A stretch of DNA of 64,000 nucleotides from an uncultured Gammaproteobacteria bacterium. GTDB taxonomy: Bacteria; Patescibacteriota; Patescibacteriia; Patescibacteriales; UBA12465. How positions within the stretch are numbered: the stretch's first letter is position 1; every line of letters begins with the position of its first letter. Shown here piece after piece: positions 1 through 64,000 of the stretch. The stretch is from contig CAZFBV010000002.1 in assembly GCA_964517325.1 (NCBI GenBank), positions 5,728-69,727 of the forward strand, written 5' to 3'. The notes under the pieces are model-generated. The model searched no databases and was not told where the DNA came from. It worked only from the letters and a program-made list of their open reading frames with translations. Position numbers and translations under genes: made by a program.

Positions 1-767
1 ATACGCATGAATATCTGAACGAACTCAAATATAATAAATGGTTCAAGAAGATCATTTCTCTGGTCATCAGCCGCATCCGCCTCTGGGATCGCGCCGCTGC
101 CGACCGGGTTGATTTTTTTATCGCCAATTCCGTCACTGTCCAAAAACGTATCATGAAATATTATCGCCGCGAGTCCGTCGTCATCTACCCGCCGGTGGAG
201 ACGGAGAAGTTCTCCGTCGTCGATCTATCCGGCAAAGCGCAAAGCGAGAGATATTTCTTGGCCGGCTGCCGCTTAGCGCCGTATAAGCGCATCGATATCG
301 TTGTCGAAGCTTTTAAAAGTCTGGGTAAAGATTATAAGCTTAAGATATTCGGCGACGGCGTCGACATGAAACGATTGAAGGGCTTGGCTGGAGATAGTAA
401 TAATATTGAATTCCTGGGCCGAGTGGCCGAAGAAGAAAAAGCCCGTCTTTATCAAGGCGCCGAGGCTTTCATCAATCCGCAGGAAGAAGATTTTGGCATC
501 ACAGCCGTCGAATCGATGGCGAGCGGCCGGCCGGTCATCGCTTATCGCAAAGGAGGAGCGACCGAAACCATTATAGAAGGGAAGACTGGCGCTTTCTTCG
601 ATATCCAGACTGCTGAAGAATTGGAAAAGGCGATTAGGAATTTCCGACCGGAGACTTATGATCCGAAAGCAATCCGCGCGCATGCCGAGCAATTTTCCGT
701 AGATAATTTTAAGCGCCAGATGAATGAGTTTATCGCGGCGCGTAAGGATGTAAATAGGTCGATTTAG
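1..767 (+). CDS. Glycosyltransferase family 4 (GT-B), C-terminal part; the 5' end lies outside the window
   Basis: The frame is open from the window edge (first full codon at nt 3: THEYLNELKYNKWFKK...DFFIANSVTVQKRI). It carries the GT4 C-terminal signature EEDFGITAVESMASGRPVIAYRKGG. Stop TAG at 765-767. Confidence 0.8.
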   Translation, partial: THEYLNELKYNKWFKKIISLVISRIRLWDRAAADRVDFFIANSVTVQKRIMKYYRRESVVIYPPVETEKFSVVDLSGKAQSERYFLAGCRLAPYKRIDIVVEAFKSLGKDYKLKIFGDGVDMKRLKGLAGDSNNIEFLGRVAEEEKARLYQGAEAFINPQEEDFGITAVESMASGRPVIAYRKGGATETIIEGKTGAFFDIQTAEELEKAIRNFRPETYDPKAIRAHAEQFSVDNFKRQMNEFIAARKDVNRSI

Positions 768-770
768 ATA

Positions 771-801
771 CAAAAAAAGGGATAAGCAGAGCTTATCCCT
801 T
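771..801. terminator. Perfect 9-bp hairpin GGGATAAGC-aga-GCTTATCCC; the T-run is on the minus strand only
   Basis: The stem spans 779-787 and 791-799. It is preceded by A7 on the + strand (T7 on the minus strand) and followed by only TT on the + strand. Confidence 0.5.
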
Positions 802-1037
802 AGCATGGCGCTTATTATTACAGATCATGCCCCATGTCAGTCCGGGTAAAGCAATAATCGCATCTTTTTGGAGGAAAGTACTTTCCGTTGGTTATAAGCC
901 CGAATAAACTGATGATTAAAGTGTTTATTGGCTATTAACCGGGAATTATTATATTGGCCTTGATGCTTCTTGGTTTAACCGGTCTTGGCCATATGTTAGC
1001 CTTATATCAAAGAATTGTCAATGATATATAAATTTCT

Positions 1038-2192
1038 ATGAAAATCGGCGTCGACATAAGAGTATTGATGGATAAGCATTATAGCGGCATATCGGAATAT
1101 ACCGCTAATTTATTATCGGCCATATTAGCTCAAGATAAAGCTAATGAGTATAAGCTGTTTTATAATTCTTATCGCGATTTGAACGGCCGTTTAGATAAAT
1201 GGAATAGCTCTAATTCCCAAGTGGTCGGCCGCCATTATCCGAATAAGATCTTTAATTACTGCCTGCAGAAAGTTTTCGGTTATCCTTGTTTGGACAAAGT
1301 CCTCGGCGGCGTCGATGTTTTTTGGTCGCCGCATTTCAATTTCACGAGCCTGAGCGGTTCCGGATCAGGGCTAAAGAAAGTAATTACCGTCCATGACCTA
1401 TCATTTTTGCGCTACCCGCAATTCTTTAGCGGCCGCAAGAATTTTTGGCATAAAGCCCTCGGCGTCAAGAAGATATTAAGGGAAGCGGACAAGATTATCG
1501 CTGTTTCCGAGAATACAAAGAATGACATCATCGAGTTGGCAGAAATTACTGCAGATAAGATCAGGGTAATCTATTCCGGCAATAATGTTATCAAGAAAAT
1601 TTGGCCGGAAGATAAGATCAAGGCTAGTCTGAATAAACTAGATGTCAGCGGTCCGTTCATCCTTTATGTCGGCAATATAGAGCCGCGTAAGAATATCAGC
1701 GGTCTGATCAAGGCTTATGACCAGCTGCGCAGCAGCGGCGAGAATATCAGCCTGGTCTTAGCCGGAGCTCCGGGCTGGAAGGATGCCCAGATCTATAGCG
1801 ATTGGCAGGTTTCTCCTTATAAGGATCAGATTAAGTTTCTCGGCTATATCAGTCAAGAAGAAAAAGAAATTTTATATTCCCGAGCGGCGGTTTTTGCTTA
1901 TCCTTCATATTACGAAGGTTTCGGCTTTCCGCCCTTAGAAGCGATGGCTTGCGGCGTGCCGGTCGTTTGCTCTAATGTTTCCAGCCTGCCTGAGATAGTT
2001 GCTGATGCGGCGATCATGATTAATCCCGGTAAGCCGGCCGAAATTGCAGAGGCTATCAAAATGGTCTTGACCGATGAAGGTTTGCGCTCTCGTTTGATAG
2101 CCTCTGGCTATGAGCGAGCTCAGATGTTTTCCTGGGATAAGACCGCTAAAGAATATTTAGGATTATTTAAAGAATTGCATGAAAGCAAATAA
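1038..2192 (+). CDS. Glycosyltransferase family 4
   Basis: 384 aa. GT4 motifs are PSYYEGFGFPPLEAMACGVPVVCS and VGNIEPRKN. Confidence 0.85.
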   Translation: MKIGVDIRVLMDKHYSGISEYTANLLSAILAQDKANEYKLFYNSYRDLNGRLDKWNSSNSQVVGRHYPNKIFNYCLQKVFGYPCLDKVLGGVDVFWSPHFNFTSLSGSGSGLKKVITVHDLSFLRYPQFFSGRKNFWHKALGVKKILREADKIIAVSENTKNDIIELAEITADKIRVIYSGNNVIKKIWPEDKIKASLNKLDVSGPFILYVGNIEPRKNISGLIKAYDQLRSSGENISLVLAGAPGWKDAQIYSDWQVSPYKDQIKFLGYISQEEKEILYSRAAVFAYPSYYEGFGFPPLEAMACGVPVVCSNVSSLPEIVADAAIMINPGKPAEIAEAIKMVLTDEGLRSRLIASGYERAQMFSWDKTAKEYLGLFKELHESK

Positions 2193-3270
2193 GAAAAAAG
2201 TTCTCGTCGCGATGTCGGGCGGGGTTGATTCCAGCGTAGCCGCGCAGCTCCTGAAAAACCAGGGATATGATGTCGCCGGCGTCTTTTTGCATTTCTGGAA
2301 AGACGAGACGATGGGACCGGGAGCCGAAAACCGCTGCTGTTCGCTGGAGTCTCTCTTGGACGCTAAGGCAGTCGCGAATAAGATCGGCATCCCGCTCTAT
2401 ACTTTTAATTTTTCCGAGCCCTTTAAGAAGGCGGTTGTAGATAATTTCTTGAGCGAATATAAGGCTGGCCGGACGCCGAATCCTTGCGTTGTCTGCAATA
2501 AGCGGATCAAGCTCGGACTCTTATTAAAGCATGCTCGCGCGCTCGGCTTTGATTACGTCGCTTCGGGGCATTATCTGAATATCAAGAAAGTCGGACGCGG
2601 ATATCAGCTCTTCAAGGCTAAGGATAAGAACAAGGATCAGTCCTATTTCTTATATACTTTCACGCCCGACGAGCTCGCGCATCTCATGTTTCCGTTAGGG
2701 AATTATACTAAGCCGCAAGTGCGGAAATTAGCGGCTAAATTCAAATTGACAGTTGCGGCTAAGCCGGAAAGCCAGGATATCTGCTTCCTATCCGGCAGCC
2801 ATAATAATTTCTTGAAGAAATATCTGAAGTTGATTCCAGGAGATATCCGGATATTGGGCACTAACGAGAAGATCGGCGAGCATCAAGGTTTGCCGCTCTA
2901 TACTATCGGCCAGCGCCGCGGTTTAGTCGGCGGGACCGGGCCATATTATGCGGCTAAATTTGATTATAAGAAGAATATTCTTTATGTCGTTAAGAATTGG
3001 AACGAGAATATCTTGTATGAGGAAGGCTTGATTGCCAAGAAGGTCAATTGGCTCTCCGGGCGCGCGCCGCAGAGAGCTTTCAAATGCGGAGCAGTAATCC
3101 GTTACGGCCATCCGGCTGTGTCTTGTATGGTTTCTCCTAAGAATAAGACGGATTATCTTGTTATTTTCAACAAGTCGCAGCGCGCCGTCACGCCAGGGCA
3201 GAGCGTCGTTTTTTACGATAAACAGCGCGTTTTAGGCGGAGGGATAATCGCCGCTCTGAAGCGGTCTTGA
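2179..3270 (+). CDS. mnmA: tRNA-specific 2-thiouridylase MnmA
   Basis: PP-loop VLVAMSGGVDSSVAA plus PNPCVVCNKRIK and KDQSYFLY motifs. The start overlaps the upstream GT4 by 14 nt. Confidence 0.9.
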   Translation: MKANKKKVLVAMSGGVDSSVAAQLLKNQGYDVAGVFLHFWKDETMGPGAENRCCSLESLLDAKAVANKIGIPLYTFNFSEPFKKAVVDNFLSEYKAGRTPNPCVVCNKRIKLGLLLKHARALGFDYVASGHYLNIKKVGRGYQLFKAKDKNKDQSYFLYTFTPDELAHLMFPLGNYTKPQVRKLAAKFKLTVAAKPESQDICFLSGSHNNFLKKYLKLIPGDIRILGTNEKIGEHQGLPLYTIGQRRGLVGGTGPYYAAKFDYKKNILYVVKNWNENILYEEGLIAKKVNWLSGRAPQRAFKCGAVIRYGHPAVSCMVSPKNKTDYLVIFNKSQRAVTPGQSVVFYDKQRVLGGGIIAALKRS

Positions 3271-3326
3271 TTATTTATTTTTTGTGCTATAATGATGGGC
3301 GTAATAAAAATTAATTTTCTATCATT

Positions 3327-3683
3327 ATGGCTCAAGCTCTCCCCGATGTCTTCAAGCGCATCCAAGACAGGAAGAAAGAACAGCGCGAATTAAAAACCAT
3401 GTATCGCGACGCCCTCTCGGTCAACGGCGATTACCAGCAGACCCTGGAAGAATTGAATGTTTTGAAATTAAAGAAGAAGAAGATTGAAGCGACGGTAGCT
3501 TCTGACTTCAAAGAGGAATTTGATAAGCTCGAGGGCTTGAAACTGAACATCGCCGGAGACAATCAATTATTGAGTGATCTAGCTATTAACCAGCTGACGA
3601 GCGGCGAGCCGATCAAGATCGTTGATGAGAATAAAGTAGAATACGAGCCGGTATTCACGGTCAGATTCAAGAAAGCGCAGTAG
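3327..3683 (+). CDS. Hypothetical small coiled-coil protein
   Basis: 118-aa ORF rich in charged residues with heptad-like spacing. I recognise no motif. Confidence 0.5.
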   Translation: MAQALPDVFKRIQDRKKEQRELKTMYRDALSVNGDYQQTLEELNVLKLKKKKIEATVASDFKEEFDKLEGLKLNIAGDNQLLSDLAINQLTSGEPIKIVDENKVEYEPVFTVRFKKAQ

Positions 3684-3687
3684 CGTT

Positions 3688-4245
3688 ATGTCCGATTTTA
3701 ATATAGTTAAACAAGAAATAGAATCTATATTACCAAAATCTCCTTTGGATTTTGAGCTTGCTCACGGTCGGCTCGTCTTGAAATGGATACTAGAAATAAA
3801 TCCGGCCGCAGACGAAGCTCTTAAGATTGCGGCCTTATCGCACGATATAGATAGGGCAATGACTGGAATAACCGAGAAAGATCTCGTTGATTATTCAAAG
3901 ATCAATGAATTTAAAAAAGAGCATTGCCTGAGGTCTGCTAGCTTCATCGCTGATATTTTACAGAAACACAGATATGGTCAAGAAATTATTGATAAGGTTA
4001 AGCATTTAGTGGAAAATCATGAGTTCGGGGGAGATGAAGAGTCTGACATGCTGATGAGCGCTGATAGCCTAGCTTATTTTGATTATAATATTCCTTTTTA
4101 TTTAGAAAGAAATGGCGAAGAAAGGACAAAAGAAAAAATTAGATTCATGTATAATCGGCTTTCTCCAGAGGCTCAAAAGCTGGTAGCTAAAATAAATTTT
4201 TCCGATCCGAAGATAGCTCAATTAGTAAAAGAATCTCTATCGTAA
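3688..4245 (+). CDS. HD-like phosphohydrolase-fold protein (DUF4202-like)
   Basis: Contains LSHDIDR and VENHEF motifs. The tail RLSPEAQKLVAKINFSDPKIAQLV resembles DUF4202 proteins as I remember them. Confidence 0.55.
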   Translation: MSDFNIVKQEIESILPKSPLDFELAHGRLVLKWILEINPAADEALKIAALSHDIDRAMTGITEKDLVDYSKINEFKKEHCLRSASFIADILQKHRYGQEIIDKVKHLVENHEFGGDEESDMLMSADSLAYFDYNIPFYLERNGEERTKEKIRFMYNRLSPEAQKLVAKINFSDPKIAQLVKESLS

Positions 4246-4265
4246 TTAGCATAATCAGTAGCTAC

Positions 4266-4294
4266 AAAAAAAGACCCTTTCTAGGGTCTTTTTG
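4266..4294. terminator. Bidirectional intrinsic terminator
   Basis: A6-AGACCC-tttcta-GGGTCT-T5. It lies between the + strand HD gene and the minus-strand tRNA-Leu. Confidence 0.65.
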
Positions 4295-4300
4295 TAAATG

Positions 4301-4384
4301 TGCCCGGGGCGGGAATCGAACCCGCATGGCCTCACGGCCGCACGATTTTGAGTCGTGTTCGTCTACCAGTTCCGACACCTGGGC
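4301..4384 (-). tRNA. tRNA-Leu (anticodon CAA), class II with long variable arm
   Basis: The reverse complement folds by hand: acceptor GCCCAGG/CCCGGGC (one A-C mismatch at 5:68), 3-bp D stem, anticodon stem CACGA/TCGTG with loop CTCAAAA, variable arm GGCC-gtga-GGCC, and T arm GCGGG-TTCGATT-CCCGC. Discriminator is A; no CCA is encoded. Confidence 0.85.
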
Positions 4385-4411
4385 TAAATTAACTGGCTTA
4401 TTACGATTTTC

Positions 4412-4440
4412 AGTATAATAAATAAAATATTAATTGTCAA
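4412..4440 (-). promoter_or_regulatory. Putative sigma70-type promoter for tRNA-Leu
   Basis: Minus strand reads TTGACA-N17-TATACT, which leaves a leader of about 20 nt before the tRNA 5' end. Confidence 0.4.
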
Positions 4441-4462
4441 AAGGGATTCTTTATTATATAAT
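4434..4462 (+). promoter_or_regulatory. Putative sigma70-type promoter for parA
   Basis: TTGTCA-N17-TATAAT ends 8 nt before the parA ATG. Its -35 overlaps the -35 of the divergent tRNA promoter (palindromic TTGTCAA). Confidence 0.45.
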
Positions 4463-4470
4463 ACCCTCAT

Positions 4471-5235
4471 ATGGGGAAAATAATCGCCATCGTTAACCAA
4501 AAAGGCGGAGTCGGCAAGACGACGACTTCCGTCAATCTCAGCGCCTATTTAGCCCACCTGGGCAAACGGGTGCTTTTAGTCGATATCGACCCCCAGGCGA
4601 ACGCGACTTCCGGCATCGGAATTGATCATCGCACCTTGGAACATGGCGTTTATGAAGCCCTGATTGGCAATAAGCCGCTATTCGAAGTTATTAAAAGGAC
4701 AGTTCAGAAAGGCCTACATATTGCTCCGGCGACTATTTCTTTGGCCGGCGCTGGCGTAGAGATGGTTAGTTTGGAAAATCGTGAATTCCGTTTAGCCCAT
4801 GTCTTAGAAGAAGTTAAGAAAGATTTTGATTACATCATCATTGACGGTCCGCCTTCGCTCGGCCTCCTGACGATCAACAGCCTGGTCGCAGCCGACGAGA
4901 TCCTTATTCCGATCCAAAGCGAATACTATGCCTTGGAAGGCTTGAGCCAGCTTTTAGAGACTATCAGCCTAGTGCAGAATAATCTGAAACCCAGTTTGGG
5001 CATCATGGGCGCGGTCATAACCATGTTCGACCGCCGCAATAAATTATCCGAATCAGTCATGGGCGAATTATATCAATATTTCCCGAATCGTATTTTCCGT
5101 TCCGTCATCCCGCGCAGCGTGCGGCTCGCCGAAGCGCCGAGCTATGGCCGCTCTATCCTGCATTACGATCCGAAATCCAAAGGCGGCAAAGCCTACGAGG
5201 GTCTGGCTAAAGAAATCTTAAGTTTAGAAAAATAA
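4471..5235 (+). CDS. parA: Chromosome partitioning ATPase ParA/Soj
   Basis: Deviant Walker A motif NQKGGVGKTTTSVNL, 254 aa, directly upstream of parB. Confidence 0.9.
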   Translation: MGKIIAIVNQKGGVGKTTTSVNLSAYLAHLGKRVLLVDIDPQANATSGIGIDHRTLEHGVYEALIGNKPLFEVIKRTVQKGLHIAPATISLAGAGVEMVSLENREFRLAHVLEEVKKDFDYIIIDGPPSLGLLTINSLVAADEILIPIQSEYYALEGLSQLLETISLVQNNLKPSLGIMGAVITMFDRRNKLSESVMGELYQYFPNRIFRSVIPRSVRLAEAPSYGRSILHYDPKSKGGKAYEGLAKEILSLEK

Positions 5236-5238
5236 TAT

Positions 5239-6123
5239 ATGCCCCAAGGTTTAGGCCGAGGACTCGGCTCCTTAATCCCGAAAAAAACTGTTACTTACGG
5301 ACAAAACCCTTTCAAAGCGGAAATCTCGGAAGAGGAGACTGTGGTTCTTAATGATGGAGACAGAATCTTAAGGATTAATCCTGATAAGATAGTCATCAAT
5401 CCGCAGCAGCCACGGACGCATTTTTCTGAAACCGCCCTCAATGATCTGGCTGAATCTATCAAGCAGCATGGCATCATCCAGCCGCTCATAGTTACTAAGA
5501 AAGGCGACAAGTATGAACTGATTGCCGGCGAACGCCGCTGGCGCAGCGCTAAGCTTATCGGCTTAAAGGAAGTTCCGGTTATAGTCAGGGAAGAACAGGA
5601 ACAGAAGAAGCTTGAGCTGGCGCTCATAGAAAACCTGCAGCGGGAGAATCTTAATCCGCTGGAAACCGCTCGCGCCTATAAGCGCCTGATTGATGAATTC
5701 AATATCACTCAGGAAGAAGCGGCTAAGAAAGTAGGCAAGGCGCGTTCTAGCGTGGCTAACGCCTTACGTTTGCTGACTCTGCCAATAGCCGTTCAGGAAG
5801 CTTTGGCGACCGGTAAGATTACTGAAGCGCACGCCAAGTATCTCATGGGTCTGGAAAATGAGGCGAAGCAGCTGACGATGCTGAAGAAGATAATCCGCCA
5901 GAATCTGACAGTCGCGGAAACCGATAAGGAGATCAAGCGCCTGACCAGCCCTAAAGAAGCGCAGCAGAAAGATTATTTTGATCGCGCGCAGGAGAATGAG
6001 TTGGGCGAATTCCTCGGAACTAAAGTAGAATTGAAGAGGCAAGGGCGAGGCGGAAAGATCATGATTGATTTTTATAGCGAGGAAGAATTGATAAATATTT
6101 TGAAGAAGATAAACAAGCAATAG
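5239..6123 (+). CDS. parB: Chromosome partitioning protein ParB/Spo0J
   Basis: GERRWRSAKL box, an HTH region (QEEAAKKVGKARSSVANALRLL), and an N-terminal GLGRGLGSLIP motif. Confidence 0.9.
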   Translation: MPQGLGRGLGSLIPKKTVTYGQNPFKAEISEEETVVLNDGDRILRINPDKIVINPQQPRTHFSETALNDLAESIKQHGIIQPLIVTKKGDKYELIAGERRWRSAKLIGLKEVPVIVREEQEQKKLELALIENLQRENLNPLETARAYKRLIDEFNITQEEAAKKVGKARSSVANALRLLTLPIAVQEALATGKITEAHAKYLMGLENEAKQLTMLKKIIRQNLTVAETDKEIKRLTSPKEAQQKDYFDRAQENELGEFLGTKVELKRQGRGGKIMIDFYSEEELINILKKINKQ

Positions 6124-6150
6124 AAGAATAATTTTAATAGTTTGAATCAT

Positions 6151-6181
6151 AAAAAAGAGCTGGCAAGTCCGGCTCTTTTTG
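6151..6181 (+). terminator. Intrinsic terminator after parB
   Basis: A6-GAGCTGG-caagt-CCGGCTC-T5, with one mismatch in the stem. Confidence 0.55.
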
Positions 6182-6186
6182 TCAAG

Positions 6187-6215
6187 TTGTCAGCCCGGGT
6201 TTCTTATACTAAAAT
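6187..6215 (+). promoter_or_regulatory. Putative promoter for dnaE
   Basis: TTGTCA-N17-TAAAAT located 35 nt upstream of the dnaE ATG. Confidence 0.4.
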
Positions 6216-6250
6216 GATAAGAGAAATCTTAATTTTTCTTAAAATATTCC

Positions 6251-9200
6251 ATGTCTTTTGTCCACCTCCACAATCATAGCCATTACTCTTTGCTCGACGG
6301 GCTGACTAAGCTCGACGAGATGGTTAATTTTGCCAAGGAACAGGGGTCTCCGGCTGTGGCTATTACCGATCATGGGACTATGTATGGCGTCATAGAATTC
6401 TACCAGAAGGCCAAAAAGGCCGGAATTAAGCCCATTTTGGGCGTTGAGACCTATTTGGCGCCTCATTCTCGTTTTGACAAGAATACGCGCGAAGACGGCC
6501 GCGGCTACCATCTGCTCTTATTGGCCAAGAACCTGACCGGCTATAAGAACCTGATCAAGCTGGTTTCCCATGCCCATATCGAAGGCTTTTATTATAAGCC
6601 GCGGATCGACTGGGAAATATTGGTCAAACATCATGAGGGGCTGATCGCTTCGACAGCCTGTCTGGCCGGCGAAATCCCGCGCTTGATTACGGCCGATAAG
6701 CTGGAAGAAGCGGAAAAGAGAATCTTAGAATATAATAGCCTGTTCGGCCAGGGTAATTTTTATTTGGAGATAATGGACCATCCGGAATTAGGAGAAGATC
6801 TGGAGAAGGTTAATAAAACGCTGATCAAGTTTTCTCGAGATCTAGGCATTCCTCTGGTCGCGACTAACGACGTCCATTATTTTAAGAAAGAAGATGCGGA
6901 AGCGCAGGATATCTTATTGTGCCTGCAGAACAAGAAGAAGAAGAGCGATACTGATCGCATGACTATGCTCGGCCATGGCGATTATTCGATGCGTCCGAAC
7001 GCGGAGATGATCGCCGCTTTCAAAGATACTCCGGAAGCGATCGAGAATACCTTGAAGATAGCGGAGATGTGCAATGTCGAGATTGAACTCGGCAACATCC
7101 AATTGCCGCATTTTGAAGTGCCTCGGGGCTATGACGGCCTGTCTTATCTGAAAGAATGGTGCGAGAAGGGAATTAGCAAGCGTTTTCCTGAAGCTAGCGC
7201 GGAAGAAATGAAAAAGATCCGCGAGCGCTTGGATTATGAGCTATCAGTTATTGCTAAGATGGGCTGGCCTTCTTATTTCTTGATCGTCGCTGATTTTATA
7301 AACTGGGCTAAGGATAATAAGATTGTCGTCGGCCCGGGCCGCGGCAGCGCCGCCGGATCTCTGGTTTGCTATCTGACAGGAATCACTAACCTTGATCCGC
7401 TCAAATACGATCTGCTCTTTGAACGCTTCTTAAACCCGGATCGTATTTCCATGCCTGATATCGATATGGATTTCGCCGATATCCGCCGCGGCGAAGTGCT
7501 TAAATATGTCGAAGAAAAATATGGCCAAGACCATGTCGCCCAGATCATCACTTTCGGAACTATGGCGGCTCGGGCGGCCGTGCGCGATGTCGGCCGCGTG
7601 CTGGATGAGCCTTATGATTATTGTGATAAGATCTCCAAGAGCATCCCGATGATGATGAAGCTGGACGAAGCGCTCAAGACCGTGCCGGAATTAAAGGAGA
7701 TGTATAATACGGAACCGGCGGCCAAAAAGATCTTGGATTACGCGAAGCGTTTAGAGGGCGTCGCCCGCCATTCTTCGACCCATGCTTGCGGCGTGCTCAT
7801 CACCAAGGACCCGCTGACGGACAATGTGCCTATTCAATACGCTTCTTCAGCTGATAAGAGCGTCATTTCCCAGTATTCTCTCCATCCGGTCGAGGATCTG
7901 GGCTTATTGAAGATGGACTTCTTGGGCTTGAAAAATTTGACCATCATTGAGTCGGCCCTGAAGATCATTAAAAATACTCGCGGTCTAGAAATAGATATTG
8001 ATAAGATACCGTTAGATGACGCTAAGACTTATAAGCTGTTTCAAGACGGAGAAACGACCGGCGTCTTCCAATTCGAATCTTCCGGCATGAAGCGCTATCT
8101 GCGCGAACTGAAACCGACGGTTTTTGAAGATATTATCGCCATGGTAGCTTTGTATCGCCCGGGTCCGATGGAATGGATTCCAGACTATATTGCCGGCAAG
8201 CATAAGACGAAGAAAGTAGTCTATCTTCATCCGAAATTGGCGCCTATCCTCGAAAAGACTTACGGCGTCGCCATCTATCAGGAGCAAGTCATGCAGATTG
8301 CCAGAGATTTAGCCGGCTTCACTATGGGCCAGGCCGATGTGTTGCGCAAGGCCATGGGCAAGAAGATCGCCTCGCTCTTAGCTGAACAGAAAGAGAAATT
8401 CATTGAGGGCTGCGTCAAGAATGGCGTCTATAAAGAATTAGGAGAAAAGGTCTTTTCTTTCATCGAACCTTTCGCCGGTTATGGCTTTAATCGCAGCCAC
8501 GCCGCCTGTTATGCTCTTATCGGCTATCAGACCGCTTATCTCAAAGCGCATTGGCCGGTAGAATTCATGGCCGCCCTCCTGACCTCGGATCAAGGCGATA
8601 CGGATCGCGTCGCGATTGAGATTGAGGAATGCCGCAATATGGGCATTAAGATTATGGCGCCGGATATCAACGAATCATATGGAACTTTCACCGTTGTCAC
8701 TTCCGGAACCAAAGAGAATCGCGCCGTGACCGCCGATGATAAGAGTATCGACACTATCCGCTTCGGTTTGAAGGCGATCAAGAATGTCGGCGAACATATC
8801 GTTGAGGAATTGATCCGTGAAAGGAAAGAAAACGGGCCGTACCAAGATGTTTTTGATATTCTGGAGAGAGTGACTGATAAAGATTTGAATAAAAAATCCT
8901 TGGAGAGCTTAATCAAGAGCGGCGCTTTAGATAATTTCGGCGAACGCGGACAGCTGCTGGCCAATATTGAAAGGATGTTGAGCTTTAATAAGGAATTGGC
9001 GAAGAATAAAGACAATAAGCAGACTAGCTTGTTCGCGGAATTGCCGGCCGTCAATCTAAGCCATATTACTCTTAGCCCGGCAGCTCCGGCCGAGCAGAAC
9101 GAGAAATTAATTTGGGAAAAGGAACTCTTGGGCTTATACGTCAGCGAGCATCCTTTCAATGCTTTTCGACCGTATTTAGCTAATTATATCATTCCTTTGG

Positions 9201-9829
9201 TTTCCCTCGGCGGCCATAAGAGCGATGATCGAGTAATCGTCGCCGGCGTCATTTCCACTATTAAGAAAATTATTACCCGCAAAGGCGAGTCTATGCTCTT
9301 CGTGAAATTAGAAGATGCGACTAATTCCGTCGAGCTTCTGATTTTTCCGCGGCTTTTGAAAGAGACCGCCTCTTTATGGGTCAGCGGGCAGGCGATCATT
9401 ACTGACAGCAAGGTATCTGAAAAGGATCAGGAAGCTAAGGTGCTGGTAAATCGAGCGATGCCGCTCGATCCGCTCGCGCCGCAAGCTTCTATAGATGCCT
9501 TCAAGAAAATAATGATGGACAATCCGCCGAAGCCGAGCTATCGCGGCAAGGATAGCGGCGGACATGGCAATGGATTCAGCGCCAAGCCGCCAGTCAGCCG
9601 TGCAGCCAAGCCCTTGCGCTTGATCTTGCTGCAAGAGCCGAATGCCGCCAATCTTGAAAATCTGCGCGGACTTTTCGCTGCTTATCCGGGAACAGACGAG
9701 GTTTATTTCAGGATTACCGAAGCGGATAAGCCGAGAATAATCAAGACCGCCTTTAAAGTTTCTAATAATAGCGAGCTTAATAAAGAGCTACGAGAGCGTT
9801 TTCAGAAAACGTTGAAGATAGCCGAATAA
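6251..9829 (+). CDS. dnaE: DNA polymerase III alpha subunit
   Basis: 1192 aa. N-terminal PHP domain (FVHLHNHSHYSLLDG), polymerase core (GRGSAAGSLVCYLTGIT, PDIDMDF), and an OB-fold region. Confidence 0.95.
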   Translation: MSFVHLHNHSHYSLLDGLTKLDEMVNFAKEQGSPAVAITDHGTMYGVIEFYQKAKKAGIKPILGVETYLAPHSRFDKNTREDGRGYHLLLLAKNLTGYKNLIKLVSHAHIEGFYYKPRIDWEILVKHHEGLIASTACLAGEIPRLITADKLEEAEKRILEYNSLFGQGNFYLEIMDHPELGEDLEKVNKTLIKFSRDLGIPLVATNDVHYFKKEDAEAQDILLCLQNKKKKSDTDRMTMLGHGDYSMRPNAEMIAAFKDTPEAIENTLKIAEMCNVEIELGNIQLPHFEVPRGYDGLSYLKEWCEKGISKRFPEASAEEMKKIRERLDYELSVIAKMGWPSYFLIVADFINWAKDNKIVVGPGRGSAAGSLVCYLTGITNLDPLKYDLLFERFLNPDRISMPDIDMDFADIRRGEVLKYVEEKYGQDHVAQIITFGTMAARAAVRDVGRVLDEPYDYCDKISKSIPMMMKLDEALKTVPELKEMYNTEPAAKKILDYAKRLEGVARHSSTHACGVLITKDPLTDNVPIQYASSADKSVISQYSLHPVEDLGLLKMDFLGLKNLTIIESALKIIKNTRGLEIDIDKIPLDDAKTYKLFQDGETTGVFQFESSGMKRYLRELKPTVFEDIIAMVALYRPGPMEWIPDYIAGKHKTKKVVYLHPKLAPILEKTYGVAIYQEQVMQIARDLAGFTMGQADVLRKAMGKKIASLLAEQKEKFIEGCVKNGVYKELGEKVFSFIEPFAGYGFNRSHAACYALIGYQTAYLKAHWPVEFMAALLTSDQGDTDRVAIEIEECRNMGIKIMAPDINESYGTFTVVTSGTKENRAVTADDKSIDTIRFGLKAIKNVGEHIVEELIRERKENGPYQDVFDILERVTDKDLNKKSLESLIKSGALDNFGERGQLLANIERMLSFNKELAKNKDNKQTSLFAELPAVNLSHITLSPAAPAEQNEKLIWEKELLGLYVSEHPFNAFRPYLANYIIPLVSLGGHKSDDRVIVAGVISTIKKIITRKGESMLFVKLEDATNSVELLIFPRLLKETASLWVSGQAIITDSKVSEKDQEAKVLVNRAMPLDPLAPQASIDAFKKIMMDNPPKPSYRGKDSGGHGNGFSAKPPVSRAAKPLRLILLQEPNAANLENLRGLFAAYPGTDEVYFRITEADKPRIIKTAFKVSNNSELNKELRERFQKTLKIAE

Positions 9830-9841
9830 TCATATAATCAT

Positions 9842-10255
9842 ATGAAAATCGTTATCTGCGGCAGCATGATCTTCTCTAAGGAGATGATGGAGATAAAGTC
9901 AGGGCTGGAAAAGCTCGGGCATATCGTGATCCTTCCGCGCAACGCTGAACGTTATGCCAAGTCCCAGCTCGCGCTCGAGACTAAAGCCGAAACAGTCAAG
10001 AATAAGATCAAGTATGACCTGATCAGAACGTACTATCAGGAGATAGAAGCGGCTGACGGCGTCCTAGTTTTGAATTATGATAAAGGCGGTATTGATAATT
10101 ATGTCGGCGGCAATTCTTTCTTAGAGGCTGGTTTTGCTCATATTTTAAATAAGAAGGTTTATTTTTTGTATGATATTCCGAAAATGCTCTATAGCGATGA
10201 ATTGAAAGCCTTGCAGCCGATAATTCTCGACGGCGACCTAGCGAAAATCTGCTAG
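9842..10255 (+). CDS. Nucleoside 2-deoxyribosyltransferase-like small Rossmann-like protein
   Basis: 137 aa. MKIVICGSM...GVLVLNYDKGGIDNYVGGNSFLEAGFA resembles the NDT-like fold. The gap after dnaE is 12 nt. The call rests on resemblance alone. Confidence 0.4.
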   Translation: MKIVICGSMIFSKEMMEIKSGLEKLGHIVILPRNAERYAKSQLALETKAETVKNKIKYDLIRTYYQEIEAADGVLVLNYDKGGIDNYVGGNSFLEAGFAHILNKKVYFLYDIPKMLYSDELKALQPIILDGDLAKIC

Positions 10256-10323
10256 GTTTTATTGTCGGCATTCCGATTTTCTGTTATAATGGAGTTAATC
10301 AAAATTAAATTTGTTTTTTGTTT

Positions 10324-11811
10324 ATGCCTAGAACTAAATCTGCCATTTCTGCCGCCGCCAAGAAACCGCATGCGGAAAAGAAGGCCGTCGCTAAAACTAT
10401 CCATCCCAAGAAAAGGACTAAATCGATCTTGATCGATGTCATTGAAGACGAGCCGATGATGGCGGCGAGCTGGCCGGAGTACCAGGATGAAAAGATCGAG
10501 ACGGCGGAAAAAGAACCAAAACGCGAAAATTTTAAAAGTGTGGATGAAAAGACAGAGGAGATCGATAATCAGAAGAAATATTTTTCAGGGTTAGCTGAGA
10601 AGCTCAAGGAATCCGATGACTCTAAAGAATATTCAATCAGGAAAGGCGAGGTCGGGAAGAAGAGGAGCGTCGGCTTATATCGCCGTTTAGTGATCAAATT
10701 CATAATTTTGGTGGCTATCTTAGCTGCCGTAGTCTTTTACTTTTCTTTTTCTAAATTAACGATCTCGCTTAATCTCAAGGGTGAGAATATCAGCGATACC
10801 TTGCTTCTGAAGATTGCGGATGCCAGCCTAGCTAAAGCGACATCCAGCTCGGCCTTCACCCTGCTTAACGATCCGCGCGAAGAGATCGGCGGCACCATCA
10901 AGGAAGTAAGCGCCGATGTTTCTAAGACTTATCCGGCTTCAGGCGAAACTTATCTGGGCGAAGCGATTATCGGACAGGTCCGGCTGATAAATAATTCTCC
11001 CAAGAATCAAGCGTTGGTCGCGACGACTCGTTTATTGAGCGCGGATAATAAATTATTTAGGATCAAGAATGCGGTCAATATCCCGGCCGGCGGGGAAACT
11101 GTCGCTGAGATTTATGCCGATAAGCCATCCTCTGACTTGGCGATAGAGCCGACGACTTTCACTATCCCCGGACTCTGGCTCGGTTTGCAGGATAAGATTT
11201 TCGCTAAGAGCGATGCCGCTTTTACTTTTTCCAAGCAAGTCAAGAAATATATCACCTCCGGCGATCTTGAGGCGGCCTCTAAGGATATCAATGAAGCTTT
11301 GACAGCCGCAGCCAAGAAACAAGCCGAGGCGGACGGGGCGGGCGGCGATTGGCTTTATTTGGCGAGCGGCCCGGCTGTGGTCAATATCGACGCTAAAGTC
11401 GGAGACAAGAAGGACGAATTCACGGCTAAAGCCAGCGGCAAGATCATTGCGGTCTCTTTCTCGAAAGAACAGGCGGCTAAATTAGCGGCGGCTAAATTCA
11501 ATCTGATTATTCCGGACGATAAAGAATTGAGCGATTTCAAGCCGGAAAATATCGCCTATACCTTTGATAATTATGATCCGACATCAGGAACGGCGACCAT
11601 CAAGGCGTCTTTTAACGGCACGATGATACTGAAGAGCGATTCCGAGGTTATTGATCCGTCCCAGCTAGTCAATCTTACCGCCGATCAGATCGGAACTTAT
11701 CTGAGGAATCAAAACGAAGTTAAGGATTATGAATTAAAGTTCTCGCCATCTTTCATTAAGAAAGCTCCGAGCCTGGTCGATAGGATCAAGGTGGAAGTAA
11801 AGACGGAATAA
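10324..11811 (+). CDS. Hypothetical membrane-anchored protein (Lys-rich N-terminus, one TM, large extracytoplasmic part)
   Basis: ATG at 10324 is preferred over the TTG at 10318 used by the ORF track. TM segment is LVIKFIILVAILAAVVFYFSF. I recognise no motif. Confidence 0.6.
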   Translation: MPRTKSAISAAAKKPHAEKKAVAKTIHPKKRTKSILIDVIEDEPMMAASWPEYQDEKIETAEKEPKRENFKSVDEKTEEIDNQKKYFSGLAEKLKESDDSKEYSIRKGEVGKKRSVGLYRRLVIKFIILVAILAAVVFYFSFSKLTISLNLKGENISDTLLLKIADASLAKATSSSAFTLLNDPREEIGGTIKEVSADVSKTYPASGETYLGEAIIGQVRLINNSPKNQALVATTRLLSADNKLFRIKNAVNIPAGGETVAEIYADKPSSDLAIEPTTFTIPGLWLGLQDKIFAKSDAAFTFSKQVKKYITSGDLEAASKDINEALTAAAKKQAEADGAGGDWLYLASGPAVVNIDAKVGDKKDEFTAKASGKIIAVSFSKEQAAKLAAAKFNLIIPDDKELSDFKPENIAYTFDNYDPTSGTATIKASFNGTMILKSDSEVIDPSQLVNLTADQIGTYLRNQNEVKDYELKFSPSFIKKAPSLVDRIKVEVKTE

Positions 11812-11830
11812 ATAAAAAAAAATTTAAATA

Positions 11831-11861
11831 AAAAAGCGCTGAGATGATCAGCGCTTTTTTG
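11831..11861. terminator. Bidirectional intrinsic terminator between convergent genes
   Basis: A5-AGCGCTGA-gatga-TCAGCGCT-T6 with a perfect 8-bp stem. Confidence 0.7.
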
Positions 11862-11879
11862 TTCCTGGCTGTATAAATT

Positions 11880-12830
11880 TTAGAATAATCCGAGGAATTT
11901 CGAGGAGCGTGGCGTTTTCATTTTGGCCTTGTTATTATAGATAGCCAAGGCTTCTTTGGCATTCTGGCCGCGGAAGATGATCGCGCCGAGAGCGGCATTA
12001 AGCCTAGTCGCTTCTTCTAGCGATCTCTGATGCAGGTTGCGTCCGATAGCCATCCCCACGGTTTTAGAAATATGGATTTGTCCCTCTAAGTGTTCCAAAA
12101 TCTCTTTGACCGGCCGCTTATCGCCGCCGACGCAGATCACTCTAGTCCGGCCGGCCGCTTCTACAGCTTCTTGGAATCTGAGAGCCGTCGTTTTCTTATC
12201 TTTCAGACTATAAGGATATTTTATTTTTACGAAATCGGCGTCTAAAGCGGCGGCTACTCCGGCGCCGCCGGCAATAGTATGGATATCTTCTTCTTTGATG
12301 TCTTTGCCGCGCGGATAGACCCAAAGTACGGCTAATAATCCGGCTTGATGCGCTTCGAAGATCGCCTTAGCGGCGGCTTTGAGCATCTCGGTCTCATAAA
12401 TGCCGCCGAGATAAAGAGTATAGCCGATAGCGGCGATATTCAGGCCGCTTTGTTTCTTGAATTTAATGACATCTTCAATACTCCACCAGAGCTTGCTGGA
12501 ATTTTTTTCGCCCTCGCCTATATTCGTTTTGCCGTTCAGCTTGATGATATAGGGCAGGTAGCGATAATCTCGTCCATATCGGGAGATGAGACCGGGATGG
12601 GTCGCCAAGACCCCGCCCTTAGAAGCGGCGGCTATCTTGAAAAGATGCTCCGGGTTCTTATCTTCCGGCGCTATGCCCGAACCGTAGAAATCATTATTCA
12701 GATGTTCAACTTTCTGGTCGCCGGCGATAAGCAGGAGATGGCCGCTGCCATTTGTCAGGCGGCGGAAATTTTTGAGATATTCGCGTTTTTTGTTGCTTGG
12801 AACGCTTAGAGGTATCTTGATAGATTTCAT
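11880..12830 (-). CDS. Class I fructose-bisphosphate aldolase, DhnA/archaeal type
   Basis: Motifs LLIAGDQKVEH, DFVKIKYP (Schiff-base Lys context) and GMAIGRNLHQ. 316 aa. Confidence 0.75.
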   Translation of the reverse strand: MKSIKIPLSVPSNKKREYLKNFRRLTNGSGHLLLIAGDQKVEHLNNDFYGSGIAPEDKNPEHLFKIAAASKGGVLATHPGLISRYGRDYRYLPYIIKLNGKTNIGEGEKNSSKLWWSIEDVIKFKKQSGLNIAAIGYTLYLGGIYETEMLKAAAKAIFEAHQAGLLAVLWVYPRGKDIKEEDIHTIAGGAGVAAALDADFVKIKYPYSLKDKKTTALRFQEAVEAAGRTRVICVGGDKRPVKEILEHLEGQIHISKTVGMAIGRNLHQRSLEEATRLNAALGAIIFRGQNAKEALAIYNNKAKMKTPRSSKFLGLF

Positions 12831-12917
12831 AGCTAAAATATTTAAAAATTTATGAGATTATGTTATGATTAAGGCGTTAAAGCGCTGCTTCAAGCGTAAA
12901 ACTATTATATCACAAAT

Positions 12918-13829
12918 ATGTCAAAAGAAGAAAATCTAAACGGCAAGAATAAGGATATTGATTTGAAAAATTATAATGATGAAGCAGATATTAGCTTGAA
13001 ACGCATGAATTTCGGGCTTTGGGTGGCAGAACATCGCCGCCGGATAATCAAGATCGTTATCATTTCGCTCATCCTCCTATCAGCCTTTTTTTTCATATAT
13101 TCTTCTTATAATTACATCGTTTATTTCATTTCCGGAGATCCTAATTCTCAATTGATAAACAATAACCTGTCTTTCGCGTCACGCCAAGTGACAAGCGATC
13201 TGGAAACTTCGGCCTTACAGGTCTTTGATCTGGATGATCATTCTGATCTGGTGATTCAAGTATCTAACCCGAATGACAAGTTCATGGCGAATTTCAGTTA
13301 TTGCTTCAAGCAGGCCGATAAGGATATCGCTTGCGGCAAATCTTTCATCCTGCCGAGCGGGAAGAAGAGCATCTTGGCGCTGGCGCGAGATTTCAGCGGC
13401 AGCCGCAGCGAAATGTCATTTGTCATTTCTGACGTCTTTTGGCGTCGCATCGACGCGCACCAGATTCCTAACTGGGCTGATTTTTTCAACCAGCGTTTGG
13501 ATTTCGCCATTTCTGATATGAAGTTCGCCTCGGCAGCACAGAGCGGCCTATCAGACAAAGTCAACCTGAGCACCTTTGATTTTTCCGTTAAAAATCAGAC
13601 GGCTTATGGTTATTATGAAGCGCCTCTGGATATCTTCTTATATAGCGGTTCGGAGATCGTTGCGGTTAATCGCTATATCCTGCAGAATTTTTTGCCGGGA
13701 GAAACGCGCTCGGTAAATATCAGCTGGCCGGGAAGCTTCAGCTCGGTCAATCGGACGGAAGTTGTTCCGGATATCAATATCATGGATGATAGCGTTTACC
13801 TCAAGTATCAAGGAACGTCCGCTAACTAA
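12918..13829 (+). CDS. Hypothetical bitopic membrane protein
   Basis: 303 aa with one N-terminal TM (IIKIVIISLILLSAFFFIY). The stop lies 2 nt before the SEDS gene start. Confidence 0.6.
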   Translation: MSKEENLNGKNKDIDLKNYNDEADISLKRMNFGLWVAEHRRRIIKIVIISLILLSAFFFIYSSYNYIVYFISGDPNSQLINNNLSFASRQVTSDLETSALQVFDLDDHSDLVIQVSNPNDKFMANFSYCFKQADKDIACGKSFILPSGKKSILALARDFSGSRSEMSFVISDVFWRRIDAHQIPNWADFFNQRLDFAISDMKFASAAQSGLSDKVNLSTFDFSVKNQTAYGYYEAPLDIFLYSGSEIVAVNRYILQNFLPGETRSVNISWPGSFSSVNRTEVVPDINIMDDSVYLKYQGTSAN

Positions 13830-13831
13830 TT

Positions 13832-14938
13832 ATGCTCAGCCGCTTCAAACTCTATTTCAAAAATTTTGATTGGATAATCTTCGCCGTAGTCCTGCTATTG
13901 GTCGCTTTCGGCTTAGTGGAAATCTATAGCGTTGCCTTAGGGCAGGGCAGCTTGAATTTGCTTAATTTCAAGAAGCAACTCTTATTCGCCGGCATCGGCT
14001 TTTTTTTCTTATTCCTATTCACTTTCATCGATTCTTATTTTCTAAAGAGCTTGAATAAGTATATCTATATCTTCTCGGTGCTCTTGCTGATCGGCGTTCT
14101 GATTTTCGGCCAGACTATCAGGGACACTAAGGGCTGGTTCAATCTTTTCGGTTTCGGCTTGCAGCCGGTGGAATTCATCAAGATAGTCCTGATCTTGTCG
14201 CTAGCCAGTTATTTTTCCGGCTTGGCGACTAGAGTCAAGACCGCCCGTCATTTTTTCGGTTCGGCTTTGTTGACACTTATCTTTATCGGCTTGGTCTTAT
14301 TACAGCCCGATTTCGGTTCCGCCATGATCTTAGGAGCAATTTGGCTCTTCATGCTATTGGCGGCCGGGTTCAATAAGAAATATTTTATTATGATTGCTTC
14401 GGGCGGGTTGATTCTATTCGTCATCGCCTGGTTTTTCCTGTTCAAAGATTACCAAAAGGAAAGAATAATGAATTTGGCGGGCGGAAGCAATAATGCCCAG
14501 GAATCCGGCTATAATATCGCTCAATCGATCATCGCTATCGGTTCAGGCGGCTTGACCGGCAAAGGCGTCGGTTTCGGTTCGCAATCCCAGCTAAAATTTT
14601 TGCCGGAAGCGCATACTGATTTCATTTTTGCTGTAATATCAGAGGAATTAGGCTTTTTAGGGGTAACTTTGGTCTTGGGATTCTATGCCATCTTCTTCGC
14701 CCGTTGTTTCAGGATACTGAAGAAAATAAACAATGATTTCGGGATTTATTTCCTTTTAGGCGCGACCGGCTTGATTTTTATTCAAATGTTTATTAATATT
14801 GGTATGAACCTAGGGCTCGTGCCGGTCGTCGGTTTGCCCCTGCCTTTTATCAGTTATGGCGGCAGTTCGCTTATTTCTTTGCTATTGTTAGTGGGAATAA
14901 TCGAAAATATCATCATCAAATCAAAAATCAGTTATTAA
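13832..14938 (+). CDS. SEDS-family peptidoglycan glycosyltransferase (FtsW/RodA)
   Basis: 368 aa, polytopic. Family motifs are LQPVEFIKI, PDFGSA, PEAHTDFIFAVISEELGF and PFISYGGSS. Confidence 0.9.
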   Translation: MLSRFKLYFKNFDWIIFAVVLLLVAFGLVEIYSVALGQGSLNLLNFKKQLLFAGIGFFFLFLFTFIDSYFLKSLNKYIYIFSVLLLIGVLIFGQTIRDTKGWFNLFGFGLQPVEFIKIVLILSLASYFSGLATRVKTARHFFGSALLTLIFIGLVLLQPDFGSAMILGAIWLFMLLAAGFNKKYFIMIASGGLILFVIAWFFLFKDYQKERIMNLAGGSNNAQESGYNIAQSIIAIGSGGLTGKGVGFGSQSQLKFLPEAHTDFIFAVISEELGFLGVTLVLGFYAIFFARCFRILKKINNDFGIYFLLGATGLIFIQMFINIGMNLGLVPVVGLPLPFISYGGSSLISLLLLVGIIENIIIKSKISY

Positions 14939-14975
14939 TTAAAATTAAGATAAAGATAATAAAAATTAAAATGAT

Positions 14976-15641
14976 ATGGAAATCAAATTATCAGCACAAT
15001 TAAGAGACAAGAACGAAAAATTAAGCGCGGATATGATCCCGGCTGTAATCTATGGCAAGGGCGTGGAGAACAAGAGTTTGAAGGTCAAGAAGGTCGAATT
15101 GGAAAAGGCTTTCGCTAAAGCCGGAGAATCCAACCTTATCAGTTTGGATTTCGGTGCCGGCGCCGTTAAGGTCTTGGTCAAGGAAATCCAGCGCGATGTT
15201 TTAAAGAATGTTTTCACTCATGTCGATTTCTATCAAGTCAATATGAAAGAGAAGATCACGGCAGAAATTCCGTTCCATTTTGTCGGCGAAGCTAAGGCTA
15301 TCAAGGAGTTGGGCGGCGTCTTGATCAAAGATATGGCTCACTTAGAAGTAGAGTGCTTGCCGGGAGATTTGGTCGACCACATTGATATCGATATCTCTGT
15401 CTTAAAGACTTTTGATGACGCTATCAGAATCAACGATCTGGTTTTACCGAAAGGAATCAGCGCTGTCAGCCACACCAATGAAATGGTCGCCGCTGTCAGA
15501 GAGCCGAAGGCGGAAGTTGAACCTGAGCCGACTCCGGCCGCCGCTGAAGCTGCTCCGGCTGCCGGTGCTCCGGCTGCCGGTGCTCCGGCCGCTGCAGGAG
15601 CCAAGAAAGAAGAAGCTAAGAAACCGGAAGCTAAGAAATAA
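14976..15641 (+). CDS. rplY: Ribosomal protein L25, Ctc form, with an Ala/Pro-rich C-terminal tail
   Basis: N-terminus has R..(K)..R and IPAVIYGKG motifs. It is a two-domain Ctc-length protein (221 aa). Confidence 0.85.
   Translation: MEIKLSAQLRDKNEKLSADMIPAVIYGKGVENKSLKVKKVELEKAFAKAGESNLISLDFGAGAVKVLVKEIQRDVLKNVFTHVDFYQVNMKEKITAEIPFHFVGEAKAIKELGGVLIKDMAHLEVECLPGDLVDHIDIDISVLKTFDDAIRINDLVLPKGISAVSHTNEMVAAVREPKAEVEPEPTPAAAEAAPAAGAPAAGAPAAAGAKKEEAKKPEAKK
15552..15590 (+). repeat. In-frame 15-bp tandem repeat, about 2.6 copies, inside rplY
   Basis: GCTCCGGCTGCCGGT occurs twice plus a partial third copy, encoding APAAG repeats. Confidence 0.85.
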
Positions 15642-15663
15642 AAGTAAAAAAATTCAGATACAG

Positions 15664-15695
15664 AAAACAGGCGCTATCATGCGTCTGTTTTTTTG
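15664..15695. terminator. Bidirectional terminator between rplY and prmC
   Basis: AAAA-CAGGCGC-tatcat-GCGTCTG-T7, with one G-U pair. Confidence 0.6.
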
Positions 15696-15726
15696 TAGTT
15701 TGTTTTTTTGCTTTACTCGTTTGTTT

Positions 15727-16581
15727 TTAGAAAGCCAGGAATCTTTTCTTGCCCGATAGATCGTAAATTATCTTGGAAGCGACTTGAGGAAAGTATTTAT
15801 TTGTCAGTTCCTTGATCTTCTTAGCCTGCGAATCGTCTATCTCGCAGATGATCCTGATATTTCCTATTTTTATCAAAGAGGATAATTGCTTGAATAATTC
15901 TCGGTAATATCTCAACCCGTCAGAACCGCCATCTAAAGCCAAGATAGGTTCGCGGCTGATGCTCGGAGATTTTTTTATCTGAGCCTTGGTCAGATAGGGA
16001 AGATTGGCGGCGATAATCAGTTCATGTCCGCTTAAATCACGTTTATCAAGCCGGAGAGGAGTTATCAGATTGCCCCGATAGAATTTTATCTTACCGGCCA
16101 GCTTATGATTATGAGCATTCTGTTCGGCTATCTTCAAAGCTTTCCCGGAAATATCTACGGCCAGGAATTCAGCGCGGCGGTAGGCCGCCGGAGCTGATCG
16201 TTTCAGTTCCTTGGCGGCGGAGACGATAATGGCCCCGGAACCGGTGCCGATATCTATGATAATCGGCTTCAGAGCAGATGATTTGGCTATAGCCACGATA
16301 TCCTCGACGATCTTCTCAGTTTCGGGCCGCGGAGTCAGTACGGCCGGATTGACCTTGAAATCAAAGCCGTAGAATTCTTTGACGCCGGTCAGGTAAGCTA
16401 TCGGCCAATTATTCAAGCGTTTAGATTCTAACAACCGGAATTTCTGGCATATCTTCGGACTAATTTTCACTTCCGGATGGGTTAACAAAAACTCCCGGCT
16501 TTTGTTTAATAAAAAGGCCAGGAGTAATTCGGTTTCTAGAGGCGGCAGGGAAGAGTTTTTGAAGATATCTCTTATTTCCAT
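15727..16581 (-). CDS. prmC: Release-factor glutamine N5-methyltransferase PrmC/HemK
   Basis: SAM motif IIDIGTGSGAI. The catalytic motif reads NLPY instead of the canonical NPPY. It lies directly downstream of prfA. Confidence 0.8.
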   Translation of the reverse strand: MEIRDIFKNSSLPPLETELLLAFLLNKSREFLLTHPEVKISPKICQKFRLLESKRLNNWPIAYLTGVKEFYGFDFKVNPAVLTPRPETEKIVEDIVAIAKSSALKPIIIDIGTGSGAIIVSAAKELKRSAPAAYRRAEFLAVDISGKALKIAEQNAHNHKLAGKIKFYRGNLITPLRLDKRDLSGHELIIAANLPYLTKAQIKKSPSISREPILALDGGSDGLRYYRELFKQLSSLIKIGNIRIICEIDDSQAKKIKELTNKYFPQVASKIIYDLSGKKRFLAF

Positions 16582-16582
16582 A

Positions 16583-17629
16583 TTATTTCAATTCTGATTT
16601 GGCCGCTTTCTTCAGTTCTTTGATGATCTCTTCAATATCGCCGTCAATGATGCGCGGAATGCTGTGCCAAGACATATTAATGCGATGATCGGTGACGCGG
16701 TCTTGCGGGAAGTTATAAGTCCTGATCTTGTCGCTTCGATCGCCGGCGCCTATTTGAGTCTGGCGGGCGCTAGATTCGGCGGCGCGCTTCTCATCTTCCT
16801 GTTTGGCCAATAAACGGGAGCGTAAGACTTGCAAAGCCTTTTCTTTATTCTGATGCTGGGATTTCTGATCTTGGCAAGAAACGACGATGCCGGTCGGGAT
16901 ATGGACGATGCGGATAGCGGAATAAGTCGTGTTGACGCATTGTCCGCCCGGACCGCTGGAGCAGAAAGTATCGATTCTGATATCATTAGGCTTGATTTCA
17001 ATATCAACTTCTTCGGCTTCCGGCAGAACGACGACAGTCGCGGTCGAAGTATGGACGCGGCCTTGTTTCTCGGTTTCTGGGACGCGCTGGACGCGGTGGG
17101 TTCCAGCCTCAAATTTCAGCAAGCCGTAAGCGCCTTCGCCTTTGACTTCAAAGATGACTTCCTTGAAGCCGCCGATGCCGATAATATTGGATTCGATCAA
17201 GCTTAGTTTCAGGCCGCGGCGTTCGCAGAAGCGGGAATACATACGGAAAAGGTCGCCGGCGAACAAAGCTGCCTCATCGCCGCCGGTGCCGGCCCTGATC
17301 TCGATAATCGCGTTCTTCTTGTCGTTCGGACTGGCCGGATGGATCTCTTCTTCCAGTTCTTCTTTCAGTTTTTCTTCCCGTTCTTTAAGGCCAGTCATTT
17401 CTTCAAGAGCCATGGCCTTAAAATCGGCGTCTTTCTCGTTTTCGATGATCTCGGTATTCTGTCGGATCTGTTCAGAGATTTTTTCCAATTCTAAAATCAG
17501 CGCCATGGCTTTCTTCAAGCCGGCGTGTTCTTGAGATATTTTTATCATCTCTTTGGAATCGCCCATGACGGCGGGATCCATCATCTTGTCTTCGAGCGCC
17601 TTGAAGCGCGCTTTGATATCTTCGTACAT
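16583..17629 (-). CDS. prfA: Peptide chain release factor 1
   Basis: GGQ motif ([11 protein letters not shown]) and an RF1-type PxT tripeptide (VPETEKQGR). Confidence 0.95.
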
Positions 17630-17730
17630 ATGCTTATGATCGTAAATCGGATAACAAAAAACAATCGGTCTTATATAATCATTCTAGCACGGATAGCCGA
17701 AATGATTAAAGCCGATTGCTTTTATAGAGG

Positions 17731-18066
17731 TTATTTCTTGTTTAATTTGACCTGGGTAATTCTCTTGAAATCCTTCGTCTTGACGACGACTTCTTTCTTA
17801 GCCTTAGCGACGGCGCGAGCGGCGCGCTTGACCTTCTTGCCTTTCTTGTCTTTGCCGGCAGCTTCTTTAGCGCTAGCTTTAGCGACGAATTTCTCGACCC
17901 GGCGAGCGGTATCGACTAATTTTTGTTTGCCGGTGTAGAAAGGATGGCAAGCGGAACAAAGCTCAACCTTAATCTCCGGTTCAGTAGAGCCGGTCAAGAA
18001 GGTGTTGCCGCAGACGCAAGTTACCTTGGCGTCCGGGTAGTACTTAGGATGGATATTATTTTTCAT
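17731..18066 (-). CDS. rpmE: Ribosomal protein L31 with a Lys/Ala-rich C-terminal extension
   Basis: [10 protein letters not shown]...CVCGNTF...[13 protein letters not shown] is the CxxC-type L31 pattern. It is 111 aa, whereas E. coli and B. subtilis L31 are about 66-70 aa. Confidence 0.9.
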
Positions 18067-18170
18067 ACAAATAAAAAAATTTTATTTAAAATCAATAAAA
18101 TTTGAACTATTATTATATTTATTTTTATGTAATATTATGTTATCATAACTCCTAGATTTAATCAAGACCT

Positions 18171-18199
18171 GAGAGGAATCAATGAAGATTCTCGCATAA
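18171..18199 (+). promoter_or_regulatory. Shine-Dalgarno site plus 5-codon uORF (MKILA) immediately upstream of the flippase gene
   Basis: GAGAGG lies 5 nt before ATG 18182. The stop TAA at 18197-18199 is 3 nt before the flippase ATG at 18203. Confidence 0.35.
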
Positions 18200-18202
18200 T
18201 TT

Positions 18203-19681
18203 ATGACTAAAGTAGAAAATATCGCTAAAAATACTTCATATTTGACCCTAGCGCTGATTTTGCAGAAAATAATCTCCTTTACTTACTTTACGCTTTTGGC
18301 TCGTTATGTCGGTCCGGCTAGCCTGGGGAAGTACTATTTGGCCATCTCTTTCACGACGATTTTCGCTATTTTTATCGATTTGGGCTTCACTAACGTCTTA
18401 ACCAGAGAAATAGCCAAGGATCAGGCTAAAGCTGAGCGTTGGCTCGGCAATATCGTTACCTTGAAGATACCGCTGGCCGGTTTAGCTTTGGCCGCGGTTT
18501 TTATATTGATAAACGTGCTGGGCTATGATCCGCTCACTAAGACTTTGGTTTATATTTCCGCTATCTCTATGGTCCTGGATTCTTTCACGACGACTTTCTT
18601 TGGCGCGGTCCGAGGCTTCCATAACTTAAAATATGAAAGCATTTCCTCGGTCGTCTTCCAGCTTATCGTGCTGATCGTCGGCTATGCTTCTTTGCTTCTG
18701 GGCGGCGGCTTGATTCCGGCGATGGCAGCGCTTGCTCTGGCCAGCATCTATAATTTCAGCTACGCTCTCATCATCGTCAGGAAGCGCTTGCGGCTGGCCG
18801 TTCGCGCTTTATATGAGAAGCCGCTCATAAAAGAGATATTGCTGATCAGCTGGCCCTTCGCGGCTTATGCTATCCTGCAGAGATTATACACGTATCTGGA
18901 TTCGGTGCTCTTATCGGTTTTGGCCGGAGATATTCAAGTCGGCTTATATCAAGTCGCCTTCAAGATAATTTTCGCGCTGCAATTCCTGCCGTCCGCTTTC
19001 ACGGCTTCGCTCTATCCGGCCATGAGCGCTTATTGGCACGGCAACCGCGATCAGCTTCTGGTCTCTTTCGAGCGAGCGATGAATTATCTGATTATCATCT
19101 CTCTGCCGATAATCGTCGGCGCCATCGTTTTAGCCAATAAGATCGTCTTGCTTTTTAAGGCCGGATACGACGGCGCGATCCTGCCGTTGCAGATATCTAT
19201 TATCTCGCTGTTATTCATCTTCTTGAATTTCCCGATCGGTTCGCTCTTGAACGCCTGCGACGCCCAGCGGAAGAACACCCGCAACATGGCGATAGTCGCA
19301 GTCATGAGCGTTTTGATCAATCTGGCGCTTATTCCTTATTGGCAGGCGACCGGTGCGAGCATTACGGTTCTGGCTACTAATTTCTTGATGTTCATTCTCG
19401 GCGTCCTGTCAGTCAAGAAGATCATCGCCTATCGCTTGCGCAAGAATCTGAAAACTTTCTTGAAGGTCATGGCCGCTTCTATCATCATGGGCCTGATAAT
19501 CATGGTCGGGAAGGCTTATCTCAATATCTTCATCATCACGATTTTGGGTGGCGGCATCTATTTCGGCTGCTTATATTTATTCGGCGGTTTCAGCCGGGCG
19601 GATATCGAGAGCGTAGCGAAATCTTTCAAGCGCGGCAAAGACGCGGCTCAAGCTGCACCGGTTATCGAAACAAATATCTAA
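18203..19681 (+). CDS. MOP-superfamily polysaccharide/lipid-linked oligosaccharide flippase (Wzx/MurJ-like)
   Basis: 492 aa with about 12-14 TM segments and the typical N-terminus KNTSYLTLALILQKIISF. It sits in a glycan gene cluster. Confidence 0.8.
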   Translation: MTKVENIAKNTSYLTLALILQKIISFTYFTLLARYVGPASLGKYYLAISFTTIFAIFIDLGFTNVLTREIAKDQAKAERWLGNIVTLKIPLAGLALAAVFILINVLGYDPLTKTLVYISAISMVLDSFTTTFFGAVRGFHNLKYESISSVVFQLIVLIVGYASLLLGGGLIPAMAALALASIYNFSYALIIVRKRLRLAVRALYEKPLIKEILLISWPFAAYAILQRLYTYLDSVLLSVLAGDIQVGLYQVAFKIIFALQFLPSAFTASLYPAMSAYWHGNRDQLLVSFERAMNYLIIISLPIIVGAIVLANKIVLLFKAGYDGAILPLQISIISLLFIFLNFPIGSLLNACDAQRKNTRNMAIVAVMSVLINLALIPYWQATGASITVLATNFLMFILGVLSVKKIIAYRLRKNLKTFLKVMAASIIMGLIIMVGKAYLNIFIITILGGGIYFGCLYLFGGFSRADIESVAKSFKRGKDAAQAAPVIETNI

Positions 19682-19723
19682 TTATGAATATCCTGTTATG
19701 AATATCCTGTTATGAATATCCTG
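19682..19723 (+). repeat. Perfect 3x tandem repeat of the 14-bp unit TTATGAATATCCTG
   Basis: Copies lie at 19682-19695, 19696-19709 and 19710-19723. Each carries an ATG (19684, 19698, 19712). Confidence 0.95.
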
Positions 19724-20815
19724 CTGACGACAATCGAATTTCCTCCATTCAAGGGCGGCGTGGCTAATTATTATGGTCATCTAGCCGACTCTTGGCCGAA
19801 GGCGGATAATTTCTCCGTTCTGGATAATAATAATGGCGAACTTATTTCCGGCGAAGTTTTTTGGCCTTGGCTGCGCGCTTTCCGGGCGATCAAGGAGAGG
19901 ATAAAGAAAGATAAGATTGATTATATCCTGGTCGGCCAAGTGCTGCCGCTAGGCACCGTGATCTGGGATATGTCCTTATTCCGGTCCTTTAAGTATGCGG
20001 TCTTCTTCCATGGTATGGATTTGAGCTACTCTTTGCGGCGATTTCATAAAAGGATATTGACCGGGCTGATAATCAGGAGAGCCGATAAGATTATTTGCGC
20101 CAACAGTTACGTGAAATCGCAGATCGACAGGTTCTATCCGGCCGGAAGCGCCAAGACGATCATCGCCAATCCGGGCATACCAAAAAATAGGCCGCAGCCG
20201 CGAGAGGAATTATTAAATCATCTGAAGCTAAATTACGGCTTAGGGCAAGATAACGGATCGGTAAACCTGTTTACTCTGGGACGCCTCGTCAAGCGCAAGG
20301 GCGTCGATAAAGTCATAGCCGCTTTAAATAGCCTGCCTGAAGAATTATTGAATAAATTAAGATATTTTATAGGCGGCGCCGGGCCGGAAGGAGAATATCT
20401 GAAAGCGGCGGTTCCGGCGAGATTAAAAGATAAAGTAATTTTCTTAGGCAGTCTGAACGAAGAAGAAAAATGGGCTTGGCTGGATCTCTGCGATGTCTTC
20501 ATCATGCCGGCTCGCGATATCCAGGGAGATTACGAAGGTTTCGGCATCGTCTATCTGGAAGCGAATCTTTGCGGCAAGCCGGTCATCGCCGGAGCGGCCG
20601 GCGGAGTCGATGATGCGGTGAAAGACGGCCTGAACGGCTTGATGGTCGACCCTGAAGATGAAAATAGCATCGGCGGCGCGATCATGAAGCTGGCGGCCGA
20701 CAAGGAACTGCGCGATAAATTAGGCAGACAGGGGAGGGAAAGAGCTCTTAACGAATTCAATTGGCCGGCGCTCTCAGAAAAGCTGAGTCGGCAGATAAAA
20801 GAAAATATTTTATGA
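19712..20815 (+). CDS. Glycosyltransferase family 4
   Basis: 367 aa. EGFGIVYLEANLCGKPVIAG is the GT4 E-x7-E region. Confidence 0.85.
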   Translation: MNILLTTIEFPPFKGGVANYYGHLADSWPKADNFSVLDNNNGELISGEVFWPWLRAFRAIKERIKKDKIDYILVGQVLPLGTVIWDMSLFRSFKYAVFFHGMDLSYSLRRFHKRILTGLIIRRADKIICANSYVKSQIDRFYPAGSAKTIIANPGIPKNRPQPREELLNHLKLNYGLGQDNGSVNLFTLGRLVKRKGVDKVIAALNSLPEELLNKLRYFIGGAGPEGEYLKAAVPARLKDKVIFLGSLNEEEKWAWLDLCDVFIMPARDIQGDYEGFGIVYLEANLCGKPVIAGAAGGVDDAVKDGLNGLMVDPEDENSIGGAIMKLAADKELRDKLGRQGRERALNEFNWPALSEKLSRQIKENIL

Positions 20816-21513
20816 TTTCCATCATTATTCCGGTCTATGACCAGGCGCAAAAATTAATCAAAACTTTGGCTAGCATCGCTCGCCAGACTTATCGCGATTA
20901 TGAAGTGATCATCGTCAATGACGGCAGCCATGACCAGGTCGATCTCGTCTTCGCTAATTATTTCAAGAAATTGGAAACGGAAAATAAATATCTATTCATC
21001 TCCCAGGCTAATCAAGGCGCTCCGGCGGCGAGGAATCGCGGCTGGCAAGAGGCGCGGGGCGAATATCTTTTTTTCTGCGATGCCGATGCTATTATGAAAC
21101 CGGAAGCTCTGGAGATCATGCTGAGGACTTTAGAGAGTAATCCTCAGGCCAGTTATGCTTATCCGTCTTTCAATTGGGGCAAGAAGCTGTTCAAGGTCGG
21201 AGATTTCAACCCCGATAAGCTCAAAGCCGGTCCGTATATCCATACGATGGCGCTCATCAGGCGGGCGGATTTTCCGAGCGGCGGCTGGGACATCGCTATC
21301 AAGAAATTACAGGATTGGGATCTCTGGCTGACCATGCTCGAACAGGGACATATCGGCGTCTGGGTGCCGCAAGTCTTGTTCACGGTTATGCCGGGCGGGA
21401 CTATCAGCTCTTGGCTGCCATCTTTCGCTTATAAGCTTCTGCCTTTCTTAAGCCGAGTCAAGAAATATAATAATGCGGTTAAGACGGTTAAAGCCAAACA
21501 CGCGCTGGCATAG
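20812..21513 (+). CDS. Glycosyltransferase family 2
   Basis: ISIIIPVYDQ, IIVNDGS and a DAD motif (FFCDADA). ATG 20812 forms an ATGA overlap with the upstream stop and is preferred over TTG 20761. Confidence 0.8.
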   Translation: MISIIIPVYDQAQKLIKTLASIARQTYRDYEVIIVNDGSHDQVDLVFANYFKKLETENKYLFISQANQGAPAARNRGWQEARGEYLFFCDADAIMKPEALEIMLRTLESNPQASYAYPSFNWGKKLFKVGDFNPDKLKAGPYIHTMALIRRADFPSGGWDIAIKKLQDWDLWLTMLEQGHIGVWVPQVLFTVMPGGTISSWLPSFAYKLLPFLSRVKKYNNAVKTVKAKHALA

Positions 21514-21527
21514 CAATAAGTCTTTTT

Positions 21528-22010
21528 ATGGCCTTATCAAGGACGAAATCTAGCAATATCAAATTCTTAGGCGCAGTTTTGGCGATTGCCGGAATTTTGA
21601 CGGCGATATTAGCGGGCGCGATAATCCATAATAGCCGGAATAACGGGAGTCGAAATTTAGTCGTGATGATCAACCGGCGGGAAATAAAAGCCGAAATAGC
21701 CGCTACTCCCGAAGAGCAATATCGGGGACTGAGCGGCCGCAAGTCGATCTGCGCCGATTGCGGAATGCTGTTTAACTTTTCTGATTCCAGTCCCAAGACG
21801 TTCGTCATGCGCAATATGAAATTTCCGCTGGACATAATCTTCATAAATGACGGAGTCATCAAGAATATTGCCGCTAATCTAGCGCCGGAAGGCAGCGCTC
21901 CTAAGAATTTTTATGAAAGCGACGGTCCGGCCGATCAGGTTCTGGAAGTGAATGGCGGCTATTGTGAAAAATATAATATTAAATCCGGAGACAGTATATG
22001 GATAAGATAA
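21528..22010 (+). CDS. DUF192 (COG1430) family protein with an N-terminal TM/signal anchor
   Basis: FVMRNMKFPLDIIFIN and VLEVNGG are typical of DUF192. Confidence 0.7.
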   Translation: MALSRTKSSNIKFLGAVLAIAGILTAILAGAIIHNSRNNGSRNLVVMINRREIKAEIAATPEEQYRGLSGRKSICADCGMLFNFSDSSPKTFVMRNMKFPLDIIFINDGVIKNIAANLAPEGSAPKNFYESDGPADQVLEVNGGYCEKYNIKSGDSIWIR

Positions 22011-23488
22011 ATTTTAAAAAGATCGCTATCATCATGGCTGGCTTCTTAATTATCGAAGCCTGGTCTTTTTTAGTTTTTGCCCGCCCCTTTTTTAATGGAG
22101 CGATGTTGGCGATATTGAGTTTAGCTGTCATTGCTCTCAGCGTTTATCGCCTAGAATACGGCTTCTTGGCGCTCGTCAGCGAATTATTCGTCGGTTCGAT
22201 GGGCCATCTGTTCTTCATCAATTTGAGCGCCGGGCAATTGCCGCTGCGGATTGCGATTTGGAGCGCTTTTATGGCCGTTTTTGCGGTAAAATTTCTAGTC
22301 CAATTATTCAAGCAGGGAAAGGAAGGTTCGTATTTAAAGAATCTCAAGGGTTTTGGCGAAAAAAGAGCTTTGTTTATATTAGGAATATTCATAATAATTT
22401 CTCTGGTTAACGGTTTGGTCCGCGGACACGCTCTCGGTTTGATTTTTTCGGACTTCAATGCTTGGCTGTTCTTTTTGCTGATAATCCCAGCTGTCGCTAT
22501 CTATGGAAATAGGGAAGAAGAAAAAATCGCGCGCTTGAAGACGGTCTTCTTGGCTGGCGCTCTATGGATGAGCCTAAAGACTTTGATTTTCTTATATATT
22601 TTTACGCATGATGCGGCGATAGCGCCGGAAATATATAATTGGCTGAGAAGGACTTTGAACGGAGAGATGACTCCGACTAGCGCCGGTTGGCCGCGCATCT
22701 TCATCCAAGGACAGATTTATTCTGGTGTCGCTTTTTTCTTATGTTTCTGGATGAGCCAAGCGAGCTTCAAGATCAAGGAGATTTTTAAGCGCACAAATAT
22801 TCTGTTTCTGCTGGCTGCCGGTTTCTTCTTGAGTACGCTAATCATCAGCTTCTCGCGCAGTTTCTGGGCCGGCTTGATAGCGGCTCTCGTTTTCAGCCTA
22901 GTTTTGATCTGGCGTTTTTATTCTTTTAAGAAGATGTTAATCGCTGGTGTTTGGCTAACCGGTTCTTTTGTCTTGAGTTTCGTGGTCATCTATGCTGTCG
23001 CCGCTTTTCCTTACATATACCAGACTAATTTCAGAGCTAGTTTCTTGGACAGAGTGTCTAATGGTAACGAAGCCGCCGTCGCTTCACGCTGGTCGCTTCT
23101 GCCGGCCTTGATGAAAGAAATCAGGAAAGAGCCGATCCTAGGCCAAGGTTACGGCGCGACTGTTACTTATAAGTCGAGCGATCCGCGGGTCCTACAGTCC
23201 AATCCTGACGGAATATACACGACTTATGCTTTCGAATGGGGCTATCTGGAATTATGGCTCAAGCTCGGCTTTTTGGGTTTAGCCGCTTATCTATGGTTAT
23301 TATATCGACTGGTTAGTAACGGGATAATACTGGGCTGCAAGAACGGGCAGACGCTTTTTTTCGGCTTGGCCGCCGGCCTGGTTTTCTTGGCTATTACCAA
23401 TATCTTCACCCCTTATCTCAATCATCCGCTGGGCATAGGAATAATCATCCTCAGCTCTTGTCTAATCCGGCCAAATAGGCTATATTAA
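21998..23488 (+). CDS. O-antigen ligase/polymerase-like (Wzy_C) polytopic membrane protein
   Basis: 496 aa with more than 10 TM segments. It has a Wzy_C-like block (IISFSRSFWAGLIAALVF) and overlaps DUF192 by 13 nt. Confidence 0.7.
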   Translation: MDKINFKKIAIIMAGFLIIEAWSFLVFARPFFNGAMLAILSLAVIALSVYRLEYGFLALVSELFVGSMGHLFFINLSAGQLPLRIAIWSAFMAVFAVKFLVQLFKQGKEGSYLKNLKGFGEKRALFILGIFIIISLVNGLVRGHALGLIFSDFNAWLFFLLIIPAVAIYGNREEEKIARLKTVFLAGALWMSLKTLIFLYIFTHDAAIAPEIYNWLRRTLNGEMTPTSAGWPRIFIQGQIYSGVAFFLCFWMSQASFKIKEIFKRTNILFLLAAGFFLSTLIISFSRSFWAGLIAALVFSLVLIWRFYSFKKMLIAGVWLTGSFVLSFVVIYAVAAFPYIYQTNFRASFLDRVSNGNEAAVASRWSLLPALMKEIRKEPILGQGYGATVTYKSSDPRVLQSNPDGIYTTYAFEWGYLELWLKLGFLGLAAYLWLLYRLVSNGIILGCKNGQTLFFGLAAGLVFLAITNIFTPYLNHPLGIGIIILSSCLIRPNRLY

Positions 23489-23522
23489 TTCTGAATTAAG
23501 CTTCAATATTTAAACTAAAATT

Positions 23523-23981
23523 ATGAATGAACAAATCATCTCTCAGGAAGGCTACGACAAATTAAAAGATGAAATGAATTTTTTGGCGACAGTCAGGCGC
23601 AAGGAAATTGCGGAAAGAATCGAGCGCGCCAAGGAACTCGGCGATTTGAGTGAGAACGCCGAATATAGCGAAGCGAAAGACGCCCAAGCTTTGAACGAGG
23701 GGCGTGTTTTAGAACTGGCGAATACGCTTAAGAACGTGACCGTCGTCGATACCGCCGCCTCCAGCGGCGAAGTGAGCATGGGTTCTAAAGTGACAGTCAA
23801 GTCTGACAGCGGTGAAAAGCAATATACTATCGTCAGCTTCAACGAAGCTGATCCGCTTAACGGCAAGATCTCTAACGAGTCGCCGCTCGGCGTCGCTTTC
23901 CTGCATCACCATAAGGGCGATAACGTGGAAGTCGAGACCCCGAAAGGCGTAGTCAAATATAAGATCGTCAAGATCGATTAA
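23523..23981 (+). CDS. greA: Transcription elongation factor GreA
   Basis: GDLSENAEYSEAKDAQ motif, coiled-coil N-terminus and FKBP-like C-terminus. 152 aa. Confidence 0.9.
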   Translation: MNEQIISQEGYDKLKDEMNFLATVRRKEIAERIERAKELGDLSENAEYSEAKDAQALNEGRVLELANTLKNVTVVDTAASSGEVSMGSKVTVKSDSGEKQYTIVSFNEADPLNGKISNESPLGVAFLHHHKGDNVEVETPKGVVKYKIVKID

Positions 23982-23992
23982 TTCTAAATAAT

Positions 23993-25507
23993 ATGCCGGC
24001 AGCCAAAGAAGCTAAACAAGAAGCTGAAGCCAAACAAGAGGCTATCGTTCCGTCGAACGAGCGCCAGGAACGCCTGAAGAAGCTGGAAGAATTGAAGCAG
24101 GCGGGTCTTAATCCTTATCCGGCTAAGGTTGAACGCGACCGTGAGATTGCTGCCGTATTGGCTGATTTTGAGGCTCTGAGCGGCTCTCAGGAGGCTTTTA
24201 CCATCGTCGGTCGCCTGCGCGCCAAGCGCGAGCATGGCAACCTGGCTTTCGCTAACCTCGAAGACGCTTCCGGCAATATCCAGATTGCTTTCTCCAAGAA
24301 AGATCTCGGCGCTGATTCATATAAGAATTTTTTGAAATTCATCGACGTTGCCGATTTTATCCAGGTCAAAGGCTATGCATTTTTGACCCATAAAGGCGAG
24401 AAGAGCGTCATGGTCCGCGACTGGAAGCTGCTGACTAAGGCTTTGCGCCCGATTCCTGACGCTTGGTATGGCTTGAAGGACGAAGAGGAGAGATTGCGCA
24501 AGCGCTATCTTGATTTATTATTGAATCCTGAATTAAGAGACATATTCTATAAGAAAGCGATGTTCTGGGAAACCGTGCGTTTCTTCATGAAGAGCCATGG
24601 CTTTTTTGAAGTTGAAACTCCGACCATAGAGACGACGACCGGCGGCGCGGAAGCTAATCCTTTCAAGACGCATCACGATGATTTTGATCTTGATGTCTTC
24701 ATGCGCATTTCCGTCGGCGAGCTCTGGCAGAAGCGGCTCATGGCCGCCGGCTATGAAAAAGTCTATGAGATCGGCCGCGTCTATCGCAACGAAGGATCGA
24801 GCCCTGACCATCTCCAGGAGTTCACGAATATGGAATTCTATTGGGCTTATGCCGATTATGAGATGGGCATGAAACTGGTGCAGGAATTATATCAGGAAAT
24901 CGCTGTGCGTGTTTTCGGCAAGACCAAGTTTACGACCAAGGGTTTTGAATATGATCTGGCCGGCGAATGGCCGAAGATAGACTATCGCGCCGAAGTCCTG
25001 AAGCAGACCGGGATAGATGTCTTGAAGGCGACAGAAAAAGAGATGGCGGCGGCTTTAGAAAAACTGCATGTCAAATATGAAGGCAGCAATCGCGAGCGGC
25101 TGACTGATACCTTATGGAAATATTGCCGTAAGAATATCGCCGGTCCGGCTTTCCTGATCAACCATCCGAAGCTGGTTTCACCCCTGTCGAAAGCTAAGCC
25201 CGATAACCCGGAATTGACCGAACGCTTCCAGATAATCATCGCCGGCTCCGAAGTTGGTAACGGCTTCTCGGAATTAAATGACCCGCTTGATCAGCAAAAA
25301 CGTTTTGAAGAGCAGCAGAAATTGATAGATAGGGGAGATAAGGAAGCGATGATGCCGGATTGGGAATTTGTCGAGATGCTCGAACATGGCATGCCGCCTA
25401 CCTGCGGCTTCGGCTTCGGCGAACGTCTTTTCGCGTTTCTAGTCGATAAACCGGTTAGAGAAACGACTTTATTTCCATTAATGAAGCCTAAGAAGGAAGA
25501 AGAATAA
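23993..25507 (+). CDS. lysS: Lysyl-tRNA synthetase, class II
   Basis: OB-fold N-terminus and class II motifs (YEIGRVYRNEG, FEVETP, GFGFGERL). 504 aa. Confidence 0.95.
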   Translation: MPAAKEAKQEAEAKQEAIVPSNERQERLKKLEELKQAGLNPYPAKVERDREIAAVLADFEALSGSQEAFTIVGRLRAKREHGNLAFANLEDASGNIQIAFSKKDLGADSYKNFLKFIDVADFIQVKGYAFLTHKGEKSVMVRDWKLLTKALRPIPDAWYGLKDEEERLRKRYLDLLLNPELRDIFYKKAMFWETVRFFMKSHGFFEVETPTIETTTGGAEANPFKTHHDDFDLDVFMRISVGELWQKRLMAAGYEKVYEIGRVYRNEGSSPDHLQEFTNMEFYWAYADYEMGMKLVQELYQEIAVRVFGKTKFTTKGFEYDLAGEWPKIDYRAEVLKQTGIDVLKATEKEMAAALEKLHVKYEGSNRERLTDTLWKYCRKNIAGPAFLINHPKLVSPLSKAKPDNPELTERFQIIIAGSEVGNGFSELNDPLDQQKRFEEQQKLIDRGDKEAMMPDWEFVEMLEHGMPPTCGFGFGERLFAFLVDKPVRETTLFPLMKPKKEEE

Positions 25508-25512
25508 AAAAT

Positions 25513-25953
25513 ATGCGCCTTTGGAGCTTATCGCCTAAATATCTAGACCGCCAGGGTCTTTTGGCGGTTTGGCGCGAAGGCCTCTTAGCCAAGAAAGTCC
25601 TAGAGGGGAAGACTAAAGGGTATAAGAATCATCCGCAACTAACAAGATTCAGAGAACAGGAAAAGCCAATAGACTATATTAAGGCTTATTTGCTAGGAAT
25701 CTATCAAGAAGCAGTTAGCCGTGGCTATGAGTTCAATCGGGATAAAGCCGGCCTCTTGAAAAAAAATTTAAAAAATATTAAAGTAAGCAGGGGTCAGATA
25801 GAGTATGAATTCGCGCATCTCCTCAAGAAGCTGGCCAAGCGCGATCCGAGCCGCTATAATAGATTGAAAGGCTTGGCTAAACCCAGTCCCCATCCTTTAT
25901 TTAGGATAGGGAAAGGCGGGATAGAAGCCTGGGAAAAGCGGCCGGAAAAATAA
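25513..25953 (+). CDS. Pyrimidine-dimer DNA glycosylase/AP lyase (T4 endonuclease V-like, Pyr_excise family)
   Basis: The N-terminus MRLWSLSPKYLDRQGLLAVWREGLLAKKVL is characteristic of this family. 146 aa. Confidence 0.7.
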   Translation: MRLWSLSPKYLDRQGLLAVWREGLLAKKVLEGKTKGYKNHPQLTRFREQEKPIDYIKAYLLGIYQEAVSRGYEFNRDKAGLLKKNLKNIKVSRGQIEYEFAHLLKKLAKRDPSRYNRLKGLAKPSPHPLFRIGKGGIEAWEKRPEK

Positions 25954-25962
25954 AATAATCAT

Positions 25963-26033
25963 TCGGGGATCGTCTAACGGTAGGACAACAGGTTCTGGTC
26001 CTGTTTATTGGGGTTCGAATCCCTATCCCCGAG
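25963..26033 (+). tRNA. tRNA-Gln (anticodon CTG)
   Basis: Hand-folded cloverleaf: acceptor TCGGGGA/TCCCCGA (U1-A72), D stem GTCT/GGAC, anticodon stem ACAGG/CCTGT with loop TTCTGGT, T arm TGGGG-TTCGAAT-CCCTA. Discriminator is G; no CCA is encoded. Confidence 0.9.
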
Positions 26034-26076
26034 CAAGTAGACAAAATGCCACTTTCCGTGGTATTTTTGTTATATA
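26014..26076 (+). repeat. Cassette-junction module A: genuine tRNA-Gln 3' end, then hairpin, then TGtTATATA box
   Basis: TTCGAATCCCTATCCCCGAGCAAG followed by hairpin AAAATGCCAC-tttcc-GTGGTATTTT. Confidence 0.85.
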
Positions 26077-26094
26077 AACAATAAAATTTAAAAT

Positions 26095-26847
26095 ATGAAA
26101 AATTTAATTTTATGCGATGACTGCGAGGTCGAAAAAGTATCAGCACTATGTAAACAGCTTGGTTATGGGATTGAAATTCAAGCCTTCCATAAGCCGAGTC
26201 TTTATGAAGAAAACCCTGAAATTATAAATGACTATAAAAAATATATTGATAAGATAGAATTCGTTTCAATGCATGCTCCTTTCGCCGATTTAAATCCAGG
26301 GAGTTCTGATCCCTTGCTTAGAGAGGTTGCAAGGAGGCGATTTGAATTAGCTTATGAGATTGCTATTAAACTTAATATATCTCATATAGTTTTTCATATC
26401 GGTTATGTCCCTGGCACTGGTATCCCTAAAAACTGGGCAGGAAGATGTATTAATTTTTGGAATGAATTTTTAGAGGGCAAATCAGAAAAGATGAATTATT
26501 ATATTGAGAATATGTTAGAAAAGAGTCCAGAGATTTTATCTGATGTTATTGAGGGGATAGAAAAACCCAATGTTAAGGTTTGTTTAGATATTGGCCACGC
26601 TCATTGTAATTCTTCAGTATCAGTAGCTGACTGGATAATATTCCTAAAAGATAAGATTGGTTATGTGCATATGCATGATAATCACGGAGAAAAAGACGAG
26701 CATTTGGGATTCGGGCAGGGGAATATTCCTTTAGTTGAGGCTTTTAATTTATTAATTAAATATGCCCCTAAAGCAATATGGACACTTGAATGTAAAACAG
26801 ATAGTCAGTTAGATTCTATAGAGTTTTTAAAGAAAAATGGGTTTTAA
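26095..26847 (+). CDS. Sugar-phosphate isomerase/epimerase-like protein (xylose isomerase-like TIM barrel)
   Basis: 250 aa. Shows the AP_endonuc_2-like pattern MHAPF..., HIVFH, ENM, CLDIGHA, HMHDN. Confidence 0.65.
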   Translation: MKNLILCDDCEVEKVSALCKQLGYGIEIQAFHKPSLYEENPEIINDYKKYIDKIEFVSMHAPFADLNPGSSDPLLREVARRRFELAYEIAIKLNISHIVFHIGYVPGTGIPKNWAGRCINFWNEFLEGKSEKMNYYIENMLEKSPEILSDVIEGIEKPNVKVCLDIGHAHCNSSVSVADWIIFLKDKIGYVHMHDNHGEKDEHLGFGQGNIPLVEAFNLLIKYAPKAIWTLECKTDSQLDSIEFLKKNGF

Positions 26848-26860
26848 TTACTTATTGTCG

Positions 26861-26920
26861 TTCCAATTGTATCCCAGACTCCGAGCTAAATAAAAATACA
26901 CCCTTTGGGGTGTATTTTTA
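26861..26920 (+). repeat. Cassette-junction module B
   Basis: TTCCAATTGTATCCCAGACTCCGAGCTAA followed by hairpin AAAATACACCC-ttt-GGGGTGTATTTT. Confidence 0.75.
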
Positions 26921-26966
26921 TTTATTTTGAGAAAGGGATGAGAAGTTTATGCCCCGAAGCGAAGCA

Positions 26967-27027
26967 TAGGGGTAAATCCCTATCCCCGAGCAAGAATAAA
27001 AAATAGGCTAATTTAAGCCTATTTTTT
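26967..27027 (+). repeat. Cassette-junction module C (partial tRNA-Gln 3' copy)
   Basis: 20 nt are identical to the tRNA end (26975-26994 = 26018-26037). It keeps a T-arm-like TAGGG/CCCTA hairpin, followed by AAAAATAGGCT-aattt-AAGCCTATTTTT. Confidence 0.85.
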
Positions 27028-27035
27028 CTTATATA

Positions 27036-27064
27036 TTGACAAATATGCTATCATGTGATATTAT
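27036..27064 (+). promoter_or_regulatory. Near-consensus promoter for the orphan cassette gene
   Basis: TTGACA-N17-TATTAT, leaving a leader of about 95 nt before ATG 27166. Confidence 0.5.
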
Positions 27065-27165
27065 TTTTTTAGTTCTTTCTGGACGGAAAGATTGCCACTA
27101 GGCTCCAGAGTTATCTTTATCCTCTGTAAAATGTATAAAGAAAAGTTATTTAAAAACATCGTACG

Positions 27166-27591
27166 ATGAAAAAAATTGAAATTACCGATGGTCCTTCAAG
27201 AGAGGAAATGTTTGACGGGTTACGTCTATTTGCAGAAAAAAGACTTATTCCTTTTCGCTTTATGGTAAGTGAGATAAGCGACAAGCAAACAATGGTAGCT
27301 GTTCTTCTTAGCGCAATTGAAGCGGTAGATGACGGTGGGGCTGATCATCATGCAAGCGGCCATTCCTGGAATCTTATTTTTTCCGTTAACAAACGCTTTG
27401 TTTCCGACGAAATTTTTATAATCAAACCGGAAAAACAAGAATCTGGCATAATTGCTAAAAAAGTAAGTTTCGAGTTCTTTCGTGGACTCGCTGAAGAAAA
27501 TTATCTCGTTAGAGAGTTTAGAAAAGATTTAATAAGCGTTAAAGCTTATTATTCAACAAAAACTCGCAGGGGAAGTATCGAAATTGAATAA
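27166..27591 (+). CDS. Hypothetical protein (orphan)
   Basis: 141-aa ORF with its own promoter and terminator. I recognise no motif. Confidence 0.55.
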   Translation: MKKIEITDGPSREEMFDGLRLFAEKRLIPFRFMVSEISDKQTMVAVLLSAIEAVDDGGADHHASGHSWNLIFSVNKRFVSDEIFIIKPEKQESGIIAKKVSFEFFRGLAEENYLVREFRKDLISVKAYYSTKTRRGSIEIE

Positions 27592-27612
27592 ATAAAATGC
27601 TGAATGAAATAA

Positions 27613-27643
27613 GGCCGAACTTGTAATATAGTTCGGTTTTTTT
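27613..27643 (+). terminator. Intrinsic terminator after the orphan gene
   Basis: CCGAAC-ttgtaatata-GTTCGG-T7. Confidence 0.6.
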
Positions 27644-27654
27644 ATTATAGTAAA

Positions 27655-27715
27655 GTTCTAATCTTATCCTAAGCTCCGAGCACCTTAAAATAGCCCTATT
27701 TAAGGGTTATTTTTA
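27655..27715 (+). repeat. Cassette-junction module D
   Basis: TTCTAATCTTATCCTAAGCTCCGAGCACC followed by hairpin AAAATAGCCC-tattt-AAGGGTTATTTT. Confidence 0.75.
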
Positions 27716-27725
27716 GTAGGGAGAA

Positions 27726-27754
27726 TTGAAGTTTGGAACGGATAGTGCTAGTAT
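27726..27754 (+). promoter_or_regulatory. Putative promoter for the PNPOx-like gene
   Basis: TTGAAG-N17-TAGTAT located 18 nt upstream of ATG 27773. Confidence 0.4.
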
Positions 27755-27772
27755 CAAAATAATAATAAAAAT

Positions 27773-28144
27773 ATGCTTATTAACTCAGGATTAAAAAAAA
27801 TTATAGAAGCTAACGCTATGGGGCTCGCTACTGTCAGTAAAGTCGGAAAACCTCATAATATTGCTGTAGCATGTGTTAAGGTTATTGATGATCAAATAGT
27901 AATATCAAATGCGCATATCAAAGAATCAATTAAAAATTTAGTATATAACAATAATGTTTCTTTGGTCATTTGGAATCCTGAATGGGAAAAATCATGCGTA
28001 GGATTTGAGTTCGTAGGCACGGCGAAGAATTATACTTATGGAAAATGGTTGAAGTATGTACAAAGCTTACCGGATAATGAAGGATATAATATTATTAGCG
28101 CTATTGTTATTAAGGTAAAAAAAATAAAAAGGCTATTATCGTGA
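27773..28144 (+). CDS. Pyridoxamine 5'-phosphate oxidase-like FMN-binding split-barrel protein
   Basis: 123 aa. GLATVSKVGKPHNIAVACVKVIDDQIVISN is a typical PNPOx-like N-terminus. Confidence 0.55.
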   Translation: MLINSGLKKIIEANAMGLATVSKVGKPHNIAVACVKVIDDQIVISNAHIKESIKNLVYNNNVSLVIWNPEWEKSCVGFEFVGTAKNYTYGKWLKYVQSLPDNEGYNIISAIVIKVKKIKRLLS

Positions 28145-28164
28145 TCGGTTGGCACAGATTAAAG

Positions 28165-28232
28165 TTTCAACTACATCCCAAACTCCGAGCAAATAGACAA
28201 AATACCACTTTTCGTGGTATTTTTGTTATATG
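28165..28232 (+). repeat. Cassette-junction module E
   Basis: TTCAACTACATCCCAAACTCCGAGCAAATAGAC followed by hairpin AAAATACCAC-ttttc-GTGGTATTTT and TGtTATAT. The 41 nt after GAGC match module A at 38 of 41 positions. Confidence 0.85.
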
Positions 28233-28253
28233 GAAAACAGATAATAATTTAAT

Positions 28254-28817
28254 ATGTCTCTTAAAACAATTAAACAAATCAAGGAAAAGATTAAATATGA
28301 ATGCTATAATTTAGGCCATATTGATTCATGGCTTTATGATAAACACCTATTAGCTGTAGAAAAATACGCTAATTTCTTATTGGAAAAACTGCCTAAAGCC
28401 AATAAGGAAGTGGTGCTATTGGGCGTTTGGTTGCATGATACGCAAAGGATTAGGGGAATAAAAGGCGACCATCAAAAAATCGGAGCGATTGAAGCCAAAA
28501 AAATAATGTTGGAATACGGTTATTCTTCCGACATGATAAAAAAAGTTCAAAACATTATTCTCACTCATAGTTGTGATGGCTCTATGCCAACAACATTGGA
28601 AGGCAAAATTTTAGCAACGGCCGATGCCATGACCCATTATGTAAATGATTTTTATCTGCAAATAGCTACTACTGGTCAAAGAAGTCTGTCTGAATTCAAA
28701 GAATGGGCGTTAGAGAAATTAAACCGAGATTATAATAAAAAGATATTTTTTTCGTTCGCCAAGAAAGAAATCAAGGAAAGACATCTAGTTTTAATGAAAT
28801 TATTTACCATGAAATAA
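28254..28817 (+). CDS. HD-domain metal-dependent phosphohydrolase
   Basis: HD dyad in GVWLHDTQR, a downstream H (LTHSCDG) and a D (ATADAMTH). 187 aa. Confidence 0.7.
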   Translation: MSLKTIKQIKEKIKYECYNLGHIDSWLYDKHLLAVEKYANFLLEKLPKANKEVVLLGVWLHDTQRIRGIKGDHQKIGAIEAKKIMLEYGYSSDMIKKVQNIILTHSCDGSMPTTLEGKILATADAMTHYVNDFYLQIATTGQRSLSEFKEWALEKLNRDYNKKIFFSFAKKEIKERHLVLMKLFTMK

Positions 28818-28818
28818 A

Positions 28819-30330
28819 ATGAAAAAACGAACTAAATTAATTTTGGCTCTTACTTTTCTTTCATTTTTAGGTTTGCTTTTTTATCTGACCACGCGTTTAT
28901 ATATTTTTTTCTCGAATGATTATAATGTTTTTGGTTTCATCATTTCCTTTCTTCTGCTTGCGGCCGAAGGCCACTCTATTATCCACTCCCTCGGTTTCAT
29001 AATCGGCCTTATCAAGTTGAGAAAACCCGGCGTGAATTATCATCGTCACGTTGAATTGGACAGGAAAAATTTGCCGTCGGTGACTATCATGGTGCCGGCC
29101 AGGAACGAGCCCGTTGATATTTTGGAAAAAACTTTTATTTCTCTCCGATCCTTGGATTATGAGAATAAAAAAATCGTCTTTTTAGACGGTTCCGATGAGG
29201 AGTATATTGCGGCTAACCGTAAATTAGCTGAGCAATATGGCTTAGAATACTATCATCCGCAGGAAAAAACAAAAAGCAAAGCGGAGATAATCAATCGATA
29301 TCTGCCGAATATTTCCAGTGAATATTTATCTGTTTTTGATGCCGACCAGAATCCTTTGCCGGAATTTTTAATGGAAACGGTCGGACTGGCCGAGTATTCA
29401 AAAAAAATAGGTTTTGTCCAAACGCCGCAATTATATACCAATTTTAATGATAGCCCGATTGCCCGCGGCGCCACTTTTCAGCAGTCTATTTTTTATGAGA
29501 ATGTTTGTGAATCGAAGGGAAAATCCGGAGCCATGTTTTGCTGCGGAACAAATTTTTTAATGAGAACCGAGGTTTTAAAAAAGGTCGGAGGATTTGACGA
29601 ATATTCCGTTACCGAAGATTTTGCCACTTCCGTGAGAATTCATTCACTTGGTTATCGTTCAATATACTATAATCATGTCAGAGTTTTTGGCTTGGCGCCG
29701 GAAACATTGCCCGCCTATTTAAAGCAGCAATTTCGCTGGTCGGCCGGGTCGGTCGGAGTTTTACGGCGGTTATTTTTAGATTCTATCCATGGCCGCCTGA
29801 ATTTAACTATCGGGCAAAAATGGGAGTATTTTTTGTCGGCAACTTATTATTTTGTCGGTTGGTCTTTTTTAATCTTAATGATCTGCCCGATTCTTTTTTT
29901 GCTTTTTAGAGTGCCTTCTTATTTTGCCAACCCCTATTTATATTTAGGTACTTTTATTCCATACTACGTCTTAATGCTGCTCACTTTTTACGCTACGATG
30001 AAGAGAAGGCATTATAAAGCGAAAAATGTTTTTACGGGAATTATTATGGGATCAATCAGTTATCCGGTCCTAATCAAATCAACCACTGCCGCTATTTTTG
30101 GTAAAAAAATAACTTTTGAGATAACCGATAAGGGAAAAACCGGAAAAATGAGTTTTTGGAAATTGTGGCCCTGGACGGCAATGATTGCTTTAAATCTATT
30201 GGCGATTACCAATGGCCTTCTTCATATCGCCGAAAATTATTATGCTATTGGTATTAATATCTTTTGGTGCGCTTATCATTCGTTATTGCTTTCTAATATT
30301 TTTAAACTAAATAAAAGTCCCAAAATATAA
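28819..30330 (+). CDS. Processive family-2 beta-glycosyltransferase, cellulose/chitin-synthase-like, without a PilZ domain
   Basis: Motifs VPARNE, DGSD, FDADQNP, TEDFATS and QQFRWSAG (QxxRW). TM segments flank the catalytic domain. 503 aa. Confidence 0.8.
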   Translation: MKKRTKLILALTFLSFLGLLFYLTTRLYIFFSNDYNVFGFIISFLLLAAEGHSIIHSLGFIIGLIKLRKPGVNYHRHVELDRKNLPSVTIMVPARNEPVDILEKTFISLRSLDYENKKIVFLDGSDEEYIAANRKLAEQYGLEYYHPQEKTKSKAEIINRYLPNISSEYLSVFDADQNPLPEFLMETVGLAEYSKKIGFVQTPQLYTNFNDSPIARGATFQQSIFYENVCESKGKSGAMFCCGTNFLMRTEVLKKVGGFDEYSVTEDFATSVRIHSLGYRSIYYNHVRVFGLAPETLPAYLKQQFRWSAGSVGVLRRLFLDSIHGRLNLTIGQKWEYFLSATYYFVGWSFLILMICPILFLLFRVPSYFANPYLYLGTFIPYYVLMLLTFYATMKRRHYKAKNVFTGIIMGSISYPVLIKSTTAAIFGKKITFEITDKGKTGKMSFWKLWPWTAMIALNLLAITNGLLHIAENYYAIGINIFWCAYHSLLLSNIFKLNKSPKI

Positions 30331-30340
30331 AAATAATATT

Positions 30341-30589
30341 ATGAAAAAGAAACTCGAGCCGCTTAGTCCCGCCGTCGCCCTGCGATATATAGAAGAAGCC
30401 AGGATTACGGAAGAATTGGCCATTCCCGTATATTCAAGCCATATCAAGCAGACTTTATTTTGGTCCGGTATCCCCAAAAATAAACAAGATAAGATCATTT
30501 CCGGTTTAAAAATTTTAGAGAGCGATTCGGCGAAACATGCCAAGATATTGAAAATATTAAGCGATAATTATAAAAAAAATATTAAATAA
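30341..30589 (+). CDS. Hypothetical small helical protein
   Basis: 82-aa ORF starting 10 nt after the synthase stop. I recognise no motif. Confidence 0.45.
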   Translation: MKKKLEPLSPAVALRYIEEARITEELAIPVYSSHIKQTLFWSGIPKNKQDKIISGLKILESDSAKHAKILKILSDNYKKNIK

Positions 30590-30590
30590 T

Positions 30591-30779
30591 ATGTTTAATA
30601 CCAGAGACTATCGTGTATATTTTACGCAATTATATCAGATTGAATTGAATATGAAACGTAAAGCGGAAAAGCTTTTAGAATTAATTGATGATCCTATAGC
30701 AAAAAATAAGCTTCAAAGTATAATTGATGATGAAATTAAACATATAAAAATCGTTCAAGCTATGAAGGATTTAATTTAA
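30591..30779 (+). CDS. Hypothetical small helical protein
   Basis: 62-aa ORF starting 1 nt after the previous stop. It contains DDEIKH (ExxH-like). Confidence 0.45.
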   Translation: MFNTRDYRVYFTQLYQIELNMKRKAEKLLELIDDPIAKNKLQSIIDDEIKHIKIVQAMKDLI

Positions 30780-30789
30780 AATAACCCAT

Positions 30790-31680
30790 ATGACGAAAGT
30801 AAAAGCCGCTATTATACCGGTTGGCGGCTGGGGGACACGTTTTTTACCGATTACCAAAAGTATTCCCAAGGAGATGCTTCCGCTAGGCAATAAGCCGATA
30901 ATACTGCACGTAGTTGAAGAAGTGGTCGCTTCTGGAATTACTAATATTATTTTTGTCGTTGCGCAGCACAAGCAAGTTGTCGAAAGTTTTTTTTCCAGCA
31001 ATGAAATGCTGGAAGATTACTTTATTAAGCTGGGCGCCAAGGATCAGGTTGAAAATTTAAAAAAGATTTCAAAAATGGCCGATTTTGATTTTGTCTATAC
31101 AAAAAATGCCCATGGCAATAGCAGCGCCCTCGGAGCGATAAAACATCTTGTAAATAATGAGCCCTTTATTTTAGTTTGGTCAGATGAAATTATATTTTCA
31201 AAAACAAAGCCAAGAATCAAACAATGCCTGGAAACTTTTGAGAAATATAATAAGCCGGTAATTTCGGCGGTGAAGATTGAAGACCCGATTAAGCGTCAAC
31301 GATATGGAATGGTGGAGTTAAAAAATTTGCCCGGTGAAACTGATATTAAAGAAATAACTAAAATAGTGGAAAAACCGGCTTTAGGAACAGAGCCGTCAGA
31401 GTACGCCGCTCATGGCGCTTATATCTTGACGCCGGAAATTTTTGAGGCTTTTGAGGCTATTTCTGACGGCGACGGTAGGGAAGTCGGATTAGTTGAAGTG
31501 ATAAATGTCATGAAGGAAAAGACGGGTTTGCTGGCTAAAATAATTCCCGATGGCCATTATCTGGATTGTGGCAACCCATTAGAATATTTGTATTCGCAGA
31601 TAGACTATTATGCAAATTATTCCGAATATTCCGAAGAAGTGATAAAGCATCTCAGTAATGGGGTTTGCAAGCGATATTAA
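30790..31680 (+). CDS. galU: UTP-glucose-1-phosphate uridylyltransferase
   Basis: AIIPVGGWGTRFLPITKSIPKEMLPL signature. 296 aa. Confidence 0.85.
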   Translation: MTKVKAAIIPVGGWGTRFLPITKSIPKEMLPLGNKPIILHVVEEVVASGITNIIFVVAQHKQVVESFFSSNEMLEDYFIKLGAKDQVENLKKISKMADFDFVYTKNAHGNSSALGAIKHLVNNEPFILVWSDEIIFSKTKPRIKQCLETFEKYNKPVISAVKIEDPIKRQRYGMVELKNLPGETDIKEITKIVEKPALGTEPSEYAAHGAYILTPEIFEAFEAISDGDGREVGLVEVINVMKEKTGLLAKIIPDGHYLDCGNPLEYLYSQIDYYANYSEYSEEVIKHLSNGVCKRY

Positions 31681-31684
31681 ATTC

Positions 31685-32251
31685 ATGGGAATTATGAAAA
31701 ATGCTATTATAATCCATGGTACTTACGGAAATCCTGATGAAAATTGGTTCCCTTGGTTAAAAGAAGAATTAGAAAAGATGGGATACAGGGTCGATGTGCC
31801 GTCATTTCCGACACCGGATAATCAAAGTTTAGGATCTTGGATGAATACTTTTGGAAATCCCAAGGATAAACTCAACACCGATTCTATATTGATTGGGCAT
31901 AGCTTGGGGGCGGTTTTTATCTTAACTATACTCGAGTCGCTGGACAGCCCGGTAAAGGCGGTGTTTTTAGTTTCCGGTTTTCTGGGATTATTGGGCAATA
32001 AAGAGTTTGATGATCTGAATATTTCTTTCGCGACTAAAAAATTTAACTGGGAAAAAATCAAATCTAATTTTAAGAAAATTTATATTTATCATTCGGATAA
32101 CGATCCATATATACCGCTGGAAAACGCTAAAGCAATATCCAAAAATCTCGGCGGCAAACTAATAGTTATCAAAGATGCCGGACATTTTAATTCAAAATCC
32201 GGGTATGATAGATTTGATAGGCTCTTAGCAGATATAAAAAATTATGAATAG
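31685..32251 (+). CDS. Alpha/beta serine hydrolase (YdeN/RBBP9-like)
   Basis: IIIHGTYGNP and the nucleophile elbow GHSLG, plus DNDPYIP and GHFN. An internal ATG (31685) is chosen because the ORF-track start overlaps galU. Confidence 0.7.
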   Translation: MGIMKNAIIIHGTYGNPDENWFPWLKEELEKMGYRVDVPSFPTPDNQSLGSWMNTFGNPKDKLNTDSILIGHSLGAVFILTILESLDSPVKAVFLVSGFLGLLGNKEFDDLNISFATKKFNWEKIKSNFKKIYIYHSDNDPYIPLENAKAISKNLGGKLIVIKDAGHFNSKSGYDRFDRLLADIKNYE

Positions 32252-32702
32252 AAAATTATTTTTATCAGTGCTTAATATTCTAATGCTCTGTATCGTCATT
32301 ACCGCGGTCAGTATCGCATTTATAGAAAATAATAGATGGATGGGGGTTATTTTACTAATCCTTGCTCTATTATGTATCGTTTCATTGATACCGTTTAAAG
32401 TCGATTTGAAGTCAATTCTGCCGGACATATTTTTTGGTTTAATCGATAACGGTATATTGGCCGTCTTGGCAATATTCGGCGGACATTTTGCCGGAGTAAC
32501 TGGGGCTATTTTGGGCGGCGTGGTCGGCAACGCCATCACTGACGGAATTGCCGGAATATTTGAAGGGCAAATGGCTGAAAAATTAAGATCAAAAAGCGTT
32601 GCAGAGGAGAGGACTATGTTAAAATCAGCCGTTGGCAAGATGGCCGGTTGCTTATTGGGTGCCGGCGTTGTTTTAGCTATTGATAGCATCATTAGATTTT
32701 GA
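32244..32702 (+). CDS. Hypothetical polytopic membrane protein (Gly-rich TM segments)
   Basis: 152 aa with about 4 hydrophobic segments. Overlaps the upstream gene by 8 nt. Confidence 0.55.
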   Translation: MNRKLFLSVLNILMLCIVITAVSIAFIENNRWMGVILLILALLCIVSLIPFKVDLKSILPDIFFGLIDNGILAVLAIFGGHFAGVTGAILGGVVGNAITDGIAGIFEGQMAEKLRSKSVAEERTMLKSAVGKMAGCLLGAGVVLAIDSIIRF

Positions 32703-32751
32703 AAGGAATATGCTATAATTATTAAATAAAATAATTAAAAGATAAAATATT

Positions 32752-33522
32752 ATGGCTAAAGAAATAGAAAATTGGTGGGATGAAACGTCGAAATTTTATC
32801 AGAAGTCATCAACAATACCATTGCGTTCGGCTCATTATGGACCGTATTCTCCCGATGAATCCGCATTTAATTTATTGGGCAGAGTAAAAGGAAAAAAAAT
32901 TTTAGAGATTGGATGCGGCGGCGGACAATGTTCCGTGGCATTTGCGAAACAGGGAGCCATATGTACCGCCTTGGATTTATCGCAAGAGCAGCTAAGATAT
33001 GCCCGGAAACTTGCGGCAGACAACAAGGTCGCTATAGATTTTCTTAAAGGCAGTTTTCAGAATTTAGGCAAGATTAAATCTAATAGCATTGATATCGTTT
33101 TTTCCGCGTATGCTTTGCAGTACTCGCCGGATTTGAATAAGGTCTTTAAACAGGTTTACAGGATATTAAAAAAAGATGGAATTTTCGTTTTTTCTTTCGA
33201 TCATCCCTTTTGGAGTATTATTAATCCGGCCACCCATAAGATAGCGGACAGCTATTTCAACACAGGCAAGCATACTCTCGTAAAGACATGGGCTGACAAG
33301 AGTCGGCATAAATTCGTGTATTATCGGGTAAAACTAAGCGATATTTTTGACGCTTTAAGAAAATCCAGATTTTTAGTCGATAGAATTATCGAGCCTATCA
33401 CATTCAAGAATCAAACCGCCTGGGTAAACGGGCCATGGAAACAAATTTATCCAAAAAAGCAGCTGAAATTACTCGGGCCAACTATCATTTTTAAGGCTAT
33501 AAAGGGCGGAGAGTTTAAATGA
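32752..33522 (+). CDS. Class I SAM-dependent methyltransferase
   Basis: Motif I ILEIGCGGGQCS and post-I ALDLS. 256 aa. Confidence 0.8.
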   Translation: MAKEIENWWDETSKFYQKSSTIPLRSAHYGPYSPDESAFNLLGRVKGKKILEIGCGGGQCSVAFAKQGAICTALDLSQEQLRYARKLAADNKVAIDFLKGSFQNLGKIKSNSIDIVFSAYALQYSPDLNKVFKQVYRILKKDGIFVFSFDHPFWSIINPATHKIADSYFNTGKHTLVKTWADKSRHKFVYYRVKLSDIFDALRKSRFLVDRIIEPITFKNQTAWVNGPWKQIYPKKQLKLLGPTIIFKAIKGGEFK

Positions 33523-33621
33523 GAGGAAATTGACAGAAAATATATCAGATGATATATTTTTTTGTTAAGTCCGTTCATTAACATAAATAATCCAAGTATA
33601 TTCACCTCTAAAACCTAGATC

Positions 33622-34359
33622 ATGAAAAGACTATTCTTAATCAGCAGCTCTAAGTATCAGGGTCGCGGTTTTTGGGACCATTGTTCTGATTCTTTAGAAA
33701 TTTTTTTAGGTAAGCCTGACGGAAATCGGAATAAGGTTCTATTTATCCCCTTTGCTAAAGCTGACGGAGATTATGACGGTTATACAAAAATAATTTCCGA
33801 GATTTTAAGCAAATTCGGGTATGAAGTTATTGGACTTCATACCTATAGCGTTAAAGTTTATGCTTTGATGGATGAAAAAATCTGTGCCGTCTGCGTTGGC
33901 GGCGGGAATACCTGGCTGCTTGCCAATCATCCAGATGTAATAAATTTGAGTCATGCCATTAAGAAGAAAGTTGATAACGGCTCATGGAAATACATCAGCG
34001 CTAGCGCGGGTACGGTCATGGCTGGTGATTCTATGATTACTACCAATGACATGTGTCCTCTTAATGTCATAAAAAGTACGGCGGGATTCGGATTGGTTCC
34101 ATTCCAGATCAACCCGCATTTCGTTCCCGGAGCATTAGTCGGCAAGCATATGGGGGAAACTAGGGAAGAGCGGATTAAGCAGGTGATTATCCATAACCCC
34201 GATTGGCGCGTTGTCGGATTGCCCGAAGGATGCTGGATTGAAGGCGTCGGTGAAAATTACATTCTTCATGGAACTGGCGAAGCAGTTATTTTCCGCAAGG
34301 ACGATAATAACTCAATCTGGCTTCCCGGCGAACCTTTTGACGGCCAGGGAATGTTATAA
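33622..34359 (+). CDS. Peptidase S51 family (dipeptidase E-like)
   Basis: VGGGNTW, ISASAGTVMAG (nucleophile Ser context) and INPHF. 245 aa. Confidence 0.7.
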   Translation: MKRLFLISSSKYQGRGFWDHCSDSLEIFLGKPDGNRNKVLFIPFAKADGDYDGYTKIISEILSKFGYEVIGLHTYSVKVYALMDEKICAVCVGGGNTWLLANHPDVINLSHAIKKKVDNGSWKYISASAGTVMAGDSMITTNDMCPLNVIKSTAGFGLVPFQINPHFVPGALVGKHMGETREERIKQVIIHNPDWRVVGLPEGCWIEGVGENYILHGTGEAVIFRKDDNNSIWLPGEPFDGQGML

Positions 34360-34378
34360 AGTTATTTTTGTATCGTTT

Positions 34379-34416
34379 AAAGGAGCCTATCAATTATTTG
34401 ATAGTCTCCTTTTTTA
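34379..34416 (+). terminator. Intrinsic terminator
   Basis: AGGAGCCTATCAA-ttat-TTGATAGTCTCCT-T6, with one mismatch. Confidence 0.6.
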
Positions 34417-34538
34417 TTTATTGAAAATGATTGACGTTAAAAAGAATTGACTTATTTCATTAAAAATATTATAGTTATCTGTCAACTATTTTGACTACTT
34501 TAACAATTAAATAATAACTAAACTAAGGAGGAGTATAC

Positions 34539-35168
34539 ATGGAAAAATTTGTAGTTTTAGGCCATCCTTTAATTCAGGATAAAATGGCCATTCTTAGGAA
34601 TAAGGAAACCGGCCGAGAAGAGTTTAGAAGATTGGTGGAGGAAATAACCATGTTCATGGGTTATGAGGTGACTAAGGATTTGTCTTTAGTCGCTGCGGAG
34701 GTAATAACTCCGATGGGAACAGCCTCGGTTAGAATCGTTTCCGAGAAGAAGCCTTTTATCGTCGCGATTCTTAGAGCTGGCGACGGCATGGTGCCGGGCA
34801 TGCTCAAGATCATGCCTACCTTAAAAGTCGGACATTTAGGGATCTTTCGCGACGAAGCGAGCTTGCAGCCGGTAGTGTATTATAATAAATTGCCGGACGA
34901 TTGCTCGCAGCGGGACGCTATTCTACTCGACCCCATGTTAGCTACCGGAGGTTCGGCCTCTTGTGCTATAAGATTGTTAAAAGACAAGGGAGTGAAGAAT
35001 ATTAAATTCATGTGTCTGGTGGCTTGCGTAGACGGGATCAGCCGGATCAATACCGATCATCCTGATGTGCAGATCTTCTGTGCGGCTCTTGATGAAAGAT
35101 TATTGAAGAACGGCTATATCTTTCCCGGGTTAGGCGATGCCGGTGACAGATTATACGGAACCAAATAA
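34539..35168 (+). CDS. upp: Uracil phosphoribosyltransferase
   Basis: PRPP motif LLDPMLATGGS and C-terminal YIFPGLGDAGDRLYGT. A strong SD (AAGGAGG) sits 7 nt upstream. Confidence 0.9.
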   Translation: MEKFVVLGHPLIQDKMAILRNKETGREEFRRLVEEITMFMGYEVTKDLSLVAAEVITPMGTASVRIVSEKKPFIVAILRAGDGMVPGMLKIMPTLKVGHLGIFRDEASLQPVVYYNKLPDDCSQRDAILLDPMLATGGSASCAIRLLKDKGVKNIKFMCLVACVDGISRINTDHPDVQIFCAALDERLLKNGYIFPGLGDAGDRLYGTK

Positions 35169-35178
35169 AATTTGCAAG

Positions 35179-35745
35179 ATGAGCAGAAAAAAACAGATAA
35201 AGCTTAATGGAGCTTTATTCGAACGGCTTTTTAGCCGGAGAGAGATAATGAAAAAGGTCAATGAGTTTGCGCAGAGAATCATGTTTGATTATCCGCATCC
35301 TGATAATCCGCCTATACTGCTGATAGTTCTAAATGGCGGCCTTTATTTCGGCGTCGATTTATCACGAGCCCTAGAAAAGATCGGCCGCAGCCATATGATT
35401 GATACTATCAGCCTTAAGAGCTATGATAATGACGAGAATGGCGGCGCTGTCGAGATAGTCAATTATCCGCGCCTAAACCTTGCGGGCAGAGACGTAATCG
35501 TTGTCGAAGACATTATTGATCGTGGTGATACTTTGAATTTCTTAAATAAGCATCTGCTGGGCTTGAAGGAACCTCCGCGCTCAATTCAATATTGCGCGCT
35601 GCTGATAAAAACGAATCATGCCCCGTTAGAATTTATTTTAGGATATGCTTGGTATATCGGACCGGAATGGATCGTAGGCAACGGCATGGATTCCAATCAG
35701 GAGGCTCGCGGTTTAACTGATATCTATATAAAAAAGGTATCTTGA
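35179..35745 (+). CDS. hpt: Hypoxanthine(-guanine) phosphoribosyltransferase
   Basis: PRPP motif VIVVEDIIDRGDTL. ATG 35179 is preferred over the ORF-track start, which overlaps upp. Confidence 0.85.
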   Translation: MSRKKQIKLNGALFERLFSRREIMKKVNEFAQRIMFDYPHPDNPPILLIVLNGGLYFGVDLSRALEKIGRSHMIDTISLKSYDNDENGGAVEIVNYPRLNLAGRDVIVVEDIIDRGDTLNFLNKHLLGLKEPPRSIQYCALLIKTNHAPLEFILGYAWYIGPEWIVGNGMDSNQEARGLTDIYIKKVS

Positions 35746-35767
35746 ATCGCTTAATCCTATTAAGAAA

Positions 35768-35799
35768 ATAAACGAGCAGATGAAAATCGCTCGTTTTTT
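35768..35799 (+). terminator. Intrinsic terminator after hpt
   Basis: AACGAGC-agatgaaaatc-GCTCGTT-T6. Confidence 0.6.
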
Positions 35800-35876
35800 A
35801 TTTTATGGACAAAATAGTGCTTTTTATGCTATTTTTATTATAGGTAGGGGGACAAAAATAATAAAATAATAAACAT

Positions 35877-36248
35877 ATGGAACAAGAAAAAAATAAGTTA
35901 ATCTATTGGACGCCGCGGCTCTTATCGATTATCTTTATACTGTTTTTGGCCATTTTCTCCTTAGATGTTTTCGGCATAGGTTTGGGTTTCTGGGCGACAG
36001 CCATGGCTCTTCTCATGCACAATCTTTCGGCCCTTATCCTGTTAGTCGTCCTTTTGATTTCTTGGAAGCATGAGATAGTCGGAGGAATCGCCTTCATCTT
36101 AGCCGGAGCGGCCTATATCTTGCTGCTGCTGCTAAACGTCGGCCGATTCGAATGGTATATACTGTCCTATTCTCTGATAATTGCCGGCCCCGCCTTTTTG
36201 ATAGGAATCCTGTTTCTTATCGGTTGGCGCAGGAAAAATAATAATTAA
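35877..36248 (+). CDS. Hypothetical 4-TM membrane protein
   Basis: 123 aa with four hydrophobic segments. Confidence 0.5.
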   Translation: MEQEKNKLIYWTPRLLSIIFILFLAIFSLDVFGIGLGFWATAMALLMHNLSALILLVVLLISWKHEIVGGIAFILAGAAYILLLLLNVGRFEWYILSYSLIIAGPAFLIGILFLIGWRRKNNN

Positions 36249-36249
36249 T

Positions 36250-36528
36250 ATGTCTAGACGCATCATCAAGAAAGTTTTGCCTGAATATTTTCAGGATATT
36301 CTCGACGGCAAGAAAAAATATGAACTTCGGCTTAATGATTTCGATATCGAGCCCGGAGACATTTTAGTGCTGGAAGAATATACTTCAGCCGATCCTAAGG
36401 CGAGAAAAGCGACCGGCAGGAAGCTTGAAAAGCAGGTTACTTATCTAAGGAAATTTAAGCTTCAGGATTTATGGTGGAGCGAGGAAGACATTAAAGAGAA
36501 GGGGATACAGATAATTTCTTTTGAATAA
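36250..36528 (+). CDS. DUF3850/ASCH-like small protein
   Basis: ILDGKKKYELRLNDFDIEPGDILVLEE is typical of DUF3850. Starts 1 nt after the upstream stop. Confidence 0.55.
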   Translation: MSRRIIKKVLPEYFQDILDGKKKYELRLNDFDIEPGDILVLEEYTSADPKARKATGRKLEKQVTYLRKFKLQDLWWSEEDIKEKGIQIISFE

Positions 36529-36546
36529 GCTTCGTATTCAATCGGT

Positions 36547-37743
36547 ATGAAAAAAGATTTCAGTTTAAAGATGATCTATTATCTGTCATTGATAGGTTTT
36601 TTTGCGATCTTCTCGACTACTATCTCGAAAAGCCCCGTGCTGCCGCTATATGTGAATGCTTTAGGCGGAAGCGATCTGATCATTGGTTTGATTTCCGCCT
36701 TTTCTCCTCTGGCGGGAATATTGTTCAGTTTTCCGATCGGGTTATTATCGGATAAGATCGGGAGAAAGAAATTACTGCTGGTTTCCGGAATAATCTTTTT
36801 AATCTCTCCTTTGCTGTATCTTTTGGTCAGTTCTCCGATCTGGCTCATTCCGATAAGATTTTTCCATGGGATCGCTACGGCGATTTTAGGGCCGATCGCC
36901 TCGGCGATGATTGTTAAAGCCTATTCGACGTCAAAGGGGGAGAAGCTCGGATATTATTCATCGGCTACGCTTGTCGGCCGAGCCTTAGCCCCGATGCTGG
37001 GCGGCTTCATGATCTCTTATTTCGTCAATACGGGATTTCCTTTGATCCAATATAAATTTGTCTATGCAGCCGCTTTTATCCTGGCGATTCCTGTATTCGC
37101 CTTGATATTGATGCTGCAAGATGAAGGGAAAGACGGCTTAAGTGTCAATATCCAGGATTTTTTTGCGGATCTGAAATATTTTTTCGCGAATAAACGATTG
37201 TCCTCTACGGCTTTGATCGAGATGGCCACCTATTTCGCTTATGGTGCTTTTGAGACTTATCTGCCTTTGTATCTGACTCAATTAGATATTCCCGCCCGGC
37301 AGATCGGCCTCATTTTTTCCATGCAGATCCTGGCTATCGCCCTATCAAAGCCGTTTTTTGGCAAATTAGCCGATAGAGTCGATAAAAGGAAGTTGATATT
37401 GATAGGAGTCTTGGCTCTCGGCTTAGCTATAGGACTCTTGGGTTATTTCCAGACGGTTAGCGCCGCCATCGTACTGGGATTGCTTTTCGGTTTAGGTTTG
37501 TCTTTTTCGACGGTCACTACTAGCTCTTACGTCGCGGAAGTGACCAGACAGGATAAGTTAGGATCTTCTCTCGGGGAGCTGTCGTCTATTATGGACATCG
37601 GCCAGACGATCGGTCCCTTCGTTACCGGGGTGGCGATAACTTATTTTTCCTTCAAGATCGGCTTCTTGCTGTCGTTGGCGCTCGCTGTTATTACCGGATT
37701 GGTGTTCTATATCTATAATTGGAAAAAAAATGATAATATTTAA
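36547..37743 (+). CDS. MFS transporter
   Basis: 398 aa with 12 TM segments. Loop 2-3 motif is GLLSDKIGRKKLL. Confidence 0.85.
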   Translation: MKKDFSLKMIYYLSLIGFFAIFSTTISKSPVLPLYVNALGGSDLIIGLISAFSPLAGILFSFPIGLLSDKIGRKKLLLVSGIIFLISPLLYLLVSSPIWLIPIRFFHGIATAILGPIASAMIVKAYSTSKGEKLGYYSSATLVGRALAPMLGGFMISYFVNTGFPLIQYKFVYAAAFILAIPVFALILMLQDEGKDGLSVNIQDFFADLKYFFANKRLSSTALIEMATYFAYGAFETYLPLYLTQLDIPARQIGLIFSMQILAIALSKPFFGKLADRVDKRKLILIGVLALGLAIGLLGYFQTVSAAIVLGLLFGLGLSFSTVTTSSYVAEVTRQDKLGSSLGELSSIMDIGQTIGPFVTGVAITYFSFKIGFLLSLALAVITGLVFYIYNWKKNDNI

Positions 37744-37745
37744 TT

Positions 37746-38108
37746 ATGTCTATACTCTTAAAGAATCTTTTTAAATTTTTCAGCTCGATTCTGAGGGGCA
37801 TGAAGGACGCTAAGTTCCGCAGCCTCTTGTTTTTCGTGCTGGTTATCCTCCTTATCGGCACTTTTTTCTATCATAAGGTAGAGGGCTGGCGCTGGCTGGA
37901 TTCTTTCTATTTCAGTTCCATATCTTTGACGACCGTCGGCTACGGTGATATCACTCCTAAGACGGATATCGGAAAAATATTCACGATTTTCTATATATTC
38001 TCGGGCGTCGGAGTGATTCTCGGTTTCATAACTTCGGTAGCCAATAAAGCCCATGAGAAGAGCTTGGCCGAGAATCTGATTGAAAAAAAGCGTCAAGAAA
38101 GAAATTGA
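37746..38108 (+). CDS. Minimal 2-TM potassium channel (KcsA-like pore only)
   Basis: Selectivity filter TTVGYGD lies between two TM helices. 120 aa. Confidence 0.75.
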   Translation: MSILLKNLFKFFSSILRGMKDAKFRSLLFFVLVILLIGTFFYHKVEGWRWLDSFYFSSISLTTVGYGDITPKTDIGKIFTIFYIFSGVGVILGFITSVANKAHEKSLAENLIEKKRQERN

Positions 38109-38117
38109 AGATCATAT

Positions 38118-38981
38118 ATGCGGAAATCATATTATCTATTTTTTTTAATATTCATTGTTTTGGCTATTACCGCCGGTCTGCTATTGAGCAGGCGCACATC
38201 CATGAAAAAAGAAGCGCCAGTAGCCGAACCGAAAATGACTGGCGATATTGATAATGTTTCCAAATCAGATTTTATAAGAGTGGACAATCTTGTTTCCGGC
38301 CAAGCTATCCAGAGCCCTCTGATTATCAACGGGGAAGCGCGCGGCAATTGGTTTTTTGAGGCTAGTTTCCCGATCAAGCTTTATGACGGGAGCGGCCGCT
38401 TGATCGCGACGGCCATAGCTCAGGCGCAAAAAGATTGGATGACGGCTGATTTTGTGCCTTTCAAGGCTGAACTGAAGTTCGATAGCGCTACCAGTACGGA
38501 CGGCACCATAGTTTTAGAGAAAGATAACCCTTCCGGCTTGCCTGAGAATTCCGATCAATTGAGTTTGCCAGTGAAGTTTTTGCCGGTCCCTGAGAAGATG
38601 AAGATAAAAGTCTTCTTCAACAACGATAAATTTGATCCGGAAATCTCCTGTAATAAAGTTTTTCCGTCAGAACGGGAAATAACTAAGACGCCAGCCGTTG
38701 CTCGCACCGCCTTGGAAGAATTGTTGGCAGGGATCAACCCGGATGAAAAAGAGGCTGGTTTCAGCACTAGTATCAATCCCGGCGTCAAAATAAAGAGTTT
38801 GACGATTGAAAATGGAGTGGCTAAGGTTGATTTTAACGAGCAGTTGGAAGCGCAAGTCGGCGGTTCGTGTCGAGTAACGGCTATCAGGGCGCAAATCGCT
38901 GAAACTTTAAAACAATTTTCGAGTGTGGAAAGCGTAGTGATTTCGATAAACGGCCGCAGTGAAGACATCCTGCAGCCTTAG
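38118..38981 (+). CDS. Secreted/anchored Gmad2 Ig-like plus GerMN domain protein
   Basis: N-terminal TM, then GEARGNWFFEASFPIKLYD (Gmad2-like), then a C-terminal GerMN-like block ALEELLAG...VKIKSLTIENGVAKVDFN. Confidence 0.55.
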   Translation: MRKSYYLFFLIFIVLAITAGLLLSRRTSMKKEAPVAEPKMTGDIDNVSKSDFIRVDNLVSGQAIQSPLIINGEARGNWFFEASFPIKLYDGSGRLIATAIAQAQKDWMTADFVPFKAELKFDSATSTDGTIVLEKDNPSGLPENSDQLSLPVKFLPVPEKMKIKVFFNNDKFDPEISCNKVFPSEREITKTPAVARTALEELLAGINPDEKEAGFSTSINPGVKIKSLTIENGVAKVDFNEQLEAQVGGSCRVTAIRAQIAETLKQFSSVESVVISINGRSEDILQP

Positions 38982-38992
38982 TCATAAAATAT

Positions 38993-39021
38993 TTGAGGAT
39001 ATCGCCGGATTATGTTAAAAT
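38993..39021 (+). promoter_or_regulatory. Putative promoter
   Basis: TTGAGG-N17-TAAAAT. Confidence 0.35.
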
Positions 39022-39090
39022 ATAGGAGCTAATTCACTAAGATAATTCCCGCTTTTCATATTTAATGGAAAGACGCGAATTCAACTATCT

Positions 39091-39264
39091 ATGGAAAAGC
39101 CGCTTGAAGATTTTGTTTCACATGATAGAAAGTCTTTTGAATGGAAATTGGGCAAGATTTTAGCTTCATCCTTATCCGGGTTCATTGCCGGGATAATCGT
39201 GGCTTCAATCTTTTTTTTAACACTGTTCGATCTGACCTTCAAAGGCAATAATCTTGGTTTCTAA
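39091..39264 (+). CDS. Possible small membrane protein (57 aa), absent from the ORF track
   Basis: ATG..TAA ORF MEKPLEDFVSHDRKSFEWKLGKILASSLSGFIAGIIVASIFFLTLFDL... with one clear TM. It sits in an otherwise unexplained 293-nt gap. Confidence 0.3.
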   Translation: MEKPLEDFVSHDRKSFEWKLGKILASSLSGFIAGIIVASIFFLTLFDLTFKGNNLGF

Positions 39265-39274
39265 ATAAAAAAAT

Positions 39275-40111
39275 ATGAAGAAAATATTAAAAGTGGTCAT
39301 TAGCCTTATTTTAGTTGTTTTATTTGTGATTGCTTTGATAGCGATAGCCGGGATGTATAAGTTTAATTCTGCTAAGGATATCCAAGCGCAACCCGAAGTA
39401 AAATCTGGCCCGAAGGATGTTACTTATATGATTGACGGACAGCCAGTCACCTTGAAAAGCGGCGCTGTTTACTTTGGCAATGATGCGACCGGAGATTTGA
39501 ATGGAGACGGCAAAGATGACACTGCTTTTATTCTCACCCATGAAACCGGTGGCAGCGGCACTTTCTATTATATCGCTGTTGCTTTGGCGGGTAATAACGG
39601 CTATCAGGGCTTGAACGCTTTGCTTTTGGGCGACAGGATCGCTCCGCAGACGACGGAGATAAAAGACGGTAAAGTCATAGTCAATTACGCGGACAGGAAA
39701 GCGGACGAGCCGATGACTGCCGTTCCTTCGGTCGGCGTTTCCAAATACTTCCAAGTCTCAAATAACCAGCTGGCGGAAGTAGCGGCACCGGCGTCGGTAC
39801 AGATGGCCAATCCGGCTTCGACTAATTGCTTGAAGCAGGGAGGTAAGATTGAAATTCAGACGCGCGGCGACGGCGGACAATACGGCCTATGTTATTTTGA
39901 AGATAACCGAGCTTGCGAAGAATGGGCGCTTATGCGCGGCGATTGTCCTCTGGGCGGAAGAAAAACGACCGGCTTTGATACGATCGATCAGAAATATTGC
40001 GCCTGGCTCGGCGGTGATACCTATGCTGTGCCTGATTCGATCTGCACTTTCAAGGACGGATCAAAATGTCCGACTATAGATTTCTATAATGGCAAATGCC
40101 CTTCCGTTTAA
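39275..40111 (+). CDS. Secreted protein with an FG-GAP-like Ca-binding motif and a C-terminal DUF333 domain
   Basis: N-terminal TM/signal, DLNGDGKDDTAF, and DUF333-like NPASTNCLKQGG...GLCYFEDNRACEEWALMRGDCP. Confidence 0.6.
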   Translation: MKKILKVVISLILVVLFVIALIAIAGMYKFNSAKDIQAQPEVKSGPKDVTYMIDGQPVTLKSGAVYFGNDATGDLNGDGKDDTAFILTHETGGSGTFYYIAVALAGNNGYQGLNALLLGDRIAPQTTEIKDGKVIVNYADRKADEPMTAVPSVGVSKYFQVSNNQLAEVAAPASVQMANPASTNCLKQGGKIEIQTRGDGGQYGLCYFEDNRACEEWALMRGDCPLGGRKTTGFDTIDQKYCAWLGGDTYAVPDSICTFKDGSKCPTIDFYNGKCPSV

Positions 40112-40538
40112 AGCTATGATAGACCAAAAAGATAATGGAAAAACGTGGCACGAAAAACACGTCGTCAGCTCTACCTGGGGGCAGAGAGTAGCTGACAGCA
40201 CGGCTAACCTGATGGGTTCTTGGAAATTCATCATCGGTCAGACTATCTTCGTCGTCCTGTGGATGTCGCTTAATGCTGCCGCCTATTTGAATCATTGGGA
40301 CGCTTATCCGTTCATTCTGCTTAATCTGATTTTCTCCACCCAGGCCGCTTATGCCGCGCCGATTATCATGATGGCGCAGAATCGCCAGAATGATCGCGAC
40401 CGCTATCAAGCGAAAGAAGATTATTATACCAATGTCCAAGCTAAGAAAGAAATAGAAGAATTGCAGAAGGCGCTGGCTCGGATCGAGAATGATAAGCTGG
40501 ATAAGATAATCAAGATATTAGATCAAGCCTCTAGGTAA
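40089..40538 (+). CDS. DUF1003 family membrane protein
   Basis: WKFIIGQTIFVVLWMSLN...LNLIFSTQAAYAAPIIMMAQNRQ. The alternative in-frame ATG at 40116 would remove the 23-nt overlap. Confidence 0.7.
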   Translation: MANALPFKAMIDQKDNGKTWHEKHVVSSTWGQRVADSTANLMGSWKFIIGQTIFVVLWMSLNAAAYLNHWDAYPFILLNLIFSTQAAYAAPIIMMAQNRQNDRDRYQAKEDYYTNVQAKKEIEELQKALARIENDKLDKIIKILDQASR

Positions 40539-40568
40539 AAGCGATCAGCTTGAATCGTCTTCATATAT

Positions 40569-40598
40569 AAAAACCCTCTGTTTATCCAGAGGGTTTTA
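40569..40598. terminator. Bidirectional terminator overlapping the last codons of plsC
   Basis: AAAACCCTCTG-tttatc-CAGAGGGTTTT lies between convergent genes. Confidence 0.55.
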
Positions 40599-41403
40599 AG
40601 TTTTCTACCGCTTGCTTGATGAGTTTCCGGAGTCTGAGGCTCCGATTGATAGCGTCTTCCCAATTATATTCCGGCAATAAGAATCCGCTGATATCCAGCG
40701 GCCGGCCGATAATCATCCGGCCGCGATGTCCGCCCATATCGATGTGCAAGTTTATCCTTGATCCATACTTGATGGGCATGATCGGCTGGATGCCTTCCAG
40801 AAGAATAGGGATTACCTGATCAGGCTTGGCCTTGATGATGGTCAAAGCCGGTCCGACGCGGCATTCGCCGATGCTTCCGTCTCTCGTTCGTGTGCCTTCG
40901 AAGAACATGACCAGATTATCGTTCCTCAATAAATGGCTGAATTGACCGATCTGATTCTCTATTTTCCGGCGGTGGCTGCTGCCTCGAGATACTGGAACGG
41001 TCTTAAGGGCTTTGAATAGTATCCGTAAGAAACCGTTGAAATAGAAATTGCTGGTTTCGGGTACATTGAAAGCTAAGCGCCGTTGATGGAAAATTATATC
41101 CCTGAATCTCATCGTCCCTAAGGCGATCAGGAATGAATCGATCAAAGTCTGATGGTTAGACAGGAATAAGACCCTGCCTGTCTTAGGCACGTTTTCGCGC
41201 CCGATGATCTCTATCCTATTGCCGACCCGGAATATCAGGCAGGCAATGGAATAGATGATGATTCTCAGGAGATAGATTGCCAGGCTGTCTAGGCGTTTCG
41301 GAGTCATGAATATCAGGAAGACGATAGTGATGATGACTGGCGAAAGGAGCAGCAGGATCAGATAAATCAAGCAGTAGACCGAAAAATCAAGGAACTTTTT
41401 CAT
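40582..41403 (-). CDS. plsC: 1-acyl-sn-glycerol-3-phosphate acyltransferase-like protein
   Basis: HX4D motif NHQTLIDS and FEGTRTRDG. N-terminal TM segments. Confidence 0.8.
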   Translation of the reverse strand: MKKFLDFSVYCLIYLILLLLSPVIITIVFLIFMTPKRLDSLAIYLLRIIIYSIACLIFRVGNRIEIIGRENVPKTGRVLFLSNHQTLIDSFLIALGTMRFRDIIFHQRRLAFNVPETSNFYFNGFLRILFKALKTVPVSRGSSHRRKIENQIGQFSHLLRNDNLVMFFEGTRTRDGSIGECRVGPALTIIKAKPDQVIPILLEGIQPIMPIKYGSRINLHIDMGGHRGRMIIGRPLDISGFLLPEYNWEDAINRSLRLRKLIKQAVENLKPSG

Positions 41404-41459
41404 GGTCTGATTTTTAAATTACTATCTCAATCTTATCACAGATCTATTAAAAATCCGAC

Positions 41460-42212
41460 CTAGTTTCCCAGGTCGGATATTTTGACGAATTTTACCCCTT
41501 TGGCTTTGAGGGCAGGAATGATAGCTTTAAGGGCTTCGGCCGTCTTCGGAGCATAGCGTCCGCCTGACAGATGGAAAACGATGATCGAGCCGTCTTTGGC
41601 GTTATTTAGGACATTCTTGACGATGCCGGCGCTATTAGGATTAAAGGCATCGCCGCTAGCTAAATCCCAGCCGATCACGGTCAGGCCGATTTTCTTGGCT
41701 ATCTCCAGGTCGGCTTGGCCGTGGCAGCCGCCGGGGAAGCGGAAGAATCTAGGAGTCGAGCCGGTTAATTCGGTTAAAATCGCTTGCGCCTTCTCAATAT
41801 CTCCGGCTTTATCCTTATTTTTTATCGTTCCCAGGCCATAGCAGCCGGAAGTGAAGCCGCGATGGTCATAGGAATGATTGCCGATCTCGAACAGGGAATC
41901 AGAGGCGATGTCCTTGACTGCTTCCGGATAAGCTTGAGCCCAGAGGCCGGTAATGAAGAAAGTAGCCGGCGCTTTTTCTTGGCACAGGATTTCGATGATT
42001 TCTTTATTATATAAACTTTTCTCTTGGCCAGATTTCAAGCGCGCTAACATCCCGTCAGTCATATCGGCATCGAAAGTCAGGGCGATCTTCACGGTTTTGG
42101 CCGGCAAAGAATCCTGAATCTGCAAATGCGGTTCTGTTTGAGAAGAAGCGAGGCTAGGGAGCGCTAAAGCGGAAAAGGCAATAATGGAAAGAACTATCTT
42201 TTTCATAATCAT
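41460..42212 (-). CDS. Polysaccharide deacetylase (CE4, NodB homology)
   Basis: Signal peptide, TFDAD, NHSYDH, and RFPGG. Confidence 0.85.
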   Translation of the reverse strand: MIMKKIVLSIIAFSALALPSLASSQTEPHLQIQDSLPAKTVKIALTFDADMTDGMLARLKSGQEKSLYNKEIIEILCQEKAPATFFITGLWAQAYPEAVKDIASDSLFEIGNHSYDHRGFTSGCYGLGTIKNKDKAGDIEKAQAILTELTGSTPRFFRFPGGCHGQADLEIAKKIGLTVIGWDLASGDAFNPNSAGIVKNVLNNAKDGSIIVFHLSGGRYAPKTAEALKAIIPALKAKGVKFVKISDLGN

Positions 42213-42298
42213 TGGTTTTTAATCAAAGGTTATTATGGCTTTATCCAGTATAGTGAAATATTGGGCAGAAAGCAATTTTAGGGTATAATTAAATCATT

Positions 42299-42880
42299 AT
42301 GTTAAAATATCTCGTCTTCATCGGAATGTCGGCGCAGTTCATCGGGATTTTTTATTATGGTCGAGATGTTATCAGAGGAAAAGTGAAACCTAATAAGGTC
42401 TCCTGGCTGATGTGGTCGATCGCTCCTCTTATCGCTACGGCTGCCGGCTTAACGAGCGGCGCCAGATTGTCGATCATTCCGGTTTTCATGTCGGGTTTTG
42501 GCCCGTTATTGATATTAATTCTGTCTTTATTTGTTGAGAAATCGTATTGGAAATTAGAGCCATTTGATTATCTGTGCGGAGTTTTTTCATTATTAGCTTT
42601 AGTCCTCTGGGAAATAACTGATCAACCCTGGGTGGCGATCATTTTTGCAATTCTGAGCGATCTATTCGCGGCTATTCCGACTTTGATAAAATGCTGGAAA
42701 CATCCAGAAACAGAAAATCCGGTCGCCTATTCAACCGGTTTATTCAGCGCTCTCACCAGCTTCGGGGCCATAAGAATATGGGGGTTTGCGGAATTGGCCT
42801 TTCCAATTTATTTGATTTTTATTAATTCTTCATTAATTTTTGCTATTATAAGGAAAAAAATATCACGAATTGTGGCTTAA
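42299..42880 (+). CDS. Hypothetical polytopic membrane protein
   Basis: 193 aa with about 6 hydrophobic segments. Confidence 0.5.
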   Translation: MLKYLVFIGMSAQFIGIFYYGRDVIRGKVKPNKVSWLMWSIAPLIATAAGLTSGARLSIIPVFMSGFGPLLILILSLFVEKSYWKLEPFDYLCGVFSLLALVLWEITDQPWVAIIFAILSDLFAAIPTLIKCWKHPETENPVAYSTGLFSALTSFGAIRIWGFAELAFPIYLIFINSSLIFAIIRKKISRIVA

Positions 42881-42890
42881 GGCTTTAATA

Positions 42891-42919
42891 TTGACAAAAT
42901 ATTAAAATAATGATATAGT
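42891..42919 (+). promoter_or_regulatory. Near-consensus promoter
   Basis: TTGACA-N17-TATAGT. Confidence 0.5.
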
Positions 42920-42976
42920 ATTATTTCAGTAAATCGAACTTTCAAAATAACATAAATCATCCTAAATTCTCAGATT

Positions 42977-43357
42977 ATGGTTGAATTTCAAGAAATCTTA
43001 GAAAGCGGAAATCATTCCGGGCGGATAGGATCGGCATCGATCATCCCCAGTAAGAATAAGATCATCCTTAACCGCGAACATGTCGCTGGTGCGGCTATAA
43101 TAGAAAGGCCTTTCAGCGATTTTTTCGATGAAGGCGGGTTATTCGATGAAGACGAGCTATTCTATATCAGTTCGGAGTATGAAGCTGCCAGATATCTGGA
43201 TAAAGAAATCAAGAAGCGCCGTCGTCCGGATAAATTCGGCCAGCCAGCGGGAAGTCCTCGCAATGATTATTCCCATGATAATCTTAAGACTATGCCACGG
43301 AACAAATTAAAGAGGATGACACGCGGACTTATCCGCGATTTCTACGGAAAAAATTAA
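42977..43357 (+). CDS. Hypothetical protein (acidic centre, basic C-terminus)
   Basis: 126-aa ORF behind a strong promoter and before a terminator. I recognise no motif. Confidence 0.5.
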   Translation: MVEFQEILESGNHSGRIGSASIIPSKNKIILNREHVAGAAIIERPFSDFFDEGGLFDEDELFYISSEYEAARYLDKEIKKRRRPDKFGQPAGSPRNDYSHDNLKTMPRNKLKRMTRGLIRDFYGKN

Positions 43358-43382
43358 TCAATGATGGCTCTAGCCATCTGAA

Positions 43383-43412
43383 AAGACAGGCATAAAACCC
43401 CTGTCTTTTTTC
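43383..43412 (+). terminator. Intrinsic terminator
   Basis: AGACAGG-cataaaacc-CCTGTCT-T6. Confidence 0.65.
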
Positions 43413-43450
43413 TTAGGCTTTATTCGGCCAAAGATGGTATAATAAAAAAT

Positions 43451-43711
43451 ATGAGCAAATATTTTCTCTATATTCTCAGATGCGCCGACAAGACTCTTTA
43501 TACTGGGATAACCACGGATCTTGACCGCCGGGTAAGCGAGCATAATTCGACTAGCCGCGGAGCGAAATATACTTGCGGCCGCCGACCGGTTAAGCTAGTA
43601 TATTCTCAAGCGTTTGCCGATAGATCTATGGCTTCCCGGGAAGAGGCGCGGCTTAAGAAATTATCTCGTCTCGAAAAATTAACCATAATAAGATTAAGAA
43701 AAAAGATATGA
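43451..43711 (+). CDS. GIY-YIG nuclease superfamily small protein (UPF0213-like)
   Basis: YFLYILRCADKTLYTGITTDLDRRVSEHN. Confidence 0.8.
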   Translation: MSKYFLYILRCADKTLYTGITTDLDRRVSEHNSTSRGAKYTCGRRPVKLVYSQAFADRSMASREEARLKKLSRLEKLTIIRLRKKI

Positions 43712-44481
43712 TGGAAAATTATCAGCAGATCAAGAGTTCTGAAAATAGTCAGATAAAATTACTGGAAAAGCTGCAGGCGAAGAAATATCGCCAGGAATTT
43801 CAGCGTTTCGCGGTCGAGAATCTGGCGATCATCAGCGATGCGATGGAAGCCGGTTACGATTTTGAAGCCCTATTCGTGACCGAGGAATTTGCCGCCAAGC
43901 ATCAAGACAAGCTGGAGCGCCTCCGGAATAATTCCCAATCCCCAGACTTTTTTATGATCAGTCCTAAACTGAATAAGCAGTATTCCAGCTTGGACACGCC
44001 GTCCGGTATTACCGCTGTTTATAAGATAAGGGGAAGGGAATTAGACGAATCATCGGTTGTCTATCTGAATAGCATTAGCGATCCAGGAAATTTGGGAACG
44101 ATTATGCGCAGCGCTCTGGCTTTTGGTTTTGTTAATCTGGTTCTAGATGAGAACTGTGTCGATATCTATAATCCGAAAGTCATCTCGGCCGCTAAAGATG
44201 CGATTTTTAAGCTTAATATCATCGAGGATAAGGCCGGAGAATGGCTGAGAAGCGTTAAATTGCCTATTTATGCGACTAGTTCTCATAAAGGCGTTAATCT
44301 AGCCGAATTCAAGCCAGCTAAGGCTTTCTGCCTGGTTCTGGGAAGCGAAAGCCATGGGGTTGGCTCGGATATAATGAAGCTGGCTAAGACTAATCTGAAG
44401 ATTGAGATGTCTAAAAATATGGAATCTTTAAATGTAGCGACAGCGGCCGCTATCCTGCTTTATGAACTCAAACGGCAATAA
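43708..44481 (+). CDS. SpoU/TrmH-family RNA 2'-O-methyltransferase
   Basis: SPOUT motifs are DPGNLGTIMRSA, LGSESHGV and LNVATAAAILLYE. ATGA overlap with the upstream gene. Confidence 0.8.
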   Translation: MMENYQQIKSSENSQIKLLEKLQAKKYRQEFQRFAVENLAIISDAMEAGYDFEALFVTEEFAAKHQDKLERLRNNSQSPDFFMISPKLNKQYSSLDTPSGITAVYKIRGRELDESSVVYLNSISDPGNLGTIMRSALAFGFVNLVLDENCVDIYNPKVISAAKDAIFKLNIIEDKAGEWLRSVKLPIYATSSHKGVNLAEFKPAKAFCLVLGSESHGVGSDIMKLAKTNLKIEMSKNMESLNVATAAAILLYELKRQ

Positions 44482-46069
44482 GCTTATCCGAATAGAAGAA
44501 GTAACCCTAGGAATAGATGATGATGAGAGAATCTTGAAATCCAAGATCTCTCAGATTTTAGATTTGCCGGAAACCGAGATTCTCGACTATGCCATCGCCA
44601 AGAAAAACATCGATTCTCGCCAGAAGAATATTCTTTTCGTCTATTCCTTGGATGTCGAGGTGAGAGATGCGACAGCCGTCAAGAAATGGGATATCCGCCA
44701 TCGGACTAGGCTGTATGAGCCCTTTGTTTATCAAGAAAAAATAATAGGAAAGAAAATAAATAAGAATATCGTCATTGTCGGCAGCGGGCCCTGCGGCTTA
44801 TTCGCCGCTTTATTATTGGCTAAAGCCGGGCTTAAGCCGCTCATCATAGAAAGAGGGAAAGATGTCGATTCCCGCGTGAAGGATGTCGATGATTTTTTTA
44901 AGAATAGGAATTTCAATCCTAGATCGAATATCCAGTTCGGCGAGGGCGGTGCGGGAACTTTTTCAGACGGTAAATTATATACGCTCATCAATGATCCGCG
45001 CTCTAAATATGTCTTTACCGAATTGATCAGGGCCGGCGCGCCTCAAGAGATCGCGACGAGCGCGACGCCGCATATCGGTACGGACAAGCTGCGCGGCGTC
45101 ATTAAGAATATCAGGGAAGAGATAATCAGATTAGGAGGAACAATAAGATTCGAGACTTGTCTGACTGGATTGGAAATCAAAGATAATAAGATAAGTGCGG
45201 CGATTATTAATAATCATGAAAAGATACTGGCCGATGATTTGGTTCTGGCTACCGGCCACTCGGCCCGCGATACTTATCAGATGCTTTATGAGCAGGGATT
45301 AAAGATGAGCGCTAAAGCTTTTTCTATCGGATTGCGCATAGAGCATCGAGCCGAGATGATTAATCGAGCCCAATATGGCGCTTCTTATCAACATCCTAAG
45401 TTAGGAGCGGCCAGATATAAGCTGGTCCAACATCTACCCGATAAGCGGCCGGTTTACAGCTTCTGCATGTGTCCGGGCGGATATGTCATGGGTGCGGCTT
45501 CCGAAGAGGGCGGCGTAGTGACCAATGGCATGAGCGAATATGCTCAAGATGGCGTTAATTCCAATAGCGCCTTATTGGTTCCGGTTACGCCTGAAGATTT
45601 CGGCTCAGACCATCCGTTAGCCGGCATAGGATTCCAGCGCCGCTGGGAAAGAGCCGCCTATCTAGCTGGTGGCAGTAATTATTACGCTCCTGTCCAGCTG
45701 GTCGGAGATTTTTTAAGAGGTCGCGTTTCGAGTGAAATAAAAAGCGTTAAGCCGAGCTATCGGCCGGGAATAAATTTCGCTCCTCTAGCTTCCTGCCTGC
45801 CGAATTACGTCATTGCCAGCCTGCAAGAAGCTATTCCGCTTCTAGATAAGAAGATCAAAGGGTTTGCTCATCCCGATGCTGTACTTACCGGAGTTGAAAC
45901 TAGAAGCTCGGCGCCGGTTCGAATCGAGCGCGACGAAAAATACCAATCCAATATTTCCGGAATCTATCCGGCCGGAGAAGGCGCCGGACATGCCGGAGGC
46001 ATAGTCTCTTCGGCTATCGATGGCCTGATTATAGCGGAAGCTATTATCCAGAAATATATTAGTTTATAA
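44462..46069 (+). CDS. FAD-dependent oxidoreductase-like protein (COG2509 type)
   Basis: Dinucleotide fold IVIVGSGPCGLFAAL and C-terminal YPAGEGAGHAGGIVSSAIDG. Confidence 0.7.
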   Translation: MNSNGNKLIRIEEVTLGIDDDERILKSKISQILDLPETEILDYAIAKKNIDSRQKNILFVYSLDVEVRDATAVKKWDIRHRTRLYEPFVYQEKIIGKKINKNIVIVGSGPCGLFAALLLAKAGLKPLIIERGKDVDSRVKDVDDFFKNRNFNPRSNIQFGEGGAGTFSDGKLYTLINDPRSKYVFTELIRAGAPQEIATSATPHIGTDKLRGVIKNIREEIIRLGGTIRFETCLTGLEIKDNKISAAIINNHEKILADDLVLATGHSARDTYQMLYEQGLKMSAKAFSIGLRIEHRAEMINRAQYGASYQHPKLGAARYKLVQHLPDKRPVYSFCMCPGGYVMGAASEEGGVVTNGMSEYAQDGVNSNSALLVPVTPEDFGSDHPLAGIGFQRRWERAAYLAGGSNYYAPVQLVGDFLRGRVSSEIKSVKPSYRPGINFAPLASCLPNYVIASLQEAIPLLDKKIKGFAHPDAVLTGVETRSSAPVRIERDEKYQSNISGIYPAGEGAGHAGGIVSSAIDGLIIAEAIIQKYISL

Positions 46070-46087
46070 ATTATTTTTTATACTAAA

Positions 46088-46957
46088 ATGAGTCAAAAGA
46101 AATTATTGATCGGTTTTATCGGTCAGGGTTTTATCGGCAAAAATATGGCCGATGATTTTGCCGCCCGCGGATACAAGATCGTCCGTTATGACAATGAAGA
46201 TTATGCCGCCAATAAAGATTTGATCAAGGCCTGTGATTTTGTCTTTATCGCCGTGCCGACGCCAAGCACGCCGCAAGGCTTTGATGACAGTATTCTGCAG
46301 GAGGTGATGAAGCTGGTCGGCGATGGTAAAACCGCGATCATCAAATCGACCATCAAGGTCGGCACGACGGAAAAATTCCAGAAAAAATATCCGAAAAAGT
46401 ATATCCTGCATTCGCCGGAATTCTTAACCGAGAAGAATGCTGTTCAGGATACGAAATTTCCGCCGCGCAACATCATCGGTTATACAGCTAAATCTAAAGT
46501 GAAAGCCGCGCCGGTCATGAAACTTTTGCCGGCATCCCCTCATAATTTCCTGATCGGCAGCCGGGAAGCGGAATTAATCAAATACATGGGCAATAACTTC
46601 CTTTTCTTAAAGGTCGTCTTTTCCAATATCGTCTATAATCTGGCGCGCCGCAAAGGAGTAGATTATGACGTCGTCGCCGATATCGTCGGCTATGATGCTC
46701 GTATTGGACACAGCCATCTCGCTATCTCTCATCAGAGCGGACTGCACGCCAAAAAAGGCCGAGGCGCCGGCGGCCATTGTTTTATCAAAGATATGTCGGC
46801 TTTCGTCGAAATGTTCCAAGAAGAAAAGCTCAAAAGCAAGGAAGATCGAATCGCCTTGGGTTTCTTGCGCCAAGCCGTCAAACTGAATAATCAACTGCTT
46901 CTGGATACCAAGAAGGATCTAGATTTATTAAGAAAAGTTTATCGGATAAAAGGATAG
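46088..46957 (+). CDS. Short UDP-glucose/GDP-mannose dehydrogenase-family protein (NAD-binding and central domains only)
   Basis: Rossmann motif IGFIGQGFIGKNMA, plus PEFLTE and the catalytic-Cys context GGHCFIKD. It is 289 aa and followed by a terminator. Confidence 0.55.
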   Translation: MSQKKLLIGFIGQGFIGKNMADDFAARGYKIVRYDNEDYAANKDLIKACDFVFIAVPTPSTPQGFDDSILQEVMKLVGDGKTAIIKSTIKVGTTEKFQKKYPKKYILHSPEFLTEKNAVQDTKFPPRNIIGYTAKSKVKAAPVMKLLPASPHNFLIGSREAELIKYMGNNFLFLKVVFSNIVYNLARRKGVDYDVVADIVGYDARIGHSHLAISHQSGLHAKKGRGAGGHCFIKDMSAFVEMFQEEKLKSKEDRIALGFLRQAVKLNNQLLLDTKKDLDLLRKVYRIKG

Positions 46958-46978
46958 GAAATTTGTATATAAAAAAAG

Positions 46979-47010
46979 AAACCCAGTAGTGTTTTACTGG
47001 GTTTTGTTTT
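46979..47010. terminator. Bidirectional terminator
   Basis: AAACCCAGTA-gtgttt-TACTGGGTTT with flanking A and T runs. Lies between convergent genes. Confidence 0.65.
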
Positions 47011-47041
47011 GTTGAGAAGTTATCTTAGGATATCTTCGCAA

Positions 47042-47302
47042 CTACAACGGATGTTGATGATTCGTAGTTTTAATTCTGATGCCTACTCGCGGTTTCAGGC
47101 TTGCTCTAAAACATTTCTTTTTAGGTCCTTTATAATTTCCGGCATAATGGAAACTATTAGTATAAGGATCGTCGTAAACCAATGAATAGCAAGAGCGGGT
47201 ACGCTTGCCATATTCAGATGAAACCGGCTTATGCGCCTGAGCAATGGCAGGCACTAAAGTTAGCAAAGAACAGAACACGGATAACACGATAAGTTTTTTC
47301 AT
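47042..47302 (-). CDS. Small secreted basic protein (orphan)
   Basis: Internal start MKKLIVLSVFCSLLTLVPAIAQA is a classic signal peptide. The mature part is about 63 aa with 2 Cys. Confidence 0.5.
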   Translation of the reverse strand: MKKLIVLSVFCSLLTLVPAIAQAHKPVSSEYGKRTRSCYSLVYDDPYTNSFHYAGNYKGPKKKCFRASLKPRVGIRIKTTNHQHPL

Positions 47303-47419
47303 GGCGTCGTAAAATTGGTATGAGTTAATATTAACATATAAATTTATAAATGTCAAATATAGAGCAAACATTAAGATTATTTTTGACTTTTTAACGGCTA
47401 TAGACTAATCTATATAAAT

Positions 47420-49345
47420 ATGGCCAGCAATAATATACTTAAAAATAAGGTAAATTTACCACTTCTTATCGGCGCTCTCGGCGTCGTTTTCGGCGATATC
47501 GGCACCTCGCCGCTCTATGCCCTGAAGGAAACATTTTTTGGACTTCATCCTTTAGAACGCAGCTCCGAAAATGTTCTCGGCGTCTTATCTTTGGTTTTCT
47601 GGACGCTGATGATTGTCGTTACTATCAAATATATCTTACTTATCATGCGCGCCGATAATAAAGGCGAGGGCGGAATTTTCGCTTTATTGGCCTTGTTGCG
47701 CCAAGGGAAAGTCAAGCGCATATTCGGATTAAGCGTAACTGCCGTGGTCCTGATGGGGGCGACTCTGCTTTATGGCGACGGCGTCATCACTCCGGCTATT
47801 TCCGTCTTATCAGCCGTTGAAGGATTTGCGATCTTATCATCTAAATTAACTTTATTCGTAGTGCCTCTGACTGTTCTTATCTTAGTCGGCCTGTTCTATA
47901 TCCAAAAGAAGGGAACTGGGCAAGTCGGCCGTTTCTTCGGTCCGATCATGATCCTCTGGTTCATAGTGCTTATGGTCTTAGGTTTGCCGGCTATCATCAA
48001 ATATCCTCAAGTTCTGGCCGCTATCAATCCGTTCGCGGCCTATCGTTTTGTCTGTGCTCATGCCTGGTCGACTTTCTTCGTTCTCAGTTCCGTCGCCCTC
48101 TGTATCACTGGCTGCGAAGCTCTATATGCTGATATGGGGCATTTTAATCGCCGCGTCATCACTTGGTCTTGGTCGAGCTTGGTCTATCCGGCTCTTGTCA
48201 TCAATTATTTCGGCCAAGGCGCTTTATTATTATCCGGCCGCGAGATTGTCGGTAATAATACGTTCTACGCGCTCGCGCCGCAATGGGCCTTTCTCGGCGT
48301 CGTAATCCTGGCGACCGCGGCCACGATCATCGCCAGCCAAGCGCTGATCGCCGGTGTCTATTCGCTGACCAGCCAGGCTGTCGCTTTAGGCTTATTCCCG
48401 AAAATAAAGATCGTCCATACTAATCCGGCGATCGAGGGGCAGATTTATATCCCCTTCATCAATAATGCCTTAGCTGTCAGCTGTATAGCTCTTGTCCTGG
48501 CCTTCCGCTCTTCCGGCGGTTTGGCGGCGGCTTACGGCATTGCGGTCACCGGTACGATGATTATCACGACTTTAGTTTTCTATTCTTTGATCCGTTATCT
48601 TTGGAAATGGCCTTTATGGGTGGTCGCTCCGCTGATATCCTTCTTGCTGGTTATAGATTTATCTTTTTTTTCCGGCACTATCCTAAAATTCTGGCAAGGC
48701 GGTTTCGTGCCGATAATAATCGCCGCTATCTTATTTATCGTCATGTCTACTTGGGATTGGGGCCGAGCCCTTTCACGAGCCGCGCATCTTGGCCTGCCCG
48801 GGCTGGCTGTCAAGAAATTTGTGGAATTGCAGGCGGAGTATAAAGATAACTTGTTAAATCGTTCAGTCGTGGTCATGTCTTCACGTCCGATAGCCAACCT
48901 TTCCGACAGCATCCCGGTGGCCATGGATTCTTTTTTGGCTAAATGGGGATTATGCATCCCGAAGCATATCATCTTCATGAATGTCGCCTTTCTTAATATC
49001 CCGCGGGTAGACAGAGAAAACCGTTACCAGATTATCAATTTTCAGCCGAATGCTGAAATCGGCAGTATTGTTTCGATCCAAGCTTCTTACGGCTATATGC
49101 AGAATCCCGATATTCGGCGCGTCTTAGCCGACCTCAAAGAACGGAAGAAGATCAAGATTCCTAGCGATCCTCAGAAATGGCTGATCCTGTTCGCTATGGA
49201 TCGCTTCGTTTCCAGGCCGCATCAGATATGGCGCAGGATCCGCATCATCATGTACGATGCCATGCTGCGCTATGTGAAGCCGATTTATAGCTATTATGGC
49301 CTAGGTTCAGATAATAAGGTCGATATTGAGATTATCAATATTTAA
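47420..49345 (+). CDS. kup: KUP/HAK/KT potassium uptake transporter
   Basis: GDIGTSPLYAL and GEGGIFAL motifs. 641 aa. Confidence 0.9.
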   Translation: MASNNILKNKVNLPLLIGALGVVFGDIGTSPLYALKETFFGLHPLERSSENVLGVLSLVFWTLMIVVTIKYILLIMRADNKGEGGIFALLALLRQGKVKRIFGLSVTAVVLMGATLLYGDGVITPAISVLSAVEGFAILSSKLTLFVVPLTVLILVGLFYIQKKGTGQVGRFFGPIMILWFIVLMVLGLPAIIKYPQVLAAINPFAAYRFVCAHAWSTFFVLSSVALCITGCEALYADMGHFNRRVITWSWSSLVYPALVINYFGQGALLLSGREIVGNNTFYALAPQWAFLGVVILATAATIIASQALIAGVYSLTSQAVALGLFPKIKIVHTNPAIEGQIYIPFINNALAVSCIALVLAFRSSGGLAAAYGIAVTGTMIITTLVFYSLIRYLWKWPLWVVAPLISFLLVIDLSFFSGTILKFWQGGFVPIIIAAILFIVMSTWDWGRALSRAAHLGLPGLAVKKFVELQAEYKDNLLNRSVVVMSSRPIANLSDSIPVAMDSFLAKWGLCIPKHIIFMNVAFLNIPRVDRENRYQIINFQPNAEIGSIVSIQASYGYMQNPDIRRVLADLKERKKIKIPSDPQKWLILFAMDRFVSRPHQIWRRIRIIMYDAMLRYVKPIYSYYGLGSDNKVDIEIINI

Positions 49346-49346
49346 C

Positions 49347-49375
49347 TTGACTTATTTATTTTTACGTGGTATTTT
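49347..49375 (+). promoter_or_regulatory. Putative csp promoter, giving a 5' UTR of about 85 nt
   Basis: TTGACT-N17-TATTTT starts right after the kup stop. Confidence 0.45.
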
Positions 49376-49466
49376 GTTTAAGCAACAATATCGCGTCTCA
49401 AAAAAGTAGTCGATTTTTAAACTCTTTATTAAATTGCAATCTTACAAACTAAGTCTAAAAATTTTT

Positions 49467-49664
49467 ATGACTGGTACCATCAAAACTTTAACCGAAAAAG
49501 GTTTCGGTTTCATCAAGGTAGAAGGTCAGGAAAAAGATTTATTCTTTCACAGCAACTCATTGGTTGGCGTCCAATACAATGAATTGCGCGAGGGCGATAC
49601 TGTTTCTTTCGAAACAGAAAACTCTCCGAAAGGAATGAACGCGGTTAATGTTAAACGCGCTTAA
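49467..49664 (+). CDS. csp: Cold-shock protein (CspA family)
   Basis: RNP1 motif KGFGFI and RNP2-like LFFHS. It is 65 aa from the internal ATG. Confidence 0.9.
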   Translation: MTGTIKTLTEKGFGFIKVEGQEKDLFFHSNSLVGVQYNELREGDTVSFETENSPKGMNAVNVKRA

Positions 49665-49683
49665 TATCTCTCTTGAAATCACC

Positions 49684-49714
49684 ATCCCGCCCAATTATGT
49701 TGGGCGGGATTTTG
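49684..49714 (+). terminator. Intrinsic terminator after csp
   Basis: ATCCCGCCC-aattatgtt-GGGCGGGAT-TTT. Confidence 0.7.
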
Positions 49715-49736
49715 ATTGGCAGAGCTGATAAATATT

Positions 49737-51146
49737 ATGACAAATCCAAAATTCGCCGATCTAGGTATCAGCGATTCAATCTTACAAATCCTCAAGAAGC
49801 TGAATCTAGACATTCCGACGCCTATTCAGCGCAAAACTATCCCGATTGCTATTACCGGACAAGACTTGATCGGTATCGCGCAGACTGGAACGGGAAAGAC
49901 TTATGCTTTCGGCATTCCGATGCTGCAGCGCTTAGGTATTAATAAGGGGCAGGGACTCATCATCGCCCCGACTCGCGAGTTAGCCTTGCAGATAGAAGAA
50001 AGTTTGAAAAAGCTAGGCCAAGCTCTCGGTTTAAGAACCGCTATACTTATCGGCGGCGAAGCGCTCGATCGCCAGCTTTTTCAATTGCGCAAGAAGCCGC
50101 ATATCATCGTCGCGACTCCGGGAAGATTGATAGATCATCTTAAACGCCATACTTTCAAGCTTGATCAAATCAAGATTTTAGTTCTTGATGAAGCGGATAT
50201 GATGCTGGATCTAGGTTTTGCGCCGCAAATCCAAGAGATACTGAAGCAGACTCCTAAAGAACGCCAGACCATGATCTTTTCCGCTACTATGCCTGCGACT
50301 ATCGTAAAGATAGCGGCTACTTACATGAAATTGCCGGTCAGCATTGAGGTCGCACCGCAAGGAACGACCGCCTCTCAGGTTGATCAGGAAATCTTCATTA
50401 TTAACGGTGAAGAGCGTCTCGAGCATCTCTTGAAGATCTTGGAGCAGTATACTGGTTCAGTCTTAGTATTCTTAAGGACTAAGCATAGCGTCAAAGCTTT
50501 GACCGCTAAATTGCGGTCATTAGGCCATAAAGCTATAGAAATCCACTCAAATTTATCTTTAAATCGCCGTCGCGCCGCTTTGCAGGATTTCAAATCCAAA
50601 AAAGAACGCATCTTAGTGGCCACCGATGTCGCCGCGCGCGGTTTGGATGTAAGCGGCATCGAATTAGTGGTCAACTATAATCTGCCGGATAATTCCGAGG
50701 ATTACGTCCATCGTATCGGCCGCACTGGCCGGGCCGGCCAAACCGGCAAAGCGATCACTTTCGCGACGCCGCATGAGCAGAGAGAGATCCGCGATATCGA
50801 GAAATTGATCAACAAGAGCATCAAGCGAACCGAATTTGTCAAGTTTAATAAGGAATTTTCCTCTTTAATTTCCGGGGCAACAAGCGCTAATAAACAAAAA
50901 AGGCGGTCGTTTAGAGGAGACTCTCGAAGAATAGAAGAGGGGTTCCGCCGCTCGGAACATCGGTCTTCTCGTCCGATGAGCAGCCACAGGCAGACATCTT
51001 CTCGCGCGGCTGATACGACGCGGTTCACGCCGTTCTTCATTACCGACGCATCGCCTAAAACCTTTAAGCGCATTTCAGACAGACACGGCGTTAATCAATC
51101 ATCTCCGCATCGATTTTCTAAACGCAATCGTCCTGCCTCCAGATAA
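49737..51146 (+). CDS. DEAD-box ATP-dependent RNA helicase with an Arg/Ser-rich C-terminal tail
   Basis: Q motif, AQTGTGKT, DEAD (VLDEADMM), SAT and HRIGRTGRAG. ATG 49737 is preferred over TTG 49716. Confidence 0.9.
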   Translation: MTNPKFADLGISDSILQILKKLNLDIPTPIQRKTIPIAITGQDLIGIAQTGTGKTYAFGIPMLQRLGINKGQGLIIAPTRELALQIEESLKKLGQALGLRTAILIGGEALDRQLFQLRKKPHIIVATPGRLIDHLKRHTFKLDQIKILVLDEADMMLDLGFAPQIQEILKQTPKERQTMIFSATMPATIVKIAATYMKLPVSIEVAPQGTTASQVDQEIFIINGEERLEHLLKILEQYTGSVLVFLRTKHSVKALTAKLRSLGHKAIEIHSNLSLNRRRAALQDFKSKKERILVATDVAARGLDVSGIELVVNYNLPDNSEDYVHRIGRTGRAGQTGKAITFATPHEQREIRDIEKLINKSIKRTEFVKFNKEFSSLISGATSANKQKRRSFRGDSRRIEEGFRRSEHRSSRPMSSHRQTSSRAADTTRFTPFFITDASPKTFKRISDRHGVNQSSPHRFSKRNRPASR

Positions 51147-51170
51147 ATTTCAAAAGAATAAAAACACCTG

Positions 51171-51199
51171 AAAGCCCGACTTGTCCGTTGGGCTTTTTA
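51171..51199 (+). terminator. Intrinsic terminator after the helicase
   Basis: AAAGCCCGAC-ttgtcc-GTTGGGCTTT-TT. Confidence 0.6.
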
Positions 51200-51269
51200 T
51201 TTGTTTTTTAAGGGTAATTCTGATAAAATTAAGATAATTAATTAAGCTATATTACTTAATCATTATTTT

Positions 51270-53024
51270 ATGCGTATCCGCAGTTTTTTTACGAAAAAAA
51301 AGATCATCTGGACCATTATAATCTTGTCTATTGCCGGAGGAATCGCCTATTGGCAGCTTAAACCTAAAAATAATGCCGCTAACACCCAGACAGCCATTGC
51401 CAGGCAGCAGGATCTAGAACAGACTGTACTGACGACCGGCCAAGTAGCCAGCGAAACCAATCTAAACCTGAGCTTCCAAGCCGGCGGCGTCGTGGAACAG
51501 ATCCCGGTCACGACCGGAAGCCAGGTCAAGGCCGGCGATGTCTTGGCGTCCTTAGACCGTTCCAACGCCATGGCTTCCTTAACTAGCGCGAACGGCCAGC
51601 TAGCTCAAGCTAATGCTAATTATCGCAAAGTATTAGCGGGAGCGACCCCGGAGCAATTGAATGTTTCGCAAAGAGCGGTTGATTCGGCACTGGTCGCTTA
51701 TGAGAACGCTCTCAGCCAGCTGACTACCGTCAAGAATTCCACGGCCACAGCGATAAGCCAAGCCCAAGCGACTCTTGATGATTTGCAATCGCCGACAACG
51801 ATGAGCGACAATAAACGTTCAGCTATCGTGATCACTATCGCCAACCAATTGGCCGCCGTCAAATCCGATCTGGACAAAGAAAAGCAGATCATCGATGACA
51901 ATAACTTGAAAGATGTCTTCGGTGCCGCCGATTCTTTAAGCGTCCCAAATTTCAAGAACGCTAACAGCCAAGTCCAGCCGCTATTAGACAAGGCTAACAT
52001 CAGCCTAGCCTCCGCCCAGGCTTATAAGAGTGATGATAATATATATCAAGCCGTAATTGACGCTCTCGCAGCCTTAAACCAAAACATCAACGCTCTTAAT
52101 TATTGCTATATTGCTTTACAGAACTCCGTCGTCGGTTCCCAATTCAGCCAGACGCAGATGGATTCATATAAAGCTACTATCAGTGCGGCGATTTCTAATG
52201 AAAATTCCGGCATCACTCTGATTAAATCGTCACGCCAAGCTTTGACCGACGCCTTGACGGCCGCTGCTAATGCTTTAGCTAATAGTAAACTATCGGCTAC
52301 TTCGCAGATAAATTCCGCCCAAAATTCTATCAATAGCGCCAAGGCAGCCCTGCAACAGAGCCAAGCGGCTTTAACTCAACTGAAAGCCAAAGCGCAACCG
52401 GCTGATATTGAAGCGGCGCAAGCGCAGATATTATCCGCCCAAGGAGCCGTGGAAGCAGCTCAAACCGCCTTGGATAATACTGTGATTAAGGCGCCGGTAG
52501 ACGGTACAATCACTCTGATAGACACTAAGGTCGGACAGCAGGCCACAGCCATGAAGCCGATTATCACGCTGCAGAATATCAATACTTTGCATACCGAGGC
52601 CTATGTCAGCGAATCTAACGTCGCCTCTCTAAAAATCGGCCAATCAGTAGATTATACCTTCGATGCCCTAGGACCGGACCGCCATTTCAGCGGGAATATC
52701 CTGACCATCGATCCGGCTTCAACCGTTATTTCCGGCGTAGTTAATTATCTGGTTAAAGCTAGCCTGCCCAATATCCCTGAAGTCAAGCCGGGCATGACGG
52801 TCAATATGACTATTCTGATAGCCACCCGCCAGAACGCTTTAGCAGTCACCAGCAGCGCGGTTATCAATAAGGATGGAGAACAATATGTCAGAGTCATAGA
52901 TAACCCCGATACTAAAACCTACCATCAAGTCAAAGTCACGACTGGTTTGCAGGCTGACGGCGGACTAGTGGAAATTCTTTCCGGCCTGACCAACGGCCAG
53001 GAAATAGTTACTTTGGTAAAATAA
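51270..53024 (+). CDS. HlyD/MacA-family membrane-fusion (periplasmic adaptor) protein with a greatly expanded helical insert
   Basis: N-terminal TM. The split lipoyl halves (VKAGDVLASLD at about residue 90 and VIKAPVDGTITLID at about residue 405) are separated by about 308 residues. C-terminal beta-barrel/MP domain. Confidence 0.8.
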   Translation: MRIRSFFTKKKIIWTIIILSIAGGIAYWQLKPKNNAANTQTAIARQQDLEQTVLTTGQVASETNLNLSFQAGGVVEQIPVTTGSQVKAGDVLASLDRSNAMASLTSANGQLAQANANYRKVLAGATPEQLNVSQRAVDSALVAYENALSQLTTVKNSTATAISQAQATLDDLQSPTTMSDNKRSAIVITIANQLAAVKSDLDKEKQIIDDNNLKDVFGAADSLSVPNFKNANSQVQPLLDKANISLASAQAYKSDDNIYQAVIDALAALNQNINALNYCYIALQNSVVGSQFSQTQMDSYKATISAAISNENSGITLIKSSRQALTDALTAAANALANSKLSATSQINSAQNSINSAKAALQQSQAALTQLKAKAQPADIEAAQAQILSAQGAVEAAQTALDNTVIKAPVDGTITLIDTKVGQQATAMKPIITLQNINTLHTEAYVSESNVASLKIGQSVDYTFDALGPDRHFSGNILTIDPASTVISGVVNYLVKASLPNIPEVKPGMTVNMTILIATRQNALAVTSSAVINKDGEQYVRVIDNPDTKTYHQVKVTTGLQADGGLVEILSGLTNGQEIVTLVK

Positions 53025-53048
53025 TAATCCACTCGCTTGAATAAGCCT

Positions 53049-53765
53049 ATGAACTTGATCAATATCAATAATCTCAAAAAAGAATACGTTACTGGCGATG
53101 TCGTGACGCCAGTGTTGAACGGGCTGAGTTTTAAGATCGACCAAGGGGAATTCGTCGCTATCATGGGTCCCTCCGGCAGCGGCAAATCAACCTTGATGCA
53201 TATTCTCAGCTTCTTGGATCGAGCCAGTTCCGGAGTTTATGAATTCAAGGGGAAAGATATCACTGACTTCGATGATAATTATTTAGCCGGTTTAAGGAAT
53301 AAAGAAATCGGTTTCGTTTTCCAATCTTTCAATCTCTTGCCGCGCACGACCGTGCTTGATAACGTCAAATTACCTTTGATCTACAGCAAGAAAAAAGACC
53401 ATGATGCGCTCGCTAAGAAATCCTTGGAGGCGGTCGGGCTATCCCATCGCCTGAATTATTATACCAACCAGATTTCCGGCGGTGAAAAACAGCGCGTCGC
53501 TATTGCCAGAGCGCTCGTCTGCGATCCGGCGGTAATCTTCGCCGATGAGCCGACCGGCAATCTGGATTCTAAATCCGGCAACACCGTCATGTTCATCTTG
53601 CAGCAATTGAATGAACAAGGGCGGACGATCATCTTAGTGACTCATGAAACCGACACGGCCAACCATGCTAAGCGCATTATCCGCATCAAGGACGGAAATA
53701 TCTTATCGGACGAAAAAGTAACTCATCGGACTTTGGCCCAGGTAGATAGAGATTTGATTAAATAA
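53049..53765 (+). CDS. MacB/LolD-type ABC transporter ATP-binding protein
   Basis: Walker [11 protein letters not shown]-loop, signature [15 protein letters not shown], and Walker [12 protein letters not shown]. Confidence 0.9.
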
Positions 53766-53783
53766 TCGCCGCTAAATAAAAGT

Positions 53784-55049
53784 GTGAAAATTTTTCCTAT
53801 CATAAAATTGGTCATCAAGAACTTGCGTGCTCGGAAAGGGAGGACGCTTTTGACTATTCTGGGGATCACTATCGGAGTCGCCGGCGTCATCACGATCGTC
53901 TCGCTCGGAGACGGCGCCCAGAGCTTGATTCTAGGACAAGTGACAAAATTAGGCAGCAACCTCTTAAGCATCCAACCAGGAAAAGCGGCTGAAAACGGAC
54001 CGCCTGTACCGGGACTGGTCATCACCAGCTTAGTGGATAGCGATGCTGCGGCTCTGCGCAATAGCGATCTGGTTCCTTTCGCTACGGCTATCAATGCCAA
54101 CGTTCAGGGTTCGGCTAGCATCAGCTGGGGCAATAAATCGGAAGACGTGACCTTCTTGGGCACCGATGAAGAATACCCGCGGCTAACTGCTTTCAGCATG
54201 CAATCAGGCCAATTTTTTTCAGCCGCTGAAAACACCGGCGGAGCGAATGTGATCGTCATCGGATCAGAAATCAGCCAAAAACTTTTTGGCGATGCCGACG
54301 TCGATCCTATCGGCCAAATAATCAAGATAAAAAGCTCTTTGCAAGATAAGGCGGGCGGGGTGCCGCTGCGGGTCATCGGCGTGATCGCGCCGCGTGGCAG
54401 CGCTTTCGGCCAGAATCAAGATACTCTGGTTTTCCTGCCGCTCATCATCGGGCAGCAACAGATACTCGGCATCCATTATCTGCAAGCTATTAACGTTAAA
54501 GTTAATGACGCTTCCAATATTGACGCGACTATCGCCGCGATTACTGCCGTTTTGAAACAACAGCATCATATCCTGCAAGATATCAATATAGACTTTACGA
54601 TCCGCAATCAGGCGGATGCCATCAAGATACTGTCGACTATCACTAATGCTCTCAGGCTATTCTTAGTGGCGATGGCCGGCATTTCCTTGATAGTGGGCGG
54701 AATCGGCATCCTGAATATCATGATGGTGACCGTCGGCGAAAGAACCAGGGAAATCGGACTAAGGAAAGCGGTCGGCGCGACCAAAAAAGCAATTCGCAAC
54801 CAATTCTTGCTAGAGGCGATCCTCCTGACTAGCTTAGGAGGAATAGTAGGCATTATCTTCGGATCTCTGGTTTCCTATTTGATCTCCTCGCTCATGGTTT
54901 ATCTGAAATATGATTGGACTTTTTCTATTTCCTTGAAGGCCATCCTCCTATCCGTCGGCGTTTCCATCCTGACTGGCGTCGTCTTCGGCCTCTCTCCGGC
55001 ACTGAGAGCTTCTAAGCTTGACCCGATAGATGCTTTAAGATATGAATGA
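53784..55049 (+). CDS. MacB/FtsX-family ABC permease with a large extracytoplasmic domain
   Basis: GTG start. Has an N-terminal TM, an extracytoplasmic domain of about 230 aa and a C-terminal FtsX 3-TM bundle (ERTREIGLRKAVGA). Confidence 0.85.
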   Translation: MKIFPIIKLVIKNLRARKGRTLLTILGITIGVAGVITIVSLGDGAQSLILGQVTKLGSNLLSIQPGKAAENGPPVPGLVITSLVDSDAAALRNSDLVPFATAINANVQGSASISWGNKSEDVTFLGTDEEYPRLTAFSMQSGQFFSAAENTGGANVIVIGSEISQKLFGDADVDPIGQIIKIKSSLQDKAGGVPLRVIGVIAPRGSAFGQNQDTLVFLPLIIGQQQILGIHYLQAINVKVNDASNIDATIAAITAVLKQQHHILQDINIDFTIRNQADAIKILSTITNALRLFLVAMAGISLIVGGIGILNIMMVTVGERTREIGLRKAVGATKKAIRNQFLLEAILLTSLGGIVGIIFGSLVSYLISSLMVYLKYDWTFSISLKAILLSVGVSILTGVVFGLSPALRASKLDPIDALRYE

Positions 55050-56286
55050 TATCCGTAATGCTTTCAAACAATCTTGGCAGGCTTTATCCGCGAACAAAGC
55101 GCGGACTATTTTGACGACTCTGGGCATCATGATCGGTATCGCGACAGTCATATTAGTCCTTTCGGCCGGCGCCGGTTTCCGCACCCTGATCAATGACCAG
55201 ATCGCTAGTTTCGGAACGAATACCTTATATGTCCAGACTAAGATCCCTTCCAAGAATAAATATGTGCTCGGAGAAGAACATGTCAGCACAGGCGTAGTGA
55301 TCACCACCTTAAATCAGAGAGATCTGGATAGCATCAGGAGATTGCCTAACGTAGTTAATGATTACGGCTTAGTGATGGGACAGGCGGTCGCCAGTTATCG
55401 GTCTAACCAGAAAAACGCTGTTTATGTAGGAGCTTCGGCGGCTATGTTTGAAATCGATCAGAGCACTTTGAAATCCGGACGTTTCTTTACGGCAGCGGAA
55501 GACAGCGGCGGCGCCCAAGTGGTCATTCTGGGCAATAAGATCGCTTCAGACTTATTCAAGCAGGATGAACCCTTAGGAAAGCTGATTCGGATCGGATCAT
55601 TAAACTTCTTGGTGATCGGCGTTTACAATACTTCCAGCGGCTTAGGAGGGGGATATGACGATTATCTATTTATGCCTGTGAATACGGCGCAAAAAAAGAT
55701 GCTGGGTATCAATTATTTAGTAGAGGCCGTGGTCCAGATTAGCGATCTGAGCCTGAGCGATTTGACATCGGCGGATATCAGCACGGCTATCAGGCATAAC
55801 CATAATATCACCGACCCGGTGAAAGATGATTTCGTCGTCACTACCCAAGCCCAAGTCATGGATATATTCAATACGATCTTTAATAGCATCACGATTTTAT
55901 TGATTGCCATTGCGGCCATCTCGCTGGTCGTCGGCGGCGTCGGAATTATGAATATCATGTACGTAGTCGTGACGGAAAGAACCGGAGAAATCGGCCTCAA
56001 AAAAGCCTTAGGCGCTAAAAATTATAATATCTTACAAGAATTCCTGATCGAAGCCGTTTTAGTTACTTTATTCGGCGGTGCCATCGGCATAATATTCGGC
56101 TCCTTACTGAGCTGGATCTTAACTCTGGTAGCTATAAATAGCGGCTTAGCTTGGACTTTTACCGTTCCTTTGTATGCCATCGGCATCGGTTTCGGCGTTT
56201 CGGCGCTCATCGGCATCGGTTTCGGCGTCTTGCCGGCCTTAAATGCGGCTAAATTAGATCCGATCGAAGCTTTAAATCATGAATAA
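55042..56286 (+). CDS. MacB/FtsX-family ABC permease (paralogue)
   Basis: Same architecture (ERTGEIGLKKALGA). Shares an 8-nt ATGAATGA overlap with the upstream permease. Confidence 0.85.
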   Translation: MNDIRNAFKQSWQALSANKARTILTTLGIMIGIATVILVLSAGAGFRTLINDQIASFGTNTLYVQTKIPSKNKYVLGEEHVSTGVVITTLNQRDLDSIRRLPNVVNDYGLVMGQAVASYRSNQKNAVYVGASAAMFEIDQSTLKSGRFFTAAEDSGGAQVVILGNKIASDLFKQDEPLGKLIRIGSLNFLVIGVYNTSSGLGGGYDDYLFMPVNTAQKKMLGINYLVEAVVQISDLSLSDLTSADISTAIRHNHNITDPVKDDFVVTTQAQVMDIFNTIFNSITILLIAIAAISLVVGGVGIMNIMYVVVTERTGEIGLKKALGAKNYNILQEFLIEAVLVTLFGGAIGIIFGSLLSWILTLVAINSGLAWTFTVPLYAIGIGFGVSALIGIGFGVLPALNAAKLDPIEALNHE

Positions 56287-59008
56287 TAGTATCAATCAAA
56301 ACATGAAAAAAATAAATATTAACAATAATGCCGAAGCGGAACCGGAATTTTTTCATAGTCTAAAAGCAGAAACAGTTTTTAAAATCGTCAATTCTTCCAC
56401 CGGAGGTTTGAATCCCGAGGAAGCGAAAAAACGCTTGCTAAAGAACGGCCCGAATGTCTTAAAACAAGAAAAACCTTACAGCCGCTGGAAAATTTTTTTC
56501 TCGCAATTCAAGAATCCTCTGATTTACATCCTGCTCGGCGCCGGCGCCATTTCGGCTCTTGTCGGCGAGCATATCGACGCTCAAGTGATCGCCGCGACCG
56601 TTCTGATCAATGTTATTATCAGCTTTGTCCAGGAAGATAAGGCTAATGACGCTCTAAATAAACTCAAAAAAATAGTCGAACATCAGGCTTATGTCCGCCG
56701 GAACGGAAAGGAAATAGAAATTCCGGCCGCGGAGATCGTCGTCGGCGACGTTTTGATATTGAAAGCCGGCAAAATAATCTCGGCCGATGCCCGCGTCTTT
56801 GAAGATTCCGACTTGGAAGTGAACGAAGCTAGCTTAACGGGCGAATCTTTAGCCGTCTCTAAGAGTATCCTGCCGTCAGCGCCGCAGTCTGGCTTGGCTG
56901 ACCGCCAAAGCATGGTTTATGCCGGCACTAACGTCGTCAGCGGACACGGGCTGGCTGTCGTCACGACTACCGGCTACAAGACCGAGGTCGGAAAGATAGC
57001 GGAAATGGTCGAAAAAACGGATAGCGGCCCGACCCCCTTGCAAAAACGTTTAAACAGTATTTCTAAATTTCTCGGCCTGAGCGTGGTTCTCATCTGCCTG
57101 ATTATCGTCTTGACCGGCGTTCTAAAAGGAGTTGATTTCATAACTATACTTCTGGCCGCTATCGCCATATCGGCCGCCGCCATCCCCGAAGGATTATCCG
57201 TCGCTATTACCGTCATCCTCGCCATCGGCATGAAACATATAGTCAAGAAAAAAGCTCTGGTGCGCAAATTATTAGCCGCCGAAACCCTGGGCTCGATCAC
57301 GGCTATCTGCTCGGACAAGACCGGAACTCTGACTGAAGGGAAGATGCGCCTCGAAGAAATCGTGTCCTATTCCGGACGATTAACTCCGGCGAAACTGGAA
57401 GGCCGCGGCGATTTATCAAAATTAAAAGATTTCATGTTCGCCTTGAAAACCGGCGTTTTATGCAATAATGCGGTCATTGATCCGGAAACGGCGAAGAGCT
57501 CCGGATTAGCCCTGGAGGTATCATTCCTGCAAGTCGCTCTTGATTTAGGCGTCAGCCAGGCGGAATTGATGAAAGATGAGCCGCGCTTAAGCGAGCTGCC
57601 TTTCAATAGCGACCGGAAATTCATGATTAGCCTGCACCGGAAAGAAAATTCCTTCAGTCTCTATGAAAAAGGAGCCGGAGAGATCGTCTTGGAAAAATGC
57701 GCTTTTCTCGAGGACGCCGGCCGGATCAGAAAATTAGAGCAATCAGATAAGAAAAAAATATTATCTCTTTATGATGAATTGACTCTCAGCGGATTGCGCG
57801 TCATCGCCTTAGCGCACTCCGATTTGAAATCTCTGCCTTTTGATTCGGCGGCGGAAGATAAGAATTGGAGCTTGATAGATAAGAATCTGATTTTTGTCGG
57901 CCTAGCCGCTTTCAAGGATCCTCTCCGCCATGAAGCTAAGAAAACCATCGCTTTATGCAAAAAAGCCGGCATCAGGCCGATAATCATTACCGGCGACCAT
58001 CCTAATACCGCCCAAGCTATCGCTGCGGAATTAAGGATGGATTTAGGCGCGATTGGCGTCGTCAGCGGCGAGTTCTTGGAAAAAATCAATGACAGCGAAC
58101 TCGGAGAGCTGGTTAAGACGGCGCCAGTCTATGCCAGGGTAAATCCGAATCATAAATTACGTATCGTTAACGCCTTGAAAAAAAACGGCGAAGTCGTCGC
58201 TATGACCGGCGATGGCTTGAATGATTCTCCGGCCCTGAAGACGGCTGATATCGGCATCTGTCTCGGTTCCGGCACGGAAGTCGCCAAAGAAACCGCTGAT
58301 ATCGTCCTGCTTGATGATAATTTCAGCGTCATTGTCAGCGCTATCAGACAGGGGCGCATTATCTTCGATAATATCCGAAAATCCTTGACCTATCTGATTG
58401 CCGACTGTTTTTCGGAAATAATCCTCATCATGGGATCAATCATCTTCAATATGCCGCTAGCCCTCCTGCCAACCCAGATTCTCTGGATCAATATCTTGAA
58501 TGACGGTTTTCCCAGCCTCTCCATGGCTTTCGAGACTAATGATGACGGCGTGATGGCGCGCCAGCCGATTGGACGCAACGAGTCTATTTTTAACAAAGAA
58601 ATGAAAGCGCTCTTGTTCGGCGTCGGCTTTGTCAGGGAAGCCTTATTATTCGCCGGCTACTACTATTGCGCTACGCATTTAAGCGTTTTAGGCTGGAGCC
58701 TGGCTTATCTTCGTACCTTATTGATCGCCATATTAGTCGCTAAATCCATCACCGCTATCTTCAGCCTGCGCAGCTTCTCTTTGCCCATATATCGAATAAA
58801 ACAGCTGGCAAATCCGTATCTATATATAGCCATCGGCCTCAGCTTCGGCTTATTAGCCGCTGCCGTCTATTGGCCGGTCTTGAACGGATTATTAAAGACA
58901 GAACCGCTCGCCGTAAGCGCCTGGCTCATAGTCATAGCTGTCTCTTTAATGAATATCTTGATGATGGAAATCGTCAAAGCTTGGTTCGCCCATAAGAAAA
59001 ATAAGTAA
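56279..59008 (+). CDS. P2-type cation-transporting P-type ATPase (Ca2+/Mg2+-like)
   Basis: TGES, PEGL in TM4, the phosphorylation site CSDKTGTLT, and TGDGLNDSPALK. 909 aa with an 8-nt ATGAATAA overlap with the permease. Confidence 0.9.
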   Translation: MNNSINQNMKKININNNAEAEPEFFHSLKAETVFKIVNSSTGGLNPEEAKKRLLKNGPNVLKQEKPYSRWKIFFSQFKNPLIYILLGAGAISALVGEHIDAQVIAATVLINVIISFVQEDKANDALNKLKKIVEHQAYVRRNGKEIEIPAAEIVVGDVLILKAGKIISADARVFEDSDLEVNEASLTGESLAVSKSILPSAPQSGLADRQSMVYAGTNVVSGHGLAVVTTTGYKTEVGKIAEMVEKTDSGPTPLQKRLNSISKFLGLSVVLICLIIVLTGVLKGVDFITILLAAIAISAAAIPEGLSVAITVILAIGMKHIVKKKALVRKLLAAETLGSITAICSDKTGTLTEGKMRLEEIVSYSGRLTPAKLEGRGDLSKLKDFMFALKTGVLCNNAVIDPETAKSSGLALEVSFLQVALDLGVSQAELMKDEPRLSELPFNSDRKFMISLHRKENSFSLYEKGAGEIVLEKCAFLEDAGRIRKLEQSDKKKILSLYDELTLSGLRVIALAHSDLKSLPFDSAAEDKNWSLIDKNLIFVGLAAFKDPLRHEAKKTIALCKKAGIRPIIITGDHPNTAQAIAAELRMDLGAIGVVSGEFLEKINDSELGELVKTAPVYARVNPNHKLRIVNALKKNGEVVAMTGDGLNDSPALKTADIGICLGSGTEVAKETADIVLLDDNFSVIVSAIRQGRIIFDNIRKSLTYLIADCFSEIILIMGSIIFNMPLALLPTQILWINILNDGFPSLSMAFETNDDGVMARQPIGRNESIFNKEMKALLFGVGFVREALLFAGYYYCATHLSVLGWSLAYLRTLLIAILVAKSITAIFSLRSFSLPIYRIKQLANPYLYIAIGLSFGLLAAAVYWPVLNGLLKTEPLAVSAWLIVIAVSLMNILMMEIVKAWFAHKKNK

Positions 59009-59009
59009 T

Positions 59010-60272
59010 ATGTTCAATTTTTTTCATAAGAAAACTATTCTAGATAAAGCAAGAATCTTCCTTAAAGGCAGAAAGATTTTAATCATCGCCGGCGTTATCA
59101 TCCTGGCAGTTTCGGGAATCTGGCTATCTTTTAAAATATTTGATTTCAAAACAGCTTCCGAATTCCAAAAGAATCCAAAAAATGAGCCGATTAAACCGAT
59201 AGAAAATAAAAAGCTTCTGGAAATAAATAGCGGCGATACTTATGGAAAATTGATGTCCGCCGCCGCTATAGAAACTTCTACGGCCGATATGATCTTCAAA
59301 GCGGCCGCTCCGATTTACGGATTAGAGAAGATCCGCGCCGGGCACGCCCTGGAATTGATCTATAACGCAAATTGGACCGAGTTAAACAAACTAGTCTACA
59401 AGATCGACTCTGAGGATGAAGTTATTGTGACTAAAAATGCTTCCAGCACTTGGCAGGCAGAGATGAAACCGATAGACTATGAGATAAAAACTGTCGTCAA
59501 AAGCGGGGAAGTAAAGACTTCCATGTATGCGGCCGCTTTAGAAAATAACATTGACGAGAGAGCAATCATTGCGCTGGCCGACGCCTTCCAATGGACTATT
59601 GATTTCGCGCTTGACCCGCGCGTCGGCGATAAGTTCAAATTCGTCTATGAAGAAAGATATCTAGATGGGAAATACGTCATGCCCGGACGCGTCTTCGCTG
59701 GCTCTTATATCAACGGCGGGCAAGAATATCATGTTTATTATTTTTCTGAAGACGAGACCAATACCGGTTATTTTGATGAAAACGGTAATTCCGCTCAAAA
59801 AATGTTCCTGAAAGCTCCGGTTTCCTTCAAATATATATCATCCAGCTTCACTACCGGCATGAGATATGTCGAGGCTTTCAATGTGTCTACGGGACATCGG
59901 GCAGTCGATTATGCCGCGACTGCCGGCACGCCGATCCGCACGGTCGGCGATGGGACGGTCATTTTCGCCTCCTATAACGGTCCTTACGGCAATATGGTCA
60001 AAGTCCAGCATAATGGCACCTATACGACTAATTACGGCCATATGTCCAAATTTGCCGTCAAGAAGGGCGCTAAAGTGAAGCAAGGGCAGACGATAGGCTA
60101 TGTCGGTTCGACCGGTTTCTCGACCGGCCCGCACCTGCACTTCGAAATGGTCAAGAACGGGGTCAAGATAAACCCGCTCAAAGAGATAACGCCGCCCGGG
60201 AAAGCTATTAGGCCAGAAAATAGGGATCGCTTCGCCATGGAGATAAAAAAATGGCAGGATATACTGAAATAG
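59010..60272 (+). CDS. Membrane-anchored M23 (LytM) metallopeptidase with an OapA/Csd3-like N-terminal region
   Basis: N-terminal TM, HRAVDY, and GYVGSTGFSTGPHLHFE. Starts 1 nt after the ATPase stop. Confidence 0.85.
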   Translation: MFNFFHKKTILDKARIFLKGRKILIIAGVIILAVSGIWLSFKIFDFKTASEFQKNPKNEPIKPIENKKLLEINSGDTYGKLMSAAAIETSTADMIFKAAAPIYGLEKIRAGHALELIYNANWTELNKLVYKIDSEDEVIVTKNASSTWQAEMKPIDYEIKTVVKSGEVKTSMYAAALENNIDERAIIALADAFQWTIDFALDPRVGDKFKFVYEERYLDGKYVMPGRVFAGSYINGGQEYHVYYFSEDETNTGYFDENGNSAQKMFLKAPVSFKYISSSFTTGMRYVEAFNVSTGHRAVDYAATAGTPIRTVGDGTVIFASYNGPYGNMVKVQHNGTYTTNYGHMSKFAVKKGAKVKQGQTIGYVGSTGFSTGPHLHFEMVKNGVKINPLKEITPPGKAIRPENRDRFAMEIKKWQDILK

Positions 60273-60279
60273 AAAAAAG

Positions 60280-60288
60280 TGCTATAAT
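60280..60288 (+). promoter_or_regulatory. Extended -10 element TGcTATAAT upstream of the SIMPL gene
   Basis: An exact TGnTATAAT lies 47 nt before ATG 60336. Confidence 0.35.
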
Positions 60289-60335
60289 GGAAAAAAAGGG
60301 CTAGCTCAAAAATTTAGAAATTAATATAAAAATAT

Positions 60336-61052
60336 ATGGAAAAAACTACCAAACTTCTGCCTTTCGGATTAATTTTGGGGGTCAGTTTAATAATCACCGG
60401 CGCGATTATCGCCCGGACATTTCTTAATGTCAAAGAGCTGGATAACGTCATTTCTGTTTCCGGCTCAGCTAAACAAACCGTCACTTCTGATTCCGCGCGC
60501 TGGACAGGTAATTTTTCCCGCACCATTCTCAAAGATCAGATCAAGAGCGGTTATGCCATGATGAAAAATGACGAGAAGATAGTTTCCGATTTTTTCAAAT
60601 CGCAAGGATTCACGAACGTCGAAATCTCTCCGGTCTTCATGAACGAAGTCTACAAGAGCGATGCTAACGCCCCAAAAGAATATAATCTCGTCCAAAATAT
60701 CGAAGTAAAATCCGATGATGTCAACAAGATGAAAGAATTAGCTAAAAATAGCGACCAATTAGCTGACAAGGGGGTAATTTTCTCGGCTAATTCCGTCGAA
60801 TACTATTACTCAAAATTACCGGAATTGCGCGTTTCTTTATTGCCGGCAGCTATCAAGGACGCTAAGAATCGCGCCGCCTCGATCGCCGAAAGCAGCGGCA
60901 AGAATGTCGATGCTATCAAATCAGTTTCTATGGGTGTAGTCCAGGTGATGTCCGTCGGTTCGATTGATGTTTCCGATTACGGCTCTTATGACACCTCTAA
61001 CATCGAAAAAGAAGTGATGATTACCGTTAAGACGGTTTTCGGATTGAAATAG
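60336..61052 (+). CDS. SIMPL (DUF541) domain protein with an N-terminal anchor
   Basis: 238 aa. The C-terminal block AIKDAKNRAASIAESSGKNV is typical of SIMPL. Confidence 0.7.
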   Translation: MEKTTKLLPFGLILGVSLIITGAIIARTFLNVKELDNVISVSGSAKQTVTSDSARWTGNFSRTILKDQIKSGYAMMKNDEKIVSDFFKSQGFTNVEISPVFMNEVYKSDANAPKEYNLVQNIEVKSDDVNKMKELAKNSDQLADKGVIFSANSVEYYYSKLPELRVSLLPAAIKDAKNRAASIAESSGKNVDAIKSVSMGVVQVMSVGSIDVSDYGSYDTSNIEKEVMITVKTVFGLK

Positions 61053-61094
61053 CGCAAAACCTTGATTATCAGGATAAAATATATCAATTAGTAT

Positions 61095-61122
61095 AAAAAC
61101 CTCATAAAAAATGAGGTTTTTT
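61095..61122 (+). terminator. Intrinsic terminator
   Basis: AACCTCAT-aaaaa-ATGAGGTT-TTTT. Confidence 0.7.
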
Positions 61123-61180
61123 AATATTTAAGCGCTTTATATCCGTCATATTATATGATATTATTAATGATATTATATAT

Positions 61181-61205
61181 TTACAATTATCTAAACTTAT
61201 TGTAA
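61181..61205. promoter_or_regulatory. Perfect inverted repeat TTACAAT-N11-ATTGTAA upstream of uvrB (candidate operator)
   Basis: The 7-bp arms are perfect and sit 50 nt upstream of the uvrB ATG. The half-sites resemble -35 hexamers. Confidence 0.3.
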
Positions 61206-61254
61206 GATAAAGCCCCATATTTGATAAGAATTAATCCGGTATTTCTTAAACTAA

Positions 61255-63090
61255 ATGGAAAAGATATTTAAGCTAGAATCTAATTTTAAGCCCGCCGGCG
61301 ACCAGCCGGAAGCTATTAAAAAACTCCGAGAAGGCTTGGAGAAGGGTTTTAATTATCAGACGCTTCTAGGCGTAACCGGGTCAGGCAAGACTTTCACTGT
61401 CGCTAATATCATTAAGGAATTCAATAAGCCGGTGTTAGTCATCGCCCCTAATAAAGCCCTGGCTGCCCAGCTTTATCGCGAATACAAGAATTTCTTTCCG
61501 GAAAATGCCGTCCATTACTTCGTTTCCTATTATGATTATTACCAGCCAGAAGCCTATCTCCCGATAACCGATACTTATATCGACAAAGAGGCGATGATCA
61601 ACCAAGAAATAGACCGCTTGCGCCATGCCGCCACTTCGTCGCTCGTTTCCCGCCGCGATGTTATCATTGTCGCCTCGGTTTCCTGCATCTATAATCTCGG
61701 TGTTCCGTCCAGCTATCTGGAGGCGAAATTAGTCCTGGAAAAAGGCAAACCCATGGTCAGAGCCGATCTCATCAAGCAGCTGATAAAGATCCAATTCGAA
61801 AGGACGAGCGGCGAGATCGATCGCGGCGAGTTCCGCGTCCGCGGCGACGTCTTTGAAATCCGCCCGAAATCAGAGAATGTCATCTACCGCCTGGAACTCA
61901 ATGGCCAAGCCATCAGCGATTTAGCTATCATCGATAATACGACGAAAAATATCATCGGCGATTTGGAAGAGATCGTCGTTTTCCCGCCCAAGCATTTCGT
62001 CTCGACGACGCCGCAAATTGCGGCGGCTATCAAGAATATTCAGGAAGAACTCAGGGATCGCCTGGCTTATTTCAAAAAGGAAGGATTCTTATTGGAAGCG
62101 GAACGCCTAGAGAGGCGGACAAAATACGATATAGAAATGCTCCGAACCCTAGGCTACTGCCATGGCATCGAGAATTACTCGCGCCATCTGACCGGAAAAC
62201 TGGCTGGCGAAGCGCCTGACTCTTTATTAGCCTATTTTCCCTGGAAAGACGGGAAACCGGATTTTCTGACAGTCATTGACGAATCACATATCGGTATCCC
62301 GCAGATAAGGGGCATGTATAATGGCGATCAAGCGCGCAAAAAAACTTTGATCCAATACGGCTGGCGCTTGCCCTCAGCCCTGGATAACCGCCCCCTGAAA
62401 TTCAATGAATTCGAGGCGCGCGTCGGACAGATGATATTTACGACCGCGACGCCGGGCGAATTTGAATTGAAGCATTCCGAGCAGATTGCTGAACAGGTCA
62501 TCCGTCCGACCGGCTTAGTCGATCCGGAAATAGAAGTCCGGCCGGTCTTCAACAAGAAAGAGAATTATAGCCAGATAAATGACGTCATGGCGGAAGTAAA
62601 GGGAATCGCGGCTTTAGGCGAACGGGCGATCATCAATACTCTGACTAAAAAACAGGCTGAAGATCTTAATACTTATTTGAACGGCCAAGGCTTCAGATCA
62701 AATTATCTCCATTCCGATATCAAGACTTTCGAGCGTACCGAAATATTGAAGAATTTCCGGGAAGGGAAGTTCGACGTTCTGATCGGCGTCAACCTCTTGC
62801 GCGAAGGCCTAGACTTGCCGGAAGTGACGCTCGTCGCTATCCTCGACGCCGACCGCGAAGGCTTCCTGCGCAGCGAAACTTCGCTTATGCAGATCATGGG
62901 GCGCGCCGCCCGCAACGTCAAAGGCAAGATCATACTATACGCCGACAAGAAGACGGCTTCGATGAAGAAAGCTATCAATGAAGCCGAACGCCGCCGCGCC
63001 AAGCAATTAGAATATAATAAAAAACATAAGATCACGCCGCTGAACATCGAGAAGAAAATCGAAGATTTTCTTGATGCCGCGGAGAAATAA
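61255..63090 (+). CDS. uvrB: Excinuclease ABC subunit B, lacking the C-terminal UVR domain
   Basis: GVTGSGKTF, DESH and the helicase motifs. It is 611 aa and ends shortly after KHKITPLNIEKKI. Confidence 0.95.
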   Translation: MEKIFKLESNFKPAGDQPEAIKKLREGLEKGFNYQTLLGVTGSGKTFTVANIIKEFNKPVLVIAPNKALAAQLYREYKNFFPENAVHYFVSYYDYYQPEAYLPITDTYIDKEAMINQEIDRLRHAATSSLVSRRDVIIVASVSCIYNLGVPSSYLEAKLVLEKGKPMVRADLIKQLIKIQFERTSGEIDRGEFRVRGDVFEIRPKSENVIYRLELNGQAISDLAIIDNTTKNIIGDLEEIVVFPPKHFVSTTPQIAAAIKNIQEELRDRLAYFKKEGFLLEAERLERRTKYDIEMLRTLGYCHGIENYSRHLTGKLAGEAPDSLLAYFPWKDGKPDFLTVIDESHIGIPQIRGMYNGDQARKKTLIQYGWRLPSALDNRPLKFNEFEARVGQMIFTTATPGEFELKHSEQIAEQVIRPTGLVDPEIEVRPVFNKKENYSQINDVMAEVKGIAALGERAIINTLTKKQAEDLNTYLNGQGFRSNYLHSDIKTFERTEILKNFREGKFDVLIGVNLLREGLDLPEVTLVAILDADREGFLRSETSLMQIMGRAARNVKGKIILYADKKTASMKKAINEAERRRAKQLEYNKKHKITPLNIEKKIEDFLDAAEK

Positions 63091-63105
63091 AACTAAGAAA
63101 TAAAT

Positions 63106-63549
63106 ATGAAAAATATGGATACGAATAAAGACAATCTGCGGCCAAAAATCGGTTTAGGCGTCATGATAAAAGACGGCAACGATAAAGTTCTTATCGGCCT
63201 CCGTTTATCGCCGCATGGTCAAGGAACATGGAGCTTTCCTGGCGGCCATCTAGAATTTGGGGAGACTATGGCTGAAGCAGCCGCGAGAGAAGCTAAAGAA
63301 GAGACTGGCCTAGATGTTTCTGATTTAGAACTTATCTCCGTCGCCGACGAAATGGGCTCTTTGGATAAAGGAAAACATTATGTCAATATCGGATTCCTGG
63401 CGCACGTAATCAATGGTGAACCGAAGATAATGGAACCGGAAAAATGCGAACGCTGGGAATGGTTCTCTTTAGACAGGTTGCCGGAACCATTATTCGAGGG
63501 CACCGCCCTAGTAATTGAGAGATATAAGATGGGGAGAATATATAAATAA
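63106..63549 (+). CDS. NUDIX hydrolase
   Basis: Nudix box GGHLEFGETMAEAAAREAKEETGL. Confidence 0.85.
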   Translation: MKNMDTNKDNLRPKIGLGVMIKDGNDKVLIGLRLSPHGQGTWSFPGGHLEFGETMAEAAAREAKEETGLDVSDLELISVADEMGSLDKGKHYVNIGFLAHVINGEPKIMEPEKCERWEWFSLDRLPEPLFEGTALVIERYKMGRIYK

Positions 63550-63550
63550 T

Positions 63551-64000
63551 ATGAACATCGAATACGAAGCTACATTTATTGATATCGACAAGGACGAAAT
63601 CCGCGGCCGCCTCAAAAAATCCGGCGCAACTTTAATCAAGCCGGACTTCTTGATGAAAAGATTAACCTTTGAACTTCCGGCCGGACACGAAATTCCTGGC
63701 GGCTGGCTCAGGATCCGCGATGAAGGCGATAAGACGACCTTGAGCTTAAAGATTATCGATGGCGATAAGATAGAAGACCAAAAAGAAATCTGCCTTAACA
63801 TCAATAATTTTGAAGAAGGAGTGAAACTATTAGAAATGATTGGCGCCAGACAAAAAGCTTATCAGGAAAATCGTCGCGAACTCTGGATATTGGATGAGGT
63901 TGAAGTGACTATTGATGAATGGCCTTATCTAGAACCTTATGTCGAAGTAGAGGGGAAGTCGGAAAAAGAAGTAAGGGCTATCAGTGAAAGATTAGGATTT
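63551..64000 (+). CDS. CYTH-domain protein (CyaB/ThTPase-like triphosphate tunnel enzyme); the 3' end lies outside the window
   Basis: Not in the ORF track because no stop falls in the window. My translation reads MNIEYEATFIDIDKDEIRGRL...WLRIRDEGDKTTLSLK...VEVTIDEWPYLEPYVEVEG, with an ExExK-like start typical of CYTH. Starts 1 nt after the NUDIX stop. Confidence 0.65.
   Translation, partial: MNIEYEATFIDIDKDEIRGRLKKSGATLIKPDFLMKRLTFELPAGHEIPGGWLRIRDEGDKTTLSLKIIDGDKIEDQKEICLNINNFEEGVKLLEMIGARQKAYQENRRELWILDEVEVTIDEWPYLEPYVEVEGKSEKEVRAISERLGF

Follow-up and report, generated by a model that had tools for sequence, protein, structure and literature searches.

How three small genes came to stand one behind another downstream of a tRNA-Gln gene is the question raised by this locus. 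Patescibacteria have tiny genomes, and the acquisition and shuffling of their accessory genes are poorly understood. The window, that is, the whole 64-kb stretch of DNA that was analysed, carries tRNA-Gln(CTG) at 25963..26034 on the forward strand (ARAGORN; Rfam 56.6 bits). An earlier description made from the letters of the window (here, the sequence-only reading) had explained the genes behind it by serial integration at the tRNA 3' end, leaving a cassette array without integrase, and this was borne out by related genomes, in which insertions and deletions fall exactly at the module boundaries. The locus is interpreted here, with a probability of roughly 0.7, as a cassette array that arose through site-specific recombination at the tRNA-Gln 3' end; the enzyme responsible was most likely a large serine recombinase (LSR) encoded outside the window.

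Five CYCCGAGC junctions (26034, 26886, 26991, 27681 and 28190) were found at and behind the end of tRNA-Gln, marking off four units, namely three single-gene cassettes and one non-coding unit, all on the forward strand. The core of the first junction (26027-26034) lies within the tRNA 3' end, and the putative B-type (attB-left) half-site is formed by some 20 nt at the end of the tRNA (GTTCGAATCCCTATCCCCGA, 26013-26032) together with the terminal GC. Cassette 1 (26035..26886) consists of a hairpin with a promoter-like TAGACA-18-TATTTT (26038-26075), a TIM-barrel ORF (26095-26847; Pfam AP_endonuc_2 / xylose-isomerase-like, E 2.9e-31) and P1 arm B with its core (26860-26886; nhmmer P-arm match E 1e-8). 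It is followed by the non-coding C-type unit (26887..26991), which combines a perfect hairpin of 17 bp (26887-26924) with a stretch rich in GA/GAGC and a segment (26975-26991) that repeats the final 17 nt of tRNA-Gln exactly and has the core at its end. In cassette 3 (26992..27681), a hairpin (26995-27030) is followed by a strong promoter-like site (TTGACA-17-TATTAT, 27036-27064), an orphan ORF (27166-27591) with zero matches in a Pfam search, a terminator belonging to the cassette itself (27611-27640) and P1 arm D with core (27655-27681). Cassette 4 (27682..28190) has a hairpin (27686-27714), a PNPOx-like ORF (27773-28144; Pfam PNPOx_N, E 9e-8) and P1 arm E with core (28164-28190). The ORF coordinates and the TIM-barrel and PNPOx identities given by the sequence-only reading were confirmed, as was its 20-nt exact repeat, AATCCCTATCCCCGAGCAAG, at 26018-26037 and 26975-26994. 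The common diverged form that it had recognised in arms B, D and E also held: all three fit GTTCNAAT-N3-ATCC-N4-CYCCGAGC with no more than two mismatches, and these are the only matches in 64 kb (3 vs 0.04 expected by chance), all at the tRNA-Gln locus.

The distal variable block (28191..31657, forward strand) begins at core E with a hairpin-promoter (28194-28231), followed by an HD-domain gene (28254-28817), a GT2 glycosyltransferase gene (28819-30330), a small ORF (30341-30589) and an NTP-transferase gene (30790-31680). It has no closing arm, its GC content is 0.33-0.40 vs ~0.47 upstream, and its genes have no homologues in the related genome loci (L002-L081). The variable low-GC region thus extends to ~31.65 kb, past the end previously given for it. 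When the window was searched by phmmer for relatives of XerD, Hin, a tyrosine integrase and an LSR, no recombinase ORF was detected, as the sequence-only reading had stated.

Synteny with about 40 Patescibacteria relatives ends exactly at the tRNA 3' end (window 26034/26035), and cassettes are present, absent or reshuffled between genomes with exact boundaries. The closest complete genome (L024) lacks cassette 1, the gap running exactly from core to core; its tRNA core is fused straight to the hairpin standing behind arm B in the window (L024 12019-12164 = window 26881-27030, 85%), which identifies cassette 1 as an insertion bounded by two cores. The C-type unit occurs in L024, L102 and L153. 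The orphan cassette is found core to core in L149 (window 26987-27682 vs L149 2283-2967, 87.5%) and also in L178. The PNPOx cassette is shared with L159 (window 27645-28191 vs L159 58-606, 86%), where the homology ends at the core and is followed by a unit unlike that of the window; in L171 the same ORF stands behind another hairpin. In L130, as in the window, an arm and the same hairpin stand before the HD gene, but the next gene differs. Empty sites were seen in L012, L013 and L025, with the same downstream sequence that stands after the last arm in L006, L020 and L024, and the synteny of L024 is resumed at window position 31658. Assemblies break within 100 nt after the tRNA in 14 of 40 MAG contigs.

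The arms were compared with the tRNA ends in their distance from the core. The motif TTCNAAY starts 15 nt before CCGAGC in 34/34 distinct tRNA sites bearing it, three further distinct tRNA sites without TTCNAAY lying outside this count, and 20 nt before CCGAGC in 118/128 P1 arms and 16/16 P2 arms; in the remaining 10 P1 arms the motif search caught an AT-rich motif further upstream first. The span from GTTC to CCGA is 25 nt long in the arm against 20 nt in the tRNA, and the GTTCSAAY of the arm stands exactly 5 bp farther from the core than the tRNA T-loop. Across 131 distinct arms, conservation covers positions -27 to -1, with almost none left at +1, and tRNA and arm are identical at the junction over merely 6-8 nt. 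According to Rutherford et al. 2013, LSR attP half-sites measure 25 bp, and the zinc-ribbon motif lies 5 bp nearer the centre in attB (PMC3783163). This half-site rule (~25 bp in attP, ~20 bp in attB, outer motif shifted by 5 bp) is satisfied here by the left half-sites only, and because its GTTCSAAY sits 5 bp farther out than the T-loop, the arm is classified, by sequence, as a putative attP-type half-site. Arms B, D and E were also considered as decayed tRNA ends, which was rejected, the conserved half-site being 5 nt longer than the tRNA segment.

A search beyond the window, proposed by the sequence-only reading, located LSR genes (Resolvase + Recombinase + Zn_ribbon_recom domains) abutting the core in at least 13 related loci. 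In nine of them (L002, L007, L132, L181, L011, L177, L188, L103 and L135) the LSR lies on the opposite strand directly after the core, and in seven (L002, L007, L132, L181, L214, L215 and L216) it abuts the equivalent of the tRNA-end position 26034/26035; L002 represents the closest relative species. LSR elements of L132, L188 and L120 end in GTTCYAATTGTATCCCA..CTCCGAGC, the arm variant that is also seen in window arm B. Full-length 7-kb elements in relatives combine the LSR with a rolling-circle Rep, in one case also with a Zot ATPase, for which reason they are termed inovirus-like, and end in the 27-base arm. The attP lies within the 3' end of the LSR ORF, which extends 61 nt into the tRNA. 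In the reciprocal test, four LSR homologues were picked with protein similarity as the sole criterion, and all four overlap a tRNA gene in its 3' half; this gene is tRNA-Gln in three cases and tRNA-Asn in the fourth. The adjacency of the LSR to the core and the unvarying 5-bp displacement of the arm motif relative to the tRNA are direct observations; catalysis of these junctions by the LSR is probable.

In the proposed mechanism, the left half of attB would be the last ~20 nt of the tRNA, from the T-loop GTTCGAAT to CCCCGA. Comparison of joints of the tRNA and of the arm with the same following sequence places the junction within CCGAGC, and the crossover, with its dinucleotide, would occur in or at this terminal CCGAGC. 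The attP of a circular unit would comprise the 25-27-nt P arm (GTTCCAAYTATATCCCARACTCCGAGC) and then a variable right arm, so that an integrated unit would carry the right arm, here the terminator/promoter hairpin, at its start and the P arm with the core at its end. Repeated entry at the tRNA-proximal core would line up the units head to tail in a single orientation. All units of the window are recombinase-less, and each single-gene cassette is preceded by promoter-like sequence. Several points were counted against the LSR explanation. LSR sites are usually quasi-palindromic, and the sequence to the right of the core is non-conserved and unmirrored: inspection of the right arms and of the sequence after empty sites gave no mirrored GTTCSAAY at the expected distance. 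Canonical LSRs without a directionality factor do not use attL-type hybrid sites, and stacking at the tRNA-P' joint would imply recombination with such a site. The absence of a recombinase from the window, the tyrosine integrase of L137, the exact tRNA fragment of the C-type unit, which is a classical mark of tyrosine integrases, and the metagenomic loci with no visible anchor tRNA were counted in the same direction.

A scan of metagenomes gave at least 120 loci, of which ~109 are genuine among the matches listed; the 27-nt arm is present in more than 100 metagenomic loci. The 186 profile matches occupy one strand only within each locus. Where a same-strand upstream tRNA is visible it is tRNA-Gln in 32 loci and, 3-4.6 kb off, tRNA-Asn in two others, many metagenomic loci being too short for the anchor tRNA to appear. 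The sequence-only reading had named genome-wide scatter of the modules with no link to tRNA genes as the outcome that would speak against it; the arms are instead confined to the tRNA-Gln locus in the 64-kb window, to one 3-kb stretch holding all three matches in a 976-kb contig, and to two places, one behind each tRNA-Gln gene, in an 809-kb contig. In a 341-kb contig no tRNA was found in the 9.6 kb upstream of the first arm. Arrays reach at least six units, mostly single genes of 0.4-1.5 kb, and cassette length has a median of 823 bp (n=131). A single ORF is present in 68/131 cassettes, co-oriented in 62/68, and 26/131 are non-coding (105-230 bp). The cargo is diverse, with 189 ORFs in 158 clusters and 79 Pfam families.

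Behind each of the five cores in the window stands a hairpin, as the sequence-only reading had seen; the folding energies are -12.9 to -21 kcal/mol. Terminator-like sites number 7 in the window vs 1.5 +/- 1.1 expected, and the hairpin enrichment is strong over 235 distinct modules (median z -4.3). The compensatory variation read into the stems did not hold, since these are not homologous positions, and no consensus structure emerged when 52 related hairpins were folded from an alignment. The likeness of A and E after GAGC is real (38/41 positions; 89% over 57 nt); their interpretation as a target duplication bracketing 26.1-28.1 kb, or as attL and attR of one 2.1-kb island, was discarded, both belonging to a widespread hairpin-promoter family (63/235 modules). 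Similar hairpin-promoters stand at other intergenic sites of the window, at 35806 (+), 6185 (-) and 4298 (-), the last after tRNA-Leu. The hairpins are generic terminator-promoters, outside the specific site.

An unlikely alternative with some claim to attention is that the array is a fossil: complete LSR or integrase elements would have integrated serially at tRNA-Gln and been whittled down by deletion, and the now immobile cassettes would spread by natural transformation and homologous recombination on arms, hairpins and flanking core genes. The recombinase-less window, the truncated LSR genes at the junction in L011, L135 and L181, and the loss of the closing arm from the distal block agree with it, the arm and hairpin families offer 70-80 nt of portable homology, and PMC10187176 reports natural competence in Patescibacteria, namely in Saccharibacteria. 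On the other hand, the right arms of the cassettes are unlike those of LSR elements, so that the cassettes cannot be simple internal deletions with the left junction retained; the co-orientation, the frequent promoter-like hairpin start and the tight sizes indicate organisation, unlike random decay; and the 6-8 nt shared by tRNA and arm are too short for homologous recombination to make the tRNA-cassette joints. Under the LSR explanation the small cassettes would have been mobilised in trans and would be neither fossils nor units moved by later homologous recombination.

Integration by a tyrosine recombinase, either an L137-like integrase or the host Xer, through classical tRNA 3'-end targeting or an attI x attC reaction with the hairpins as folded sites, is considered quite improbable. 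L137 does carry a tyrosine integrase and a RepSA-like Rep, in place of an LSR, directly after a module, nearly every core is followed by a hairpin, and C-type units hold an exact 16-20-nt tRNA fragment, like classical tDNA islands (PMC4383910). This single tyrosine-integrase junction is outnumbered by the LSR junctions, and phmmer found no tyrosine recombinase adjoining the tRNA in the array-bearing L024, L020, L006, L026 and L027. No intI-like gene adjoins the tRNA in 40 genome loci, and Xer-like genes occur in distant loci only; L039 has a Xer-like ORF ~3.4 kb downstream of tRNA-Gln. Arms and hairpins lack the R''/R' (RYYYAAC/GTTRRRY) inverse-core symmetry, the junction lies between arm and hairpin and not at the hairpin 3' edge, similar hairpin-promoters also stand at ordinary intergenic sites, and the fixed 5-bp offset is not explained by this model. 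A generic REP- or terminator-like intergenic repeat in an ordinary gene order, unrelated to recombination, would suit the three hairpin-promoters elsewhere in the window and the lack of enrichment of CTCCGAGC alone (9 matches vs 4.7 expected), but is hardly credible, being already contradicted by the confinement of the arm pattern, the one or two tRNA-Gln-linked places in large contigs, the strict orientation of the arms, the exact indels at cores and the assembly breaks just past the tRNA.

The locus suggests a dedicated hotspot, in which most of the local gene variation between strains is concentrated and at which metagenome assemblies also stop. We tentatively propose, as a possibility rather than an expectation, that Patescibacteria have an integron-like platform based on an LSR instead of IntI, in which tRNA-Gln (tRNA-Asn in some lineages) would be a permanent dock and hundreds of promoter-equipped single-gene cassettes with an attP-type half-site only would be inserted, excised and exchanged in trans by LSRs of small inovirus-like/Rep elements. 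If this is true, a cassette system would have evolved independently for a second time, and there would be a natural case of serine integrases that target tRNA genes and reuse hybrid sites. The TIGER/Islander resource leaves out units <2 kb and any without an integrase on board (PMC12424338), and Islander considers tyrosine-family integrases only (PMC4383910), so the cassettes of these arrays would be invisible to both. Serine integrases targeting tRNA genes were called unknown by the Islander authors in 2014 (PMC4383910); the present data supply a family of such enzymes. More than 100 natural attP-type arms and dozens of attB variants obeying the 5-bp spacing are material for the study and design of serine-integrase specificity, and a serine-recombinase counterpart of integrons and SCC islands is a testable model for mobile-element biology.

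Among known systems, phage serine integrases (A118/LI, phiC31, Bxb1) share the Resolvase, Recombinase and zinc ribbon domains and the half-sites of ~25 bp vs ~20 bp (PMC3783163). They differ in that the right half-sites here have no detectable symmetry, hybrid attL-type sites are apparently reused, the recombinase ORF contains attP at its 3' end, and many recombinase-less units share the attP arm. Unlike REP or terminator repeat families, the arms are neither dispersed nor in both orientations among the matches listed. With tDNA islands and CIMEs the array shares integration at a tRNA 3' end with the tRNA kept intact, tandem arrangement, integrase-less units between att sites and, in the C-type unit, an exact tRNA copy resembling a displaced fragment. 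The linked enzyme is an LSR, whereas that of classical islands is a tyrosine integrase, and the repeated arm is a half-site 5 bp longer and not a tRNA fragment, with core identity of a few nucleotides only; as for the Islander signature, an exact 17-20-nt fragment lies at 26975-26994, with no integrase between this fragment and the tRNA. Integrons and CALINs likewise consist of cassettes of ~0.5-1 kb that mostly carry a single gene, follow one another head to tail in a common orientation and vary extremely in cargo; they have one primary insertion site, include arrays without a linked integrase and break assemblies. Here, in contrast, there is no IntI and no attI beside an integrase gene, the conserved part is a linear 27-nt arm and not an attC imperfect palindrome with R''/L''-L'/R' boxes, the boundary lies between arm and variable hairpin instead of at the 3' box, many cassettes begin with a promoter-like hairpin, and the linked recombinase belongs to the serine family. 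In SCC/ECC, CcrAB LSRs act at the rlmH 3' end, with repeated att-like repeats, recombinase-less units or remnants and variable cargo (PMC6222049). The likeness covers LSR integration at the 3' end of a conserved housekeeping gene, att-like repeats marking consecutive units, some without recombinase, and highly variable cargo. The target here is a tRNA gene and not rlmH, the core is CCGAGC and not the conserved TATCATAA, a single LSR takes the place of the CcrA/CcrB pair (ccrAB or ccrC), units are mostly single genes against islands of 20-80 kb, and the host is a member of Patescibacteria with carrier elements bearing rolling-circle Rep and, in one, Zot. The array works like SCC but is not a member of SCC/ECC and, as SCC-like or integron-like units arrayed at a tRNA gene, looks like an undescribed gene-capture system.

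The tRNA-Gln(CTG) gene of the window (25963–26034; ARAGORN; Rfam, 56.6 bits) was preceded by lysS (23993–25507) and, directly before the tRNA, by a pyrimidine-dimer glycosylase gene (25513–25953). Its 3' end constitutes the first of five junctions (A), and copies of the junction core CYCCGAGC were located downstream at 26879–26886 (B), 26984–26991 (C), 27674–27681 (D) and 28183–28190 (E). The cores of B, D and E shared an upstream arm, GTTCNAAT-N3-ATCC-N4; with up to two mismatches allowed, these were three matches against 0.04 expected, and none was present elsewhere in the 64 kb. Copy C was preceded by the exact 3'-terminal nucleotides of the tRNA. The 20-nt exact repeat (26018–26037 = 26975–26994) and the three ORFs downstream of the tRNA described in the sequence-only reading were both recovered. 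Exactly where the tRNA ends on its 3' side, the G+C content dropped to about 0.33 from a level of about 0.47, and it remained low until about 34 kb.

LysS relatives assigned the window to the Patescibacteria, the nearest being L024 (95%; the complete chromosome OW818634.1, 895 kb) and L002 (94%). The order lysS, tRNA-Gln was kept in 40 related genome loci, and nucleotide homology to every relative spanned the tRNA and ended at 26034/26035. For the genes at 26–31.6 kb the related genome loci (L002–L081) showed no homologue, and synteny with L024 was resumed at 31658. Contigs ended within 100 nt past the tRNA in 14 of the 40 related contigs, an expected effect of population-level heterogeneity on assemblies. 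The glycosylase gene was found in only about 10 related loci, so there is some variability upstream of the tRNA as well. Exact-protein look-up gave no record for the Pyr_excise neighbour, and for the HD protein only a single 2.2-kb contig of the same strain.

The comparison of syntenic loci proposed from the sequence alone gave exact cassette ends at module boundaries. In L024 the tRNA core was fused straight to the hairpin that in the window lies behind arm B, with the C unit next in line (12019–12164 = window 26881–27030, 85%); window 26035–26886, comprising hairpin A, the TIM-barrel gene and arm B, is thus an insertion between two cores. The orphan cassette was found core to core in L149 (window 26987–27682, 87.5%) and also in L178, and the PNPOx cassette recurred in L159 (window 27645–28191, 86%), where homology reached no further than the core and the next unit was a different one. 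Empty sites were present in L012, L013 and L025, whose post-tRNA sequence, CAACAACATTTTGGTGTTTAAGACCGA..., was that found past the final arm of L006, L020 and L024. Empty sites and array ends were followed by a conserved region some 190 nt long (L012 12025–12210; L025 11554–11700; L024 15582–15770; L006 5727–5880); besides a terminator hairpin, it contained two more motifs resembling a T-loop, GTTCGAA(TCC), and it had no Rfam match. The block 28191–31657 of the window showed neither a closing arm nor this region, and the low-GC tract (28191–34000), which includes glycosyltransferase and nucleotidyl-transferase genes, extended well beyond the last arm.

The metagenome scan with the arm pattern yielded at least 120 loci, of which, among those listed, about 109 were genuine (AT-rich, hairpin after the core) and about 11 were chance GC-rich matches. 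Among the matches listed, the arm profile detected 186 copies, never on both strands within one locus, and tRNA-Gln lay upstream on the same strand in 32 loci (21 CTG, 11 TTG); the sole other upstream tRNA was tRNA-Asn, in two loci. A second arm type, P2, was TTAGCCACACTAGTTCGAACTTCGTCCACGACCCCGAGC. Against viral contigs, the arm pattern gave no matches and the tRNA 3' end retrieved phage tRNA-Gln genes or unrelated GC-rich matches only.

The 131 core-to-core units among the matches listed had a median length of 823 bp (interquartile range 486–1499), with a separate class of non-coding units of 105–230 bp. One-ORF units numbered 68 of the 131, and 62 of these 68 were co-oriented with the tRNA. 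The 189 cassette ORFs in the same set formed 158 clusters and represented 79 Pfam families, including PNPOx-like proteins, methyltransferases, NUDIX, hydrolases, reverse transcriptases and Rep proteins. Non-coding units (26 of the 131 cassettes among the matches listed, often first after the tRNA) consisted of a hairpin, a GA/GAGC-rich stretch and the exact last 16–20 nt of the host's own tRNA-Gln; examples are window 26887–26991, L024 12025–12127, L006 2776–2995 and L015 11644–11875. P2-closed cassettes (L188 11083–13121; L026 14406–16902) carried an RVT_1 reverse transcriptase and, next to it, a small protein similar by eye to Avd, the four-helix accessory protein; the pair would be a diversity-generating-retroelement-like module as cassette cargo. 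Two genes of the window that lie beyond the recognised array occur in cassettes at other loci: 36250–36528 (92-aa protein), with homologues of 80–88% in six arm-bearing loci, and 32244–32702 (152-aa protein), followed in L210 by a P1 arm directly 3'.

No recombinase gene was found in the window by phmmer, as had been stated earlier. phmmer with XerD and Hin queries missed all the large serine recombinases (LSRs), which were revealed by a Pfam scan of the tRNA-adjacent ORF of L002. In that locus the first ORF past the tRNA, on the opposite strand, was an LSR (Resolvase, Recombinase, Zn_ribbon_recom). Homologues occupied the same post-tRNA position in L007, L132, L181 and L011, and lay behind a P1, P2 or C-type core in L177, L188, L103 and L135; a rolling-circle Rep was located 1–2 kb beyond the LSR. 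The same right arm plus LSR was fused to four different left partners, each time at CCGAGC, and the LSR elements of L132 and L188 (both 7.0–7.5 kb) and that of L120 terminated in GTTCYAATTGTATCCCA..CTCCGAGC, the arm variant to which window arm B belongs. In a reciprocal test, four LSR homologues picked purely by protein similarity (95, 66, 51 and 52% identity) all overlapped a tRNA 3' half on the opposite strand, tRNA-Gln in three cases and tRNA-Asn in one.

The LSR ORFs of L002 (11963–13612), L214 (987–2597), L215 (1677–3296) and L216 (9001–10716) read through the att core and ended about 61 nt inside the opposite-strand tRNA-Gln gene, which places attP, the element-side site, inside the 3' end of the recombinase gene, so that integration alters the C-terminal tail of the enzyme. 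The element of L216 (2767–10716), integrated at tRNA-Gln(TTG), encoded Zot (PF05707), REP_ORF2-G2P and the LSR; on account of Zot and Rep it is apparently a prophage of inovirus-like kind, and its context is of Patescibacteria type. In L217 the LSR (9001–10623; 52% identity) overlapped tRNA-Asn(GTT) at its 3' end, with CGCCGGAGC as the core there, and tRNA-Asn lay 3–4.6 kb upstream in the arm-bearing metagenome loci L161 and L164; tRNA-Asn may be a second anchor of the family. In L137 (3983–6143, oriented) the P1 arm was immediately followed not by an LSR but by a 371-aa tyrosine integrase together with a replication protein like RepSA/REP_ORF2-G2P, so a second kind of integrative element uses or abuts the same junction.

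In each of the 34 distinct tRNA sites bearing it, the TTCNAAY motif started 15 nt upstream of CCGAGC; among the matches listed, the distance was 20 nt in 118 of 128 P1 and 16 of 16 P2 arms. Counted to the GA of the core, the arm measures 25 nt and the tRNA segment 20 nt. For a Listeria phage integrase, the attP half-site measures 25 bp (Rutherford et al., PMC3783163), and the zinc-ribbon-domain motif is also present in attB, the host-side site, 'shifted by 5 bp toward the center' (PMC3783163). Arm conservation extended from -27 to -1 and was gone at +1, in agreement with a junction that lies at the core's 3' edge. From the 5-nt offset and this limit, the arms are best read as P-type and the tRNA end as B-type left half-sites; counting against this, the right half-sites were unconserved and without mirrored motif. 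Mirror symmetry around the core was looked for by inspection and rejected.

The array is most probably made up of stacked units that lack a recombinase and bear the attP-type half-site of a tRNA-targeting LSR. A probability of about 0.7 is assigned to its origin from LSR-type site-specific recombination at the tRNA-Gln core. The earlier observation is upheld, and the serial site-specific integration at the tRNA 3' end proposed with it is supported and refined to LSR half-sites. That the small cassettes are presently mobilised in trans is a more tentative proposal; a circle of cassette 1 would show the junction GTTCCAATTGTATCCCAGACTCCGAGC|AAGTAGACAAAATGCCAC (arm B to hairpin A), and the site after excision would read tRNA...CCCCGAGC|TAAATAAAAATACACCC.

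A generic terminator or repeat family scattered genome-wide without link to tRNAs had been named beforehand as the refuting alternative. All five window cores were followed by a hairpin (-12.9 to -21 kcal/mol), as claimed earlier, and terminator-like sites numbered 7 against 1.5 ± 1.1 expected. Post-core hairpins were near-universal among the matches listed (235 distinct modules; mean -13.5 kcal/mol against -5.9 for random 48-mers), with a median z of -4.3 and z < -2 in 80%, as determined by per-sequence folding against shuffles in place of alignment-based covariation. As to the compensatory variation claimed for the stems, strict covariation was not demonstrated in an alignment-based test of 52 hairpins, the stems being out of register. 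One family (63 of 235), T(T/A)GACAAAA-stem-loop-stem-TTTTTGTTATATA, reads as a putative -35 box, a 17–18-nt spacer and a -10-like TATTTT/TATACT within the descending arm; both hairpins A and E belong to it, which explains their 38/41 match, real as an identity. Elements built like hairpins A and E, with a -35-like box, an A-tract, a stem-loop and a T-tract, occurred at ordinary intergenic sites at 35806–35848 (+), 6185 (-) and 4298 (-), the last just after tRNA-Leu(CAA). The hairpin is therefore a generic predicted terminator/promoter insulating each cassette, and the arm plus core is the specific feature. The arms themselves were confined in large contigs among the matches listed: three inside 3 kb of a 976-kb contig, two places in an 809-kb contig, one behind each tRNA-Gln isoacceptor gene, and one array in a 341-kb contig. 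Among the matches listed, the refuting condition of genome-wide scatter is thereby answered. Rfam retrieved tRNAs only in the window and six related loci, with no RNA family for the modules or the region conserved after empty sites; by inspection, a tRNA-like fold or minihelix of the arms was rejected, no 5' acceptor or T-stem partner lying upstream, as were dif/Xer-like sites.

Full-text literature searches retrieved no account of such arrays in Patescibacteria. The array resembles SCC/ECC composite islands in probable LSR-driven integration at a conserved gene 3' end, multiple att repeats and recombinase-less remnants (PMC6222049), and integron/CALIN arrays in architecture, but lacks the defining features of both. 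Classical tDNA islands have tyrosine integrases as their enzyme. To be listed in the TIGER/Islander resource, an island must carry its own integrase and be no smaller than 2 kb (PMC12424338), and under such criteria the tRNA-Gln cassettes would stay hidden.
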